IMG/VR virus record: IMGVR_UViG_3300025141_016052
Strand: one strand, 5' to 3'
Length of the DNA stretch: 64,000 nt
DNA from: an uncultured virus (IMG/VR IMGVR_UViG_3300025141_016052)
Lineage: Duplodnaviria; Heunggongvirae; Uroviricota; Caudoviricetes
A program made the translations under genes and the position numbers. Shown in pieces: positions 1 to 64,000 of the stretch (the first letter of the stretch is position 1; each line of letters opens with the position of its first letter). Below the pieces are notes generated by a model. It was not told the origin of the DNA. It ran no database searches and saw only the letters and a list, made by a program, of their open reading frames with translations.

Positions 1-1
1 T

Positions 2-265
2 ACTGTAGGATTTCACAAATCAGCTGCAGGATCTATGTACATTGGGACCACACCGATTGAGTCAATTACTAACTTTAGTGCAGCAGATGCTACTCCAGTT
101 GCATTTGATTTTACTGTAACAGGATCAGCAGCACCTACAGCTAGATTCAATGCCGGCGACATTGTTGGAATCTCAATAAATCCAACAAATCCACCAGATG
201 ACTGCAATGTAACAGTTATTTGGGAGCTGATGACACATAGAATTACTTCTGGATCTGCTATCTAA
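2..265 (+). CDS. 3' end of a putative virion/tail-associated protein, truncated by the window edge
   Basis: The frame is open from base 2 (TVGFHKSAAGSMYIGTTPIES...FNAGDIVGISINP...VTVIWEL). It resembles the C-terminal half of 51486-52094 (TIAFHK...FSAGDTVAVSIDP...MTCVWEY). Confidence 0.6.
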   Translation, partial: TVGFHKSAAGSMYIGTTPIESITNFSAADATPVAFDFTVTGSAAPTARFNAGDIVGISINPTNPPDDCNVTVIWELMTHRITSGSAI

Positions 266-363
266 ATTAAAATTGTACATTTTAATAAAATATCTCTATA
301 TTAAAGAATAGATCTAATTAATCAGCTTCTTCTATTCTAGATTATATTAATTGGATAAATTGA

Positions 364-387
364 GTAGAATATCTTTATAAATTCTAC
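364..387 (+). promoter_or_regulatory. Inverted repeat next to the RBS of the first island gene
   Basis: GTAGAAT-N10-ATTCTAC lies immediately before GGAGA (389-393) and ATG 398, in an AT-rich intergenic gap. Confidence 0.4.
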
Positions 388-397
388 CGGAGAATAG

Positions 398-2326
398 ATG
401 ATATCATTTAATAATGATCTCTTTTCGTCTAAAAAAGAAATAGAGATCCCAGCTAATTGTGAAATTATTTTCGTTTCAGATATGTTTAGTTCAGACTACG
501 TAGGTGGTGCTGAAATGACTACTGATGCACTTATTGATAGTTCGCCATTTAATGTTCTGAGGCTTCATTCTAAAGATGTCGACCTAAGCATCCTTGAAAA
601 AGGTATTTCAAAATATTGGATATTTGGTAATTTCTCTCAATTAGATATGAATCTAATACCTAGCATAGTTTCAAATATGAAATATTCTATTTTAGAATAT
701 GACTATAAGTACTGTAGATATAGATCACCAGAGAAGCATCTATTTTCAGAAAATTCTCCATGCGACTGTCATAATCAGATCCATGGAAAGATTATATCTG
801 CATTTTTCCATGGATCAAAGTCTCTGTGGTGGATGTCAGAATCTCAAATGGAGAAGTATCATACTGTTTTTCCATTTTTAGAAGAAGGAGATAATACTGT
901 TCTATCATCTGTATTTGATGATAACTTCTTTGCATACATTAAGGCATTAAGACATAAGTACAAAGATAAAGAAAAGAAGGGATGGGTGGTACTAGGATCA
1001 AATTCATGGGTCAAAGGTGCAGAATCTGCAGAGATGTGGTGCAAGAATAATAATAAAGAGTATGAGGTTGTCTGGAATCTTTCGTACGATCAGGTTCTTG
1101 ACAAGCTAGCACAATCAGAAGGATTCGTGTATCTTCCGCTCGGTTCAGATACGTGTCCAAGAATGGTGATTGAAGCAAAGCTTCTCGGATGCAAGCTAAA
1201 GTTGAATGATTTTGTTCAGCACAAGGATGAAATTTGGTTTGACACAGATGATATGTTTGACACAGAAGCATACCTCTACGCAGCAAGAGAAAGATTCTGG
1301 AATGGAATAAAGTATAGCATGGGGTTTAATCCTACTGTTAGTGGATATACTACTACAAAAGATTGCATATCTCAAAGCTATCCCTTTATTGAATCAATTT
1401 CTTCAATGCTGGGATTCTGTGATCAGGTTGTCGTCGTCGACGGTGGATCTACAGACGGAACATGGGAAAAGCTAAAAGAAATTTCAAAGAACAATGACAG
1501 GCTTATAGTTCATAGGCAGGATAGAGACTGGAATAGTAAAAGATCTGCCGTGTTTGATGGACAGCAAAAGGCACTTGCAAGATCACTATGCAGTTCAGAT
1601 TTTTGCTGGCAACAGGATGTAGATGAAGTCGTTCATGAGCTTGACTACCCTAAGATTAAAAATATTATAAGTCAACTTCCAAAGGGTGTAGAGCTAATTG
1701 CACTACCAGTTATTGAATACTGGGGAGGTCCAGATAAAGTTAGAATGGATATTAATCCCTGGAAATGGAGATTGTCAAGAAATCTTCCGCATATCACTCA
1801 CGGAATTCCAGCAAGTCTAAGAAGGTTTGATGAAAGCGGAGATATGTTTTCCGCACCGGGAAGTGATGGTTGTGACTACATTAGGAGTGACACATTTGTT
1901 CCAATACAGTTTGTAACTTTTTATACAAGAGATATAGATGAACTAAAGAGATCTGCGACTTCAAATGAAGACGCCTTGGAAAAATATCAAAAATGGTTTG
2001 ATGAAGTTATAGAAAGACTACCATCAGTTCATCACTATTCCTGGTTCGATATTGAGAGAAAAATAAAAACATACTCAGGATTCTGGTCTAGGCATTGGCA
2101 AAGTCTATACAACATAGAGCAACAAGACACGTCTGAGAATAATATGTTTTTTGACAAATCATGGGCAGAAGTTACAGATAGTGACATATCAGATCTTGCA
2201 AAAAGACTAAAGAATGAAATGGGCGGGTGGATATTTCATGAAAAGATTGACTTTTCTAAACCAACACCCCATATTTCAATAAGCATTAATCATCCTGAAA
2301 CAATAAAAGAGTGGATTGAAAATTGA
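398..2326 (+). CDS. Bifunctional glycosyltransferase (N-terminal GT-B/GT4-like plus C-terminal GT-A/GT2-like)
   Basis: The N-terminal half has GGAE and DTCPRMVIEA (GT4-type D/E-x7-E). The C-terminal half has VVVVDGGSTDGT and QDVDE (DxD). Confidence 0.75.
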   Translation: MISFNNDLFSSKKEIEIPANCEIIFVSDMFSSDYVGGAEMTTDALIDSSPFNVLRLHSKDVDLSILEKGISKYWIFGNFSQLDMNLIPSIVSNMKYSILEYDYKYCRYRSPEKHLFSENSPCDCHNQIHGKIISAFFHGSKSLWWMSESQMEKYHTVFPFLEEGDNTVLSSVFDDNFFAYIKALRHKYKDKEKKGWVVLGSNSWVKGAESAEMWCKNNNKEYEVVWNLSYDQVLDKLAQSEGFVYLPLGSDTCPRMVIEAKLLGCKLKLNDFVQHKDEIWFDTDDMFDTEAYLYAARERFWNGIKYSMGFNPTVSGYTTTKDCISQSYPFIESISSMLGFCDQVVVVDGGSTDGTWEKLKEISKNNDRLIVHRQDRDWNSKRSAVFDGQQKALARSLCSSDFCWQQDVDEVVHELDYPKIKNIISQLPKGVELIALPVIEYWGGPDKVRMDINPWKWRLSRNLPHITHGIPASLRRFDESGDMFSAPGSDGCDYIRSDTFVPIQFVTFYTRDIDELKRSATSNEDALEKYQKWFDEVIERLPSVHHYSWFDIERKIKTYSGFWSRHWQSLYNIEQQDTSENNMFFDKSWAEVTDSDISDLAKRLKNEMGGWIFHEKIDFSKPTPHISISINHPETIKEWIEN

Positions 2327-3027
2327 AAGTTGTATTTATATCACCGTGCTTTAATGCATCGAGAAACCTTAGAGATCTAATAGATTCCACAAAAAATCAA
2401 AAAGATGACAGGTGGTCTCACATCTTTATTGATGATCTATCAGTAGACGATACAGTGAGCGAGTTTAATAAAATAGTAAATAATGATGAGAGATTTTCAA
2501 TAATAAAGAATAGTGAAAAAAAATATGCTTTAAGAAATATTGTAGAAGTTGCAAGAGAATATCAGGATCAAGATGATGTAATAATTGCTGTTATCGATGG
2601 AGATGATCAGCTTTGTAATGAAAATACTGTATCCTTGCTTATAGATGAATATAAAAGAGGATCAGATGTAGTCTGGACTGCACACAGATGGGATATTAAC
2701 GGAATAAATATATCAAGATCAATGCCTGAGAATGTTGATCCATACGGATGGCCCTGGTGCTCTTCGCACTTAAGGACATTTAGATCTTCTCTTTTGTCAC
2801 AAATTTCTGATAAGAACTTTAAAGACCCGTGGGGAAATTGGTTTCAAAGAGGATATGATCAGGCTTTAATGCTGCCTGTTTTAAAGCTAACAAATAAGAG
2901 AAAGTATATTGATGAAATATGCTATCTATATAATATAAAATCTGTATCTGTTAATGATAGAGACTGGGCTGAAATGAAACAGCTATCTACAATAAATCTT
3001 GTTAGATCTAGAGGTTTTTTGGATTGA
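2323..3027 (+). CDS. GT2 glycosyltransferase
   Basis: ISPCFN, IDDLSVDDT and IDGDD motifs; TTG start overlapping the upstream TGA. Confidence 0.85.
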   Translation: MKVVFISPCFNASRNLRDLIDSTKNQKDDRWSHIFIDDLSVDDTVSEFNKIVNNDERFSIIKNSEKKYALRNIVEVAREYQDQDDVIIAVIDGDDQLCNENTVSLLIDEYKRGSDVVWTAHRWDINGINISRSMPENVDPYGWPWCSSHLRTFRSSLLSQISDKNFKDPWGNWFQRGYDQALMLPVLKLTNKRKYIDEICYLYNIKSVSVNDRDWAEMKQLSTINLVRSRGFLD

Positions 3028-3938
3028 ATATTTTATTTGATAATGTCAACTTTAATTCAACAAGCGGACCAAACTCATTTGCAACAAGACTTTCAGAAGA
3101 ACTAACAAGAAGGTCTAATAATGTTTTTGGTATATCAGATGTTTCTTCTAAAAATATGCCAGATATTCAACTATCATTTATTATGTCACAAAATAAGATT
3201 GCACCGCTTGTTCAAAGGCTCGATGGAATATATTTTAACATTGAGCAGGATTATAGTGATCTTAACAAACCAATACAGGAAACATATGAAAATTCTGAAG
3301 CAGTTATATTTCAAACAGATTTCAATAAGACTTTAACTGAGAAATATTTTGGAAATCACTGGAAATCCTATGTGATAAGAAATGGAACAGATGTTGATAT
3401 GATTAATTCAATATCACCAATCGATAATCAATTATTAGATAAATTTGATAAAATATGGTGCTGCGCTTCATCCTGGAGACCTCATAAAAGATTGTCGGAG
3501 AATGTTAGATATTTTCTTGAATCAGCTTCAGATACACATTGCCTCATTATCCTTGGTTCTAATCCTGACTTTAAGATAAAACATCCCAGGGTATTCTACG
3601 GAGGCCACTTAGAATGGAATGAATTGATATCTGTGTACAAGCGGGCAGAATACTTTATACACCTGTCATGGCTTGATCATTGCCCAAATGTTGTTGCTGA
3701 TGCAAGAGCATCAGGATGTAAAATCATATGCTCTTCATCCGGAGGAACAAGAGAAATTGCAGGAAAAGATGCAATTATAATAGATGAAGAGAGGTGGGAT
3801 TTTTCACCAATAAAGCTCTATAGACCCCCTAAGATGGACTTTTCTAATAAGATTAAAAATAATTATGATATTGATATTTCAATAAGGAGGGCAGCAGATC
3901 AGTACATGGAAGTGTTTAAAGAGGTTTTAAATCAATGA
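3024..3938 (+). CDS. GT4-like (GT-B) glycosyltransferase
   Basis: IRNG, WRPHKR and DHCPNVVADARASG...SSSGG motifs. Confidence 0.8.
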   Translation: MNILFDNVNFNSTSGPNSFATRLSEELTRRSNNVFGISDVSSKNMPDIQLSFIMSQNKIAPLVQRLDGIYFNIEQDYSDLNKPIQETYENSEAVIFQTDFNKTLTEKYFGNHWKSYVIRNGTDVDMINSISPIDNQLLDKFDKIWCCASSWRPHKRLSENVRYFLESASDTHCLIILGSNPDFKIKHPRVFYGGHLEWNELISVYKRAEYFIHLSWLDHCPNVVADARASGCKIICSSSGGTREIAGKDAIIIDEERWDFSPIKLYRPPKMDFSNKIKNNYDIDISIRRAADQYMEVFKEVLNQ

Positions 3939-4876
3939 ATATATTTTGCCACGTTCCAAAAGAAAACTGGATATGTGACAGAATTGGGAACGAATACTTA
4001 TCCCACTCATCACATAATGTGTCCTGCAAAGAGCTAAACAAAGATACAGAAATTATCTGGCTATTGGGCTCTTGGTGCTGGAATCAAATACACCCACAAG
4101 CACTTTTATCAAAAAAGGTTGTATGCACAATTCACCATGAAGTTCCTGAAAAATTTGATCAAACTAGACTAAATAATTTTAAAAATAGAGATAGATTTGT
4201 TGATGTATATCACGTCCCATGTAAAAAGACGCATGATTTCATTAAGAGATTTACAGAAAAACCTATTAAAATATTAAGCTACTGGGTTAACCCAGACCTC
4301 TGGATGTGTAGAGATCTAAAGGAGATGAAGGAGAAATACGAAATTTCACATGATAAGTTTGTTGTAGGCTCATTTCAAAGAGACACAGAGGGTCATGATC
4401 TTAAGTCGCCAAAGCTAGAAAAGGGACCAGATAGATTTTGTGACTATGTTGAGAAATTATCATCAGAAGGAAAGAATGTTCATGTATTGTTAAACGGCTG
4501 GAGGAGGCAATACGTGATCAACAGGCTCAGTAGCAAGAAAATTCCATACACATATATTGAATTGCCTCCAATCAAAACTGTTTCAGAAATGTACTCAGCA
4601 TGTGACCTGTACGTAGTTGGATCAAGATACGAAGGCGGACCACAATCTATCTTAGAGTGTGCGATATCAAAGGTCCCAATTGTTTCAACAGATGTAGGAA
4701 TTGCTTCAAACATTCTTCCAAAAAGCTGTATAATTGATATGGACAGTGAATATACGACATATATTCCAACACAGGATGATATAGATGTGTGCTTTATCAA
4801 TGCTCAGAGATTTTTACTATCTGATTACGCTAAGCTATATGACAGCTTTTTTGAAGAAGTCTTGGAAATAAAATGA
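3935..4876 (+). CDS. GT4 glycosyltransferase
   Basis: KGPD and SRYEGGPQSILECA...PIVSTDVG (E-x7-E motif). Confidence 0.85.
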   Translation: MNIFCHVPKENWICDRIGNEYLSHSSHNVSCKELNKDTEIIWLLGSWCWNQIHPQALLSKKVVCTIHHEVPEKFDQTRLNNFKNRDRFVDVYHVPCKKTHDFIKRFTEKPIKILSYWVNPDLWMCRDLKEMKEKYEISHDKFVVGSFQRDTEGHDLKSPKLEKGPDRFCDYVEKLSSEGKNVHVLLNGWRRQYVINRLSSKKIPYTYIELPPIKTVSEMYSACDLYVVGSRYEGGPQSILECAISKVPIVSTDVGIASNILPKSCIIDMDSEYTTYIPTQDDIDVCFINAQRFLLSDYAKLYDSFFEEVLEIK

Positions 4877-5919
4877 AAATATTAATTACTGGAGGCGCAG
4901 GGTTTGTTGGTGGAAATCTAGCAGTTAAATTTTCAAAAAGAGGAGACGAAGTCGTCTGTATTGACAATTTGGCAAGACGAGGAAGTGAAAATAATCTATC
5001 AAGACTTTCAAAAGCAGGTGTTAGATTTATTCATGCAGACATTAGAAATAATGAAGACTTAGATTCTATAAAATTTAATCCCGACGTTGTGCTAGAGTGT
5101 TCTGCTCAGACCACAGCTGTAGATGGATATAATAATCCAATGTACGACTTTACAAATAATACATCTGGTCTAGTTAACGTTCTAGAGTTTTGTAGAAAAA
5201 GATCTTCTGGTATTATTTTCTGGAGTACAAACAAGGTTTATAATGGAAACTTATGTAACCTGCCTCCTGTTATTGAGAAAGATACAAGATTTGAATGGGC
5301 CAATCCTAACTTTATCTTAAATGGCTGGTCAATGAATGGATTTAATGAAAATTTAAGCATTGATGGAGGAAATCATACAATTTATGGAGTTAGCAAACTT
5401 TCTGCAGATCTATTTTGTCAAGAATGGTCCTCAGCATTTGATATTCCAGTTACTATAAATAGATTTAGCTGTCTATATGGCCCGCATCAGTTTGGAATGG
5501 TATCACAAGGATGGATTGTCTGGTTTGTTCTAGCAAAGCTTTTAGGAAAGCAACTTACATTTTATGGATTTAATGGAAAGCAGGTTAGAGATTACCTTCA
5601 CATAGATGATCTATTTGATCTTATATCTCTTCAAATACACAGTCTACAAAGTAAAAAATGCTCAGTGTACAACGTCGGCGGCGGCTGTAAAAATACTGTC
5701 TCTGTTCTAGAGCTTAGTCAAAAATTAGACAAAATGCTAGGTATAGACTCAACCATAAGTCATGAAAAACCTAGAAGAGAAGATCAAAAGATTTTTATTA
5801 GTGATATATCAAAGGTCTCAAAAGAGCATGCCTGGAGTCCAAAAATATCACTAGATGACGGTCTGAGTGACGTAATAGACTGGTTGAAATCTAATGATTT
5901 ATCATGGTTAAAGCTGTGA
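4873..5919 (+). CDS. NAD-dependent nucleotide-sugar epimerase (extended SDR, CDP-paratose 2-epimerase/RfbE-like)
   Basis: ITGGAGFVG, STNKVY, YGVSK, SCLYGPHQFG...QGW and GKQVRD, a pattern typical of the CDP-tyvelose epimerase subfamily. Confidence 0.8.
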   Translation: MKILITGGAGFVGGNLAVKFSKRGDEVVCIDNLARRGSENNLSRLSKAGVRFIHADIRNNEDLDSIKFNPDVVLECSAQTTAVDGYNNPMYDFTNNTSGLVNVLEFCRKRSSGIIFWSTNKVYNGNLCNLPPVIEKDTRFEWANPNFILNGWSMNGFNENLSIDGGNHTIYGVSKLSADLFCQEWSSAFDIPVTINRFSCLYGPHQFGMVSQGWIVWFVLAKLLGKQLTFYGFNGKQVRDYLHIDDLFDLISLQIHSLQSKKCSVYNVGGGCKNTVSVLELSQKLDKMLGIDSTISHEKPRREDQKIFISDISKVSKEHAWSPKISLDDGLSDVIDWLKSNDLSWLKL

Positions 5920-6818
5920 AGATTTTATTGAATAGGAGCCCTATTGAAGGACCCTGGGGCGGAGGCAATCTTCTAGTTAGTGCAGCTTGTAAGTATTTTA
6001 GAGAAGCTGGGCACGAAGTTGTGCACAAATTTGAACCAGATATAGATGTCATCTTTATGCAAGACCCCAGGCCTGGAAATACAGGAATATCAATAAATCA
6101 CATAGCTTCTTGGAAAATTAAAAATCCAAAAGTTAAAATAATACACAGAGTAAATGAGTGTGATGCTAGAAAAGGAACTAAGAATTTAGATAATTTTTTA
6201 AACGAGTGCAGCAACTTTACAGATCATACTGTGTTTGTATCTGAATGGATGAGACAGTATCATATATCAAAGATGTGGAGCTGCAAGAGCACAAGTGTAA
6301 TTTATAATGGTGTAAATCATGACCACTTTAGAAAAAGAGAGAGTATTGATAATGGAAAGATTAATATAGTTACACATCACTGGTCTAATAATAGGATGAA
6401 AGGCTTCGACATCTACGAGTCTATAGACAAATTTATAAAAGGCACAGAGTTTACATTTACATATATTGGAAGAGAGCTTGGGACATTTAAAAATACCAGA
6501 GTCATAGGGCCATTATTTGGAATGCAACTAGGAGAAGAGCTTTCAAAATATGACATATACATCAGCGGATCTCTTTGGGATCCTGGTCCAAATCACATTT
6601 TAGAAAGTATTGCATGTAAAATACCCACATATGTCTCAAAAGACGGAGGAGGTTCAGTTGAATTTGCTGGAAAAGATCATACGTTTAAGGATTTCGATGA
6701 ATTATTGGGAATTATTAGATCAAAGCGCTATGTCAATAATAGCCTATCAGTTAATTCTTGGAGAGAATGTACAGATCAATATCTCGATGTTATAAAGTCA
6801 CTATCTGAACAAGGATAA
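5916..6818 (+). CDS. GT4-like glycosyltransferase
   Basis: GPWGGG, VFVSEW, IYNGV, KG and DPGPNHILESIA. Probable GTG start at 5916 overlapping the upstream TGA (the ORF track starts at 5904). Confidence 0.8.
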   Translation: MKILLNRSPIEGPWGGGNLLVSAACKYFREAGHEVVHKFEPDIDVIFMQDPRPGNTGISINHIASWKIKNPKVKIIHRVNECDARKGTKNLDNFLNECSNFTDHTVFVSEWMRQYHISKMWSCKSTSVIYNGVNHDHFRKRESIDNGKINIVTHHWSNNRMKGFDIYESIDKFIKGTEFTFTYIGRELGTFKNTRVIGPLFGMQLGEELSKYDIYISGSLWDPGPNHILESIACKIPTYVSKDGGGSVEFAGKDHTFKDFDELLGIIRSKRYVNNSLSVNSWRECTDQYLDVIKSLSEQG

Positions 6819-6822
6819 ATAA

Positions 6823-7566
6823 ATGATACTATTGTTGACAATGGCAGGAAAATATAGTAGATTTAGAGAATTTAGCTATGAAATACCAAAGTACTTTTTG
6901 CCACTTTCAAATAGAACTGTAATCCACTATGTTCTTGATACACTGCTTGAGTCAGGCAAGTTTGACGATGTTATTCTTGCTGCAAATATACGAGATGAAA
7001 GGTTTAGACCCCAGTTGATTAGCACACTTTCTGAGTTCGGTCTAGGTGTAGATAATATAAAGTTTATTGAAGACACGCCTGGGCAGTCTATTACAGCACT
7101 TGAAGCCCTAAGTAACCTAAGCGACAACCCAGTTGCAATTCATAATATTGACACCATACTATTAGGGAGAGACTATACTAAAGTTCAGAAAAGCATCTAT
7201 CAGTATGACTGCATTCTAGATGCTTTTCATGCAAATAATTCATCATACAGCTATATTCTCGAGGGAGAAAGAAGTAGTGTGAGTGCAATTGTTGAAAAGG
7301 AAGTTGTTTCAAACATAGCGTCATCAGGGTGTTATTTCTTTAATAGTTTAAAAAAGTTTTGCGATTATTCTAAGATTGCAGCAAATGATAGACAGTATTA
7401 TATCAGTGCAGCAATTACAAAAATGATAGAAGCTGGCCTTTCTGTCAAAAAGACAAAAACGCACAGTGAAGATAGCACGGTGGTCCTTGGAACGCCGAGT
7501 GAATATATAACGTCAATTGGAACTTTTGACCTACTGTATAATCACTATCGGAGAAGTAACAAGTGA
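6823..7566 (+). CDS. Sugar nucleotidyltransferase (NTP-transferase, BcbE-like)
   Basis: TMAGKYSRF...PK signature, TPGQ, HNIDT, EK...SNIASSGCYFF, LGTP. Confidence 0.8.
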   Translation: MILLLTMAGKYSRFREFSYEIPKYFLPLSNRTVIHYVLDTLLESGKFDDVILAANIRDERFRPQLISTLSEFGLGVDNIKFIEDTPGQSITALEALSNLSDNPVAIHNIDTILLGRDYTKVQKSIYQYDCILDAFHANNSSYSYILEGERSSVSAIVEKEVVSNIASSGCYFFNSLKKFCDYSKIAANDRQYYISAAITKMIEAGLSVKKTKTHSEDSTVVLGTPSEYITSIGTFDLLYNHYRRSNK

Positions 7567-8546
7567 TAGAGTATAAGAGATCTCTCTTAAAGGGTGGATC
7601 ACTAGCTGGTACATACCTAATTGAATCTGATTGTGGAAAATTTGTTAGAAAGCAAATTAGTAGAAGTAGTGAGAGAGAGTACGGATTTCAAAGATGGTAC
7701 TCTCAACTAAAAAGACTTCAGAGGTATGAAATTTTATTTCCTGAACTATTTTGCAGAGTTAAAAGATACGGTCTTGAGAACGAGCTTGCCTACTTTGACT
7801 TAGAGTTCTATGAAGGTGCTTTTAATTGTCAAGAATACCTTATGACATGTACTGATGATAAGGAAATAGAGCTAATATTTAATCTGATCATAGATGGTAT
7901 GAAAATGCTTCACAGTGTCAATATACCGTCTTGCAAAGAGTCAATATCACTATACATAGAAGAAGAAGTTTCTCAAAAAATATCTGACTGCCTTCATGAT
8001 GATGAGTTTTTAAAATTTTATAATCTTGATCATATAACATTTAAAGGTGAAAAAATACCATCATTTAGATCGATGTATAGAGATTATAGATCTACATCTA
8101 TTGACCTATATACAGCACCCATAGAGTCATACACCCATGGAAATATCACACTAGAAAATATCTTATATCTCAAGGATAAAAAAAGTGTGATATTCATTGA
8201 CCCATATGAAGAAAACATTATAGACAACCTCTATAATGAATACTCACAAATACTTCAGTCTTGTAATAGCCACTATGAAATATACAACAATGCTAATATT
8301 AATAAAGATGAGATTGAAAATGTAGATATTAAAGTTCCGTATGGTATTAAAAAATTTGATAAACTCTTTAAAGGATTTATGAAAAATAACCTCAGTGATC
8401 AAGAAATTAAAATAGTCAGATCATTTGAGATATCACAGTTTATTAGAATGCTTCCATTTAAAATGAAAGTTGATAAAGAAAAGTCATTTTTATTCTACTG
8501 TCTCGCATCTTATCTGACTAATAGATTTTTGGAGAATGATGAATGA
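7563..8546 (+). CDS. APH/choline-kinase-fold phosphotransferase with a variant catalytic loop
   Basis: Gly-rich GGSLAG, VRK, and HGNITLENIL followed by FIDP (Brenner-type motif with D changed to N). Confidence 0.65.
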   Translation: MIEYKRSLLKGGSLAGTYLIESDCGKFVRKQISRSSEREYGFQRWYSQLKRLQRYEILFPELFCRVKRYGLENELAYFDLEFYEGAFNCQEYLMTCTDDKEIELIFNLIIDGMKMLHSVNIPSCKESISLYIEEEVSQKISDCLHDDEFLKFYNLDHITFKGEKIPSFRSMYRDYRSTSIDLYTAPIESYTHGNITLENILYLKDKKSVIFIDPYEENIIDNLYNEYSQILQSCNSHYEIYNNANINKDEIENVDIKVPYGIKKFDKLFKGFMKNNLSDQEIKIVRSFEISQFIRMLPFKMKVDKEKSFLFYCLASYLTNRFLENDE

Positions 8547-9685
8547 GTATTTGTGATGAATGGACAGTAGCATCTAACCTTCCAGTAGAGTTTAAAGTAA
8601 AGATAGTAAATAATATCCTAGACCCTACAAGTAGTCATCTATTAGAATATGGAGATAGAAATCCAGGAGCAAGAAGGCTTATTCTTGTAGATAGTTGTGC
8701 GTTTCTAGGAAGAGAGAGTCAAATAAGATCTTACTTTGATCATCACGAAATTTTAACAAAGATAGTCTCAATTGATGTTTCTGAGGAAAAGAAAAATTTA
8801 GACAATCTTATGTTTATACTTTCTGCTATGGAGAATTTTGGAATATTGCGTAGAAGTGAGCCTCTAATTTGCATAGGCGGTGGTGTTCTACTGGATATGG
8901 CGGGACTTGCTGCAAATCTATATAGGAGAGGTGTTCCATATATAAAGGTTCCAACAACCTTGCTTGCAATAGTCGACGCCAGCGTGGGAGTAAAGACGTC
9001 AATAAATAATTTTTCTAGAAGAAATAGACTAGGATCATATTATCCACCTGTGGCTTCATATCTTGATAAAACATTTCTAACAACCCTAGATGATAAAGAA
9101 ATTATATCAGCAATGGGTGAAATTTTAAAGATGGCTGTTATTAAAAATCATGAACTATTTACAGTTCTGGAGAATAATATTGAAGAGATACTGGGTCAGA
9201 AATTTTTAGTTGACGGAGCATCTGATAAAATCATATCAATATGCATAGATGACATGATTAAAGAGCTTCAGCCCAACCTGTGGGAAAAAAATCTTAGAAG
9301 GATTGTTGACTTTGGACACTCGTTTAGCCCTCTTTTAGAGATGAGATCACTGGCTGATAAAAATGTCAACAGTATGACACATGGAGGAGCAGTGGCTCTT
9401 GATGTTATATTTTCATCATGTCTATCAAGTCATAGAAATCTATTAGGTAGAGATCAAGTGATTAGGATCATTAACCTTGCAAAGAAGATGAAGCTTGATA
9501 CATTTCATGAATACTTTACAAATGAGCTAATGCTCTGGGAAGCATTAAACGACACAAAAAAGCATAGAAACGGATCCCAAAATCTTCCAACACCGGTCAG
9601 AATAGGTGAGTCAATATTTTTAAACGATGTTACATTTCAAGATGTCAAGTCTACCATTAAGCTCTATAATAGTATTACAAGATAG
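8543..9685 (+). CDS. Sedoheptulose-7-phosphate cyclase, 2-epi-5-epi-valiolone synthase (EEVS)-like
   Basis: DHQS-superfamily motifs IGGGVLLD, YRRGVP, PTTLLAIVDASVGVK and GEILK. EEVS-type motifs MIKELQPNLWE, RRIVDFGH and KKHRNG. Confidence 0.85.
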   Translation: MSICDEWTVASNLPVEFKVKIVNNILDPTSSHLLEYGDRNPGARRLILVDSCAFLGRESQIRSYFDHHEILTKIVSIDVSEEKKNLDNLMFILSAMENFGILRRSEPLICIGGGVLLDMAGLAANLYRRGVPYIKVPTTLLAIVDASVGVKTSINNFSRRNRLGSYYPPVASYLDKTFLTTLDDKEIISAMGEILKMAVIKNHELFTVLENNIEEILGQKFLVDGASDKIISICIDDMIKELQPNLWEKNLRRIVDFGHSFSPLLEMRSLADKNVNSMTHGGAVALDVIFSSCLSSHRNLLGRDQVIRIINLAKKMKLDTFHEYFTNELMLWEALNDTKKHRNGSQNLPTPVRIGESIFLNDVTFQDVKSTIKLYNSITR

Positions 9686-9692
9686 GAATTAG

Positions 9693-10385
9693 ATGAATAC
9701 TATTGTCATAACCGGATCAAGCAGGGGTGTTGGATACTCAACATGTCAAACATTTTTAAATAAAGGGTGGAGAGTTATCGGAATATCAAGAACAGAAGGG
9801 GAGTCAAAAAATCTTTTAAAATTTAAAGACTTTCATTTTTACAGTGTTGATCTTTGTAATCCACAGTCAGTCAGAAAATCATTTTTAAAAATATATAAAG
9901 ATCATAAAAAAATAGATGTTCTTATAAACTCTGCTGCAATTTTTGAATCCATTAGATTTCTAGACCAGTCTTTTGATAAAATTGACAAGATTATAGATAC
10001 AAATCTAAAAGGAGTAATTTACTCAACAAGGTGTGTAATAGAAGGTATGATTTCACAGAAATCTGGTAAAATTATCAATGTATCTTCTGTTTCTGGGTGT
10101 CATGGAATAGAAAATCAAGCTGTATATTCATCAACAAAGCACGCACTAACGGGATTCGCAGACTCACTAAACCAGGAGGTTATTAGGCACGGAGTTCAGG
10201 TTGTAACAATTTGTCCTGGAGGAATAGACACACCCTTATGGAATAAGAGAAATCCTTATCATGGTGATAAAAGTAGACTACTTACCCCAGAAGATATATC
10301 ATCTCTAATATCCTTTATTGTTGATCAACCCGATAGAGTTGTATTTAAAAGCATTGTTCTCTATCCGGATAATGAGATCCATTGA
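9693..10385 (+). CDS. Classical short-chain dehydrogenase/reductase (SDR)
   Basis: TGSSRGVG, INSAA, NVSS, YSSTK and CPGGIDT. Confidence 0.9.
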   Translation: MNTIVITGSSRGVGYSTCQTFLNKGWRVIGISRTEGESKNLLKFKDFHFYSVDLCNPQSVRKSFLKIYKDHKKIDVLINSAAIFESIRFLDQSFDKIDKIIDTNLKGVIYSTRCVIEGMISQKSGKIINVSSVSGCHGIENQAVYSSTKHALTGFADSLNQEVIRHGVQVVTICPGGIDTPLWNKRNPYHGDKSRLLTPEDISSLISFIVDQPDRVVFKSIVLYPDNEIH

Positions 10386-10418
10386 TAAACTTATATTTTT
10401 TTAGAGTTACAATATTTT

Positions 10419-10913
10419 ATGAGATTTATATCACACAGAGGAAATTTGAATGGCGTAGACGACCTTAGCCATACAAGAGAAAACTCTCCCGATTATATTG
10501 ATTATGCAATTAGACAAGGCTTTGAAGTAGAGGTTGACATAAGATTGACATCTGGATATGTTCCTCCGGGAAATTTTTACTTAGGTCATGATCGTCCACA
10601 ATATGAAGTTAGCCTAGACTGGCTTATTGAAAGAAAAGATAAGCTATGGCTTCATACTAAAAATGTAGATTCTCTAAGGTGGTTCTTAAATTCAAGAATA
10701 GAATGGAATGTATTTTGGCACCAGGAAGATGATTACACAATTACAAGCAAGGGATACATTTGGGTATACCCTGGCAAGCTTCCGTGCTATGGATCAATTA
10801 TTGTAATGCCTGAAAAGACAAATCACACATTCAAATTAATTAGAATGTGTGGGGGCATCTGCAGTGACAATATAAAGAAATATTATGAAGAATTTAAAGC
10901 TGGTAATTTTTGA
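10419..10913 (+). CDS. Glycerophosphodiester phosphodiesterase-like protein (short form)
   Basis: ISHRGN, EN, VEVDIR, LGHD and GICSD motifs. Confidence 0.75.
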   Translation: MRFISHRGNLNGVDDLSHTRENSPDYIDYAIRQGFEVEVDIRLTSGYVPPGNFYLGHDRPQYEVSLDWLIERKDKLWLHTKNVDSLRWFLNSRIEWNVFWHQEDDYTITSKGYIWVYPGKLPCYGSIIVMPEKTNHTFKLIRMCGGICSDNIKKYYEEFKAGNF

Positions 10914-11502
10914 CTTAGACGGTGTTCTAGTTGATGCATGTGAGTGGCATAGAGTTGCTCTAAATGAAGCATTAAAGCAAGTATGCGACTATTCAATATC
11001 CAGTGATGATCATGAAAATACTTTTAATGGAATTCCTACAAAAGTAAAGCTAAAAATTCTTACAGAAATGGGAAAAATACCAAAGAGCTGTCATGAAGAA
11101 GTTTATAAAGTTAAGCAAAAAAAGACAAAAGAGATAATTTTACAAAAATCAAAAAATAGACCTGAAAAGATTAAAATGATTAATGAACTAAAAAGAGAAG
11201 GAATAGGTGTCTGCTGTTTTACAAATAGCATTAGAGAGACAGCGGAGCTTATGCTTTCAACATCTGGTGTCTTGGAATTGCTTGATATGATTGTGACAAA
11301 TCAAGATGTAGTACTTCCCAAGCCAGATCCAGAAGGCTATTTAAAAATATTAAATCATTACGGCATAAGCCCAGAAGATTCAATCATAGTGGAGGATTCT
11401 CCAAAAGGAATTGAGGCAGCAATTATGTCAGGATGTAGAGTTATTGGTGTTTCTGGAGCTGATGATGTTAATTTAGAATTATTTGGAGAATTTTTAAAAT
11501 GA
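10885..11502 (+). CDS. HAD-superfamily phosphatase
   Basis: FDLDGVLVD, TNS, KPDP and VEDSPKG. Confidence 0.9.
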   Translation: MKNLKLVIFDLDGVLVDACEWHRVALNEALKQVCDYSISSDDHENTFNGIPTKVKLKILTEMGKIPKSCHEEVYKVKQKKTKEIILQKSKNRPEKIKMINELKREGIGVCCFTNSIRETAELMLSTSGVLELLDMIVTNQDVVLPKPDPEGYLKILNHYGISPEDSIIVEDSPKGIEAAIMSGCRVIGVSGADDVNLELFGEFLK

Positions 11503-12209
11503 ATATTTTAATACCAATGGCAGGAGAAGGGAGCAGGTTTAGAAAAGAAGGCTATACATTTCCAAAACCACTGATAGAAGTCTGTGGAAAGCCAATGATA
11601 CAGTGTGTTGTTGAGAATCTTGATTTTGATGCAAATTATATTTTCTTAGTTAGGGCAGAGCACCTTTCAAAATATAACATAGAGTCTGTTCTAAAATTCG
11701 TAACAAACGGAAGATACGATATCGTTACTGTAGAAGAGCTAACAGAGGGAGCTGCATGCACTGCACTTCTAGCAAAAAATCTTATTGATAACGATGAGGA
11801 GCTATTAATAGCCAATTCAGATCAGATTGTCGAATATTCAAAAGAAAACTTTAATACTATTAGAAGGTTTACTAATTTTGATGCATCAGTTTTTACATTT
11901 AGAGCAGTTCACCCAAAATGGAGCTTTGTAAAGACAAATTCAAGAGGAGTAGTTACAGAGGTTGCAGAAAAAAATCCAATATCTGACATAGCAACTTGTG
12001 GAATCTATTACTATAGAAAGGGATCTGATTTTGTCAAATATTCAGAAAATATGATTAAAAAAGATATAAGGGTCAATAATGAGTTCTACATAGCACCCGT
12101 ATATAATGAACTAATATTAGATGAAAAATTACTTGTTCCGTTCTTTGTAGACAAGATGCACGGGCTAGGAACACCAGAAGATTTAAAAAAATATCTCTCT
12201 ATTCAGTAA
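11499..12209 (+). CDS. Sugar nucleotidyltransferase (BcbE-like/dTDP-glucose pyrophosphorylase-like)
   Basis: IPMAGEGSRF...PKPLI, TEGAACT, ANSDQ, EKNPIS, NNEFY and LGTPEDL. Confidence 0.85.
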   Translation: MNILIPMAGEGSRFRKEGYTFPKPLIEVCGKPMIQCVVENLDFDANYIFLVRAEHLSKYNIESVLKFVTNGRYDIVTVEELTEGAACTALLAKNLIDNDEELLIANSDQIVEYSKENFNTIRRFTNFDASVFTFRAVHPKWSFVKTNSRGVVTEVAEKNPISDIATCGIYYYRKGSDFVKYSENMIKKDIRVNNEFYIAPVYNELILDEKLLVPFFVDKMHGLGTPEDLKKYLSIQ

Positions 12210-12227
12210 TATATCTTAGGAGAAAAA

Positions 12228-12563
12228 ATGAAAAGAATTGAAAAGCCCTGGGGATATGAGATAATTTGGGCAGAAACAAATGACTATGTAGCAAAGGTTC
12301 TTCATATAAACAAAGGTCATAGATTGTCAAAACAGTATCATGAGATAAAAGAGGAGACAGTGTACATAGTGGAGGGAAATCTATATAATATCGATGATAA
12401 GGAAAATATTCAAAAATTTCTTCCAGGAGAATCTTTTCATGTCTTTCCTAACCAGGTTCATAGATTTTGTGCAAACGACTCATCAGTAACACTAGTTGAA
12501 GTAAGCACGCCACATCTTAATGATGTAGTTAGAATGGAAGATGATTATAGTAGACTAGACTGA
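12228..12563 (+). CDS. Cupin (mannose-6-phosphate isomerase type II-like)
   Basis: KPWG, LSKQYH..KEET, VHRF and EVST; AGGAG RBS. Confidence 0.8.
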   Translation: MKRIEKPWGYEIIWAETNDYVAKVLHINKGHRLSKQYHEIKEETVYIVEGNLYNIDDKENIQKFLPGESFHVFPNQVHRFCANDSSVTLVEVSTPHLNDVVRMEDDYSRLD

Positions 12564-12565
12564 TT

Positions 12566-12937
12566 ATGAAAGTACAAAGGCCTAAAACAGTTATATGTGA
12601 CATAGACGGAACCCTAATAGAGCACAGGGGTGCAGCTTCTAGACATATGTCAAATAGCCCAAAAATTTTACCATATGTCATAGACAGACTTGAAGAATGG
12701 GACCTTAAAGGATATAGCATAGTTCTTTTGACAGGTAGGAAAGAGTCTATGAGAAACAAGACAGAGCAACAATTAGAAATGTGTGGAATATTCTACGATC
12801 AGCTTATCATGGGTGTTGGCGGAGGACAGAGAATCTTGATAAACGATCTTAAGCCTACTGATAGTGATCCCAATAATCCTACGGCAGTTGCAATTAATTT
12901 AAAAAGAAATGAGGGACTGGAAAATGTCAAAATATGA
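12566..12937 (+). CDS. Small cap-less HAD phosphatase (BcbF/EcbF-like)
   Basis: ICDIDGTL, LTGR, YDQLIMG and IND. Confidence 0.75.
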   Translation: MKVQRPKTVICDIDGTLIEHRGAASRHMSNSPKILPYVIDRLEEWDLKGYSIVLLTGRKESMRNKTEQQLEMCGIFYDQLIMGVGGGQRILINDLKPTDSDPNNPTAVAINLKRNEGLENVKI

Positions 12938-13394
12938 CTATATTAAAGATGGATGGATAAAAAAAGCGCTCGAGGACTACAAGGAACCAATTGATAGCAA
13001 AAAGTCAAATGTTCTAACACTAAGTGAATATACGGTCAATAAGCCCTGGGGTTTTGAAAAATGGATGGAGTTAAATGAATTTTATGCATTTAAGCTAATT
13101 CATATGAAAGCTGGAAATAGAAGCTCAATGCAAAGACATGAAAAGAAAGTTGAAGCAAATTATGTCTTTGAGGGAACTGCTGAAGTTTTATTAGAAAATG
13201 AAAGCGGTGAAATGGAGTTATTTACATTTGGACCTGGGACTGGATGGGTAGTTCCTGTAGGTAGAAAGCATCGTGTCATTGCAAAGACAGACTATACAGC
13301 AGTTGAAGTCTCCACACCACATCTAGATGATGTTCAAAGATTTCAAGATGACACCAATAGAGATGACGGAAAGATTGAATCTGAGCATGGATGA
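12924..13394 (+). CDS. Second cupin (paralog of 12228-12563)
   Basis: NKPWG, SSMQRHEKKVE, KHRV and EVSTPHLDDV. ATG 12924 preferred over 12909. Confidence 0.8.
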   Translation: MSKYDYIKDGWIKKALEDYKEPIDSKKSNVLTLSEYTVNKPWGFEKWMELNEFYAFKLIHMKAGNRSSMQRHEKKVEANYVFEGTAEVLLENESGEMELFTFGPGTGWVVPVGRKHRVIAKTDYTAVEVSTPHLDDVQRFQDDTNRDDGKIESEHG

Positions 13395-14967
13395 AAATAT
13401 TGAAACATTTAAGCTTTGCATACTTGCCGCGGGAAGGGGTACAAGAAATACTTCAATAGTTGGACTTCATAAAGCCCTTCTTCCTTTAGAAAATAGACCC
13501 GTTATATCTCATATACTGGATAAATTTCCAGAAAATATTGAAGTCATTATACCAGTTGGATATAGGTCAGATCAAATAAAATCATACTTAAACTACGTAT
13601 ATTCTAAAAAAAATATTAAATTTATAGATATTGATAATTTTGATGGCATGGGATCAGGCCCGGGATACAGCTTGCTTCAATGCAAAGACCATCTTCAATG
13701 TCCATTTGTATTTACCTCAGCTGATACTGTACTAGGAGATGATGACTTTATAGACAGTGTTATTGAAAATTGGGTTGGAGTATCAAAAATAGATAGAGAT
13801 TTATCATCTAGCTATTGTCTTACAAAAGGGTCAGGGACCCTAGATGACTTTTACTACGGAAAAGGTGATACTGCATTTATTGGAATTGCAGGTGTTAAAG
13901 ATTATCAAAATTTCTGGAACTCTCTTGAGAATAATGTCATTATAAAGAATGAAAAGCAAGTCATACACGGATTTGATAATCTTGAGAACATTAAGCTAAA
14001 ATTACTTGGATGGTATGATACAGGAAATAATGAGTCATACGAGCTAGCTAGAAAAAAATTTAAAAATGAAGTTGTTGCAAATAAAAGCTCTGAAGCGATC
14101 TTTATTGATAATGAATGTGTTGTCAAGTATTTTGATGATGAAAATAAATCTTCTCTAAGGCTTGAACGATCCAAGTTTATTAAAGATACATGCCCAGAAA
14201 TTACAAAGTTAAATTCAAATATGTTTGGATATTCATTTATAAAAGGTGAGATGCTTTCAAATCTCAGGAGTGAAAGATATTTTTATAGCTTTTTAGATTT
14301 TTTTAATGAAAACTTTTTATCGAAAAGATTTAAAAAAGATGATTTATTTTTAAAAGACTGTGCCTCAATGTATCAAGATAAAACAAGAGAAAGAATGAAA
14401 TATTTCTCAGGAACATCTCTTGACAATATACGAAATATAAATGGAGTCTGTGTAGATACAATTGAAAATATATTTTCTAAAATTGACTGGGATTTAATAT
14501 ATAAAAAATCAATTCCATCTTATTTTCATGGAGACTTACAGCCGGAAAATATAATTTATGATATTTCAAATGAGAGATTTCTAACAATAGACTGGAGAGA
14601 GTCTTTTGGAAAAAGTATAAGCATAGGTGATGCATACTATGATCTTGGAAAATTATATCATGGACTCGTTATAAATGGGCAAACAATACTTAAGGGAAAT
14701 TATTTTATAAGCGAATCAGGAGATACAGCTTCAATTGAATTTCCAATTAGAAGTAATTTATTTTCTCAGCTAGTTGTACTAAGAGAATTTTGTGAGAATA
14801 ATAACATATGTTGGCTAAATGTTAGACTTGCTGGTGTTTTAAATTTTATTAATATATCTCCACTTTATCAAAATTTTGATGGTGGAAAGTATGGTAGATT
14901 TTTATTTCTTCTAGGAAAACTATTGCTAACAAGAATTATAAAAAATAAACCAGGAGAATTAATTTAA
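13387..14967 (+). CDS. Nucleotidyltransferase-kinase fusion (LicC-like N-terminus plus APH/choline kinase C-terminus)
   Basis: ILAAGRGTR...KALL, SADT and WYDTG, then HGDLQPENI, IDWRE and YDLGKL. Start 13387 overlaps the upstream stop. Confidence 0.8.
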   Translation: MDENIETFKLCILAAGRGTRNTSIVGLHKALLPLENRPVISHILDKFPENIEVIIPVGYRSDQIKSYLNYVYSKKNIKFIDIDNFDGMGSGPGYSLLQCKDHLQCPFVFTSADTVLGDDDFIDSVIENWVGVSKIDRDLSSSYCLTKGSGTLDDFYYGKGDTAFIGIAGVKDYQNFWNSLENNVIIKNEKQVIHGFDNLENIKLKLLGWYDTGNNESYELARKKFKNEVVANKSSEAIFIDNECVVKYFDDENKSSLRLERSKFIKDTCPEITKLNSNMFGYSFIKGEMLSNLRSERYFYSFLDFFNENFLSKRFKKDDLFLKDCASMYQDKTRERMKYFSGTSLDNIRNINGVCVDTIENIFSKIDWDLIYKKSIPSYFHGDLQPENIIYDISNERFLTIDWRESFGKSISIGDAYYDLGKLYHGLVINGQTILKGNYFISESGDTASIEFPIRSNLFSQLVVLREFCENNNICWLNVRLAGVLNFINISPLYQNFDGGKYGRFLFLLGKLLLTRIIKNKPGELI

Positions 14968-15599
14968 TGAGTCATAGTCTTATAGACCTCTATAAATCAG
15001 AGTCAGCATCAGTTGTAACATCGTTAGATAATAATGAAATTAATGCGTTTCTTAATATGGTGCTAGATGCCTATGAGAAAGAGAGTAAAATATTTGCATG
15101 TGGAAACGGAGGAAATGTTGCCTCTGTTGGAAACCTAGTTGTAGATCTTAACATGCACCCATTCGTATCAGACGACAAGTCTTCTAGAAATACATCTAGA
15201 AATAAATTTTGTTCAATAAGCCTCTGTCAGTGTCCTGCAACAATTACTGGAATTTCAAACGACCTTGGATTTGAGCATATCTTTACAGAGCAGCTAAGAT
15301 ATCAAGGGTCTAAAGGCGATATTTTGCTTGGAATCACTGGATCAGGTAATTCAAAAAATGTTATTAATGCATTAAAGTTTGCAAAGACAGTGGGGATGAA
15401 ATGTATTGTGATTACTAGAAGTACAGGTCACTGTCTTGCTGATGATGTATGTGATCTTGTTGTAAGGGTGAGAGGGGAATCTACATTTCCGGGCCAGACT
15501 GGAAAGAACAATAATAATTTTCACTTTGAAGACTGTATTTCAAAAATTACACACATTGCTGTAGGTATTCTTAAGAAAAGAGTCCAAGATGGAAATTAG
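14967..15599 (+). CDS. gmhA: SIS-domain sugar-phosphate isomerase, divergent GmhA-like
   Basis: ACGNGG, TGISNDLGFEHIF and GDILLGITGSGNSKNV. Several canonical metal ligands look altered. Confidence 0.7.
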   Translation: MSHSLIDLYKSESASVVTSLDNNEINAFLNMVLDAYEKESKIFACGNGGNVASVGNLVVDLNMHPFVSDDKSSRNTSRNKFCSISLCQCPATITGISNDLGFEHIFTEQLRYQGSKGDILLGITGSGNSKNVINALKFAKTVGMKCIVITRSTGHCLADDVCDLVVRVRGESTFPGQTGKNNNNFHFEDCISKITHIAVGILKKRVQDGN

Positions 15600-16368
15600 T
15601 CCAAATAATATTAGAAAAATATCTCTTGAGATGATTTATAATTCTAAATCAGGGCATGTTGGGGGATCTTTTTCTATTGCAGAGATAGTCTCATACCTTT
15701 ATAACAACTATCAACTTTCCTCAGGCAAAGAGGACAAGCTTATACTATCTAAGGGGCATGCTGTCCCTGCCATCTATGCAGCTCTTCATCTATCTGGGGT
15801 AATTACCAAAGAAGAAATATTGACTTTTAGAGAGATAGACTCCAGGCTTCAGGGACACCCAGATAAGGTTAGACTGCCAAATGTAGTAGCCACTACCGGA
15901 TCTCTTGGACAGGGGTTGAGTATTGCCATTGGGCATGCACTATCACATAAACTAAGAGGCAATAGTCAAAAAGTTTTTTGTATTGTCGGAGATGGTGAAA
16001 TGCAAGAGGGTCAAGTTTGGGAATCAATAATGCTCGCGCCAAAATTTAAACTAGATAATCTTTATTTTATAATTGACTCTAACGGTGCTCAAAATGATGG
16101 AAACGTCAAAGATATTCTTTCTTTAGATATCGGCAAGCCCATTAAAGATAAAATTCAATCTTTTGGCTGGAACACTTCAGACATAGATGGGCATAGCGTC
16201 TCTGAAATTGACATAGCTGTTAAAAACGTAATTAAGGGCGTTCCCAGCTGTATAATTGCTAACACAACCAAGGGTAGGGGAGTATCTTTTATGGAAACCT
16301 ATGAATGGCATGCCAAGGCACCAAATGATGAAGAGTTTAAACTTGCAATACAGGAGCTATCTAAATGA
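15589..16368 (+). CDS. Transketolase N-terminal (TPP-binding) subunit
   Basis: SGHVGGSFS, LSKGH, LQGHP, TGSLGQG, GDGEMQEG and WH. Confidence 0.92.
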   Translation: MEISPNNIRKISLEMIYNSKSGHVGGSFSIAEIVSYLYNNYQLSSGKEDKLILSKGHAVPAIYAALHLSGVITKEEILTFREIDSRLQGHPDKVRLPNVVATTGSLGQGLSIAIGHALSHKLRGNSQKVFCIVGDGEMQEGQVWESIMLAPKFKLDNLYFIIDSNGAQNDGNVKDILSLDIGKPIKDKIQSFGWNTSDIDGHSVSEIDIAVKNVIKGVPSCIIANTTKGRGVSFMETYEWHAKAPNDEEFKLAIQELSK

Positions 16369-17294
16369 AAGCAACTAGAGATGGTTTTGGTGAGGGACTT
16401 GTAGACATCGGATCTAAAAATAGTGATATAGTCGTATTAAGCGCTGATCTATCTAAAGCTACTCGAACTGCAAAGTTTGCAAAAGAGTATCCAGATAGAT
16501 TTTTTGAATGTGGGATTGCTGAATGTAACGCGATAGGGATTGCATCAGGACTTTCTGAAAATGGATTTTATCCAGTTTTTTCTTCTTTTGCTTCCTTTCT
16601 TACTGGAAAATATGATGTAATCAGAGTTTCTGCGTGTTACTCAAATGCAACTATGCTCTTGGTTGGCACACATGCAGGTCTGGCAATTGGAAAAGATGGT
16701 GTAACTCAAATGGGGCTTGAGGATGTCTCTCTTATGAGGGCAATTCCAAACATGAAAGTATTTCAACCAGCAACATCGAATCAGACAGTTCAAATGCTTA
16801 GGGAGATAGTAAAGACAACAGGGCCCTCTTATCTAAGGATAGGAAGACAGCCTGTTCCAGAGTGCTTTTCCACTCATGAGGATATTTCCCTCGGAGAGGC
16901 GCAAATTATTTCTGATGATGGTGAATCAGATATATGCTTTGTTACATCTGGGTGCATACTTCACGATGTCATAGAGGCAGCAAGCTTTTTGAGAAGTCGT
17001 AATAAAAAAATATCTATTCTTAATTTTCATACAATCAAACCTTTCGACAATATCACATTGGAAAAATTTGCTAAAAGATCCAGTCTTATTGTATCTGTTG
17101 AAGATCATAGTACATCTGGAGGTCTAGGATCTCTTGTATGTGAATCTTTGTCTCAAAGCTATCCATCCAGAGTTTTAAGAATAGGGCTGGATGACGTATT
17201 TCCAGAATCAGCTCCTCCAAAAGATTTATACAAAAAATATGGACTTGATTCAGATGGAATAGTCTCTAAAATAGAAAAATTTATTAAAAGATGA
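16365..17294 (+). CDS. Transketolase C-terminal subunit
   Basis: SADL, ECGIAE, GKDGVTQ, YLRIGR, IKPFD and EDH...GGLGS. Confidence 0.92.
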   Translation: MKATRDGFGEGLVDIGSKNSDIVVLSADLSKATRTAKFAKEYPDRFFECGIAECNAIGIASGLSENGFYPVFSSFASFLTGKYDVIRVSACYSNATMLLVGTHAGLAIGKDGVTQMGLEDVSLMRAIPNMKVFQPATSNQTVQMLREIVKTTGPSYLRIGRQPVPECFSTHEDISLGEAQIISDDGESDICFVTSGCILHDVIEAASFLRSRNKKISILNFHTIKPFDNITLEKFAKRSSLIVSVEDHSTSGGLGSLVCESLSQSYPSRVLRIGLDDVFPESAPPKDLYKKYGLDSDGIVSKIEKFIKR

Positions 17295-17971
17295 TCAATA
17301 AAGATACACAGATGTGCATATCTCTTGCAAAAAAAGCAGGAAACTTTGGCTGCACAATTCACAATGCTGCATTTAAGCATATGGGTTTAAACTTTATCTA
17401 CAAGTCATTTTCAACTAATGATATTGAAAAATCAATAGACGGAATAAGAGCGCTAGGAATAAGAGGTGCAGGTATTACAATGCCGTACAAGATAAGTGTA
17501 CTTGACTGTGTTGATAAAATATCAGAAGATGTTCAAAAAATAGGATCTTCTAACACTATAGTAAACGATAATGGAGTACTAACTGCGTTTAATACAGATT
17601 CATTTTCAGCATATGAAACTTTAAAAAAATATTCTAATGTTAATGAGCTATTCATACTTGGAAATGGAGGGTTTTCCAAAGCTGTTCAGTTTTCTGCAAA
17701 TAAGCTTTTTAGCTCAGTAAGTGTTATAACGAGAAAGAACTGGAAAGAAATTTCTGACATAAGAGATGGTGTTATCTTTAACTGCACACCCGTTGAAAAC
17801 ATTGTAACTCACAATAGTAATACATTTATAGATTGTATAATATCTACATCTTCTGGAAGAGAGATATCTCTAATACAGGCATCTAGACAGTTTGAACTCT
17901 ATACGGGAACCAGCTTTCCAATGAACTATATTGAGAATAATTTTGATCAGTTAATGAGAATAATTCCATGA
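17291..17971 (+). CDS. Shikimate dehydrogenase-like protein, SdhL subfamily
   Basis: The N-terminus MINKDTQMCISL...NFG..HN...LNFIYK...RALGIRG...MPYK...NTIVNDNG..AFNTD matches my recollection of H. influenzae HI0607/SdhL. It also has GNGG and NCTP. Confidence 0.8.
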   Translation: MINKDTQMCISLAKKAGNFGCTIHNAAFKHMGLNFIYKSFSTNDIEKSIDGIRALGIRGAGITMPYKISVLDCVDKISEDVQKIGSSNTIVNDNGVLTAFNTDSFSAYETLKKYSNVNELFILGNGGFSKAVQFSANKLFSSVSVITRKNWKEISDIRDGVIFNCTPVENIVTHNSNTFIDCIISTSSGREISLIQASRQFELYTGTSFPMNYIENNFDQLMRIIP

Positions 17972-18699
17972 AAAAGGTTGCTGTCTGTATTTCAGGTCAC
18001 ATGAGATCATTTAAAGACGGATATGCCTGCTTAGAAAGATTTTTAATTAGCAAAAATCCTAAATTTAAATTTTATTTCTTTATTGATACATGGAATAGAA
18101 TTGATTGGAGAACTGATGGCAAATTTAATCTAACTAAGAATTTTTTAAATGAAATTTGTGAGATATATGATCCTGTGTATATTAACATTGAAGATGAAAA
18201 AGAGTGGGATACAAGTAGGTTTATGAGGTATGTTGATGATATTACATGTCTTAAAAAAGGATACGGTGGAATAAGATCAAAGGGTGAGCATATTCCATCA
18301 ATGTACTACAAGATTAATTCATGCAATCAAGCAAAGATCAAATATGAGAAAGATAATAATATAATCTTTGATGCAGTAATAAGACATAGATGCGACTTTA
18401 GCCTTTCTATGCCTGTCTATATAGAAGAAATTCTAGAAAGATTTAATGACACAATATTTGTTCCAAGGCTAGATAATCCCCCAAAGTATAGCTGCACATC
18501 AAAAGGATATCTAAAGGATATGTTTGCAATATCTTCTTCAGAGAATATTGACTATTATTCATCTGTCTATAGAGATCTCGATAAAATTTGTGAGCAAATA
18601 AAAGAGTTTAGACCAGAGCCAATTCTTTATAGGCATTTAGAAAATAATGATAAAATTCAATATTGTGAGATAGAATATAGCTGGGATATAATAGAATGA
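17968..18699 (+). CDS. Hypothetical glycan-associated protein (putative GT-A-like transferase)
   Basis: VAVCISGHMR, SMYYK, FDAVIRHRCD and DMFA..S, a pattern I recognise from phage and polysaccharide loci. Function unverified. Confidence 0.5.
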   Translation: MKKVAVCISGHMRSFKDGYACLERFLISKNPKFKFYFFIDTWNRIDWRTDGKFNLTKNFLNEICEIYDPVYINIEDEKEWDTSRFMRYVDDITCLKKGYGGIRSKGEHIPSMYYKINSCNQAKIKYEKDNNIIFDAVIRHRCDFSLSMPVYIEEILERFNDTIFVPRLDNPPKYSCTSKGYLKDMFAISSSENIDYYSSVYRDLDKICEQIKEFRPEPILYRHLENNDKIQYCEIEYSWDIIE

Positions 18700-19496
18700 G
18701 AATTGGAATTGCAATTTCTGTATACAATAAGGCTGCAGAAGTAGCTACAAATATTAATTTAATCAGGAAGCATTGGAAGCATAAAGATGTATTTATAAGC
18801 GTTTGCTGTAATCATCCAGAGACATATGAAAAGCTTAAATCTCTAGAAATTGATTCACTCGTTGAGGGGATTAATTATCCAGTTTTTCAAAAATCAGACC
18901 TAAGGCTTAGACAATATGACTGCATTAAAAAATCTGTAACATCTGCGGCAAAAAATTCTGATTATGTCTTTCACTGGCACTCTGATGCTTATTGTCTAGA
19001 TAGTGATACTCTTATTTCAATCATAGAAGATATGAATAAGAATAATTCACTAATTGCAGCAAGAGGTGTTTGGAAAGACTATAAGTCATTTAGAGGGCCA
19101 AATAAGGCACCTAACGGAGAAGTTGATGATCATTTTTTCTGCATAGACTCATCTCATCTTATAGACTCTGGAATGTATAACAACGATGACCAAGTTCAGT
19201 ATATTAAGGAAATATCTGGAATTTATTGTTCAGAAGGAATATTGGCAACATTGATGCAAAATGTTACACCCCTTGAGAAAATACACATTTATTCAAATAT
19301 GAGTGAGTGTGAAGTTTCTCCTGACATTATTAATGACAGTAGGTTCTTTTATAATGATGACATACCCCATAGAACGCTATGTCCATTTAATCTAGATAGA
19401 AAAAGAATGCTTCTACACTCAGATGATATTACTCATACAAAGAGATTTTTTTCACAATTAAACGTTCCCAATAGTTTAATTTGTGAGTCACTATAG
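18696..19496 (+). CDS. Putative GT2-like glycosyltransferase
   Basis: IGIAISVYNK start and YVFHWHSD (DxD-like position). Confidence 0.5.
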   Translation: MRIGIAISVYNKAAEVATNINLIRKHWKHKDVFISVCCNHPETYEKLKSLEIDSLVEGINYPVFQKSDLRLRQYDCIKKSVTSAAKNSDYVFHWHSDAYCLDSDTLISIIEDMNKNNSLIAARGVWKDYKSFRGPNKAPNGEVDDHFFCIDSSHLIDSGMYNNDDQVQYIKEISGIYCSEGILATLMQNVTPLEKIHIYSNMSECEVSPDIINDSRFFYNDDIPHRTLCPFNLDRKRMLLHSDDITHTKRFFSQLNVPNSLICESL

Positions 19497-19506
19497 TGGA
19501 TTTAAA

Positions 19507-20325
19507 ATGATAGAGACGACTATTTGCATATCTTCGTATAATAGGCCAAGAAGATTAAGAGAGATGTTGAGGTCATTTTTTATGACAAATACTTATGATC
19601 TTAAAAAGCTTGAGATTATAATAGTTGATAATGGATCAACAGATAGCAGTGTTATTGACTTTATTAGATCGTATACCCCTGATTGCAAGTATAGGTTTAT
19701 ACTAAATGAAAAAAATGACTATCCTTATTGTCTAAGATACTCTAAGGTACAGGCAATAGAAGTAGCAGAGGGTGATTACTTTATAGATCTACCTGATGAT
19801 CATATATTTGTAGCTCAAACAGGGTGGATAGACGAATGCATAAAGAGGATTAAGAAAGATCAATCTGTAGGTTGTATAAACTATTATGCATATCCTGGAT
19901 ATAGATTTGGCAAGTCAAATAATAAAATGCATCCAGATAAAAGCTCTCCAAATTTCTGTGTATCAGTATTAAAAGGATATTCAGATTTTCACATAATGTC
20001 AAAACATGCATATGAAAAAATTGGACCATATAGGTATGACCTTGGATCTGGTGCTGAGGGAGAATATATGGATAGAGCTCTAGAGAGGGGATTTTTTAGA
20101 AACTTAATGATGTTTCCAGTTGCAATTTGTATGAATCAGGGTAAGTTTGGCGAGGGAGAATTTGGATTTGAGCTAGTTAGGCCAATTGAAAAAGAAAAAT
20201 ACGACTCAGATCTTATAGGATTTATGAGAAAAAGACATCCAGAAAAGGTTTCATTTCCAATTCACAATGAAGCATTGATAGAATTTTGTTTAAAAGAGGG
20301 ATATATTAGAGTGAAAGATGAGTAA
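19507..20325 (+). CDS. GT2 glycosyltransferase
   Basis: ISSYNR, IIIVDNGSTD and GDYFIDLPDD. ATG 19507 preferred over GTG 19483. Confidence 0.85.
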   Translation: MIETTICISSYNRPRRLREMLRSFFMTNTYDLKKLEIIIVDNGSTDSSVIDFIRSYTPDCKYRFILNEKNDYPYCLRYSKVQAIEVAEGDYFIDLPDDHIFVAQTGWIDECIKRIKKDQSVGCINYYAYPGYRFGKSNNKMHPDKSSPNFCVSVLKGYSDFHIMSKHAYEKIGPYRYDLGSGAEGEYMDRALERGFFRNLMMFPVAICMNQGKFGEGEFGFELVRPIEKEKYDSDLIGFMRKRHPEKVSFPIHNEALIEFCLKEGYIRVKDE

Positions 20326-21133
20326 TTGGCATGATGATCTATGTGAGTATTATTCTGTTGATGCTGAGACAGCTTTAGAGCTAGGAACAAGGGCAACAGG
20401 TAGAACTCCAGACCTTCCAGCATCTAAGACATGTAAGGCAGTGTCAGGAATGACATACGAGGATATTTGGGCACTATCTGATAGAAAGACAACAGAGTCA
20501 GTATTTCAATTCTATCATGATCAAGGTGCTTGGAGCACATTTAGACAATGTGTAAGGCACAAAGACATGTCTCAGTATCATATTCAGTTAATAGGATCAA
20601 TTCTAAACTCAGGAACTCCTAGGGTCGGATATCACATATGCGAATATGGTTGCGGAGTTGCACCATTTTTAAATAGCTTTGTCTCGTTTATTACAGCTGA
20701 TAGTTCTAGATGCAGGATATCCATTACAGATGTTGAAGGATGTGAGCATTTTAACTTTGCAGAGTGGAGACTAAAAAAGAAAATAAGCGAAAGATCACTA
20801 AACATTGATCTTAACATTAAACCTGTAACACCTACATCACTTCCAGCATACGACGAAGGTTTAGATCTTGTTTTAATATTTGAAGTACTAGAGCACGTCC
20901 CAAGTCCATTAGCGACAATTAAAAATATATACAATCAGCTTAATGATGGCGGAATTATACTTGAGAATTTTATTAAGCACGATGATGATCATGATGATGA
21001 TGGTCCAGATTTAAGGTCTGCTGCAATTGAAAGAGAAGAGTATTATTCTTTTTTAAGTAAAAATTTTGAACTTATAGTGGGAAGATCTGAAGCAGATGCC
21101 CCGAATGAGACTAGAGCATGGAGAAAGAAATGA
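20318..21133 (+). CDS. Class I SAM-dependent methyltransferase
   Basis: CEYGCG motif I and FEVLEHVPSP...LNDGG. Confidence 0.85.
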   Translation: MSNWHDDLCEYYSVDAETALELGTRATGRTPDLPASKTCKAVSGMTYEDIWALSDRKTTESVFQFYHDQGAWSTFRQCVRHKDMSQYHIQLIGSILNSGTPRVGYHICEYGCGVAPFLNSFVSFITADSSRCRISITDVEGCEHFNFAEWRLKKKISERSLNIDLNIKPVTPTSLPAYDEGLDLVLIFEVLEHVPSPLATIKNIYNQLNDGGIILENFIKHDDDHDDDGPDLRSAAIEREEYYSFLSKNFELIVGRSEADAPNETRAWRKK

Positions 21134-21891
21134 AAAAAATAGACATTAGAAAAAAATTAGAAGAAATTGAAATGCCAGTAAACTCTTTAGTACTGGGTGA
21201 TTTTGATGCAATTGGAGAGTTTACAGCTAAAAAGGTAAGAGATCATAGTAGTGAACTCTATAAGACAGCTGGATGTTTTTTTAGGCCAAACTATGAGAGA
21301 GGTCTTTTAATATATTCTCTAATTAAAAAGTATAAGCTAACATCTTTTCTAGAGATTGGGTTTGGAAGAGGATATTCCACGTTTTGTGCAGCAAAGGCAT
21401 TTAATGATATAGGTGTACAGGGTCGTATTGTAACAATTGATCCTAACTTTGACAAAGACCTTATAATGAGACTTAAGTCTACATTTCCAAGTCACTGGTT
21501 TTCAATGATTGACTTTAGAGGGGGGTATTCAAAAGATATATTACCAGACATTAAAGAAAATTTTGATATGGTCTATATTGATGGTGATCACACTTATGAA
21601 AGTGTCAAGTCAGACTGGGAATTGTGCAAAGATAGATATAATGCATTTCTTTTATTTGATGACTATCATCTTCCAACAAAGGATAGTGGGCCAGGAATCC
21701 AGTGTGCAAAGTTAATAGATGAAATTGAAGATAGCACAAAAGAACTTATTATAATGGATAGACGTATATTTTTTGATGATAGAAGAATACCAGATGAAAA
21801 CATAGACTACGGTCAGGTCTTATTGACAAAAGAGTTCACACCCTCAGGGACTAAAGAGATTGAGCATATTGATGAGTGGCTAAATAGCTAA
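21130..21891 (+). CDS. Class I SAM-dependent O-methyltransferase (Methyltransf_24-like)
   Basis: LEIGFGRGYST, TIDP, YIDGDHTYE and FDDY. ATGA overlap at 21130. Confidence 0.85.
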   Translation: MKKIDIRKKLEEIEMPVNSLVLGDFDAIGEFTAKKVRDHSSELYKTAGCFFRPNYERGLLIYSLIKKYKLTSFLEIGFGRGYSTFCAAKAFNDIGVQGRIVTIDPNFDKDLIMRLKSTFPSHWFSMIDFRGGYSKDILPDIKENFDMVYIDGDHTYESVKSDWELCKDRYNAFLLFDDYHLPTKDSGPGIQCAKLIDEIEDSTKELIIMDRRIFFDDRRIPDENIDYGQVLLTKEFTPSGTKEIEHIDEWLNS

Positions 21892-23009
21892 TGAACATTG
21901 GATTCTTTATAGATAAGTCACAAACAGTTCAATCTATTCTTGGGCTAGTTAGAGAGTCACAGAAAAGAGGGTATAGTATTGATGTTCACAGTACGTGTGA
22001 TAAATCTTCTTTAGCAAGTATTCCTAGTATTGGAATAGATCTAAATGGTGTATCGTGGACGACATACACCAATAGAGATAATGTTAGGCTTGGTATTCTT
22101 GACAGTTTTGACAAATATCATGCAATGGTTGGAATTAATCTATTTAATAGTATCTGGAGAAAGATATACGAGACAACCAACTATACAAACATATATGCAG
22201 TTGAATATTGCTGGAATGAAATATACAATCATAGAACAGACTACGAAGGATTTTCAACTTTATTTTGCAATAGTGAGTGGTCAAAGTCAACAATTAAGGA
22301 CCTTACAGGATATAAAAATATTAAATTTTTAGGAAGTCCATGGTTTGAAGTAATTAAGGACTTTAGCACAATGAAGGACACAAGTGAAAACATTATAACA
22401 TTTATGGCGCCTCACAATAGCTTTGTATCAAACTATAAGGGATTTTTGGATAAAGTGTGCTTATTCCTGCCCCTACTTAGAAAATTCTGTGATAAGACAG
22501 GAAATAAGCTTATCCTAAAAACAAGGCAGAAATATTCATATCCATATCATAAGTTTGTTAATTTTGATGGAGTAGTAACTGATGACAATATAGTTTCACA
22601 CTTAAGACTGTATGCTAATTCAAATTGTGTTTTTAATTTTTCATCATCTGCTATAAATGAGCTTTCATTTCTAGAGACACCGTATGTCTGTCTTTTTTCA
22701 GATCTTCATGCAAACCTTCATAAAAATAGAGAAAATTTATTTAATGCAATGTCTCTCATAAATAGTCAATATTACTCCGGTGATATATTTGATGGTGTGC
22801 ATTGTGACGTAATTAACTCTCACCCAGATCTTTCTCAGGATGGCTTTTTGACCATGGTGAACGAGCGTCTAGATAGTATTAGTCAAATGATAAGCTCAAA
22901 AGACAGAGACTGGAATAAGTTTCAGAAAACATATTTTCCAGGAAATCACGATAATTCATCTTCGAGAATAATAGATCAAATAAAGCAACAATGTCACATA
23001 GGAAAATAG
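21891..23009 (+). CDS. Putative GT-B-fold transferase (sialyl- or polyol-phosphate-transferase-like)
   Basis: LGSPWF, LILKTR, FSSSAINELSFLETP and C-terminal SSSRII, resembling the TagF/sialyltransferase-type GT-B C-domain. Low similarity. Confidence 0.5.
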   Translation: MNIGFFIDKSQTVQSILGLVRESQKRGYSIDVHSTCDKSSLASIPSIGIDLNGVSWTTYTNRDNVRLGILDSFDKYHAMVGINLFNSIWRKIYETTNYTNIYAVEYCWNEIYNHRTDYEGFSTLFCNSEWSKSTIKDLTGYKNIKFLGSPWFEVIKDFSTMKDTSENIITFMAPHNSFVSNYKGFLDKVCLFLPLLRKFCDKTGNKLILKTRQKYSYPYHKFVNFDGVVTDDNIVSHLRLYANSNCVFNFSSSAINELSFLETPYVCLFSDLHANLHKNRENLFNAMSLINSQYYSGDIFDGVHCDVINSHPDLSQDGFLTMVNERLDSISQMISSKDRDWNKFQKTYFPGNHDNSSSRIIDQIKQQCHIGK

Positions 23010-24004
23010 ATCTACAACTAAGATCAAATAGTCTTTTAAACTGGTTCTTACAGCCCAAGTCTATTTGTATAGACGGTGAAAAGCAGTTTGTTAAAAGCTT
23101 AATATCAAATTCAATTTCATCTTCTTATAGATGCATAGATTCCAATGACATTGAGACAGAGAGAGAGGTCTATAGGATACATGAAATAGATAGATCAATA
23201 TATGACACAGAGTATCTTAGACCAGTTATTAAAATATCAGACCTTGTAAAGAAGCATCTGTCTGAGTATATTGATCAATTTATTCTGCATGGAAGTTTAT
23301 CAACTTTTGACTTTATTAAGGGATGGAGTGATTTTGACAGCATTGTAGTTATTAAAAACAAAGCCATGTGTGATCCTTCTGCGATGATGAGAATTAGATC
23401 TGTATTTTTTGAAATAGACAGAATTATTAAAAAAATAGATACACACCAGCACCACGGTGTTCACTTTATTACAGAGACAGATCTACAAATATACCCAAAC
23501 CTATACCTTCCATCAAATCTATTTAAAGACAGTGTTTCACTAATAAAGTCATCAGAGCTTGTAATCAATAGAAGAGATTCAAAAAAAGAAGAAATCAATA
23601 GATTTAATTCAATTTATGAAACACTTAAGGGCGGATATTCTGGCGGGATGTTAAGGCATCATGAGTACAACGGTGAGTACTTAATGGGAAGCTTTAGAAA
23701 TTATAAAAATGCAATGTATCAGCTAAAGTATTTTCTATCTGTAGTCGTCATATTGCCATCTTACTTTATGAATATTCTTGGAGAATATCCAGGCAAAGGA
23801 GATTCAATAGAGAAGTGTAGGGCAATTATGAAAAATAATGGATTTGATATAATTGATAAGGCTACACAAATAAGAAGTACATGGACAAACTATCCTGTTT
23901 TGGATAATATTATTCCAGATGAAGTAATGCACATATTGGATAAAAACTATCTTTTTGATGGGTATAATCTTATCAAGCAAATGAAAAAATATTTGGAAAT
24001 TTAA
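22991..24004 (+). CDS. Pol-beta-superfamily nucleotidyltransferase-fold protein
   Basis: ILHGSLST...WSDFDSIVV (hG[GS]-x9-13-DxD). Confidence 0.7.
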   Translation: MSHRKIDLQLRSNSLLNWFLQPKSICIDGEKQFVKSLISNSISSSYRCIDSNDIETEREVYRIHEIDRSIYDTEYLRPVIKISDLVKKHLSEYIDQFILHGSLSTFDFIKGWSDFDSIVVIKNKAMCDPSAMMRIRSVFFEIDRIIKKIDTHQHHGVHFITETDLQIYPNLYLPSNLFKDSVSLIKSSELVINRRDSKKEEINRFNSIYETLKGGYSGGMLRHHEYNGEYLMGSFRNYKNAMYQLKYFLSVVVILPSYFMNILGEYPGKGDSIEKCRAIMKNNGFDIIDKATQIRSTWTNYPVLDNIIPDEVMHILDKNYLFDGYNLIKQMKKYLEI

Positions 24005-24005
24005 G

Positions 24006-24866
24006 TTGGAAACAAGACAATGCTACGATAAGGCAATTTTAGAATTTTGCAATGATAACCCGCTACTTCAGATTTATCAGGTCGGAGAGATAACTCACCC
24101 TGGAATATCTGATCTCGACTTTATAGTCCTAGATGGTAAGCCCAAGGTGAGTAAAAATGTGAGACATTTTCTTCAAGGAGGAAATGTTATTATTATGCCC
24201 TCCAAGACCTTTCAAAAGATCAACTACATTGAAAAGTTTAATCTAAAACTAGTTCAGGGTGCAGAGCTTCCAGTAGAGCAAGTAAGTTCAAAATACTTTG
24301 ACCTTATAGAAATCCTAGAGTGGCTTCCTGAGAGAATTTTGCTAATTGAGTCTCTTTTAAAAAAATGGGAAGAGGGGGATAGAAGAGTTCTTCTATATCT
24401 AAAGTCACTTGATAGAAGTATTAAAAAGGTTGAAAATATGACACTTTCTCATTTTAGCAGGCCATCAATTCTTGAAATCAGGGCAAACTATAAAAATCAC
24501 AATCTTAAAAAGATTTGCTATGAATATCACAGTGCTGCTGAGAATGCTTGGTATACATTTTCTTCAAGCATAAAGGAGATTGATGGAATGGCTACAGGCG
24601 CTGTGAATATTTCTAATCACTATTCTTTTAAAAATAGATTTCATAAATTAATGATCTATTTTAGCATGCTTCTAGAGGCAAATCTAGAGATTTCAAAACC
24701 CTTAAATAGCTGTGTTAAAATTGAGAATAGTGACTGCTGTATTGGTGATGATTTTAAAATTTTTGCACTTAATAGATGGAATATTTTAAATGATACATTC
24801 TGCTGGTTTAAGAAAAATAATATAGATTCAGGAATGATAAAGTATGGATGGTTTCTTAAAAAATAA
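24006..24866 (+). CDS. Second nucleotidyltransferase-fold protein
   Basis: IYQVGEITHPGISDLDFIV; TTG start. Confidence 0.6.
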   Translation: METRQCYDKAILEFCNDNPLLQIYQVGEITHPGISDLDFIVLDGKPKVSKNVRHFLQGGNVIIMPSKTFQKINYIEKFNLKLVQGAELPVEQVSSKYFDLIEILEWLPERILLIESLLKKWEEGDRRVLLYLKSLDRSIKKVENMTLSHFSRPSILEIRANYKNHNLKKICYEYHSAAENAWYTFSSSIKEIDGMATGAVNISNHYSFKNRFHKLMIYFSMLLEANLEISKPLNSCVKIENSDCCIGDDFKIFALNRWNILNDTFCWFKKNNIDSGMIKYGWFLKK

Positions 24867-26022
24867 AGCTCAAGTTTTAGTTGTCCACTGTGTCGACACA
24901 GAAGGCCCAATAGGCGGCGATGTTAGAAGAAGACCGAATGGCTCTAAAGAGTTTATGGACAACTGGAAAGATATAAAAGAGTCTCTATCTGATATAACGT
25001 CCGATATGTTTAGATTTAATGCGAGGGATTCTTTTGAAAATTACTTTACTTTAAACTGGTTCATTATGGATTTTGTAGGATTTAAAACCAATCCTAAAAA
25101 TAGAATTGAAAAATATAATGACACATATGATAATATAAAGTCTTTAAATACTGACTGTGATTATTTTCACTGGCACTACCACCAACCCCCTAAGAGCGGA
25201 ATAGGGGATCAGTGGTCTAATGACTGGGATAGCTCAAGTATACACTATCAAATTCTTGGACACAGGCTTATTGAAAGAGGTGATTTTCCAGAAGCATTTA
25301 GGGCAGGTGGGACAATAGAGGATAATAAGTGCTCACTCTGGCTTGAAGACAACTTGATGATTGACTATTCAAATAGATCATCTTATAAATCTGTTGAGAC
25401 TGATGATATTTTTGATTTTAATTGGTTTAGAGCACCTAGACATTGGGGATATTATCATCCAAATAAAAGTGACTTATTTTCCCCGGGAAGAATGAGAAGA
25501 TATATTGCCAGATCTGTAGACCTTAGGTCAAGACTGCACGAACTTCAACAGTGGGAGGTTGATGAAGCATTCGGGTATGCAAGACAAAATAACTGTCCAG
25601 TTATTCTTTCATACTTTAGTCACGACCACAGAGATATGAGAGATGAGACGCACTATGCAATAGAGCTTATAAGAAAATCATCCAAGAGATTTAATATTCC
25701 CTTTAGGTGGTCTGGTGCGAAGGAAGCTATTCAAATATGCGAAGATATCAGACCAGTCGAGGTAAAGATCGGACTAGAGAGGTGGTCAAATAATCGGCTA
25801 ATGATAACATTTAGAGACCAAATATTTCAGAAAAATCCGTTTGTATTTACTAAAAAAAGGTCAGGTGAGATAGTCTATCATAAGCTGGACTTAGAGCTGT
25901 GCCCAGCTTGTCCGTATTATCTTTTAAGATGTTTCTTTGTTCCTGAAGATGATGACATTAAGATTGGAGTAGCCTGTACGTCAAGAACGGGTGATAAATC
26001 TGTACTTGTGGAGAGTCTTTGA
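24844..26022 (+). CDS. Polysaccharide deacetylase/CE4-like barrel protein
   Basis: VHCVDTEGP, HWHYH, AFRAGG, DYS and HD motifs. Confidence 0.55.
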   Translation: MDGFLKNKAQVLVVHCVDTEGPIGGDVRRRPNGSKEFMDNWKDIKESLSDITSDMFRFNARDSFENYFTLNWFIMDFVGFKTNPKNRIEKYNDTYDNIKSLNTDCDYFHWHYHQPPKSGIGDQWSNDWDSSSIHYQILGHRLIERGDFPEAFRAGGTIEDNKCSLWLEDNLMIDYSNRSSYKSVETDDIFDFNWFRAPRHWGYYHPNKSDLFSPGRMRRYIARSVDLRSRLHELQQWEVDEAFGYARQNNCPVILSYFSHDHRDMRDETHYAIELIRKSSKRFNIPFRWSGAKEAIQICEDIRPVEVKIGLERWSNNRLMITFRDQIFQKNPFVFTKKRSGEIVYHKLDLELCPACPYYLLRCFFVPEDDDIKIGVACTSRTGDKSVLVESL

Positions 26023-27452
26023 AGATAGTTTGTGTGATACCCGCTAGGGGCGGGAGCAAAAGACTCCCTAGGAAGAATATATACCCGCTACTAGGAAAGC
26101 CTCTAATTTGCTGGTCTATTGACGCATGTCTAAAAAGTAAATATCTTAATAGCGAAAATATATTTGTCAGCACAGAGGACCAGGAAATAAAAAATCTTGT
26201 TAGTGACCTTGGAATAAATGTAATAGATAGACCGAAAAACCTATCAGAAGATAGTGCCTGGACACAAGACGTCCTTTCACATGCAAAGGCTTTTCTTATA
26301 GGACATGGGATGGATTTCGATATAATGGTAAGAGTTCAGGCAAATTCACCCCAAGTTCAGCCAGAAAAAATAGATGAATGTATTGAAAAGTTAATTAATA
26401 GAAATCTATGGGAGGTTTTTACTGTAGATCAAGATGGAGTTGAAGATGCTGCAATTCATGCACTATTGAGAAAGTGCGTTGACCAGAAGGCACTTAGCGT
26501 CTATAAAGGTGTAGTCTCTACTAATTACACAGATATTCATACAATTGACGACATTAAGTTGGTTGAGAAAGAAATTTCTACAAAAGAAATTCACTCTGTT
26601 GAATATAGTGTGTTTAAAAAAAATACTATTGATATTTCAAAAAAGCTATCTGCTGATATGACAAGCTTTCTGGAAGATCAAAAGGATAAAATATTAAAGC
26701 AATCGCTTCTTGGGTTCAAGTGTATTGACAAATATATGAATAAGCCCGATGACCTTCCTGATGCATTTATGCACTGTATGACGTCTTGGCACTGGAATGA
26801 TAAGGTTTCAATCACTGATAGACTTGATAAGTCTCTCTCAGATCATGAAGAATTCTTTAAAGAAATTAATAAAAAAATATCACAAGGAGACAGGATAAAG
26901 ATCTTAGACCTTGGAAGCGGGTTTTGCACGTATTGGCCTGTTTTTTGTGAATTAGGGGTTTCAGAAATTGTTGGAATAGATCTTTACGATGATAGGTCTA
27001 TTCCAAAAACACGTTCAACTTTAGGGGAATCTGTAATTAAGCTTTGCAACATGGCTCTATCAGTTGATAAAATTCTCTCTAGCTCGCAGGGAAAAGATGT
27101 TTTTTCAGTTAATCGGCAAGACCTTGATAATCTTTTTTCGCTGATTCATAAGCTGTATCTAACGCTATTTAAAGTATACTCTTTTAATAGTCAATATTAC
27201 CTGTATGCAGCTAGTTTGCTTGTTGATAGATTTACTTCTAGTGATTTTTCATATAGGATATTTAAAGGAAATGCTAGACACATTGACTTACTTCTATCTC
27301 CTGAGGATTTAAGCTCTTTTGATGGAATAATGTGTTTAAATCCTGGATCGGAAAATATTAATCTAGGTACAGGAATTCCAGCAGAGATTTTTCACGCTAT
27401 TGCTAAAAAGTACTTAAAGGATGACGGAGTTACAGCATTTGATCGAAGGTAA
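26019..27452 (+). CDS. neuA: CMP-nonulosonate synthetase (NeuA-like) fused to a SAM methyltransferase domain
   Basis: IPARGGSKRLPRKN, VSTED, RP..LS, QANSP and DIHT..D, then ILDLGSG...GIDLY in the C-terminal half. Confidence 0.8.
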   Translation: MKIVCVIPARGGSKRLPRKNIYPLLGKPLICWSIDACLKSKYLNSENIFVSTEDQEIKNLVSDLGINVIDRPKNLSEDSAWTQDVLSHAKAFLIGHGMDFDIMVRVQANSPQVQPEKIDECIEKLINRNLWEVFTVDQDGVEDAAIHALLRKCVDQKALSVYKGVVSTNYTDIHTIDDIKLVEKEISTKEIHSVEYSVFKKNTIDISKKLSADMTSFLEDQKDKILKQSLLGFKCIDKYMNKPDDLPDAFMHCMTSWHWNDKVSITDRLDKSLSDHEEFFKEINKKISQGDRIKILDLGSGFCTYWPVFCELGVSEIVGIDLYDDRSIPKTRSTLGESVIKLCNMALSVDKILSSSQGKDVFSVNRQDLDNLFSLIHKLYLTLFKVYSFNSQYYLYAASLLVDRFTSSDFSYRIFKGNARHIDLLLSPEDLSSFDGIMCLNPGSENINLGTGIPAEIFHAIAKKYLKDDGVTAFDRR

Positions 27453-27454
27453 AG

Positions 27455-28111
27455 ATGAAAGTTAGTGTCATTATAACGTGTTACAATCTAGAAGAGTATG
27501 TAGCAAGAGCAATAAATAGCTGCTTAAATCAAACAATGCCTGAAGATGATTATGAGGTAATTGTGGTAGACGATATGTCTACTGATCGATCTTGGGAAAT
27601 CATTCAGGGTTTTGGAAGCTTAGTTGTACCAATCAGACTAGATAAGAACTCAGGTGTCTCTGCTGCTTCAAATGCAGGAATTAGAAAGGCATCAGGGAGA
27701 TATGTTGTTAGAGTTGACGGTGATGACTTCATAAATAAGAACTTTATTTTTTCCATGTACGAAGTATTAAAGTGGAATGAAGACATAGGATTTGTCTACT
27801 GTGATCACATAGTTGTTAATGAAAAGCTTGAGAGAAAGCAGTCTTTAAATACTCTTGATTCACTTCTTGACCACGGAGCGGGAATCATGTTTAGAAAGAG
27901 ATATCTTGAATCTATTGGTCTTTATGATGAGTCTCTAAGAAATAGAGAGGATTATGATCTTATTTTGAGATACATTAAGAATTTTAATGGGTACCATTTA
28001 AGGTTACCATACTATCGATATTTTAAGAGATCTGGAAGTCTTTCATCAAAAATAGCTGAGAGAGACTCTCTTAAGAAAAAAATAAATGAGGATCAAAATG
28101 TCACAAGTTGA
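27455..28111 (+). CDS. GT2 glycosyltransferase
   Basis: SVIITCYN, VDDMSTD, GVSAASN, RVDGDD and EDYDL. Confidence 0.9.
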   Translation: MKVSVIITCYNLEEYVARAINSCLNQTMPEDDYEVIVVDDMSTDRSWEIIQGFGSLVVPIRLDKNSGVSAASNAGIRKASGRYVVRVDGDDFINKNFIFSMYEVLKWNEDIGFVYCDHIVVNEKLERKQSLNTLDSLLDHGAGIMFRKRYLESIGLYDESLRNREDYDLILRYIKNFNGYHLRLPYYRYFKRSGSLSSKIAERDSLKKKINEDQNVTS

Positions 28112-29150
28112 TGATCTATGGAGAATAATCACTTCAGGAAGTCCGTTCTTTATTGCTGAAGCAGGCGTAAATCACTTAGGATCTTTAGATCTAGGTGAAA
28201 GGTTAATTAGAGAGGCAGCAGAGGCAGGTGCTCATGCAATTAAATTTCAATCATATAAGGCAAAAAATCTTTGCACAAAGAATGCACCTAGATTCTGGGA
28301 CTGGGATGGTGAGATAGAAAAGGAAGGTTCTCAGTTTGACTCCTATTCTCACTTAGACTCCTTTGGTGAGGCAGATCACGCTGAGCTTAAGAGAATGTGC
28401 GACTATTACAATATAGAATTTATGTCAACTCCTTTCGACGACGAAGCTACGGATTATCTCGATAGAGTTGGAATTAATGCATATAAGATTGCATCTTGTG
28501 ATTTGACAAATCATCCTCTCCTAAAGAATGTAGCATCTAAGGGAAAAATAGTAATGCTCTCTACAGGTGCAGGATCAATTGATGAGATAAGATCAGCTGT
28601 TAAAATACTAAGAGAGGGAACAGATAAGATTGTCGTTATGCACTGCAATCTTAAGTATCCAACAGAAGATTGTGAGATAAATCTTAGAATGATAAATCAC
28701 CTAAGTGAAGAGTTTCCAGACTGTGTCATGGGCCTTTCAGATCACACCATGAATCTTTGGACTCCTGCATTTGCATATGCACTTGGTGCAACAGTATTCG
28801 AAAAACACTACACTGTAGACAAGTCTCTTGATAAGAGTGCTGACCACTGGCTGTCAGTTGACCCACCTGAAGTAAGTCAGATTATTGAAAATATAAATCT
28901 TGCTGTAACACTCTTGGGATCAAGAGAGAAAAAGTGTACTGAAAGTGAAGAGAGAGCAAAGCTATACGCTAGAAGGAGTATAGTCTCTATTTCTGATATT
29001 AAAAAAGGAGAGATGCTTACTAATAAAAATTTAGCATGTAAGAGGCCAGGAACTGGGCTTTCTCCAACGATGCTTCATAAGATTTTAGGAAGATTTGCCA
29101 CTAGGGACATCTCAAATGATCAAATTTTAACAATGGATGATATAAAATGA
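28098..29150 (+). CDS. neuB: NeuB-family nonulosonic acid synthase with C-terminal SAF/antifreeze-like domain
   Basis: IAEAGVNH, IKFQ, STPFD, KIAS, HC..KYP, GLSDHT, EKH, DH, RRS and KRPGTG; GAGGA RBS before ATG 28098. Confidence 0.93.
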   Translation: MSQVDDLWRIITSGSPFFIAEAGVNHLGSLDLGERLIREAAEAGAHAIKFQSYKAKNLCTKNAPRFWDWDGEIEKEGSQFDSYSHLDSFGEADHAELKRMCDYYNIEFMSTPFDDEATDYLDRVGINAYKIASCDLTNHPLLKNVASKGKIVMLSTGAGSIDEIRSAVKILREGTDKIVVMHCNLKYPTEDCEINLRMINHLSEEFPDCVMGLSDHTMNLWTPAFAYALGATVFEKHYTVDKSLDKSADHWLSVDPPEVSQIIENINLAVTLLGSREKKCTESEERAKLYARRSIVSISDIKKGEMLTNKNLACKRPGTGLSPTMLHKILGRFATRDISNDQILTMDDIK

Positions 29151-29476
29151 ACTTAAAAGAGCTAACATTAAAGTATTTTAATACTTTTTCAAATAAGGAT
29201 GCAGACGGTTTAAAGGAGTTATTTTCTAAAGATATCACACTTAGAGATTGGGATCTTAATGTTGGACCCGTTGCGTACGTTCTTCACGAAAATAAAAAAA
29301 TGTTTGAGATGTTTGACACTATCAATATTGTTCCAATCAATATTGCAGAAACTGGAAATTTAACTGTATCTGAGATAGAGATCTTCATTAATAATGATGA
29401 TGCACTACGGGTTGTTGACGTCATTGAGTTTAATAGCGATGGCAAGATATGCGCAATAAGGGCGTACAAGGGATAG
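29147..29476 (+). CDS. SnoaL/NTF2-like small protein
   Basis: YFNTFSNKDADGLKELFSKD...DW...VVDVIEF..DGKI..IRAY pattern. Confidence 0.7.
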   Translation: MNLKELTLKYFNTFSNKDADGLKELFSKDITLRDWDLNVGPVAYVLHENKKMFEMFDTINIVPINIAETGNLTVSEIEIFINNDDALRVVDVIEFNSDGKICAIRAYKG

Positions 29477-29480
29477 ATTG

Positions 29481-30344
29481 ATGATAGATACAATTGGAAT
29501 AGTCGGACAGGGATTTGTTGGGGGAGCTCTAAATGAGGGAATGAAGCATGCTTTTAACATTGAGACATATGATAAGTTTGTATATGAAAAATCTACTTGT
29601 AATTCACTAGAGTCACTTATTGAAAAAGCAGATGTTATATTTGTCTGTCTTCCAACACCTATGAGAAAGGATGGATCTTGTGACCTAAGAATAGTTGAAG
29701 ATACAATTATTGAAATTGATCAAATATGTGGAGATAATGAATATCTCGGAAAGATAGCAGTAATAAAGTCAACAATACCTCCAGGTACGACACAGATGCT
29801 TAATGATAGTGTGAAATATGTTCAGGTTATTTTTAATCCAGAGTTCCTAACTGAGGCAAATGCAATTGATGATTTTAAAAATCAGACAAGAATAATCGTC
29901 GGCGGTCCGAGACCAGGATCTTCAGTCGTTAAGAATGTATTTAGAAAAGCATTTAAGCAGACTCCTATTATTAAAACAGGCTCTAATACTGCTGAGATGG
30001 TTAAGTACTTTACAAATTGCTTTCTTTCTACAAAGGTTAGCTTTTGCAATGAGATAAAGCAGATCTGTGATCCTCTTGGCATAGACTATGATAAGATTGT
30101 GGAGTATGCTTTATATGATAATCGGCTAGGAAAATCTCACTGGTCTGTCCCAGGCCCTGATGGAAGCATGGGTTTCGGAGGTCACTGTTTTCCTAAGGAT
30201 TTAAATGCCCTGATGTACGTTGCAAGGTCTTTGGGTGTTGATCCAATGGTAATGGCAGGTGTCTGGGACAAGAACCTAGAAGTTAGGACAGACGCAGCCA
30301 GGGACTGGGAAAAGATGTCTGGTCGAGCAGTCAGTGAAGACTAG
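29481..30344 (+). CDS. ugd: UDP-glucose/GDP-mannose 6-dehydrogenase family protein (short, lacks the C-terminal domain)
   Basis: GQGFVG, CLPTP, KSTIPPG, NPEFL, AEMVKY..N and GFGGHCFPKD. Confidence 0.88.
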   Translation: MIDTIGIVGQGFVGGALNEGMKHAFNIETYDKFVYEKSTCNSLESLIEKADVIFVCLPTPMRKDGSCDLRIVEDTIIEIDQICGDNEYLGKIAVIKSTIPPGTTQMLNDSVKYVQVIFNPEFLTEANAIDDFKNQTRIIVGGPRPGSSVVKNVFRKAFKQTPIIKTGSNTAEMVKYFTNCFLSTKVSFCNEIKQICDPLGIDYDKIVEYALYDNRLGKSHWSVPGPDGSMGFGGHCFPKDLNALMYVARSLGVDPMVMAGVWDKNLEVRTDAARDWEKMSGRAVSED

Positions 30345-31144
30345 AAGATATCATACGATTTGCCTTTTTCTAGAAAGACAAGCGGCCTATCGTCAATAGG
30401 TCCATCAAATGTGTATCCAAAAATTTCTAATTCTTTTTTAACTTTATTTTCAATAATTGCCCTTGTCTCATCTGTATAGAACTTCTTATAGCCCATCTTA
30501 TTTCTCCTATCAGAAGCATTTACTCTATTTTTCGGGACATCATCTATTTCACTAATTCCAAGGGCTATATCAGCAAGAAGCCGCAATCCCTCGGCAACAC
30601 GCTCAGATCTAATAACAACATCTACGCAGCAATTTCCTGATTCATCAAATATTTGATGAAATAGATTCTTTCTAGATTGTTCATATAGGATTTGATCTCT
30701 GCTGAAATCAAATAAGAACTTTTCATATCCAAAACCATTGCAGTGATTGCAGTATGTTTTATAGCTGCTATGATCTTTATTGCATTTAATAATTTGGTGT
30801 GGCGCACCAACCATTCCTGAAAAATAACAGCTCATTAAATAGTCAAATGGGTTTCTAACAGTTGCAAATTTTAGTGAACTTTTATCTATATTTCCTACTT
30901 TGCGATATCCTGAGACTGTTTGCCCTTCTTTTAGAAGCCTCACTGAGCAAGGTTTCTCACCTCTGGGCTTTATAATCGGTGGATTTGTATGAAATTGTTC
31001 ATGATTTCCATGACAGCCTATCTGAATTGGAAACTCTCTTACATACGAGCCTGCTGCCTTTGGAATGTGAATAAAGTACAGTTTTTTAAAATTTTTATCT
31101 CTAAGCTCTTGAATTCTTTTTTGGTACTCTTCGTCACTAGTCAT
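30341..31144 (-). CDS. Sulfotransferase (Sulfotransfer_2-like)
   Basis: 5'-PSB motif FIHIPKAAGS, 3'-PB motif VRNPFD..S.Y and C-terminal FGY. It is the only minus-strand gene. Confidence 0.8.
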   Translation of the reverse strand: MTSDEEYQKRIQELRDKNFKKLYFIHIPKAAGSYVREFPIQIGCHGNHEQFHTNPPIIKPRGEKPCSVRLLKEGQTVSGYRKVGNIDKSSLKFATVRNPFDYLMSCYFSGMVGAPHQIIKCNKDHSSYKTYCNHCNGFGYEKFLFDFSRDQILYEQSRKNLFHQIFDESGNCCVDVVIRSERVAEGLRLLADIALGISEIDDVPKNRVNASDRRNKMGYKKFYTDETRAIIENKVKKELEIFGYTFDGPIDDRPLVFLEKGKSYDIF

Positions 31145-31188
31145 TTGAGCCTCGTGTACTTTTCTATATTTTTAATTATAATTAAAGT

Positions 31189-32022
31189 ATGACTAAAATA
31201 AATTTTCCAACAGGAAAGCCTCACGTTTCATTTTCTGAAGTCAAGATATGGAAAGAGTGCTCCTGGCGACACAAACTCATGTATGTTGATAAGATTGACA
31301 CCTTTGAAGCTTCTCCCTATCTTGACTTTGGTACCGCAGTTCATGAAGGCTGTGAGACCCTTCTTGAGACTAGAAAGGTGGATAAGAAAAAGCTTTTTAA
31401 TGACATTACCTCTGCATGGGAAAAAAATGGATTCGACGATCCTGAGTGGGTTGAGAGACAACCTGGCTGGTACAAATATCAGCCTGTAGAAACTTGGTGC
31501 CAATGGGCAGAGAATATGTGGGATGAAGTTCCTGATTTTTTAGATTCTACTTTTCCAAACTGGGAGCCTGTCAAGGCTGAAGAATACCTCTATGAAGAAA
31601 TAGAAGGGAAGAGTGTAAAATTTAAGGGATTTATTGATGCAGTCATTAAGGTTCCAAAGAAAAGAGGCGACGGATATAACTACTGGATACTTGACTGGAA
31701 GACAGCTCAGTCCTATGGGTGGAGAAAAGAAAAAAAGCAAAGCCTACTAATGACAGCACAGCTTATTCTATATAAGCATTTTTGGTCTAGAAAGCACTCT
31801 GTTCCACTTAAAGATGTTAGATGTGGTTTTATCCTATTAAAGCGAGGCGGTAAGCCAGGTCGCATCTGTGAGCTTGTAACAGTATCTGTAGGGCCGAAGA
31901 CTCTAGAGCGCGGAGTCAAAATGATGAATAGTATGATATCATCTGTCTACAGAGGTATGTTTTTAAAAAATAGAGACTCATGCACGTACTGTCAGTTTAA
32001 AAATACAGAACATTGTACCTGA
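31189..32022 (+). CDS. PD-(D/E)XK nuclease, Cas4/AddB-like with Fe-S cysteines
   Basis: SFS...C..R, GTAVH, E, GFID, ILDWKT, QL.LY and CTYCQF....C. Confidence 0.85.
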   Translation: MTKINFPTGKPHVSFSEVKIWKECSWRHKLMYVDKIDTFEASPYLDFGTAVHEGCETLLETRKVDKKKLFNDITSAWEKNGFDDPEWVERQPGWYKYQPVETWCQWAENMWDEVPDFLDSTFPNWEPVKAEEYLYEEIEGKSVKFKGFIDAVIKVPKKRGDGYNYWILDWKTAQSYGWRKEKKQSLLMTAQLILYKHFWSRKHSVPLKDVRCGFILLKRGGKPGRICELVTVSVGPKTLERGVKMMNSMISSVYRGMFLKNRDSCTYCQFKNTEHCT

Positions 32023-32037
32023 TTTACTTTATAATAT

Positions 32038-32060
32038 CTCAGTGTTAATATTTCACTGAG
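32038..32060 (+). promoter_or_regulatory. Hairpin overlapping the RBS of 32073
   Basis: CTCAGTG-TTAATATTT-CACTGAG. The 3' arm includes most of GAGG (32058-32061). Confidence 0.45.
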
Positions 32061-32072
32061 GTTTATAACAAT

Positions 32073-33326
32073 ATGTCAGAAAAAAAGAAGGTGCTAGTGC
32101 TATCTGATCATGCACTTAGCACATCGGGTGTTGGTACACAGACAAGACACCTTATAAACGGCTTATTACAGCGCCATCCTGGAGAGTGGACCTTTAGGCA
32201 GTTTGGAGCAGCTCTAAAGCATTCAGACTATGAAACTGTTCTTGTAAATGAAGACTTTATAATCAAGCCAATTGACGGCTTTGGAGATAGAGATTTAATA
32301 AGGGTTGCGCTTGCAACTGAAAAACCAGACCTTCTTCTTATCTTTACAGATCCAAGATTCTTTATCTGGCTATTTGAGATGGAAGATGAAATTCATCAAG
32401 TATGTCCAATAGCTTGGTGGCATGTCTGGGACAATGACCCATATCCAAGCTTTAATCACGTCCTATATGAGTCTACAGATCTGATTAACTGTCATTCAAA
32501 TATGACATATGAGCTTATAAAAGACAAGATATCAAGTAAGACAAACTTTATTCCACATGCTGTCCCTAGAGAGATATTTTCTCCAATTTCAGAGTCTGAA
32601 AAAATATCCTATAAGCGACAGATATTGGGGGAGGATAGGTCAAATCACTTTGTTACAATATGGGTCAATAGAAACGCAAAAAGAAAGAGACCCGCTGATG
32701 TCCTAGAGTCCTGGAAAATATTTTTAGACAAACTAGAGAAAGAAGAAGGACACAGGAATGCAACACTTATTATGCACACAGATCCAGTGGATATGGAAGG
32801 ACCTAATTTATTTAGAAATATAGATCTGCATGGAATCGGACAAAATGTCTACTTTTCAACAGAGAGATTAGAATTTGAAAAAATGAACATCCTATACAAT
32901 ATTTCAGATGCTTGCTTGAATATTAGCTACGCTGAAGGATTTGGGCTTTCAACACTTGAAGCGATGATGACGGGTTGTCCAATAGTTGCAATTAAGACAG
33001 GCGGGCTAACTAGACAGGTAGTTGACCACCGAGACGGAACAGAGAACGGAGTCGCACTTCCTGTCGAATTTAGATCACTAGTAGGGTCTCAGCAAGTTCC
33101 GTACATATATGAGGATTATGTTACATGTGAAACGGTTGCAGATGGATTAATGAAAATTTGCACCCTATCAGAAGATGAAAGGATCAAGCTTAGAGGCAAG
33201 TGTCTAGACTATGTCAAAGAAAACTTTATGATAGATGATACAGTAGATGAATGGCATAATAGTATGTGCGATCTCATAGATACATGGCAGCAAAGCTATA
33301 AGCCTTGGGAATGTTTTACATTTTAG
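32073..33326 (+). CDS. GT4 glycosyltransferase
   Basis: TSGVG, IPHA, NRNAKRKR and EGFGLSTLEAMMTGCP. Confidence 0.9.
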   Translation: MSEKKKVLVLSDHALSTSGVGTQTRHLINGLLQRHPGEWTFRQFGAALKHSDYETVLVNEDFIIKPIDGFGDRDLIRVALATEKPDLLLIFTDPRFFIWLFEMEDEIHQVCPIAWWHVWDNDPYPSFNHVLYESTDLINCHSNMTYELIKDKISSKTNFIPHAVPREIFSPISESEKISYKRQILGEDRSNHFVTIWVNRNAKRKRPADVLESWKIFLDKLEKEEGHRNATLIMHTDPVDMEGPNLFRNIDLHGIGQNVYFSTERLEFEKMNILYNISDACLNISYAEGFGLSTLEAMMTGCPIVAIKTGGLTRQVVDHRDGTENGVALPVEFRSLVGSQQVPYIYEDYVTCETVADGLMKICTLSEDERIKLRGKCLDYVKENFMIDDTVDEWHNSMCDLIDTWQQSYKPWECFTF

Positions 33327-33337
33327 GAAAAATATAG

Positions 33338-34504
33338 ATGAAAAAAGTTATTATTAGAGCACCCCTTCTATCATATAGTGGATATGGAACTCACTCTAGA
33401 CAGATCTTTAAATGGCTTCTAACTAGAAGAGATTTTGATGTTACAGCTCAAGTGGTCCAGTGGGGAAATACGTCATGGATGATAGATTCAAACCTTGAAG
33501 ACGGACTAGTAGGCAAAATAATGAGTATGTCCAGACCGAGTTCAGGTCAAATGGATGTATCAGTTCAGGTTCAATTACCAGATGAGTGGGATCCAAATTT
33601 AGCAAAGTTTAATATTGGTGTAAGTGCATTTGTTGAAACAGACAGATGTAATCCAGAGTGGCTTAAAAGAATTGATGCAATGGATCTTGTTATAGTTCCA
33701 ACAGAGCACGTCAGAGATACAATTTTAAGAACAGGAAGTGTATCAACACCTGTAGCAGTTGTCCCAGAGTCTTACATAGAGCAAATTGATGACAACCTAG
33801 ATGCCCTTCCCATTGATTTAGATACAAGCTTTAATTTTCTAGTACTTGGCCAATTTACCGGAAGTGATCCATACAATGATAGAAAAAATCTTCTTCACAC
33901 ACTAAAGTGGCTTTTTGAGACATTTAGTGATGATCCAGATGTTGGAATAATCATAAAGACAAATCATGGAAGGGGTACAAAGATAGATAGAGAAATAACT
34001 AGACAAAAAGTGCAACAGGTTATAAGTGAAATAAGAAAAGGGCCATATCCAAAATTACATTTAATTCACGGAAATCTAACAAACTCTGAAATTGCATCAC
34101 TTTACAATCTTGAATCGTTAAGATGTCTTGTTAGCCTGACAAGGGGAGAGGGCTTTGGCCTGCCGCTTCTAGAGGCATCTGCAGCAGGAGTGCCCGTTAT
34201 AGCTACAAATTGGTCTGGTCACCTGGACTTTTTAAATTTAGGAAAATTTATACCAGTTAATTATAACTTGACTACAATTCCAAAAAATAGAGTTGATAAT
34301 AGAATATTTCTTGATGGATTTAGATGGGCAGATCCAGTTGAAGAAGACTTTAAAAAGAAAGTTAAAAAATTTAGAAATAATTATTCTAAGCCCACTGAGT
34401 GGGCTGCTGAGCTGTCCGCCAGATTAAAAGAAACATTTTCCCAGAGAGCAATCAACATGAAGTACGATGCTTTAATTGATAGTGCCTATTGGAGAAATTC
34501 TTGA
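33338..34504 (+). CDS. GT4 glycosyltransferase
   Basis: SGYG, RKN and RGEGFGLPLLEASAAGVPVIATNWSG. Confidence 0.9.
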   Translation: MKKVIIRAPLLSYSGYGTHSRQIFKWLLTRRDFDVTAQVVQWGNTSWMIDSNLEDGLVGKIMSMSRPSSGQMDVSVQVQLPDEWDPNLAKFNIGVSAFVETDRCNPEWLKRIDAMDLVIVPTEHVRDTILRTGSVSTPVAVVPESYIEQIDDNLDALPIDLDTSFNFLVLGQFTGSDPYNDRKNLLHTLKWLFETFSDDPDVGIIIKTNHGRGTKIDREITRQKVQQVISEIRKGPYPKLHLIHGNLTNSEIASLYNLESLRCLVSLTRGEGFGLPLLEASAAGVPVIATNWSGHLDFLNLGKFIPVNYNLTTIPKNRVDNRIFLDGFRWADPVEEDFKKKVKKFRNNYSKPTEWAAELSARLKETFSQRAINMKYDALIDSAYWRNS

Positions 34505-34815
34505 CCTGGTTTCTGATATCTCTATCTTCATTTTTATTTCTATTGCTATGCTTTTCTTTATATTATAACTATAAGTTTGGTGTAATACTGTTAAATCTAG
34601 AAGATGGAATAGAAAATGCACTAGATGTACTTGATGAAAAATACCTGTCTATATCAAAAATTCTTAATAGACCTGTATTTTTTGATAGTGTGGAAATTAG
34701 GCAGGTCATTAGAGATATAAAGGCTTCAAGAGAATCTGTGCTATATGTTGCAAACATTCTTGGGTCAATTGACAAGAATTCAATTGAAGTCATGGACGAA
34801 GCCGAGGAAGTCTAA
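34489..34815 (+). CDS. Small membrane-anchored hypothetical protein
   Basis: N-terminal hydrophobic stretch FLTWFLISLSSFLFLLLCFSLYY followed by helical sequence. Confidence 0.6.
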   Translation: MEKFLTWFLISLSSFLFLLLCFSLYYNYKFGVILLNLEDGIENALDVLDEKYLSISKILNRPVFFDSVEIRQVIRDIKASRESVLYVANILGSIDKNSIEVMDEAEEV

Positions 34816-35558
34816 TGAAAAAAGCAAAGAAGAAATTTATAAAAATAAGAAGAAAGAGGGGAAAGGGGCCAAGAAATTTATACTTTAATGAGAACACTCA
34901 TAACGCAATCATTAAATTTCAGGGTCTTGAATGTGATCTTGAAAAAGATAAGCTGTATGTTAAAGATATTTTTCCTGCATTTGATAAGCTTGTTGAGAAT
35001 TTAATTTTTATTCATGGATTTATGTCAACACACTCATCGTATGAAGATTTAAAGAATGACTGTGTGGTGTTTCTATATGAGACTTTAAATAAATTTGATC
35101 ACACAAGAGGCACAAAGGCATTTTCTTATTTTAATGTTGTAGCAAAAAACTGGCTCATAATAAAAAGCAAGCAACGAAGCAAGCAGATAAGAAGACAGAT
35201 AAGCCTAGATGACCCTCTTTCAATAAGCAGAAGAGACATGTCAGCAATAGAGATGTATAAGGTAGTTCCTGCTCAAGATTCTGAAATGATAAAGAGAGAG
35301 TCAATTGAGAACTTATTTTCTCTTATGAGTGAGATAAAGGAAAAGCTTTCTGGAGAGAATGAAATTGCATGCATAGATGCAATTATTACACTGTTTGAAA
35401 AGATTGATGATATTGATCTTCTTAATAAGCGAGCAATATTTGTGTATTTAAGAGATATATCAAATCTTAATCCAAAGCAACTTTCAATAGCAATGTCATC
35501 AATAAGAAAGCACTATAAATCTCTCGTAAAAAATGGCGACTTTGATATATTCTTTTAA
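34815..35558 (+). CDS. Phage late-transcription sigma factor (T4 gp55-like)
   Basis: YF...AI, then LNKFD...KAFSYFNVVAKNWL, resembling sigma region 2 and the gp55 NPFAYF motif. It lies directly before the structural genes. Confidence 0.65.
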   Translation: MKKAKKKFIKIRRKRGKGPRNLYFNENTHNAIIKFQGLECDLEKDKLYVKDIFPAFDKLVENLIFIHGFMSTHSSYEDLKNDCVVFLYETLNKFDHTRGTKAFSYFNVVAKNWLIIKSKQRSKQIRRQISLDDPLSISRRDMSAIEMYKVVPAQDSEMIKRESIENLFSLMSEIKEKLSGENEIACIDAIITLFEKIDDIDLLNKRAIFVYLRDISNLNPKQLSIAMSSIRKHYKSLVKNGDFDIFF

Positions 35559-35570
35559 AGGGGTTTAAAA

Positions 35571-35936
35571 ATGTCTAAAAAAATATCTGATCTCCAGCAG
35601 AGAATTGACAAGAAGAATAAAAAGATAGGTGACTTTGGAGACATCTTAGATGCAATTGAAAGCACAGAAGATAAAAAAAAGCTCTTGTGGAAAGAAATAT
35701 ACGAAAATGCATTAAATGATAGAGAGAATGCCTCTATACTGTTTATGGACCTAATGACACAATCGCAAGGAAGTTCAGCAAATCATGCAACATTTGGGCC
35801 AATTATGGCAAAATATCTTGAGAGAATGTCAAAATCCAACGATCAGATACTAAGGCTTGCAGAGATAATAGACAAGGCGGAGTCAAAATCAGAAATGATA
35901 AACCCTGACGATATCTTTAATGAAATAGGCGGGTGA
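35571..35936 (+). CDS. Hypothetical helical phage protein
   Basis: Clean ORF with AAGGGG RBS; KYLERMSKSNDQILRLAEI. Confidence 0.6.
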   Translation: MSKKISDLQQRIDKKNKKIGDFGDILDAIESTEDKKKLLWKEIYENALNDRENASILFMDLMTQSQGSSANHATFGPIMAKYLERMSKSNDQILRLAEIIDKAESKSEMINPDDIFNEIGG

Positions 35937-35937
35937 T

Positions 35938-37419
35938 ATGTCAAGAAGATATGACCCAACAAATCCAAGAGCACTGGGTGGAACAGATGCTGTTGCTAAA
36001 AAAATTAGAGTATTTCACTCTGTTGTTGTATCAGATTTTATTAGAAATCCCGCAACTGCTCCTCAAGAATTCCTAAGAGAATTATCAGGCGGTGGCTCTA
36101 GGAGAGCTGCAATAAATAGCGAGTTTGCTTCTAGAATGCCTAGAAATTCAATAACAGGCTACAGAGTCTCAGATGGCTCAGGTAAGCTGGACCAGCTTGA
36201 GATATTTTACCCTTTCTTTTCACCTCACCTTTGTCTTCCTGTCAAGCCTGGAGAGCAGGTTTGGGTTATATATGAGACAGTAAATGGATCTGAGACTCTA
36301 GGATATTGGATAACAAGAAAATGTGTTGATCATCAAGTTGATGATATCAATTACACACATGCTGACAGAATGACCATGTATCGACATGAAGGCTCAAGCG
36401 GAGCAGGTCAGGGAATTCCAGGGGCTGTGGGTGCAATAGCATCAATAGCATCTCAGATACCTGAAATAATGTCTCTCGGTGGTGAATATTTAAGTGCTGC
36501 AGAAAGCATGGGCATGCCAGGGTCCACAAAGCCCATGTTTCCAAATGGAAACCCATTCGATCCAAATGGAAGAACTCTTCCACAGGGAAAATACGAGGAA
36601 ATAGTTTTAAATTCTGTTGCTTTTGGAAGGGGCGGCTTTCTAAATCAATTCATAGGTGAGCCTGTTCCTAGAATAAGTAAAAATGTAGGAGACCTTGTGC
36701 TCCAAGGATCAAATAATGCAAGCATAGTCCTTGGTGCAGAACTCAAGCCTGATTCTGCCGTTACAAGCACAAGCTTTCCTAGATCAATGACTGAGTCAGG
36801 AAGAGGCTCGATTGACATATGTGTGGGAAGGGGCCAGACAAGCTACTCAGCTGCCGGATTTTATCCGACAGGAGTTGAAAATGAAAGGGGTTACTATGAG
36901 TCAGCAAAGCGCCCAAGTAGAGAAATTTCACCTGATGACTTTGCTTTTGCAAATGAGAATTCTGCAGAGGGAGGAGTTGATCAAGAAAACGATCTATCTA
37001 GAATTTATTTAGCGATGAAGACAGATGCAGATGAGCATTTTTCAATAGATATTGAGAACATTGATCAAAGCGAAGGCGGGAAGCCTGCAATAGTTCTTAA
37101 ATCAACACAGCTCAGGCTTGTAGCAAGAGAGGATCTTAAGATAGTAATCGGAGACGCTGAAACAGGATCTGCTGTTGTTTTAAAGTCTGATGGAAATATA
37201 GTCTTTGTTCCAGGCAAAGAGGGCGTAATTAAGCTAGGAGGTGATGATGCTGATAAGGCTATTCTCACAGCAGTCTCTACAACAACAGTAAATACGACTG
37301 GTCAAATATCTCTAGCTTCACCCGTCACTACAATTGCAGGTGGGATCTTAGGAAAGGACGAAGAATCTGCTACACTTCTTAATGAGAGCACATTTGCAAC
37401 AAAGGTCTTGGTAAAGTAA
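35938..37419 (+). CDS. Putative baseplate hub/spike protein (gp5/VgrG-like)
   Basis: OB-fold-like PVKPGEQVWVIYE...GYW, then GDLVLQGSNNASIVLG and beta-helix-like C-terminal repeats. It lies two genes upstream of gp25. Confidence 0.55.
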   Translation: MSRRYDPTNPRALGGTDAVAKKIRVFHSVVVSDFIRNPATAPQEFLRELSGGGSRRAAINSEFASRMPRNSITGYRVSDGSGKLDQLEIFYPFFSPHLCLPVKPGEQVWVIYETVNGSETLGYWITRKCVDHQVDDINYTHADRMTMYRHEGSSGAGQGIPGAVGAIASIASQIPEIMSLGGEYLSAAESMGMPGSTKPMFPNGNPFDPNGRTLPQGKYEEIVLNSVAFGRGGFLNQFIGEPVPRISKNVGDLVLQGSNNASIVLGAELKPDSAVTSTSFPRSMTESGRGSIDICVGRGQTSYSAAGFYPTGVENERGYYESAKRPSREISPDDFAFANENSAEGGVDQENDLSRIYLAMKTDADEHFSIDIENIDQSEGGKPAIVLKSTQLRLVAREDLKIVIGDAETGSAVVLKSDGNIVFVPGKEGVIKLGGDDADKAILTAVSTTTVNTTGQISLASPVTTIAGGILGKDEESATLLNESTFATKVLVK

Positions 37420-38720
37420 TGGCCAACTCTCTTGAGCCAGAAGTTCTGATGGAAGACAGTTCAGGAAATCTTTCACTTCCTGAAACTGAATTGGAAAGCT
37501 TTAGACTTGATGCAATTAATATATTAAGAACAGGTACAATTACTCCCGGATACATTCCTACAACAATTTTAAATCAAGTTGATGTAGGTGCGGCAGTTTT
37601 ACCATTTGGCCCACAGCCATCTTCGGCTTCACAGCTTGACAGGATGATGGACGCCGATCCGCAGGCACTCTCAGCCTTCGATAACGGGCTTTCGAATGCC
37701 CTTAACTCAGCTGCACAATTCTTAAATGTCTCTATTGACTCTCCAATTGCAAAGACTATGGTGCCCCCATTTATTGATCCCACTATTGTCGTTTCAAAGG
37801 TCAGGACAGCTGTGAAAGAAGTTGTTACTCAGGTGAGTGATGCTGTAGAGTCTTTGCTCGAGCCTGTACTGGATGCACGTGACGAGGATGGCAATCGCTT
37901 AGTTGGTGATGAAACATATCAGGAGCTAGTTGACTCTGTCAGTTTTGAAGTTAGAGATCTTACACTTGAAGAAGTTCTACTGGCTTTACCAGAAGCTACA
38001 CTTAGACTTGCAACACTCCTGGTAGCACCCATTGCGGAAAATATTAATGCTCTTTTAGAGGTATTTGGGATTCCTGGATTGGGTGATATTATAGACGGAA
38101 TCAGACAGATAGTTCAAACCATTCAAGATATAATAATCCCACTCCTGATGAGTTGGGATGGCGAATTAAGACAGCTTCTTCGAGAAAAGCTTGAAGAGCT
38201 TATAACAAGGATCACTGATACGATTAAGACAGAATTGCAAGATGCTGTAATTGCTGCAATTGAGGCAATACTTGGAATCCCAATATCAGAACTCCCTCAA
38301 CTTCCTTCATTTATAATTGGCTTACCTGATTTTTCAATTAATTTTTTTCCAAATCTTGAATTACCGATATCGCTAGGTGATTTTTTAAATTTTCCTCAAA
38401 ATATATTAACTGAGATACTTGCACTATTTGATGCAATTAAAGAGTTTTTTACTGTAACACTATGGACACCAGAATTTTTAGCAAATCTTCTTGCAGCGCT
38501 AGCGCGAGGCCTAATCGGCCTCTTAGAATTTGTAGTTGATATTGTAATTACTATTATTAAAGCTGCATTTTCTATTACAGCAAATGCACTATTTAAAGCA
38601 GCATGTCTTGTAGCACTTGTTGTAAGGCTGGTTAAGTATATGTGTATATCGATAGTTGGATATGTAATAGGTGATGGAATGATTTTTTCATCAATTAAAG
38701 CTTCTATTCTTGCAGGATAG
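37419..38720 (+). CDS. Hypothetical Leu/Ile-rich acidic helical protein with a hydrophobic C-terminus
   Basis: 433 aa ORF with long hydrophobic segments (FLANLLAALARGLIGLLEFVVDIVITII, AACLVALVVRLV). Confidence 0.65.
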   Translation: MANSLEPEVLMEDSSGNLSLPETELESFRLDAINILRTGTITPGYIPTTILNQVDVGAAVLPFGPQPSSASQLDRMMDADPQALSAFDNGLSNALNSAAQFLNVSIDSPIAKTMVPPFIDPTIVVSKVRTAVKEVVTQVSDAVESLLEPVLDARDEDGNRLVGDETYQELVDSVSFEVRDLTLEEVLLALPEATLRLATLLVAPIAENINALLEVFGIPGLGDIIDGIRQIVQTIQDIIIPLLMSWDGELRQLLREKLEELITRITDTIKTELQDAVIAAIEAILGIPISELPQLPSFIIGLPDFSINFFPNLELPISLGDFLNFPQNILTEILALFDAIKEFFTVTLWTPEFLANLLAALARGLIGLLEFVVDIVITIIKAAFSITANALFKAACLVALVVRLVKYMCISIVGYVIGDGMIFSSIKASILAG

Positions 38721-38829
38721 TTTTTAAAAAAAAGATTGTGAATGAAAGCTATATAAAATATTTCTTACATATATTCTTTTATTTATTCTCTATCAGTATA
38801 AATTTGCAATCATGATTACTTATCCTCTG

Positions 38830-38838
38830 GTATATTTA
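38830..38838 (+). promoter_or_regulatory. Candidate late promoter motif GTATATTTA
   Basis: The same 9-mer occurs at 63042-63050. Both lie 16-19 nt upstream of structural-gene starts in AT-rich gaps. Confidence 0.4.
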
Positions 38839-38857
38839 GTCTTAAGGATGAAATAAA

Positions 38858-39331
38858 TTGGGCACTAGAAGCTTTAAAAGCGTTGGCGATACTCTCTCTG
38901 ACAAGAAGTATAATAGAGAACTTGACACACCTCCTGTCGGAATAAAGACACCTTTGAGAAGAGGCTATGGAAGATCTGGAATATTTGATATGCATTTCAA
39001 CATCAGAGATCAAATTTCAGATAATTTAAAAAATTTACTATTGACAAATCACGGTGAAAGGTTGGGTCTTTATGATTTTGGTGCAAACCTTAGACCTCTC
39101 ACGACCGAGCTGCACTCACAAGAAGACTTCGATGGTGAGGCAATGTCAAGAATCAGAGATGCAGTTTCAAAATATATGCCATTTATAAATCTAGATTCTT
39201 TTGAATCATCTTTTAAGCAACCTCCAGATAGTGAATCTGTAGCACAGATAACCATAAGAATATTATATAGCGTCCCTCAGCTTCAGGTAGACAATGCCGG
39301 AATAGAGGTTATTTTATATTGTATAGGATAG
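38858..39331 (+). CDS. Baseplate wedge subunit, T4 gp25-like
   Basis: GIKTPL, QISDNLKNLLLTNHGER...DFGANL and IRDAVSKYMPFI, the classic GPW/gp25 pattern. Confidence 0.9.
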   Translation: MGTRSFKSVGDTLSDKKYNRELDTPPVGIKTPLRRGYGRSGIFDMHFNIRDQISDNLKNLLLTNHGERLGLYDFGANLRPLTTELHSQEDFDGEAMSRIRDAVSKYMPFINLDSFESSFKQPPDSESVAQITIRILYSVPQLQVDNAGIEVILYCIG

Positions 39332-39335
39332 AAAA

Positions 39336-41165
39336 GTGACAATTAATTCAAAATTAAAAAAGGATCAACTTAGATCTTATCTCAATAAGGATTTTGATAG
39401 CTTTAGAGCTGACTTATTGTTATACGCAAAGACATTCTTTCCAGATCAAATTCAAGATTTCTCTGAAGCAAGTCTAGGCGGGCTTCTTCTTGATATGACT
39501 GCATACGTTGGAGATGTTATGTCATATTATCTAGATCATCAATTTAATGAGCTAAACATAGAGACAGCAACTGAATCAGGAAATATAGAAAAAATACTTA
39601 AGTCATCGGGCGTCCCAGTAATGGGTGTATCACCTGCTTCTGCAAATGTTGACTTTTATGTTAGAGTAGATGCAGACACAACCGACACAACGCTTCCAGT
39701 TCACAACTATCTTCCCAAGATAGATGAGGGAACAACCCTAATAGCTTCAAACGGTGTAACTTTTACACTTACAGAGACACTAGACTTTTCTAAAAAAGAT
39801 GATGATGGAAATTACATGTTTCAGCAAATTACTCCATCGTCATCAACGTTTGCAAATACATTTATTCTAAAAATGACAGGGCAGTGTGTGTCTGGAAAGA
39901 CAAGGACAGAAAATATACCAATACCAAATCAGTTTGTTCCATTTAGAAGGGTGACTATTTCAAATCCAGGCGTGACAGAAATTATATCAGTTAGAGATAG
40001 TGAGGGAAATGAATATTATGAAGTAGGATCACTTGTTCAAAATACTGTGTACAAAAGAGTTTCAAATGTATCTTTAGACTATGATGAAGTTCCAGAAAAT
40101 TTAGAAGTAATTCCTGCACCGTTTAGATTTGTTGTAGAAAATAGTATTGTAAATAATACTACTAAGCTCTTATTTGGGTCTGGACAGGCTGATTCACTAG
40201 ATGATGATATAATTCCTGACCCAAGTGAGCTTTCATTACCGCTGTACGGAAAGAAGACACTATCTAGATTTTCTATAGATCCAAATAATTTAATTAAAAC
40301 AAAGAGCCTTGGTATATCTCCAATAAATACTACAATTTCTATTAAGTACAGATATGGTGGCGGACTGTCTCACAATGCACCTCCGGGATCAATAAACGGA
40401 ATATCTACACTTTTAACAACTTTCAATTCTGCTGTGCCAAAGTCAAAAATTTCTTCTATACGTGCATCAATAGATGTTATAAATCCAGAGTCAGCAAGAG
40501 GTGGAGAAAATGCACCATCACTAGAAGATCTGAAGCGACTCGTTGTCTCTGCTAGAAACTCTCAGTCAAGAATAGTAACAAAGGATGATTTGCTTTCTCA
40601 TATCTACATGATGCCTTCAAGATTTGGAAGGGTCTTTAGGGCAGGTGTAAGATCCAATCCTGAAAATCCGCTTTCAACAAGACTGTATATCGTAAGTAGA
40701 ACTAGAAAAGGCCTACTTTCAACATCTCCTGATTCACTAAAAGATAACCTGGCTTTATTTTTAAATCAGAATAGACTGATATCTGATGCAATTGATATTT
40801 TAGATTCACCAATTGTAAATATAGGCGTGAAATATTCAATAGTTACAGATGCCACCTCTAATAAGAGCACAGTCGTCCAGATAATAAATTCAAAAATTAA
40901 GACTTACTTTAATGTCCTTAATTTTCAAATAGATCAGCCGATATTCTTAACAGAAATTCAAAATATTATCATTAATACAGATGGTGTAATTTCACTTTCT
41001 GAACTAGAGTTAATAAATTTATCAGGCACGTCTAGTGGAAGAGTCTACAGTGATGTTATTTATAGCATAGGATCAGCAACACTTAAGGGAATTGTATCTC
41101 CACCTCATGGGGGTATTTTTGAATTAAAATTTCCTAACGATGACATAATTGGTGTGGGAGAGTGA
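39336..41165 (+). CDS. Baseplate wedge subunit, T4 gp6/baseplate J-like
   Basis: YLNKDFDSFR...DFSEASLGGLLLDMTAYVGDVMSYYLD, FG.G, Y..GGG..N and GG...E...QSRIVTKDD. Confidence 0.88.
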   Translation: MTINSKLKKDQLRSYLNKDFDSFRADLLLYAKTFFPDQIQDFSEASLGGLLLDMTAYVGDVMSYYLDHQFNELNIETATESGNIEKILKSSGVPVMGVSPASANVDFYVRVDADTTDTTLPVHNYLPKIDEGTTLIASNGVTFTLTETLDFSKKDDDGNYMFQQITPSSSTFANTFILKMTGQCVSGKTRTENIPIPNQFVPFRRVTISNPGVTEIISVRDSEGNEYYEVGSLVQNTVYKRVSNVSLDYDEVPENLEVIPAPFRFVVENSIVNNTTKLLFGSGQADSLDDDIIPDPSELSLPLYGKKTLSRFSIDPNNLIKTKSLGISPINTTISIKYRYGGGLSHNAPPGSINGISTLLTTFNSAVPKSKISSIRASIDVINPESARGGENAPSLEDLKRLVVSARNSQSRIVTKDDLLSHIYMMPSRFGRVFRAGVRSNPENPLSTRLYIVSRTRKGLLSTSPDSLKDNLALFLNQNRLISDAIDILDSPIVNIGVKYSIVTDATSNKSTVVQIINSKIKTYFNVLNFQIDQPIFLTEIQNIIINTDGVISLSELELINLSGTSSGRVYSDVIYSIGSATLKGIVSPPHGGIFELKFPNDDIIGVGE

Positions 41166-41170
41166 TATAG

Positions 41171-42709
41171 ATGTATCGAATATTAACTGCAAGCAAAGAC
41201 ACTTATATTACAAATAAGATTATCAATAGTGACATAAGAGCAACAGATGCAAATGTTGGAAAGGCAGGAACATTAGACTTATTTAAGCTGTACGCTGAGA
41301 CAACTTCAGGATCAGATACATCTCCCACAGAGCTATCTAGAATTCTTATAAAATTTGACCTTGATCCACTTAGATCAATTACAGGATCCTTTCTAGATCC
41401 AAGTCACTCATCATTTAAATGCTTCTTAAATCTAACAGATGTCTATGGCGGACAAACCACACCCTCAAACTTTAGAGTATTAGTGGCACCGCTTTCTAAA
41501 TCATTTGACGAAGGTGTGGGAAGAGATATAGTTTCCTTTTCTGATCTTGATTCATGTAACTTTATTACAGCATCTGTTTCAGGTGAAACTCCCACACTTT
41601 GGACATTTACTGGATCAAATAAGCAAGGTCTATTAGGCAGTGCTGACCTTGACATAGTAACAAGTGGAAATTTAAACGATGGAAATGGAGTAGCATTTCT
41701 TTGGAAGGATCAGCTATTTGAATCAGGAGGAGAAGATCTAAATGTTGATGTAACTACAATCGTCTCTGGGGCACTTGCAGGGTTAATCCCAGATCACGGC
41801 TTCAGAGTGTCTTTTTCAGGAACAATGGAGACCGATACAAAAACTAGATTTGTTAAAAGATTTGGATCAAGGCATGCAGTAAACATTGAAAATAGGCCAA
41901 AAATAGTAGTTCACTATAATGATAGGCAGGAAGATCATCATAAGAATTTCTTTTTTAACCTTACAGGATCTATATTTTTAAATAACTTTCATAGAAATAA
42001 ACCATCTTATATTTTAGACGGAAGAACTGGAAATGAGATAAAGGGTGACAACTGTGTAGTCCTAAGAATAGAGTCGGGATCACAAGATAGGGGAACATTC
42101 TTTACACATTCTGTTACAGCATCTCAGCACAAAATTGGAAAATCACATATTACAGGTGTATACTCTGCAACATTTGCAATCGGAGAATTTCACACAGGAA
42201 CTTTAAGAAGTGAGATTGTTAACGCAGCATCTGCAACATTTTCAACTTACTGGGGATCAACAGACTATAAGGTTGGCTTTCACACAGGTTCACTTGTTAT
42301 AAATACAGTAAAGCGAACAAGCTTTGATAACGTCCCTGATAAACTATTTTTAAATGTTACAAATCTAAAATCAAGTTATAGATCATTCGAAAAAGTCAGA
42401 CTTAGAGTGTTTGTTGAAAATCTTGGAAAGGAAGTGGTATTTAAGAAAAAGCCTCTAGAGTCGACAAGCGAAGTATATACACAAATGTACTATAGTGTTA
42501 GAGATAGCTTAAATGGAAAAGTTATAATTCCATTTGATACAGCGTACAACGGAACACTTTTATCAACAGATTCTGATGGTATGTTTTTTGACTTTTATAT
42601 GGACTCCTTATACCCTGGAAGAGTTTACTCTTTTGATTTTCTAATAAAAGATTTTGGAGCTGACAGAGTTTTCTCAAGTGTGGGTAGTAACTTCCGTGTG
42701 GATGAGTAA
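41171..42709 (+). CDS. Putative baseplate/virion structural protein
   Basis: KDTYI, SRILIKFD, FDEGVGR and LSTDSDGMFFDFYM; directly follows the gp6-like gene. Confidence 0.55.
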   Translation: MYRILTASKDTYITNKIINSDIRATDANVGKAGTLDLFKLYAETTSGSDTSPTELSRILIKFDLDPLRSITGSFLDPSHSSFKCFLNLTDVYGGQTTPSNFRVLVAPLSKSFDEGVGRDIVSFSDLDSCNFITASVSGETPTLWTFTGSNKQGLLGSADLDIVTSGNLNDGNGVAFLWKDQLFESGGEDLNVDVTTIVSGALAGLIPDHGFRVSFSGTMETDTKTRFVKRFGSRHAVNIENRPKIVVHYNDRQEDHHKNFFFNLTGSIFLNNFHRNKPSYILDGRTGNEIKGDNCVVLRIESGSQDRGTFFTHSVTASQHKIGKSHITGVYSATFAIGEFHTGTLRSEIVNAASATFSTYWGSTDYKVGFHTGSLVINTVKRTSFDNVPDKLFLNVTNLKSSYRSFEKVRLRVFVENLGKEVVFKKKPLESTSEVYTQMYYSVRDSLNGKVIIPFDTAYNGTLLSTDSDGMFFDFYMDSLYPGRVYSFDFLIKDFGADRVFSSVGSNFRVDE

Positions 42710-45700
42710 TGTCAAAAGATAGAGTAATTAGTCAAAATAAGCCTAGACTGTTTAAGCCCTCTACAATTAGGGGAATACAATATCACGGTGGCGGAGCTAC
42801 AAAGGAGATGTCTTTAAGCGAAGTCGTTGGCACAAATCTAGGAAGCACTTCATCTTTTAAGTATGATTCTCCGGGATCTGGATTAAAATCAACACAACAG
42901 TTGAATGTTGATTGGGAATATTTTGAGAATCACACGTTTTTTAACTCTGCAGTTTCAAAAGTAAATGTAGCATTTGATAGAATTATTAATGAATTTCCCT
43001 TTGATGGATCTGGCCAAGAGGTAGAGCAATATTTAGACTCCCTAACAGGATATGAGAAATATATCTTAGATCAGTTCCCCAAAAGCGTGGGCTATCTAAA
43101 CTTTTCAGGATCTGGTGATTCAGTCGATCCTGACAATGGACTATACATAAAAGTAAAAGATTCTGCCGGAAGCTTATTTCCAGAATTTTCTACTTTAAAT
43201 ACTGGTGAACCTGTCCTTGATCCGACAACAGGATCTTTTTCAATAGAGCTTCAGCTATTAAGTGCTGACATTGCAAATCAGGAGCAGATTATATGTCAGA
43301 GAATATCTGATAGAAACCACGGTTTTGCACTAATGCTATCAGGAACAACTTCAACATCAGATGTTCCTATTATGTTTTCCGTAGTATCCGGTACTACTTC
43401 TATGATAGCTTCAGGTACAATTGCAAAGGGTTCATTTGAGCACATTTGTGCTGTTTGCGATAGAACAGAGGGGGTAGGAAAGCTTAGGCTATATGTCAAC
43501 GAATCACTTGTTGGTGAATCAGATGGAGAAACTGAAACAGGCAAGCTTGGATTTACATCTGACAGCTTTTTCACAATAGGATCAGGTTCAATTATACATC
43601 TGAGCGGAACAAATTCAGAAAGTGAATCTTCAGAAAGGACATTTACACCTTTACAGACGCTATCAGGATCGATTGATGAGTTTAGATTTTTTCATAGTGC
43701 AAGATCTATAGAAGATCAAAAAGAATATGCAAAGAAATCTATTTTTTCAACTCACGATCTAAAGCTTTATTTTAAATTTAATGAACCAAGTGGTTCAACG
43801 GGTATCAATGACGTTGTCTTAGATGGCTCTGGTAAGTCACTTCACACAAGAATATCCAACTACCATGGTGCAGCTGCCGACATAGCTCTAAGGGGCACAT
43901 CCTCATTCTACGGATCTGTTATCAAGCCTCCCATGACTGAAGAAGTGTTGGATTTGTCACCCGTTCTTTTTCCAAAGTTTGACAAAGTCACAGATCTAAA
44001 TGCAAGGCTTCTAACATCAGCAAGCATGTATGATAGTGACAATCCAAACTTAATAACAAAGCTGATACCAAGCCACTATCTAGAAGAAGGTCAAGAGTTT
44101 TATGGCTTTTCAACAATAGATGGAACAATATCAGAAAACTATTCAGGTTCATCAATTCCAGGAACTGGAGATCTTGGATCTTCACAGCTCTTATCTGCGC
44201 TTTTATTTGTATATGCAAAGCAATTTGACGAAATTAAGATGTTTATTGATGAATTTTCAAGCATAACACGAGTTGATTACGACGCATCAGATTCTGTATC
44301 TGATGGATTTCTTCATTTTGCAGCAAAACATCTTGGAATAGAACTTCCAAATATATTTTCAAATGCTGATATCTTTCAGTATGTAGATGGAAACAATCTT
44401 AGAATAGATTCGTCGATCTCTGTAGAGTCTCTTTCATATGTGCAAAATCAAATTTGGAGAAGAATTTTAACAAATATGAAAGATATCACAATGTCAAGAG
44501 GGACAATTCACAGTGTAAAGGGACTGATTAGGTCAATGGGAATTGAGCCTGACAACATTCTAAGGATAAGAGAGTTTGGAGGACCTACAAGAAAGTCTCT
44601 AAGACACCTCAGAGTTAAAAAATCAGAAGTCTCAACACTTATCAACTTTTCAGGATCACTAGCAACAGTTGATATTCCTGAGTACACACTAAACTACCAG
44701 GGATTTTCCACAGGATCAGCTCAGAAGCCTAGAATAATGTCACCATATTTAAGCTCCAGTAGGTTCGAGGTAGGATATCCAAAAGTTCAAGGAAGCATGA
44801 TCTTTAAGCATCCTGAACATTCATCAAGGCCATCTGTGACATCGTCGATGTCACTCTTTAACCATAACGTCCACGGAATCTCAAACAATAAAGATGATGG
44901 CTTATTTACATCCGGCTCATGGACATATGAAGCAATTTATCAAATTCCCAAGAATATATTAACAGGATCTCACTTTCCAACACAGAGCCTTGCACGAATT
45001 CATGTAACAGGTTCTACTTACCCAGTAGTTCTTGCTAAAGAGCCAGATAGGCATGGTGTTGTATTCAATCTAGTAACAACTTCAGGCTCTAATGCAGTAA
45101 CGCTGTTTGGTCGACCATCGTGGTCCACAGCCGCCCCCGTCATTAGGCTTCATCTTACAGGTGCTAATATTTTTGACGGAAATATGTGGAACATAGCATT
45201 TGGAAGATATAGAAGTGATGATATCGCAACGGGAAGTGTGGGGTCTATTAGTTCATCTTACTTTCTCAGGTGTGCAAGAAACTCTATCGGAGAGATCAAA
45301 GAGTACTTTTCGACATCTAGTAATCATCTTCCATTTACGGCGACGAACTCACTTCAGAAAATAGATGCCGCATTAAACGCATCTGGTGCATTTGCAATAA
45401 TAGGATCACAAAGCTTATATACAGGCGGGGATAGATACCTAAACTCTGTTTCAAGCCTTCCAGCTGATGAGTGGAAGTCTGCAAGGACCACTCACTTTTC
45501 TGGAAAAGTTGGCCACATTAGGTTCTGGTCAAAGGGAGTAAGTGAGACAGAGTTTAAAGAGCACACAAGAAACTTTAAATCACTTGGGTCTGATGACCCA
45601 ATTAAGAACTTTAACTTTGATAATGTTCCCACAGGTGCCTGGGGAAGACTAAGGCTTGATGCAACGACAGATCAGTCTGTTACTGATTCAAGCGGTCTAG

Positions 45701-46485
45701 GCACAGTAGACATCATAGACTTCTCACAAAGTGAAGTCTATGGAAAGACAACTAGACCTTGGAATATATTCTCACCAGAGGCAGCCAGCTTCTCTGGTGC
45801 AGGCACTAGGGGCGATGAGTCTAGATATTTCAATATGTCTGGATCTGGATTTGAAGAAAGCAAGCGGGTCATAGTTCCTGAGAATTTCTATTATAGCTAT
45901 TTATCACCTAGATTTGATATGTTTGAGACTGATGAAAAGGTCCGTGTTAGAAGCTACCTAGACAAATCACGTGTTGATCAGAGTGAATATGCATACCATG
46001 CCCCCATGTATGATATTCCAAGTGCAGACCTTCCAAATGACGATGTGAGATTTGCAGTCGACTTCTCACTCGTTCAGGCACTAAATGAGGACATTATGAC
46101 AATGTTTTCATCTCTTGATTTCTTTGATAATGCACTTGGTAATCCAAACCTGATGTTTGGTGAAACGTATCCCGATCTTGATCAATTGAGAAAGGTTTAT
46201 TTTAACAGGCTTATAGATAAGATTAACTTTAAGCAATTTTTTGAATTTTTTAAATGGTTTGATTCAATACTGGGTGTCATGATTGAGCAATTAATTCCTA
46301 AGAAGACAAATTTTAATGGTGTAAATTTTGTAATTGAGTCACACACACTGGAGCGGCATAGAATGAGGTACCTATCAGATCAGATATATCTTAAGCTTTC
46401 TGAAAGGGAAAAAGATTTTTCAGATCTGCCCAAGGACTTCGGCACGTCTTCCAGCACCGACCTCGGCTTCGGTACAGATGTTTAG
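42709..46485 (+). CDS. Large baseplate structural protein with LamG/concanavalin-like domains (gp7-like position)
   Basis: LamG-like HICAV...LYVN...TIG...SGSIDEFRFF...LYFKFNE, baseplate-like QIWRRILTN...GT..SVK..IR..GI...IREFGG, and GVNFVIESH.LER. Confidence 0.65.
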   Translation: MSKDRVISQNKPRLFKPSTIRGIQYHGGGATKEMSLSEVVGTNLGSTSSFKYDSPGSGLKSTQQLNVDWEYFENHTFFNSAVSKVNVAFDRIINEFPFDGSGQEVEQYLDSLTGYEKYILDQFPKSVGYLNFSGSGDSVDPDNGLYIKVKDSAGSLFPEFSTLNTGEPVLDPTTGSFSIELQLLSADIANQEQIICQRISDRNHGFALMLSGTTSTSDVPIMFSVVSGTTSMIASGTIAKGSFEHICAVCDRTEGVGKLRLYVNESLVGESDGETETGKLGFTSDSFFTIGSGSIIHLSGTNSESESSERTFTPLQTLSGSIDEFRFFHSARSIEDQKEYAKKSIFSTHDLKLYFKFNEPSGSTGINDVVLDGSGKSLHTRISNYHGAAADIALRGTSSFYGSVIKPPMTEEVLDLSPVLFPKFDKVTDLNARLLTSASMYDSDNPNLITKLIPSHYLEEGQEFYGFSTIDGTISENYSGSSIPGTGDLGSSQLLSALLFVYAKQFDEIKMFIDEFSSITRVDYDASDSVSDGFLHFAAKHLGIELPNIFSNADIFQYVDGNNLRIDSSISVESLSYVQNQIWRRILTNMKDITMSRGTIHSVKGLIRSMGIEPDNILRIREFGGPTRKSLRHLRVKKSEVSTLINFSGSLATVDIPEYTLNYQGFSTGSAQKPRIMSPYLSSSRFEVGYPKVQGSMIFKHPEHSSRPSVTSSMSLFNHNVHGISNNKDDGLFTSGSWTYEAIYQIPKNILTGSHFPTQSLARIHVTGSTYPVVLAKEPDRHGVVFNLVTTSGSNAVTLFGRPSWSTAAPVIRLHLTGANIFDGNMWNIAFGRYRSDDIATGSVGSISSSYFLRCARNSIGEIKEYFSTSSNHLPFTATNSLQKIDAALNASGAFAIIGSQSLYTGGDRYLNSVSSLPADEWKSARTTHFSGKVGHIRFWSKGVSETEFKEHTRNFKSLGSDDPIKNFNFDNVPTGAWGRLRLDATTDQSVTDSSGLGTVDIIDFSQSEVYGKTTRPWNIFSPEAASFSGAGTRGDESRYFNMSGSGFEESKRVIVPENFYYSYLSPRFDMFETDEKVRVRSYLDKSRVDQSEYAYHAPMYDIPSADLPNDDVRFAVDFSLVQALNEDIMTMFSSLDFFDNALGNPNLMFGETYPDLDQLRKVYFNRLIDKINFKQFFEFFKWFDSILGVMIEQLIPKKTNFNGVNFVIESHTLERHRMRYLSDQIYLKLSEREKDFSDLPKDFGTSSSTDLGFGTDV

Positions 46486-46500
46486 CAAAGTGATATTATA

Positions 46501-47466
46501 ATGACAATTAGTCCATTTAAAGATAGGTTTGAAAAATCTTCAGCATTGACTGGGTCAGCTACAAGTGCAATTGCACCATCTGTGGGTGTTAGCTCATCAT
46601 TCTCACTTGTCAACCATGCATCAGGAGGGATGACCACAAAAGACATTGATAGATTTAGGCAGGGAACAAGTGTAGTGTCTAGAAGGTATCTTAGAAGAAA
46701 CTCACCTACGACTGTGGACACTACAAGGGGTGTCGGTGTTATTGGATCTCTTCCAATTTTAACATCAAATGGATATGATGGGGAAAGATTTGATGAAATT
46801 CATGCAATAGAAGTTAGAGACTTTGGGCAACCCAAGCTCTTTAAAGATAATGAGCCATTTGAAGATATTGCCACAATGAATATAAGCACAAAAATATCTT
46901 CAAATATAACGTCTGCATATGGTGGTGCAATAGACTACATCAATGATGTCGGTCAACAACAATACCCCGTTATTCTATCTAATGTCTCTATGAAATATCC
47001 AGACCAGATGGACGGTGTAATAGAGCCTTTTGCCATAAGAGAAGTTATAAGCAATAGATCTGCAGAAACACCTTTTGTTGCACATAGGGTCCGTGCCCAT
47101 ATTATGGATGGAAATATTGAATCAACATACGGATCAGATACAATTACACAGATTGTCTCAGTAACGGGATCTCAGGAAGTTGATCCATTTATAGATGCAG
47201 CTGAGGTTGCAATGGCAAATAGCAGTTATACATTATTTGCACCGGGCTTTACATCAGATATAGAAAGACTGTCACCCCCTTTTCTTGATAGGGGTTCACC
47301 TGGTGCAGAGGGAAAAGAGAGGTTTTGCATGGTCTTGGTGGGAACAGCATCATCAAGGGACGTTGGCCTAGTTGACTCTCATCACAAGGCTGCAGGATCA
47401 GGATTTAGTTATGAAAATAATCCCGAGGGTACAGACTCTATAGCATTTGGCGGATTGAAAAGATGA
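46501..47466 (+). CDS. Hypothetical virion-module protein
   Basis: 321 aa ORF; DGVIEPF and C-terminal GTDSIAFGGLKR. Confidence 0.55.
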   Translation: MTISPFKDRFEKSSALTGSATSAIAPSVGVSSSFSLVNHASGGMTTKDIDRFRQGTSVVSRRYLRRNSPTTVDTTRGVGVIGSLPILTSNGYDGERFDEIHAIEVRDFGQPKLFKDNEPFEDIATMNISTKISSNITSAYGGAIDYINDVGQQQYPVILSNVSMKYPDQMDGVIEPFAIREVISNRSAETPFVAHRVRAHIMDGNIESTYGSDTITQIVSVTGSQEVDPFIDAAEVAMANSSYTLFAPGFTSDIERLSPPFLDRGSPGAEGKERFCMVLVGTASSRDVGLVDSHHKAAGSGFSYENNPEGTDSIAFGGLKR

Positions 47467-50400
47467 GTGACAATAGACAACTAGGAGACTTTAACAGGCC
47501 AGTCGAAAGGGTCAGAGAGTATCCGGACTTAAGATTAAATTTTTCTACACTAGGCGTGGGAAGGTCTGCGGGAGGAAGACAGGGAAAGACAAACCTTGAG
47601 TACAAACTAGGGGGATATCTTGCCGGATGGTGGGACTTTAGAAAGCCAGGAGGAACACCAACAGCTGTCAACCAGTACAACGACAGCAATAACGGAACGC
47701 TTTCAGGTATTTCAGATGTTAACCTAGAGGAAGATAATCCATTTGATGTAAGAGATGGACCAGAAAGACAAAGACCCCTCTCAGCAACTTTTAACGATAC
47801 TAATACTGTGTATCTTGTAGATAATGGCTCTGGGGTCGGAGACTCTGAGTACACACCCTCTGCATCTACAACACTTGGCTTCTGCATCCAGGCGTGGGTA
47901 AATAGAACCGGAGGCTCTTCAAGTGATGACACAATTGTCTCACTGGCAAGAAACAATGGAAATAATGCAACTCAGACAAAGATGGTCTACAGACTTTACT
48001 TTGAAGACGATGATGATAAGCTAACATTTAGAATGTACGAGGGATCTGCAGCACAGACAGGTAACTACATAGAGGAGAAGATGGACACTGCATGGCAGCA
48101 TGATGGCTCTTGGGCACATATACTTCTCTATGTAGATCAGACAGGAGCGGCATCAGATCCAGGAATAGTATTCTTTGTTAATGGAATCAGACAGTCATCT
48201 ACAACTACAAAAAATAGCTGGGGCGGTCTGACACTTCCAAGCCCACTTCCTCCTTTGACAATAGGCGCACAAAGACAGGTAAATGGATCTGGAGTCTTTA
48301 CATCAAATTCAGAATTTTTTAAAGGCTCTATGTCTGAGATTGCCTTTTGGAAGGATATTCCAAAGGGAGGTAGGCTTGTCAATGAGAATGCTGCTTCAGC
48401 ACTATATTCTGCAAGAAAAGGATTCTACTCAAACAAGTCAGGAATTCTAAGTGAGCCATACAGGTTAGAGCTAAGAAGAAGAGATTCTGCAACCGGATCT
48501 TATCCTACAATCAATAGAACGGGAGACAGGACTAGGTTAGGAAATTATTCTACAGTATTTGATGATAGAAAGACAATTGCATTTACAACATCTTCAGCTG
48601 TGTATCCACAAGTCTTAAATTCTGATTCTCCAAATTTTATATTTCCAACTAGCTCAATAGGCACTGTAACAAGAAATCTAAGAAAAGGAGTGTCAGACGG
48701 CCGTGTTGAATTTACTCCTGGTGAGTCTCTCGGGCCATTTGACGATAGTCTAATAGCCTTAGGTACCACTAAATTTTATATGACAGGAACATCTCCAGAG
48801 GTAATGGAGGGATTTTCTAATCCACTTAAGAGCAAAACACAGCTATTTTTTGATATCACACCATCAGAGACTCTTACACTAACAAGATCACCAAATGCTA
48901 GATTTAAACCCCTTGATGCAAGTGCTCAACCTACTAAGACAGGATTTGCATACTGGAATGCATCACTAAGAAGATGGGAGCAAATAGGAACATCAGATCC
49001 TGCCACAGGTGCAGATATTAAATTTGATTACGCAATTAAGGGCGGCAGTTTAAATACCATGGCAAGCGGGACAAACTCATATCCTCAGCAGTTTACACCT
49101 TGTCAACATACTGGATTTTCAAGAACAGACATACTCTCTAATGATAACGAAAAACTATTTAAGCAGAGGTTATACCACCTAATAGGATCTCCAACAGTCT
49201 CATCTTTTGCACCATTTAAAACCATATATCATGCAACAAGTAGCCAGACAGTTAGAATGTCTGATTATATATCTCATCCATTTCTTTTAGAAAAGATAGT
49301 AGTTAAAATGGAGGGCAGGGCACAGCGAATTCACCCAAGAGGTAGAGAGGGTGCTGCACTAAGACATCAAGATGACTATATGTTCTTTATCTATAGACAG
49401 GAGAGAAGAAATCAAAGCGGAAGCTTTAGAGGAGGAGGGCCGACAAGTGCAGCACAAGGAACACCTACACCTTCTAAATTTTTTAGGATTGACTCAGCTG
49501 CAGATGTAACAGGAAGTCAGAGATTTCTAGTATGCAGCGGTGCAATGACATTTTATCAGGGGTCAATACCGACAACAGATGCAGATTCAAACAGAGTTGT
49601 ATACGACTACAGTCCATACAATACACCTGCTTTCTCTCATGATTTTAATATTCCATCTGCTACAACAGATAATTGGAAAGTTGGTCAATTTACAGGATCT
49701 ATAAAGCTTGAAATAGAACCTGCAGTTGCAAGCCAGGGAATAAAGGGAAGATCTGTAATCTCTAACTGTGAGATCGGATCTCAAGCAACTAGGGGTGCTG
49801 CTGTTTATCACTATTGGCCTGGAGGAACTACATCAAAGCCATTTATGAATAGTACATCATCAAGAGGGGCAGCATATGATAATATTGAACCATCTCAGTA
49901 CACAGGCAAAGTAGGTGTCGAAGGAAGATATAGCACATATACATTTTATCAACTTCACAAAGGAGGATCTCCTGCAATTCCAATGTCAGCACAGGCTTCT
50001 AGGGAGCTTCCAATAGTTGAGATAGACCCCAGGACTATGAGACCTCTTGGCCCTCCAATAAACAATGGAATTGTCTTTGGAACTGCAGGAAATGCAAATG
50101 TCGGAAAGGCTCCAATAAATGATACAAATCACTCTGCAAAATCTCCATATATTTTATTTCCTGAAGATGAGATTGTATTTGGTCTCGAGGCTGCAATTGC
50201 ACCCGGAAACATATCAAGCCTAACAGGGTCTGGAAACTCTAATGGAAACTTTGGAGGACAAAATTCACTCTCAGGATCAAAGCTTGAGATATTTCAGTCA
50301 AATGAGAGACAAACAGTTATATTCTATGGCTCACTAGTAAGAGCTGGAAGAGAGCACCACGATACAATAAATCAGCCCCTAACATCTGATGCAATTCATG

Positions 50401-51476
50401 AGGCAATATTTGAACCAATAGTTGATCAGTGGGATATATCTTCTGAAGACACAAATGCAGGAACATATTGTGACAACTATGTGACAGGAAACATGGGTGC
50501 ATCTCCATGGCCTCACAACTCCATGGATGATGAATATCCCAATAACCTTAATTCTTCGATGAGGGGAGTTGCAGGTAGCTTTGTCAAGGGAACAGCACCA
50601 AATAGGGCAGGCTCATTTCAGAGATCTGTTACATTTTTTGGTGATTCTGAGAGATTCTATGACACACTTATGCCAGATATTCAGGAATATGCAAAGCGGG
50701 CAGGTGCTACAATGTTATCAACTGGATCTGCAATGCCCGCAATTGTCTTTGATCCACCAGAATTTTACATTGAAAGTCACCCACACGGTCAGGATAGTAG
50801 ATCTACAATGCCATTTCCCTATGAGGGAAATCCACAAAGAAAGGTAAATGACTCTACAAACATGCAAGTTGTAACAAAGGGAACAGTGGGATTCTTGTAT
50901 GGAGCAGACTCACAGCTTCAAATAAGACAACTACTTTTTCAAGTCGGGTTTAAGGGAGGAGATATTACAGTATATCAATATGGCCATGAAGGAGCAAGAT
51001 CTTATTCACTTAGCACGTATAATCACTCACACCCACAAGCGACAGGATCTACAGGATTTAGATATGGAATTCAAAATATAGTTCCAGAATATCCTAATGC
51101 TGTATTTAGAAGAAATCATTATGGTCAATTTAGAGATATGCTTGAGCAAAGACGTGATGGAAGATTCTATCGCCCAAGGCTTCAAGATTTAGACTTGCTT
51201 AGACTTGGAATGAATAATGAGACAAGTGTAGGAGATCCAGTTGTGATGTGCAAATTTACACTTTCTAGCTCAAACGAAGAAGTAAGTCCATATCTAACTA
51301 CGTGCTCAAATATGAGCTTTGCAGCTACATCATCTCTTCCCTATTTTGATGGAGATATCATAAATGTAACAAATCCGACAACACTTAAGACAGTGGCAAT
51401 AGTAAAGGGAGATCTGATAACTTCAGTAAGAACTGCATTACAGACTCCATCTACAAAGCTTGGCGGAAAATTTTAG
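47463..51476 (+). CDS. Large virion/tail protein with an N-terminal LamG-like domain
   Basis: GWWDF...FCIQAWV...WAHI...FFVNG...LTIGA...FKGSMSEIAFW, and C-terminal FRRNHYGQFRDMLEQR. Confidence 0.6.
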   Translation: MSDNRQLGDFNRPVERVREYPDLRLNFSTLGVGRSAGGRQGKTNLEYKLGGYLAGWWDFRKPGGTPTAVNQYNDSNNGTLSGISDVNLEEDNPFDVRDGPERQRPLSATFNDTNTVYLVDNGSGVGDSEYTPSASTTLGFCIQAWVNRTGGSSSDDTIVSLARNNGNNATQTKMVYRLYFEDDDDKLTFRMYEGSAAQTGNYIEEKMDTAWQHDGSWAHILLYVDQTGAASDPGIVFFVNGIRQSSTTTKNSWGGLTLPSPLPPLTIGAQRQVNGSGVFTSNSEFFKGSMSEIAFWKDIPKGGRLVNENAASALYSARKGFYSNKSGILSEPYRLELRRRDSATGSYPTINRTGDRTRLGNYSTVFDDRKTIAFTTSSAVYPQVLNSDSPNFIFPTSSIGTVTRNLRKGVSDGRVEFTPGESLGPFDDSLIALGTTKFYMTGTSPEVMEGFSNPLKSKTQLFFDITPSETLTLTRSPNARFKPLDASAQPTKTGFAYWNASLRRWEQIGTSDPATGADIKFDYAIKGGSLNTMASGTNSYPQQFTPCQHTGFSRTDILSNDNEKLFKQRLYHLIGSPTVSSFAPFKTIYHATSSQTVRMSDYISHPFLLEKIVVKMEGRAQRIHPRGREGAALRHQDDYMFFIYRQERRNQSGSFRGGGPTSAAQGTPTPSKFFRIDSAADVTGSQRFLVCSGAMTFYQGSIPTTDADSNRVVYDYSPYNTPAFSHDFNIPSATTDNWKVGQFTGSIKLEIEPAVASQGIKGRSVISNCEIGSQATRGAAVYHYWPGGTTSKPFMNSTSSRGAAYDNIEPSQYTGKVGVEGRYSTYTFYQLHKGGSPAIPMSAQASRELPIVEIDPRTMRPLGPPINNGIVFGTAGNANVGKAPINDTNHSAKSPYILFPEDEIVFGLEAAIAPGNISSLTGSGNSNGNFGGQNSLSGSKLEIFQSNERQTVIFYGSLVRAGREHHDTINQPLTSDAIHEAIFEPIVDQWDISSEDTNAGTYCDNYVTGNMGASPWPHNSMDDEYPNNLNSSMRGVAGSFVKGTAPNRAGSFQRSVTFFGDSERFYDTLMPDIQEYAKRAGATMLSTGSAMPAIVFDPPEFYIESHPHGQDSRSTMPFPYEGNPQRKVNDSTNMQVVTKGTVGFLYGADSQLQIRQLLFQVGFKGGDITVYQYGHEGARSYSLSTYNHSHPQATGSTGFRYGIQNIVPEYPNAVFRRNHYGQFRDMLEQRRDGRFYRPRLQDLDLLRLGMNNETSVGDPVVMCKFTLSSSNEEVSPYLTTCSNMSFAATSSLPYFDGDIINVTNPTTLKTVAIVKGDLITSVRTALQTPSTKLGGKF

Positions 51477-51485
51477 TAGGTTATA

Positions 51486-52094
51486 ATGTCAACAGACTTA
51501 GCAGCATCTGATCTTAGAAAAGTAGAGTCCATCACAGTAAGATCTGGCTCAGACGAGGGCGATATTGATGTAGTGATGTTTCCAAATCGTATCCAAATTG
51601 GATTAGATGATGAAGAGTTTAATCATGTTAATATCGTCTCAGGAAGTCTCAAGGTTACTGATTCAGTTAATGGAAAAATACTCCACTATACACATCACAA
51701 CTTTACAGTCGCATCTACAAGCGTTAACTATGTTCCAATGAACTCTACAACAGAGTCAACAACACGAACAGATGAGCAGATAGGCCTTCAAGCACCTCAC
51801 GACGGACAGCTTAAGAGAGTAATTATAAAGGTAAATGTTGCATGGGGATCGAATCTGGCTCATGCGACAACGATTGCCTTTCACAAGGGCCCAGATGGAA
51901 CTGAGAGTGTTAGTGCATCAGCCACAGAGTCAAAAACTAAGGCAATGATAGATGCAAATACAGTTAAGACTGCTTCCTTCTCTAGCTCAACGTTTAGTGC
52001 AGGAGATACAGTTGCTGTTTCAATTGATCCATATGCTAGTACTTCTGGAAAAGTTAGAATGACTTGTGTGTGGGAATATGATACTAACACATAA
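51486..52094 (+). CDS. Putative tail-fibre/virion accessory protein
   Basis: Beta-rich domain (APHDGQL...TIAFHK...FSAGDTVAVSIDP...VWEY) paralogous to 2-265. Confidence 0.55.
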   Translation: MSTDLAASDLRKVESITVRSGSDEGDIDVVMFPNRIQIGLDDEEFNHVNIVSGSLKVTDSVNGKILHYTHHNFTVASTSVNYVPMNSTTESTTRTDEQIGLQAPHDGQLKRVIIKVNVAWGSNLAHATTIAFHKGPDGTESVSASATESKTKAMIDANTVKTASFSSSTFSAGDTVAVSIDPYASTSGKVRMTCVWEYDTNT

Positions 52095-52113
52095 TTAGTG
52101 AAGAGGAAGATCA

Positions 52114-53091
52114 GTGGCAGGCATATTAGACAATAAAACTAGAATCATGGACGTTATCGTTACCGAAGAGGGTAAACGGCAAATTACATCTGGAAAGATG
52201 AGAATTGAGTTTGCAACATTCACTGACGGTCACACGTTTTATCAGGCAGATGTTGCAAGCGGATCTGACGATGCTTCAACCAGGCTTTTCTTTGAGGCCT
52301 GCTCACTACCGCGAGACCAGATAACATTTGAGACTGATGATTCTGGAAATCTTGTATCTTTCCAGGGAGGGGATTTTGAAGTAGGTTCTGATGGAATTAT
52401 ATATCAGGGAGAGGATAACGTTCGACTTAGCCCAGTAGAGAGTGGATCTATCTTCGCAAGCCTTGTCGATAATGTTCTTTCATCTTCAATTAATAATTTT
52501 AAAAACCTTCAGACAATTGGGTCAACAACATTTTTTGATAGTGATGAATTTGATACAAGTGTCGACGATGTTGATTTTTATATTTCAAATGATTCACCGT
52601 TTTCTGACCCTGATGGAGCATCAATCAATTTGGATAATATTGAACCACTATTTATGGACTATAGGCTTGGACACGTAGATAATTTTAAATTTCTACCCCC
52701 AATAATTTCAGCAGACATGTCATCAAATGGGCAAGAAGGTAACTTTGGTGAGTATACTGATTTAAATCAAAGTAGGCCTAATGACTGGTATGATCTATTT
52801 CAAAAAATTTGGCCCGGGTACCCTAGTGAAGAGCATATTCCGCAGTATGAGACAGTAAAGTTTACTAAAACAAGTGCATCTTCAAATATAATGTGTCAAT
52901 TTTTTGAAACAGGTGGGCAGTCTAGTACTAGGTTTAAAAAGCTTGACGTAATAGACTACGGAATTTTCTACCTAGACGACGGAAGTATGAAGCATGCATT
53001 TTTTGTAGGAAAGCTATTTATAGACAGTGTTGGACAACCAACATTTGTCAATATGTTTAATTTAATCTTTGACTATAATGGAGATTTATAG
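52114..53091 (+). CDS. Putative virion structural protein
   Basis: GTG start after GAGG; N-terminus GILDNKTRIMDVIVTEEGKRQ is paralogous to 63067. Confidence 0.6.
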   Translation: MAGILDNKTRIMDVIVTEEGKRQITSGKMRIEFATFTDGHTFYQADVASGSDDASTRLFFEACSLPRDQITFETDDSGNLVSFQGGDFEVGSDGIIYQGEDNVRLSPVESGSIFASLVDNVLSSSINNFKNLQTIGSTTFFDSDEFDTSVDDVDFYISNDSPFSDPDGASINLDNIEPLFMDYRLGHVDNFKFLPPIISADMSSNGQEGNFGEYTDLNQSRPNDWYDLFQKIWPGYPSEEHIPQYETVKFTKTSASSNIMCQFFETGGQSSTRFKKLDVIDYGIFYLDDGSMKHAFFVGKLFIDSVGQPTFVNMFNLIFDYNGDL

Positions 53092-53093
53092 TT

Positions 53094-56033
53094 ATGAAAG
53101 TAAGCTTGCCAACAATTTCTGCAATCCAGGACACAAGTGATATATGTGAAATTGATGATTACTATATATCTCAAACTGGAGATCCGGTCTATAGATACAC
53201 ATTTAGAATTAATGCAATTACAAATGATCTATTAAATAATGATATTTCAAGTCTAACAGTCAAGCTAGTTCCAGCAAAGTCACAATCTCCCACCAATGAC
53301 TTTAGAAAGATTGCCAGCGGAGATCTCTCTCCTGTGGCAAACGCATCTGCAGTCGGATATCAATCACTTGTTGAGGAAAGCTCAAGCCCAGAAGCTTCAG
53401 AAACTTTTGGAACAAGTTTTTCTGGTGGGCATCAGGAAGCAGACAGTACAAGATTGGAATTTAATAAAAACTCTCAAATATCAAAATCAATATTAAGCAG
53501 TCACATTCAAATAAAGAATGATATAAGCTCTAACAGAGAGAAAGAATCACTTGAGCAAATTGGATCAGATGTAATTTCTGTTGACGCTTCAATAGGCACT
53601 GCTGCAAAACAATCACTATTATCATCAAAAATGAAGTCTTCAATAGTGTCAGGAAGGGGTGATTCAATCTCGCTAGGGTCAAAGATATATGAAATATTTT
53701 CTGACGGTGGATATGAAATGAAGCTAAAGGGTGTGGGAAGTATTTTATCAAAAAAATCTTCAAAGGACTCCCCTATGAATGATTCGATATTGGTCCAGAA
53801 ATTTTCACCAAGCATTACAACAAATATTGGCTCTAATGCTGTAGAGTACGAGCTTGATTCAAGGGGAGATGTGTCACTAAGGTCAGGTGTAAAGAATAAG
53901 AGTGTTTCAACCGCTCAGGATTCACTAAGTGGTGAAATTGAAAGATCTGGAAATGGAAGAAGCACAATATCTTCTGTATACTCAAACACCACAGTTGCAA
54001 GCTGGTCTCTAATAAATCACTATGGGCTTTCTCCAGCAGAAATAGTTTCTAAAAATATGGGAGACTTTATAAACTCAGCATCAGATAATTTTTCAGGAAT
54101 ATCTACAAGATCGTCGGATATTTTAAACAAGATAGCTAGTGAGCCAAGTTCAAATTTAAAATCTTATGATGTTAGTCAGCTAGTTGGAACTTTAAGAGGT
54201 GGTGTAGAAAATATTCCACTAACACCTCCAACAAAGATATCTGATCTTTCTTCAAGCGATATTGTCCCTGTAGTGTCTCAAACTTCAACAAAGAATACTG
54301 AGTTTTCAACCACAATAGAGGTCCCGCATTCCAAAGTTTCATCAGGAGAATTTTATGTACTTCTTGACCTGACTGCCACAGATGGAAGGGTCCTACAGGC
54401 TACCACTATTAAAATAGATCATACATCAAAAGTATCAGACCTGCTCTATCCAAGAATTGCACCTACAGTTACAGTTTCAGAGATGGAGTTTTCTGGAGCA
54501 ACTATCACAGTTAATCAAATGGATCCAGGAGCAAATAAGGTTCTTATAATGACAAGACCTGTCGACAGTATGTCAATTGAATCAAACATTCAGTTTAAAA
54601 ATATTGGAACATTTAAAGCCGACTATCTTGGAGATCCTATATTTGTGTCTATAAATCAAAATCCAGGAAAGACCACACTAATTAGATGCATATCGATTGG
54701 AAAAGATGGAACTTATGGAAGATTTTCTGATTCCATTTTTAAGCCAAGCAAGACTGTCTCTAGGTCAGATATTAATTCAAATATTGGAAGTGCATCAATT
54801 ACTGCTACAAATATATCAGCAGGTATTGAAATAGTTGCAAAGCCAACGTCTGGCACACCTGTTTCTGTTAATATTTTAAGAAAAAATTTGACAACAGGCG
54901 AAAGAAGGTTTTCAATAATATCTTCTAGAGAATCACAGTCAAAATATTCAAAGGGAAAAAAATATAAACTAATCGACTCCGAAGCACACAGCGACCACAC
55001 TTACGAATATAAGTGCGAGTTTACATACACAACAGGCGAAAGAAAGATATTAGAGAGTAGTGCAATATCAACAAGAACAGCTGTAATAGATAATGTGAAG
55101 ATAAGTTGTGGCCAGCGGTCTGTAAAGAGGCTAGGCACAAAGGGAGCTTACTCAATTTCACTAGATGCAAATATGAATATTCCAAGTAGTGACGCTGACA
55201 GGGTAAAGACAACATTTGATGAGCTGGGTCTTTCCGAGCTATTTGGTGAAGACATAGATTCGATTAAGGATAATTTTGATAAAATAGCAATCTTTAATGT
55301 TAAAAGACTCGATGTAAATTCAGGAATAGAGCATGATCTTGGGCTTAAGTCAACTGGAAAGTTTACTGATGCTGGAGATTCATCAAGAGGAATACCAGCA
55401 CCTTCTTCTGGTGGGGAATATTTGTATAAATTTGAAGCATTTGTTAGAACACCCGCTCAGGTAATTAAAGAAACAGAGTCAACACAGACAGCACGAAATA
55501 CGTCTAATATAAATTCACTTCCATCCATAGAGCTTGGAAGATCAAAAAGCTCATCAGCCACAGACACTAATCCAAACTATAGTGAAAAATTTACATCACC
55601 CACTGTCCTAAGGTCTTCTACAATGTCCTATGGAAGCGCTCTATCTTCAAGACATTCTGAAAATACATTTGAACTAGGCAGAACGGGAGTAATAAAGACA
55701 GTAACTGTGTCTACACCTATAGTTTCTCCGTCTGTTAGAAGTTTAAATAAAATTAGAGTAAATAAGAAGAATGAGGCAATTTTAACGTGGTCTGTGTCTA
55801 GTGAAGGTCATAAAATTGATCATTTTATAATTTTAGCAAAGAGAAGCGGTGTAACTATTCCTGTCGGGACACATCACTCAGCATCAAGAAATTTAGGATT
55901 TACATATGTAGATAGGAGCCAGATGAGAATTATAGGAAAGGTTGACTATAGTATTGTGCCCGTATATCTGGACTATAGTCAGGGAGAACCTGTTAGAATT
56001 GGATCTGTAACTATAGGAGGAAATGCAACATGA
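53094..56033 (+). CDS. Large Ser-rich protein with FN3/Ig-like beta-domains
   Basis: 979 aa; YEYK, YLYKF and LTWS...HFII...FTYVD...YSIVPV patterns. Confidence 0.55.
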   Translation: MKVSLPTISAIQDTSDICEIDDYYISQTGDPVYRYTFRINAITNDLLNNDISSLTVKLVPAKSQSPTNDFRKIASGDLSPVANASAVGYQSLVEESSSPEASETFGTSFSGGHQEADSTRLEFNKNSQISKSILSSHIQIKNDISSNREKESLEQIGSDVISVDASIGTAAKQSLLSSKMKSSIVSGRGDSISLGSKIYEIFSDGGYEMKLKGVGSILSKKSSKDSPMNDSILVQKFSPSITTNIGSNAVEYELDSRGDVSLRSGVKNKSVSTAQDSLSGEIERSGNGRSTISSVYSNTTVASWSLINHYGLSPAEIVSKNMGDFINSASDNFSGISTRSSDILNKIASEPSSNLKSYDVSQLVGTLRGGVENIPLTPPTKISDLSSSDIVPVVSQTSTKNTEFSTTIEVPHSKVSSGEFYVLLDLTATDGRVLQATTIKIDHTSKVSDLLYPRIAPTVTVSEMEFSGATITVNQMDPGANKVLIMTRPVDSMSIESNIQFKNIGTFKADYLGDPIFVSINQNPGKTTLIRCISIGKDGTYGRFSDSIFKPSKTVSRSDINSNIGSASITATNISAGIEIVAKPTSGTPVSVNILRKNLTTGERRFSIISSRESQSKYSKGKKYKLIDSEAHSDHTYEYKCEFTYTTGERKILESSAISTRTAVIDNVKISCGQRSVKRLGTKGAYSISLDANMNIPSSDADRVKTTFDELGLSELFGEDIDSIKDNFDKIAIFNVKRLDVNSGIEHDLGLKSTGKFTDAGDSSRGIPAPSSGGEYLYKFEAFVRTPAQVIKETESTQTARNTSNINSLPSIELGRSKSSSATDTNPNYSEKFTSPTVLRSSTMSYGSALSSRHSENTFELGRTGVIKTVTVSTPIVSPSVRSLNKIRVNKKNEAILTWSVSSEGHKIDHFIILAKRSGVTIPVGTHHSASRNLGFTYVDRSQMRIIGKVDYSIVPVYLDYSQGEPVRIGSVTIGGNAT

Positions 56034-59000
56034 CGTGGACTGTAGATATGCAGCATACTGAGATCAACATACAGTCTCAGAAATTTGAACCAGTTGATAC
56101 TTCTCGTCTTACTGTGGCTGAATCATCTTCAGCCTTTGTGCCTACGAATCCCAATGTCAATCTAGCGGATGCAATGCAAACCATAGACGAGATTATTGAA
56201 TCAAGAGAAAGTCTTATGAGGACAGGTGCGGTGTATCCAACAACAGGATATCCACTAGAATCAGAAACATCTTCTCAATCTGCCCCAAGTCAGTCAAGTA
56301 CCATCTCTATTGAGGGCTCTGTTGATTTTATAGACGCATCAGATGATATATTCAACACACTTACAAGCCCGGCTCAGTCTGTAGGTGTTTCAGCATCTTC
56401 TCCTGAGATAATTGGAACTTTTGACTTCGTCCCTCTATATTCTGAAATATTCCCACACAAGAATGAAAACGTTTCAAATGCGCTTTATCAGAATGTCATG
56501 CTTGGATCATTTACTTCAGAGGCAGCTAGAAATTGTCTTGTTAAGCTCTTATCAAATGAGGACGGAGCTTCAGATACGATAATTTCTTCTCTTGCAGGTG
56601 ACATATCTTTTGAATCATATAGCGATCTAAAGTCTGGATTTGCACACATGTGCAGATTTGCATACTTTGTTAGGTTATTCTCAGCAAGAACCTGGTACGC
56701 AAACGATGACTCTAGCTCCATGGCGAAAGTATATTTAATGTTTAACGACATAAGGGATGCCCTAGATGTCACGACCTCTAATGCGACGTCGACGCAGTCA
56801 TACTGGTCTACCACGGCCAAGTATAACGGATACAATGCAGAACTTGTAGAAGATCCCCAGAGAGACACATATTCAAACCCATTCAAGCATTCTAATCTCG
56901 ACTCAATGTCAGATGTCTTTACAACTATCTTATGTCTTAGTGATAGTCAAATTGCTGCATCCTCAAACACAGCTCTCATAGGGCAGATTATTAGAGATAT
57001 TAGAAAAAGTGTAGTTGACATATGCCCGTCTAGCTACGGCTCCGCAGTTAACGAGGGATGGTCACAAAGAGGGTCCGGTGAAGCGACATATGGAAAATAC
57101 ACAGTTATGGATGATACATCCAGCCAGTTTGACTCAATAGTAACAGGTCTTAATTATTTAAACCTGTCTTCGGGCGTAACAACTGATGAAAATGAAGTTG
57201 ACTATCTATCTCAGGATGACTATGATTTATTTATAGAATCTCTATCAGGTACAACTCAGCAGATTAGCTACCTTGTTCATCTATGTCATGCAATTAATAG
57301 AGATATAAATCTATCTTTTCTTAAGCGTGTCCCATGGGTCTCTGATAAGTTTAAAGAAATAACATCAGAGACTCTACCTGAGAATCCATCGGCTGACCTA
57401 ATAGTCAATCAGACTATCGGACAAATTGGAGGAGATCTAACGTCAACAAGCCCAGAGTCTGAGTCTATTGCATCTCTTTTAAATCCACATATAACACAAA
57501 ATGATGTAGATTACAAAGTTCTCTCACTTGAGAGATTTGCAGTAGATTCATCGTATAGCACAGGTGCAAGCACTATCATCTCTGGATTTGATGTATTTTC
57601 AGGAGACCTGATATCAGAAATTGAAAAATCAAGAGCAGGAGGTGGAATGGGTCTCGATGTAGACCATGATAGCACTGCATTTGTTCAATTTGCATATGAC
57701 TTTTATAACAAATCCAATCAGCTAAGAGCTATGATCCCACCTCTTATTGGTGGGTCTAGAGGCTCAAATTCACTTTGGAAAAGCACCTTACGTCATCTTG
57801 CATACTATATTAAAAAGCAGGAGCTTTGGGGGTCTCCAGAAGGATCAGACCTCTCAGTTCTTGCTGAAGACCTGGACGGGCTGGCTAGGACCGTAACAGA
57901 TTTTAATGTAGGTGCTTCAGATGAGTATGAGAACATTAGATTTGGAATATTTGGGCTTGCTGGATCAGACAGCCACGTCGGCTATCTATTGACAAAATAT
58001 CTTGACCTAAGAAGACTTGCTAAAAATATGGACGTAATTCCGTCCTCTCCACATGAAGCATTTGAAGAAGGGGGAACAAAAATAGACTACCTGGAAAACG
58101 TCTATACACAATTTGCCAGTGCTGCAAGAGAGCTTGCAGAGTATGTATACAACGCTGGATACATGTCAGAAGAAGATCCGTCATCAGTCCTTTCATCTCT
58201 CGTTGGCAACTGCGACGAGATTGACATCACAGTCAGTGTCAAAGATGAATTTATAAACTCAGACCACTTCTGGTACGGAAATAGTGAAATAATTCATGTA
58301 GAGCAATACACACGGGACGGGTGGACCACTTCAGACATTGTTGCATCTGACTTGATATCCAATCTAGATGTTCTTGAGACACGAATAGGTCATGCACTAT
58401 TGACATTTCCAGGAGAGGACTCTTGGAGCATATTTGACCTTCCTCACATGATATTGTCATCAGTGTATACAGACCTGACTACACACAATCTTGTAAATGA
58501 GGACAGCACGGCAATAATAGAGGGAATGCAGCTAATTGACAATGACTGGGATAGAATTTATCAGGCAAGAGGGGAGGGAAACTTTATTGGAGGCCAATCT
58601 CTAGAAGGTCAAGAGATAACAACTAAATTCTCATTTGAGGGAGAAATTGTCGGAATAACGACAGACTATCGTGGGTGGAGCGACGACTTAAGAAGAAGGG
58701 CAATTACCTTTATAATTAGTGAAATTATAAAAGATTCAGTTAACTTTTTAAAGATCGTTCCCGTTTCTAATATTGAGGTTACAGTAGATTCTGCATTTTC
58801 AACCTCCATGGATATAGACTCGCCCGGAGGAGGTGGAAGCAGGGATGACGAAAATCGCTACGGCTGGAGCCCACCAGTGTCTCCTGATCTAGGCGATACC
58901 TGGGAGACACATCCCGGATCTCCAGCACCAGGAGTAAAGACGACATCAGATGCTGTATATCAAGTGAACTATGCAGGTTTTGAGACTGTTGCATCAAACA

Positions 59001-60976
59001 CTTCTACTATTGGCGGATATGTTACAGTAAGCGTTTTAGTAGATATTAATAAGAGAAACCTTACAGAGGTACTTGCAGCGTGTAGTGAGATCATAGATGA
59101 CGACGTTTTATCAGATGAATCAATCTCTCAGGTTAAATCTGCTTGGGATAATGGTGACTACTATAATACTCATAAGACGCTTGACGCAGTGGACTACACA
59201 CTGATGGGTCAGTTCTTTAAGACACAAGCTCTTTGTGAGTGGCTCAAGTCTTTTGGGACAGAAATGAACAATTTCGCTGTATCAATTGTAGATACAGCTT
59301 CTGGTAAAGATATGTCTAAATTAGTCTCTATGATATCGGTTATGTCTGAAAATGCTTCGCTAAATGAAGACAGTTCAGGACTATCAGCTGATGACATAAG
59401 GTCAGCAATGTGGTCCACAACGATGTTTCCTGAATCTCTTTCAACATATCAGATGCTTGCAAGATCTATGTCTACGATAACAAACGCAGGACTTTGGGAA
59501 GAAGCTGTAGCTAGTGCTGGAGAAAAATCATCAATACCAAGCTCTAGATCTCTAATGATACCTTCATGTGAGATAGTTGATGGTCTTTTTCTTTCATATC
59601 GTTTGATTCCATCTTTGAGATACATGACAGCTCCAGGTCGAGAGCAAGATCACGCTTATACTCTAGGTGGACCACAGAGTATGACGACCTCTAAGATGGA
59701 TCCCATAGCAGTAAATGGAGATCCATCTGATAGTAGAATGCAAATATTTACTATAGGTCTCCCGGTAGGATTTACAGAGATGCTAAGGGAAAATGCATCA
59801 GAGCTAAGTGCTGTAACTGGAGATGACTATTCACCTGATAGCTATTCAGCGAGTCCGATGGTATGCATAAGAATATTTAAGAAAGATCTTGACAAGGGTG
59901 ATATAATATATAAGCCAAAATCATTTGTATTTGACACAAGGATCTATCATAAGGATAGAATATCATCAGACTCAGGAGATATTCACGGAGACTTTACTAG
60001 TGATCTAGTATCTAGTGCCGGAATTTCTGATATATTTTCTACAAGTGAGACGTATTCACTTGGTGCATCAAGTGAACCGTTCATACCCGAGTCAGTTTCA
60101 GTTAGTGATACATCAGTTATGAGCGGAATTGTACCTAATGATCGTTCATATGGGCTAGTATCAGAATTTAATGATCTCTATGATGAAATACCGTTTAGTG
60201 TGTCACTAGTTCCGCCAATAAGGGGATACACCATCCAGACGCATGTCCTCTCCACCGACACCACGAATTCAGACAGCCTGGACAACAGCTTAACACTCAA
60301 TTCACTATACCCAGAATCATCAACTGATCACATAAAGAAAAATCACATGCAAGATCTCTTTCTTAAGAAGTACCTAAAGACCCTCTTGGGAATAGATGTA
60401 AGTGAAAAATCTTTTCAACTATTTAAAAAAGGAACTTCAATACTTTCAGATGGAGATGGAGCAGGTCTGGGAACAGGGCTTAGTGACTATGAGCTCATCG
60501 ACGAGGTCCTAGATACATCCAGTGACCACAAACTATCAGATGAATATCCCGGAGATGGTGAGATTACAAGCTATAGACTGAGTATACTAAAGATGATTCA
60601 ATACGGAATTGAGAATAATATTTTAGGAGATTTTGATGTAAGCTCAGAAACTGCAAACAATATTATATCAAAGCTTAGACAGTCAAGTCTATTTTCTGCA
60701 GAAAAATATTTTAACCAGGCATTTCTTCCAAAAATATTTGAAAGAGTATTTTGCATACTTATTGATCCTGATGGTTTCGACATTGACGAGGAGGCATCTG
60801 CTGAAAATGGAGTTGAGTCATTTGGTGAAATTCAAGATGATTCAATAATATGGTCGTATAAGTCAGATGTTGCATCATTTTTTGCAACAGCTGAGATACT
60901 TCCAGTAACATATGACGACGGACTTGATATTACGATATCGAATGCGTTTTACACATCGGGGGTGAAGAATGTCTAG
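56030..60976 (+). CDS. Very large acidic hypothetical protein (probably virion-associated)
   Basis: 1648 aa uninterrupted ORF, rich in S/T/D/E, with no recognisable catalytic motif. ATGA overlap with the upstream gene. Confidence 0.65.
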   Translation: MTWTVDMQHTEINIQSQKFEPVDTSRLTVAESSSAFVPTNPNVNLADAMQTIDEIIESRESLMRTGAVYPTTGYPLESETSSQSAPSQSSTISIEGSVDFIDASDDIFNTLTSPAQSVGVSASSPEIIGTFDFVPLYSEIFPHKNENVSNALYQNVMLGSFTSEAARNCLVKLLSNEDGASDTIISSLAGDISFESYSDLKSGFAHMCRFAYFVRLFSARTWYANDDSSSMAKVYLMFNDIRDALDVTTSNATSTQSYWSTTAKYNGYNAELVEDPQRDTYSNPFKHSNLDSMSDVFTTILCLSDSQIAASSNTALIGQIIRDIRKSVVDICPSSYGSAVNEGWSQRGSGEATYGKYTVMDDTSSQFDSIVTGLNYLNLSSGVTTDENEVDYLSQDDYDLFIESLSGTTQQISYLVHLCHAINRDINLSFLKRVPWVSDKFKEITSETLPENPSADLIVNQTIGQIGGDLTSTSPESESIASLLNPHITQNDVDYKVLSLERFAVDSSYSTGASTIISGFDVFSGDLISEIEKSRAGGGMGLDVDHDSTAFVQFAYDFYNKSNQLRAMIPPLIGGSRGSNSLWKSTLRHLAYYIKKQELWGSPEGSDLSVLAEDLDGLARTVTDFNVGASDEYENIRFGIFGLAGSDSHVGYLLTKYLDLRRLAKNMDVIPSSPHEAFEEGGTKIDYLENVYTQFASAARELAEYVYNAGYMSEEDPSSVLSSLVGNCDEIDITVSVKDEFINSDHFWYGNSEIIHVEQYTRDGWTTSDIVASDLISNLDVLETRIGHALLTFPGEDSWSIFDLPHMILSSVYTDLTTHNLVNEDSTAIIEGMQLIDNDWDRIYQARGEGNFIGGQSLEGQEITTKFSFEGEIVGITTDYRGWSDDLRRRAITFIISEIIKDSVNFLKIVPVSNIEVTVDSAFSTSMDIDSPGGGGSRDDENRYGWSPPVSPDLGDTWETHPGSPAPGVKTTSDAVYQVNYAGFETVASNTSTIGGYVTVSVLVDINKRNLTEVLAACSEIIDDDVLSDESISQVKSAWDNGDYYNTHKTLDAVDYTLMGQFFKTQALCEWLKSFGTEMNNFAVSIVDTASGKDMSKLVSMISVMSENASLNEDSSGLSADDIRSAMWSTTMFPESLSTYQMLARSMSTITNAGLWEEAVASAGEKSSIPSSRSLMIPSCEIVDGLFLSYRLIPSLRYMTAPGREQDHAYTLGGPQSMTTSKMDPIAVNGDPSDSRMQIFTIGLPVGFTEMLRENASELSAVTGDDYSPDSYSASPMVCIRIFKKDLDKGDIIYKPKSFVFDTRIYHKDRISSDSGDIHGDFTSDLVSSAGISDIFSTSETYSLGASSEPFIPESVSVSDTSVMSGIVPNDRSYGLVSEFNDLYDEIPFSVSLVPPIRGYTIQTHVLSTDTTNSDSLDNSLTLNSLYPESSTDHIKKNHMQDLFLKKYLKTLLGIDVSEKSFQLFKKGTSILSDGDGAGLGTGLSDYELIDEVLDTSSDHKLSDEYPGDGEITSYRLSILKMIQYGIENNILGDFDVSSETANNIISKLRQSSLFSAEKYFNQAFLPKIFERVFCILIDPDGFDIDEEASAENGVESFGEIQDDSIIWSYKSDVASFFATAEILPVTYDDGLDITISNAFYTSGVKNV

Positions 60977-63011
60977 TATTTTATCAGATCTTGATGACTT
61001 TATAGAAAGCTACGGCTACTCTTCTTTACCTAGCAAGGGAGTGAATAAGTCTTCAATACCGATTCCAGATGATGTTACAGGAGAGTTTATATACAACTAT
61101 TTTGTAAAAGATGAGACAACATCAAGGGTTGTTGAGGTAAATGGGACTTCACTAACATCGTTTACAACAGTCAGTTCAGATGCGTCAGACACGGAAATAC
61201 TTGAAGCTCTTGCTACATATGATGTTCCTAGATTTAATAGAATCACATGGACACCGCAGATTGTCGAGTCTAAAAATCCAGTTGCCTTTGATGCTGGCGA
61301 GGAGACAAGGACTACTTTTGATTTTTCGATATCTGAAAACGTTGCAAATATTCTCTTTGAAGAAGTTATGACTAGTAATCAGTATTCAGGAGTAAGCTTT
61401 GAAGATGGTGATGGAATTTCAAAACTTGCAGAAGTTGCAAAAGTTGCAATTGGATCTTCTGACACACTGTACCCTTTTTCAACAACAGAGACGTCTTCTG
61501 AATCTTCTGATTCAAATCTAGATATTGTCAATTCATACATTGAAGCAATGACTGGAGACAGTATTCTTGATAAAACTTCGAAAGAGATGCTAAGAAGTGC
61601 CCTCGGCAGCTATCAGTCACTAGGCGAATATAGCTTTTCAAATCAATTTGAAGAGACAGAAAGTTCACTCAATAGTGATATAAGCGAAAGTTCACTTTCA
61701 ATTGATGTAGGTTCGTCTATCAGCAATGTACTTGCAGGGATGTGCTCGAATGCCTGGTCTCAGGATGGTGGAAGCACATACTTTGAGGAAATAACATCAA
61801 TCAAGGGAATAATGGAGCAAATAACGGGATATACACTTACAGATGGAAATATGGGAACAGTGTCAGATGTTGATTATGATATTAGCGGAACACCTGTTAC
61901 TTATAGAGTTTCTGAGAGCATGGGTGGTCAAACAACAGCTGAACAGTATAATTCACAAGTTGTTGGATATCTTATTGAAAAATTTGAATTTGATGGATCA
62001 GGAGGCATACTTCAATTCGATCCAATTATTGTTGAAAATCCGGATGTTAGCAATGTCATAGATCCAAATATAATGTTTGGAAAGGGGTATAAGTACAGGG
62101 TTAGAACGATAGTATACTCTGAATTTAGTGCAATTAATACATACCCTGGAAACGAATCAAGAAATCAAGAAGTCGTAGTTGGAATGCTGATAGCTTCGAG
62201 GCCAAGCGCTTCAGTCTCAACTATCTGTCTTGAGAAAATTGCACCAAAGCCACCAGCTGATATAGACTTTACATACAATAGCACAGATTCTTCTGTCAGT
62301 ATTACCTGGTCGTTTCCGATTAATAGACAGAGAGACATTAAGCAATTTAGAGTATTTAAGAGAAGCTCAATAAGTGATCCATACTCACTTATCAAGGGCT
62401 ATTTCTTTGATGACTCAACCACACTTACAAGCACATCAGAGATACCATACCCTTCACTTCTTGTTGAGTCTCCAAATTCAAGATTAAGCGGTGCTCTAAT
62501 TCAGGTTGTCGATTTTCCAAATACAATGTTTAAAGATAGTAACTTTGATTTCAATGGAAAAAATATATACGCACTAACATCTGTAGACGCTAGGGGTATG
62601 AGCTCAAATTATTCACAACAGTTTGAAGTTACTTATGATAAATTTACAGGAAGATTAAATGTAAAATATCTTTCTAGGTCTGGTGCACCGATCCCGTATC
62701 CAAATCTTTATTTAAAGAATGACTTATTTGTCGACACAATTAAGACATCTGGGTTTAATCAAATGACAGTATATTTTGACCCAGAATATCTTAGTGTGAT
62801 CAATAGTGACTCTGAAACAGAAGAAGACATAGTCTCAACAGATGATGAAAATCCATCCTATAAAATATCAATGATAAACCTAGACAATCAGAAATCTAAA
62901 AATCTAGATATTTATGTTAAAGATATTAGAAATACCACTATTTCAGAACTTGAGGGTGTCGAATATGAAGTAACCACAAGGGTTGCAACACTAATAGATA
63001 CATCAACATGA
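60969..63011 (+). CDS. Virion-module protein with FN3-like domains
   Basis: GYLIEK...YKYRVRT and PKPPAD...ITWSFP...FRVFKR...YALTSVDARGMSSNYS. Confidence 0.6.
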   Translation: MSSILSDLDDFIESYGYSSLPSKGVNKSSIPIPDDVTGEFIYNYFVKDETTSRVVEVNGTSLTSFTTVSSDASDTEILEALATYDVPRFNRITWTPQIVESKNPVAFDAGEETRTTFDFSISENVANILFEEVMTSNQYSGVSFEDGDGISKLAEVAKVAIGSSDTLYPFSTTETSSESSDSNLDIVNSYIEAMTGDSILDKTSKEMLRSALGSYQSLGEYSFSNQFEETESSLNSDISESSLSIDVGSSISNVLAGMCSNAWSQDGGSTYFEEITSIKGIMEQITGYTLTDGNMGTVSDVDYDISGTPVTYRVSESMGGQTTAEQYNSQVVGYLIEKFEFDGSGGILQFDPIIVENPDVSNVIDPNIMFGKGYKYRVRTIVYSEFSAINTYPGNESRNQEVVVGMLIASRPSASVSTICLEKIAPKPPADIDFTYNSTDSSVSITWSFPINRQRDIKQFRVFKRSSISDPYSLIKGYFFDDSTTLTSTSEIPYPSLLVESPNSRLSGALIQVVDFPNTMFKDSNFDFNGKNIYALTSVDARGMSSNYSQQFEVTYDKFTGRLNVKYLSRSGAPIPYPNLYLKNDLFVDTIKTSGFNQMTVYFDPEYLSVINSDSETEEDIVSTDDENPSYKISMINLDNQKSKNLDIYVKDIRNTTISELEGVEYEVTTRVATLIDTST

Positions 63012-63038
63012 GAATTATTTTACCAGTATACATAGTGA

Positions 63039-63054
63039 ATTGTATATTTACAAT
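63039..63054 (+). promoter_or_regulatory. Palindrome containing the candidate late promoter GTATATTTA
   Basis: ATTGTA-TATT-TACAAT just before AGGAG and ATG 63067. Confidence 0.4.
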
Positions 63055-63066
63055 CAGGAGTAAGAA

Positions 63067-63771
63067 ATGGGCTTTTTAGACCACAGCACCAATAATATTA
63101 TTTTGGATGCAGTTTTAACAGATACAGGAAGACAGCTATTATCAAGAAATGACGGATCTTTTTCAATTGTGAAGTACGCTTTATCTGATGACGAAGTTGA
63201 CTATTCTGTTATTAAAAAATTTGGAAGAACAGTCGGTAAAGAAAAGATAGAAAAAAATACACCTGTATTTGAAGCAGTTACAACAGGGAATATTGCACAG
63301 AAGTATAAGCTTAGAAGTATATCTGTTCCAAATCTTGTGAGACTTCCATCACTTGGCTTGACTGGTGTAACTTCTGACACTGTTTCATTAAATATTGTTA
63401 ATACAAGGAGCTCATCTGTAACCGTTGAACAGTCAATCGGAGGAGATCAAATAGTTCCTGTTGAGCTAATCGATCAGGTTTTTCAAGTTAGGGTAAATAA
63501 TCTATTTTTACAGATATCTGGCCAGAGACCTGTCTCAATTGATCAGGAAAATATTGCAACATACTTAATCTCAAGAGCATCAACACTAAATACGGTTACA
63601 AATGGATCTAGCATTACAATGACCGTTCAAGTCAAGTCATCCCTAACAACAACAATGTTTAGCACATATGGCATAGCTGGAGACAAGACTAAAATTAGAT
63701 CATATATCTCTGTTGCAGGTGTACAATCTGGTGCAGTTAAGGATTTTCTTGTTGAAGTTAGCAAGACATAG
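63067..63771 (+). CDS. Putative virion structural protein
   Basis: MGFLDHSTNNIILDAVLTDTGRQLL...YALSDDEVDY...PVFEA; strong AGGAG RBS. Confidence 0.65.
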   Translation: MGFLDHSTNNIILDAVLTDTGRQLLSRNDGSFSIVKYALSDDEVDYSVIKKFGRTVGKEKIEKNTPVFEAVTTGNIAQKYKLRSISVPNLVRLPSLGLTGVTSDTVSLNIVNTRSSSVTVEQSIGGDQIVPVELIDQVFQVRVNNLFLQISGQRPVSIDQENIATYLISRASTLNTVTNGSSITMTVQVKSSLTTTMFSTYGIAGDKTKIRSYISVAGVQSGAVKDFLVEVSKT

Positions 63772-63791
63772 AATATAATAGGAAATAGAAT

Positions 63792-64000
63792 ATGGCAGTA
63801 TATAAGGAAATTTCTGCAGCTGATATTAAGACCAGCAGGTCAGTATTAAATCAGCTTGTCGATATTATTCAAGAAGACATCTCTGGTTCAACAACGAGAA
63901 AGAAGTATCAAGTCTTTGTAACAGGCGGAGTTGGACCAGGAGTGACATCATCTCTGTTTCAGACAGTTTATGATCAAGACTACACCCTTCAGACAGCAAA
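63792..64000 (+). CDS. 5' end of a hypothetical structural-module gene, truncated by the window edge
   Basis: ATG 63792 after AGGA. The frame MAVYKEISAADIKTSRSVLNQLVDIIQEDISGS... is open to the window end. Confidence 0.7.
   Translation, partial: MAVYKEISAADIKTSRSVLNQLVDIIQEDISGSTTRKKYQVFVTGGVGPGVTSSLFQTVYDQDYTLQTA

Follow-up and report, generated by a model that had tools for sequence, protein, structure and literature searches.

In salvage, anomeric kinases are paired with nucleotidyltransferases (NahK; AmgK/MurU), LicA/LicC is another pair of a kinase and a nucleotidyltransferase, and NDP-heptose pathways are built from GmhA, HldE/HddA, GmhB and HldC/HddC. In the logic of LicA/LicC/LicD and of Tar systems, glycerol, ribitol or choline phosphate is transferred from CDP-alcohols. 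Known pseudoglycosyltransferases use a valienol-type donor; saturated carbasugars make poor glycosyl donors, and to our knowledge no pseudoglycosyl transfer from a saturated cyclitol has been described. The GDP-valienol branch of acarbose and validamycin synthesis in actinomycetes, as laid out in the portion of PMC9200736 drawn on here, comprises the EEVS enzymes AcbC/ValA, the 7-kinases AcbM/ValC, AcbL/AcbN, the 1-kinase AcbU, the HAD phosphatase AcbJ, the nucleotidyltransferase AcbR/VldB and the pseudoglycosyltransferase AcbS/VldE. We found no report of a viral EEVS in the literature searched, and a 2026 cyclitol review contains no viral case, in agreement with the preliminary description of this DNA, which knew of no viral carbasugar pathway. 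Among phages, the T4-like cyanophage S-CAM9 (NC_031922) has a glycan island in which a nucleotidyltransferase (56% identity to the one discussed below), a HAD protein and a small GDPD-like protein are encoded among glycosyltransferases and epimerases.

Here we analyse a 64,000-nucleotide window from an uncultured marine myovirus-type phage, in which a glycan and sugar-activation region (6823–18699, + strand) lies within a glycan island of ~30 kb. We consider it rather likely that this region combines, as a mosaic, three or more sugar-activation modules that move independently: a cyclitol route (M1), a trio of genes (M2) and a module with NDP-heptose logic (M3). Next to the M1 cassette lie M2, of cyanophage type, and M3, fed by transketolase, whereas tblastn of phage records gave no EEVS match in T4-like cyanophage isolates. 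Like the acarbose and validamycin routes, M1 would begin by cyclising sedoheptulose 7-phosphate with an EEVS-type enzyme, whose best solved relative is ValA, and would combine a reductase, phosphorylation and a nucleotidyltransferase into a path to an NDP-cyclitol. It differs in having four genes only, in lacking an epimerase, a dehydratase, a HAD step and a GT20-type transferase, and in residing in phage and surface-polysaccharide loci rather than secondary-metabolite clusters. AcbM and ValC are ROK-like according to the same portion of PMC9200736, whereas the M1 protein has a protein-kinase-like (PKL) fold with HGN. With NahK, AmgK/MurU and LicA/LicC, M1 shares a PKL-fold small-molecule kinase homologue and a nucleotidyltransferase, suited to two-step activation of a hydroxyl; in contrast to those systems, M1 would activate a carbocycle built de novo by its adjacent cyclase, and the kinase-like protein has Asn for the catalytic Asp.

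The gene run and its phage setting

The named ORFs between 6823 and 17971 all lie on the + strand at their expected coordinates, and neighbours mostly overlap by 1–68 nt or are spaced by 2–33 nt, so the run is tightly packed and co-directional as first described. The glycosyltransferases said to surround it are also present, nine being recognised by Pfam, as are the phage baseplate genes, with gp25 (PF04965) and a gp6-like gene at 38858–41165. These two and the giant fibre-like ORFs share one strand of the contig. Most of the earlier gene labels were reproduced by Pfam and NCBIfam; the proteins encoded at 7563 and 10419 needed further work.

The four-gene M1 cassette

M1 (6823–10385) encodes a nucleotidyltransferase, a kinase-fold protein, an EEVS-type cyclase and an SDR. 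The cyclase (8543–9685, +, 380 aa; Pfam DHQ_synthase and DHQS_C) matches ValA (4P53) best among solved structures, with 274.8 bits and an E-value of 9.8e-81, against 169 bits for 5TPR, at most 119 for any DHQS and 85 for DOIS, in a comparison set without a curated EVS sequence. Its VDFGHSFSP and KHR motifs agree with ValA; at the two sites concerned, both proteins have VDFGH and KHR where 5TPR has IAYGH and LTR. Relatives bear the name EEVS or sedoheptulose 7-phosphate cyclase in their sources. Across a set of 31 relatives, E193 and H259 do not vary, and H280 hardly does. Judged by its sequence, the protein is a genuine EEVS-type cyclase, with a product stereochemistry (EEVS versus EVS) that is not readable from sequence, and the earlier assignment to this class rather than to AroB holds. 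No PHROGs v4 family matches the cyclase or the kinase-like protein. In tblastn against phage records the cyclase matched 15 records, at only ~30% identity; the annotated matches are 3-dehydroquinate synthase (aroB) genes, and the records are named for Salmonella, Escherichia, Acinetobacter and the like.

The cyclase gene is followed by that of a classical SDR (9693–10385, +, 230 aa; Pfam adh_short, E 8e-49) with TGSSRGVG and YSSTK motifs. At the other end of the cassette lies a sugar-1-phosphate-type nucleotidyltransferase (6823–7566, +, 247 aa; phrog_3980), which matches Pfam NTP_transferase with 31.7 bits (cutoff 21.2) and has as its best solved relatives the sugar-1-phosphate enzymes RmlA and an NDP-sugar pyrophosphorylase (4EVW). 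Its stop and the start of the kinase-like gene share 4 nt.

The kinase-fold protein (7563–8546, +, 327 aa) has no Pfam match itself, but 11 of 21 relatives match Fructosamin_kin. Its AlphaFold2 model (pLDDT 93.4) retrieved MTR kinase, FN3K, NahK and APH(2'') in Foldseek, with E-values of 2.5e-8 to 1e-6, and LicA (4R7B) is also among the matches; NahK and MTR kinase, both among the nearest structures, are anomeric kinases. In hhalign it aligns with the M3 kinase domain at a probability of 94.8%, with its HGN placed on HGD. All 21 aligned family members have Asn at the catalytic Asp position of the HxD....N motif, and of the best 99 matches in a library of 1.84 billion proteins, the 86 that bear the motif all have HGN. 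A 728-aa protein is a fusion of the kinase-like and cyclase domains. Since the catalytic Asp is Asn throughout the family, the protein may be a poor kinase or may carry out other chemistry. The earlier label of a kinase-fold protein stands as to fold, by the AlphaFold2 and Foldseek results and the relatives' Pfam matches, but the canonical catalytic residue is absent.

A search of viral metagenomes for the same gene neighbourhood, proposed in the preliminary description, found the cassette, with its core gene order conserved, in 57 IMG/VR phage contigs and also in 22 bacterial loci, a recurrence beyond chance. Where the flank suffices, the kinase-like gene lies directly 5' of the EEVS gene in all 48 viral loci and the SDR gene directly 3' in all 54; the full four-gene set is present in 33 of the 35 viral loci with both flanks. 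The viral flanks encode DNA polymerase, clamp loader, head protease, tail fibre, PhoH and DnaB. Bacterial loci retrieved through the kinase-like protein contain EEVS in 22 of 24 cases, and the annotated ones sit among Wzz, DegT, GT2, GT9, ManC and Gmd genes, that is, in O-antigen and capsule loci. The occurrence of all four protein types (EEVS-type cyclase, kinase-fold protein, SDR and nucleotidyltransferase) together on a phage contig, within a large glycan island, is upheld.

Gene content, folds, motifs and synteny being observed, we infer the chemistry of M1 from homology: the cassette probably turns sedoheptulose 7-phosphate into an NDP-activated C7-cyclitol for glycans. The cyclase would form 2-epi-5-epi-valiolone or a close stereoisomer, and the SDR would reduce the valiolone ketone. 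The kinase-fold protein would then phosphorylate the carbocyclic polyol, with the C1 hydroxyl, the pseudo-anomeric one, as the most likely site, and the RmlA-like nucleotidyltransferase would yield the NDP-C7-cyclitol. With this donor, glycosyltransferases of the island, above all the DUF7796 protein with a GT-A fold, might decorate a glycan. As neither a dehydratase nor an epimerase is evident in the cassette, the product would be a saturated cyclitol. The claim that the phage has every enzyme class needed for an NDP-cyclitol is not supported on two points: no dehydratase or epimerase for a valienol-type donor is evident in the cassette, and the kinase-like protein is without the canonical catalytic Asp. 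Attachment by GT-B pseudoglycosyltransferases, also suggested earlier, finds no backing either, as no GT20/OtsA-like enzyme of the VldE/AcbS type was found among the window proteins scanned.

The M2 and M3 modules

M2 (10419–12209) begins with a small GDPD-like protein (10419–10913, +; phrog_34507) that has no Pfam match itself. Its family profile matches the GDPD structure 7E0V at an E-value of 2.6e-4 over 50 residues, and the family has the invariant residues H6 R7 G8, E21 N22, E38 D40 and H57 D58 (HRG..EN..E.D..HD). The profile match and the motif speak tentatively for the earlier label of a phosphodiesterase. The second protein is a HAD-IA hydrolase resembling beta-phosphoglucomutase (10885–11502, +; Pfam HAD_2, E 1.3e-30; phrog_8468 and phrog_29467; TIGR02009 96.5 bits, under the cutoff). 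The third is a nucleotidyltransferase (11499–12209, +; Pfam NTP_transferase, phrog_3980) with 55–57% identity to homologues in the Synechococcus phages S-CAM9, S-PRM1, B3 and DSL-LC03; these four, as well as L004 and L009, encode it as a fusion with a HAD domain. S-CAM9 has the M2 trio, the 10419 homologue lying beside the HAD and nucleotidyltransferase genes. Between M2 and M3 lies a 111-aa cupin (12228–12563, +; Pfam MannoseP_isomer and Cupin_2), whose homologue in the phage contig L089 is located elsewhere, adjoining a GT2 gene.

M3 (12566–17971) opens with a small HAD-IIIA/PNKP-type phosphatase (12566–12937, +, 123 aa) that has a DIDGT motif and matches Pfam HAD_PNKP with 35.4 bits (cutoff 27.6); in L087, L088 and L089 its gene is likewise found in synteny with those of the cupin and the fusion protein. 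The cupin (12909–13394, +, 161 aa; Pfam MannoseP_isomer, 34.8 bits) resembles the ManC C-terminal domain and PMI and shares 86% identity with the corresponding L089 protein. The fusion protein (13327–14967, +, 546 aa; Pfam NTP_transf_3 and weak APH) joins a nucleotidyltransferase, with CTP:inositol-1-P cytidylyltransferase as best solved relative, to a PKL kinase with the canonical motifs HGDLQPEN and IDWRE. Marine virus AG-345-E15 also has this HAD–cupin–fusion trio. Next is a GmhA-like SIS-domain isomerase (14967–15599, +; TIGR00441 gmhA, E 3e-24, 85.8 bits against a cutoff of 209); all 13 of its best solved relatives are phosphoheptose isomerases, and the position of the GmhA catalytic Glu is Asp. 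The split transketolase (15589–17294, +; Pfam Transketolase_N, Transket_pyr and Transketolase_C) consists of an N half (15589–16368) and a C half (16365–17294), scoring 256.8 and 288.1 bits against NF004559, and is 66–72% identical to its counterparts in L088 and L089. The last protein is SdhL-like (17291–17971, +, 226 aa), with a shikimate-DH N-domain and PRK12550 as best model. Its best structure is 1NPY (HI0607, SdhL; E 5.6e-40 over residues 1–146); it is ~45 residues shorter than the 271-aa 1NPY chain, the loss falling in the nucleotide-binding domain, and its L089 homologue, within M3, is 53% identical.

M3 reads best, from its gene classes, as a self-contained NDP-heptose-type route, with the logic of isomerase, kinase, phosphatase and nucleotidyltransferase starting from sedoheptulose 7-phosphate. 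It departs from known NDP-heptose pathways in that its kinase is of PKL fold and fused to NTP_transf_3, whereas theirs are ribokinase- or GHMP-type, in adding the split transketolase, the cupin and the SdhL-like gene, and in its scores, all of which (GmhA, HAD, SdhL and both transketolase halves) lie below the NCBIfam equivalog cutoffs. We infer that the transketolase would supply sedoheptulose 7-phosphate, which the isomerase would convert into heptose 7-phosphate, and that the fused kinase would turn this heptose phosphate into the 1,7-bisphosphate. The small HAD protein would take off the distal phosphate, the fused nucleotidyltransferase would activate the heptose product, and the cupin and the SdhL-like protein might tailor it. 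Both M1 and M3 could draw on the transketolase.

Alternative readings and a candidate transferase

A cellular or chimeric contig, with a bacterial rather than a phage pathway, would account for island genes typical of bacterial polysaccharide loci and for the presence of M1 in bacterial genomes as well. It is exceedingly improbable, given the phage structural genes on one strand and the 99.07% identity of the structural part (38517–55400) to an IMG/VR record. This sequence is also present on two metagenome contigs, and the gene run was recovered from other marine metagenomes at 95–100% identity; in four further runs from four studies, 30 of 30 bins of 6000–25999 were covered, by contig pieces that span gene junctions within that interval. 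Moreover, L089 preserves the order of M3, a UDP-glucose dehydrogenase and an exonuclease, in seven sampled cassette-bearing IMG/VR loci, genes for phage replication or structure lie no more than 10 kb away, and none of the 35 island proteins has two or more predicted membrane spans in a crude hydropathy scan, so that Wzx/Wzy-type genes are absent. The preliminary description had also joined the 15 genes at 6823–17971 into a single cyclitol pathway, leading from transketolase and EEVS through kinases, phosphatases and reductases to an NDP-cyclitol and GT-B pseudoglycosyltransferases. Tight co-directional packing favours this, as does a bacterial locus (L076) with a split transketolase ~6 kb from its M1 cassette; in the portion of PMC9200736 used here, the acarbose route proceeds by 7-kinase, 1-kinase, HAD phosphatase and nucleotidyltransferase, so the M3 gene classes would fit. 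We nevertheless regard one pathway as very unlikely. M3 is kept as a unit in the phage contigs L088 and L089, where no EEVS was found (records of 46–48 kb, CheckV 13% complete; the positive control worked), M3 genes are found in the flanks of none of the other 57 viral cassettes, M2 occurs in S-CAM9, which is not among the 15 records with a tblastn match, the GmhA-like isomerase points to heptose, and a GT20-type transferase is missing from the scanned proteins. Since the mosaic divides the genes among M1, M2 and M3, the 15-gene cyclitol pathway is only partly supported.

Because its catalytic Asp is Asn, the M1 kinase-like protein might not be a kinase at all. The cassette would then make a free or otherwise modified cyclitol, such as an inhibitor or signal, and the nucleotidyltransferase would work for a different sugar of the island. 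Asn is found throughout the family, whereas sister clades retain Asp (HGD), and the nucleotidyltransferase is absent from two of the 35 viral loci with both flanks. We think this unlikely, as the residues that bind ATP and Mg (Gly-rich LKGGSL loop, FVRK, N199 and D213) are conserved, the nucleotidyltransferase is present in the other 33 viral loci and in 16 of 16 bacterial loci with flanks, and the bacterial context is surface polysaccharide rather than secondary metabolism. If an NDP-cyclitol is made, it could instead donate cyclitol phosphate, linked to the glycan by a phosphodiester, and not act as a pseudoglycosyl donor. The choline kinase/APH-family fold with its LicA match, the poor donor properties of saturated carbasugars in general, the GDPD-like gene 3' of the cassette here (10 of the 57 viral loci have one no further than 10 kb away) and the inositol-1-phosphate cytidylyltransferase nearest to the M3 nucleotidyltransferase all lean that way. 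The M1 nucleotidyltransferase, however, is closest to RmlA-type sugar-1-phosphate enzymes and not to alcohol-phosphate cytidylyltransferases, no LicD- or TagF-type transferase was recognised among the scanned window proteins, and the commonest companion of the cassette is a GT-A-fold protein. Phosphodiester transfer is unlikely, and glycosyl transfer of the M1 product is the reading we follow.

That companion is the DUF7796/phrog_13607 protein (17968–18699, +), whose Atlas clusters are 96–100% viral. Its AlphaFold2 model (pLDDT 78) has a GT-A fold of GT6-like type, with BoGT6a and ABO transferases as best Foldseek matches (E 2e-6, TM ~0.5), making it a candidate transferase for the M1 product. 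A homologue is present in 21 of the 57 viral M1 loci, usually directly 5' of the nucleotidyltransferase gene.

The cyclase and the recurrence of its neighbourhood

The cassette at 6823–10385 (hereafter M1) encodes a nucleotidyltransferase (starting at 6823), a kinase-fold protein (7563), a cyclase (8543) and an SDR (9693). The cyclase has the two-domain DHQS fold along its whole length (Pfam DHQ_synthase, 113 bits; DHQS_C, 74 bits). Residues 7–372 of its 380 residues align to residues 32–397 of ValA (4P53), the EEVS of validamycin biosynthesis, with an E-value of 9.8e-81 and 274.8 bits. The other solved structures score 169.1 bits (5TPR, deposited under the name '3-dehydroquinate synthase', which we take to be Anabaena DDGS), 119.4 bits (the best DHQS) and 85.1 bits (2-deoxy-scyllo-inosose synthase, DOIS). 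The motifs EILK, VDFGHSFSP, THGGAV and KHRNG are as in ValA, whereas 5TPR has IAYGH and LTRDG, and the cyclase thus sides with ValA at the two sites where ValA and 5TPR differ within otherwise conserved motifs (VDFGH versus IAYGH; KHR versus LTR). These positions are presumably the published EEVS/DDGS fingerprint sites, with residues Asp281 and His360. The passage of an eLife article (PMC4426668) that cites Kean et al. 2014 describes two sites distinguishing EEVS from DDGS and a 14-residue fingerprint. By sequence, 8543 appears to encode an EEVS-type cyclase, since ValA, a proven EEVS, outscores the DDGS, DHQS and DOIS structures; at this level the product may be either 2-epi-5-epi-valiolone (EEVS) or 2-epi-valiolone (EVS).

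Two other routes were considered for this gene set. An AHBA/aminoshikimate-type cluster, suggested by the split transketolase, HAD, kinase, DHQS-like and shikimate-DH-like genes, was rejected because the cyclase is ValA-like and no DAHP-synthase or PLP AHBA-synthase family is matched in Pfam or NCBIfam. A gadusol-type route was rejected because the two methyltransferases, at 20318 and 21118, are 10 kb distant and the conservation of the cassette does not extend to them.

The preliminary description had proposed searching viral contigs for the same gene neighbourhood. A single-sequence scan with the cyclase gave no match and an alignment was needed as query, which recovered 57 IMG/VR loci. The kinase-like gene lies directly upstream of the EEVS gene in 48 of the 48 loci with enough flank, the SDR gene lies directly downstream in 54 of 54, and the full set of four, whichever of the two nucleotidyltransferase types is present, occurs in 33 of the 35 loci with both flanks. 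Seven sampled loci have phage genes at most 10 kb away, encoding DNA polymerase, clamp loader, head maturation protease, tail fibre, PhoH or DnaB. Among species genomes, the kinase-like protein occurs in 24 loci and is adjoined by EEVS in 22. The annotated bacterial cassettes are flanked by Wzz, DegT, GT2, GT9, ManC, Gmd and UDP-GlcNAc 2-epimerase genes and belong to surface-polysaccharide loci of Polynucleobacter, Marinomonas, Rhodoferax and Actinomarina; one such bacterium, the cultured Polynucleobacter sp. 80A-SIGWE (L060), has the cassette in an O-antigen-type locus. Neither the cyclase nor the kinase-like protein matches a PHROGs v4 family, and GenBank phage records yielded only matches of ~30% identity to the cyclase, the annotated ones being 3-dehydroquinate synthase (aroB) in records named for bacteria. 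We found no report of a viral or O-antigen EEVS in CC-licensed PMC and bioRxiv full texts, the only literature covered, and the words phage, virus and polysaccharide do not occur in a 2026 cyclitol review.

The kinase-fold protein and the proposed route

The 327-residue protein encoded at 7563 has no Pfam match, but its structural model (pLDDT 93.4) has the bilobal protein-kinase-like (PKL) fold of small-molecule kinases. Foldseek matches it to 2PYW, 3JR1, 4OCJ and 5BYL (probability 1.00, E 2.5e-8 to 1e-6, TM 0.5–0.6), and the solved structures that it most resembles are MTR kinase, fructosamine-3-kinase, N-acetylhexosamine 1-kinase and APH(2''). Pfam Fructosamin_kin is matched by 11 of its 21 relatives. 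The ATP/Mg ligands L9–L14 (LKGGSL), K30, N199 and D213 show no variation across 21 sequences, but the catalytic Asp of the HxDxxxxN (Brenner) motif is missing, all 21 aligned family members reading HGN.TLEN. When the family is aligned by hhalign to the canonical kinase domain (HGDLQPEN) of the nucleotidyltransferase-kinase fusion encoded at 13327, the Asn falls on the Asp (probability 94.8%); this relationship is significant by hhalign and not by BLASTP of one kinase-fold protein against the other.

The substitution extends through a small family, with 104 representatives at E ≤1e-30 among 1.84 billion proteins. Of the best 99 library matches, 82 read HGN and four xGN, with Asp in none of these 86; the remaining 13 are short fragments that lack the region. 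More distant matches have HGD in 35 of 51 cases, and some are fused to HAD, nucleotidyltransferase or LPG_synthase_TM membrane domains. Such strong conservation makes the Asp-to-Asn change look like altered function rather than decay, and it is chiefly because of this conserved Asn that a phosphorylation step is not to be assumed. The kinase-like and cyclase genes of the cassette are tied together by a Rosetta-stone fusion, a 728-residue library protein (P0160) that joins an HGN kinase-like domain (residues 3–289) to a DHQS/EEVS domain (residues 395–686).

Other domain combinations occur around the family. Six library proteins from sister clades (P0242, P0243, P0249, P0252, P0256 and P0268) are fused at the N terminus to an LPG_synthase_TM (MprF-like) membrane domain; HGD is present in all but P0256, where a pattern search found no motif. 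A 480-residue family member (P0131) has a C-terminal GIY-YIG/NUMOD3 homing-endonuclease domain.

The M1 nucleotidyltransferase scores 31.7 bits with Pfam NTP_transferase (threshold 21.2) and falls far under the cutoff of all NCBIfam equivalogs; its N-terminal signature, MAGKYSRF, is a variant of G-x-G-(T/S)-R. The SDR is of the classical type, with ITGSSRGVG, SSVSG and YSSTK motifs and 166 bits to adh_short.

In the route that we propose, the cyclase would convert sedoheptulose 7-phosphate to a valiolone-type ketone, which would be reduced to a cyclitol, converted to a cyclitol phosphate and activated to an NDP-cyclitol, to be consumed by the transferases of the surrounding glycan island. A C1 (pseudo-anomeric) phosphate is favoured, as the nucleotidyltransferase is RmlA-like and NahK and MTR kinase, both anomeric kinases, are among the nearest folds of the kinase-like protein. 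A saturated carbasugar is a poor glycosyl donor, which makes transfer of the M1 product as cyclitol phosphate a serious alternative. A more far-reaching reading, which we consider less likely than not, is that cassette-bearing phages and bacteria may build glycoconjugates with a hydrolase-resistant carbocyclic C7 pseudo-sugar, that this would be activated by the Asp-to-Asn kinase-fold enzyme, perhaps by other than ordinary base-assisted phosphoryl transfer, and that in this phage its own transketolase would feed the route.

The preliminary description had referred to the GT-B pseudoglycosyltransferases of the acarbose and validamycin pathways. Glyco_transf_20 (GT20, OtsA-like), the family of the VldE/AcbS type, has no match among the 56 window proteins scanned. 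The recurrent neighbour is a DUF7796/phrog_13607 protein (17968 in the window), found with the cassette in 21 of the 57 viral loci, whose predicted fold is GT-A, with GT6 transferases closest. Nearby, 18696–19496 encodes a 266-residue protein; neither it nor its longer homologues beside the cassette have a Pfam match. These homologues (30–38% identity) come from MAGs of Fibrobacteria (L058) and Woesearchaeota (L071), where they directly adjoin the cassette.

C7-cyclitols are the warheads of the actinomycete glycosidase inhibitors acarbose and validamycin and also serve as sunscreen precursors. We know of none that is a surface-glycan building block or a viral product, and viral and surface glycans with a carbocyclic C7 pseudo-sugar are, to our knowledge, unreported. 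If the cassette yields an activated carbasugar, carbocycle chemistry would enter phage auxiliary metabolism, and glycosidase-resistant phage or host glycans would become possible, which would be relevant to receptor masking and to the arms race between phage and host. The cassette would then also offer a compact four-enzyme route to NDP-carbasugars for glycoengineering, and the conserved Asp-to-Asn kinase-like enzyme would merit mechanistic study by itself.

Two modules downstream of the cassette

The preliminary description had read the fifteen genes at 6823–17971 as one integrated C7-cyclitol pathway. We found that this reading is not supported for the genes beyond M1, which, apart from the cupin at 12228, fall into a module at 10419–12209 (M2; GDPD-like protein, HAD and nucleotidyltransferase) and one at 12566–17971 (M3). 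Genes 12228 to 17971 have no homologue within ±10 kb of the other 57 viral cassettes. M3 travels without the cyclase: on two IMG/VR contigs (L088 and L089) the small HAD, cupin, nucleotidyltransferase-kinase fusion, SIS isomerase and both transketolase halves form one block at 44–86% identity, the SdhL-like gene is also present in L089, and the cyclase is nowhere on either record by a search that detected it in two positive-control records. The HAD-cupin-fusion trio also occurs in Marine virus AG-345-E15. The M2 trio (10419, the HAD and 11499) is found in Synechococcus phage S-CAM9, and the M2 nucleotidyltransferase is 55–57% identical to genes in several cyanophages. The separate status of the transketolase and heptose-type genes guards against over-reading the cluster.

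Contigs from sequencing runs bear on the same boundaries. In run X7, one contig links 10417 straight to 18113 and omits both M2 and M3; the joint is weak, its shorter side being 21 letters, and would place the DUF7796 gene immediately after the SDR gene, as in many other phages. Loose contig ends gather at the gene boundaries 10393, 11495–11499, 12185, 17304 and 18052, as would be expected if modules were shuffled between relatives that occur together.

The label 'phosphodiesterase' previously given to the 10419 protein is weakly supported. The HRG..EN..E.D..HD motif is invariant in the family, and the family profile matches the GDPD structure 7E0V with an E-value of 2.6e-4, over 50 residues only. 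Two of ten relatives match Pfam GDPD, with a best E-value of 0.021. The window protein itself has no Pfam match, and its length is only about 150–165 residues.

Within M3, the SIS protein (14967) scores 47 bits with SIS_2, above the cutoff, and 85.8 bits with TIGR00441 (cutoff 209), and GmhA accounts for all 13 of its best solved relatives. An Asp stands opposite the Glu of the aligned chain's FAAEMT stretch, which we take to be the catalytic Glu of GmhA, and the C-terminal His region is unaligned. The SdhL-like protein (17291–17971) aligns over residues 1–146 with H. influenzae HI0607 (1NPY; E 4e-38) and has GNGG instead of GSGG; its Rossmann (nucleotide-binding) domain is ~45 residues short, residues 146–186 lying opposite 149–232 of the solved chain. 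A single-sequence scan with this protein gave no match.

The logic of M3 is probably that of NDP-heptose synthesis. The module combines a GmhA-like isomerase with a kinase, a HAD-IIIA phosphatase and a nucleotidyltransferase, and its transketolase would supply the substrate; all of these M3 proteins score under equivalog thresholds. In acarbose biosynthesis, as outlined in the section of PMC9200736 that deals with it, valienol also passes through a kinase, phosphatase and nucleotidyltransferase sequence. Given that this series is of the kind found in M3, cross-talk between M3 and M1 may occur.

Phage origin and the surrounding glycan island

The window has a G+C content of ~35% and holds almost all of its genes on the + strand. 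The gene run at 6823–17971 lies as the preliminary description placed it, most neighbours overlapping or nearly touching, and Pfam and NCBIfam reproduce the labels of thirteen ORFs. Its attribution to a phage, and not to an assembly accident, is borne out by baseplate genes, an IMG/VR match, identical metagenome contigs and coverage in multiple runs. The interval 38858–41165 encodes a protein with a gp25 domain (PF04965, scoring above threshold) and a gp6-like baseplate wedge protein. The latter shares ~30% identity with baseplate proteins from Microcystis phage Mel-JY01, Flavobacterium phages and a 484-kb uncultured phage; five IMG/VR records that carry the cassette gave no match to it, an absence that carries no information because these records are fragments. 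Downstream of the baseplate genes, two giant ORFs (42709–46485, 1258 residues; 47463–51476, 1337 residues), each with a Laminin_G_3/ConA-like lectin domain, probably encode fibres or receptor-binding proteins.

Window positions 38517–55400 correspond at 99.07% identity to a 16.9-kb IMG/VR record (G001), which spans just this interval and lacks the cyclase. CheckV rates G001 as 5% complete, implying that the whole genome measures a few hundred kb. The first 19.7 kb of the window are identical to part of a 95-kb metagenome contig, and the first 9.3 kb to a contig from a different data set; besides two runs marked as possible sources, several marine runs contain the stretch. Four of these marine runs, each from a different study, cover every one of the 30 bins of 6000–25999 at ≥95% identity, and short contig pieces span the EEVS-SDR-10419, 12228–12566, fusion-SIS and SIS-transketolase junctions. 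None of the runs listed for the stretch is RNA.

The glycan island extends from 398 to ~34.5 kb, where Pfam identifies nine glycosyltransferases, an SDR epimerase/dehydratase, two methyltransferases, a NeuB-type synthase with a CMP-sugar cytidylyltransferase, a UDP-glucose dehydrogenase and a sulfotransferase. In a crude hydropathy scan, none of 35 island proteins has at least two predicted membrane spans, so Wzx/Wzy-type export genes are lacking. At 26019–29150, genes for a CTP_transf_3 CMP-sugar cytidylyltransferase and a NeuB/SAF nonulosonic-acid synthase lie on either side of a GT2 gene, so the island may also produce a sialic-acid-like sugar. The sole sizeable minus-strand gene, at 30341–31144, encodes a Sulfotransfer_2/galactose-3-O-sulfotransferase-like protein with a homologue within M3 of L088.
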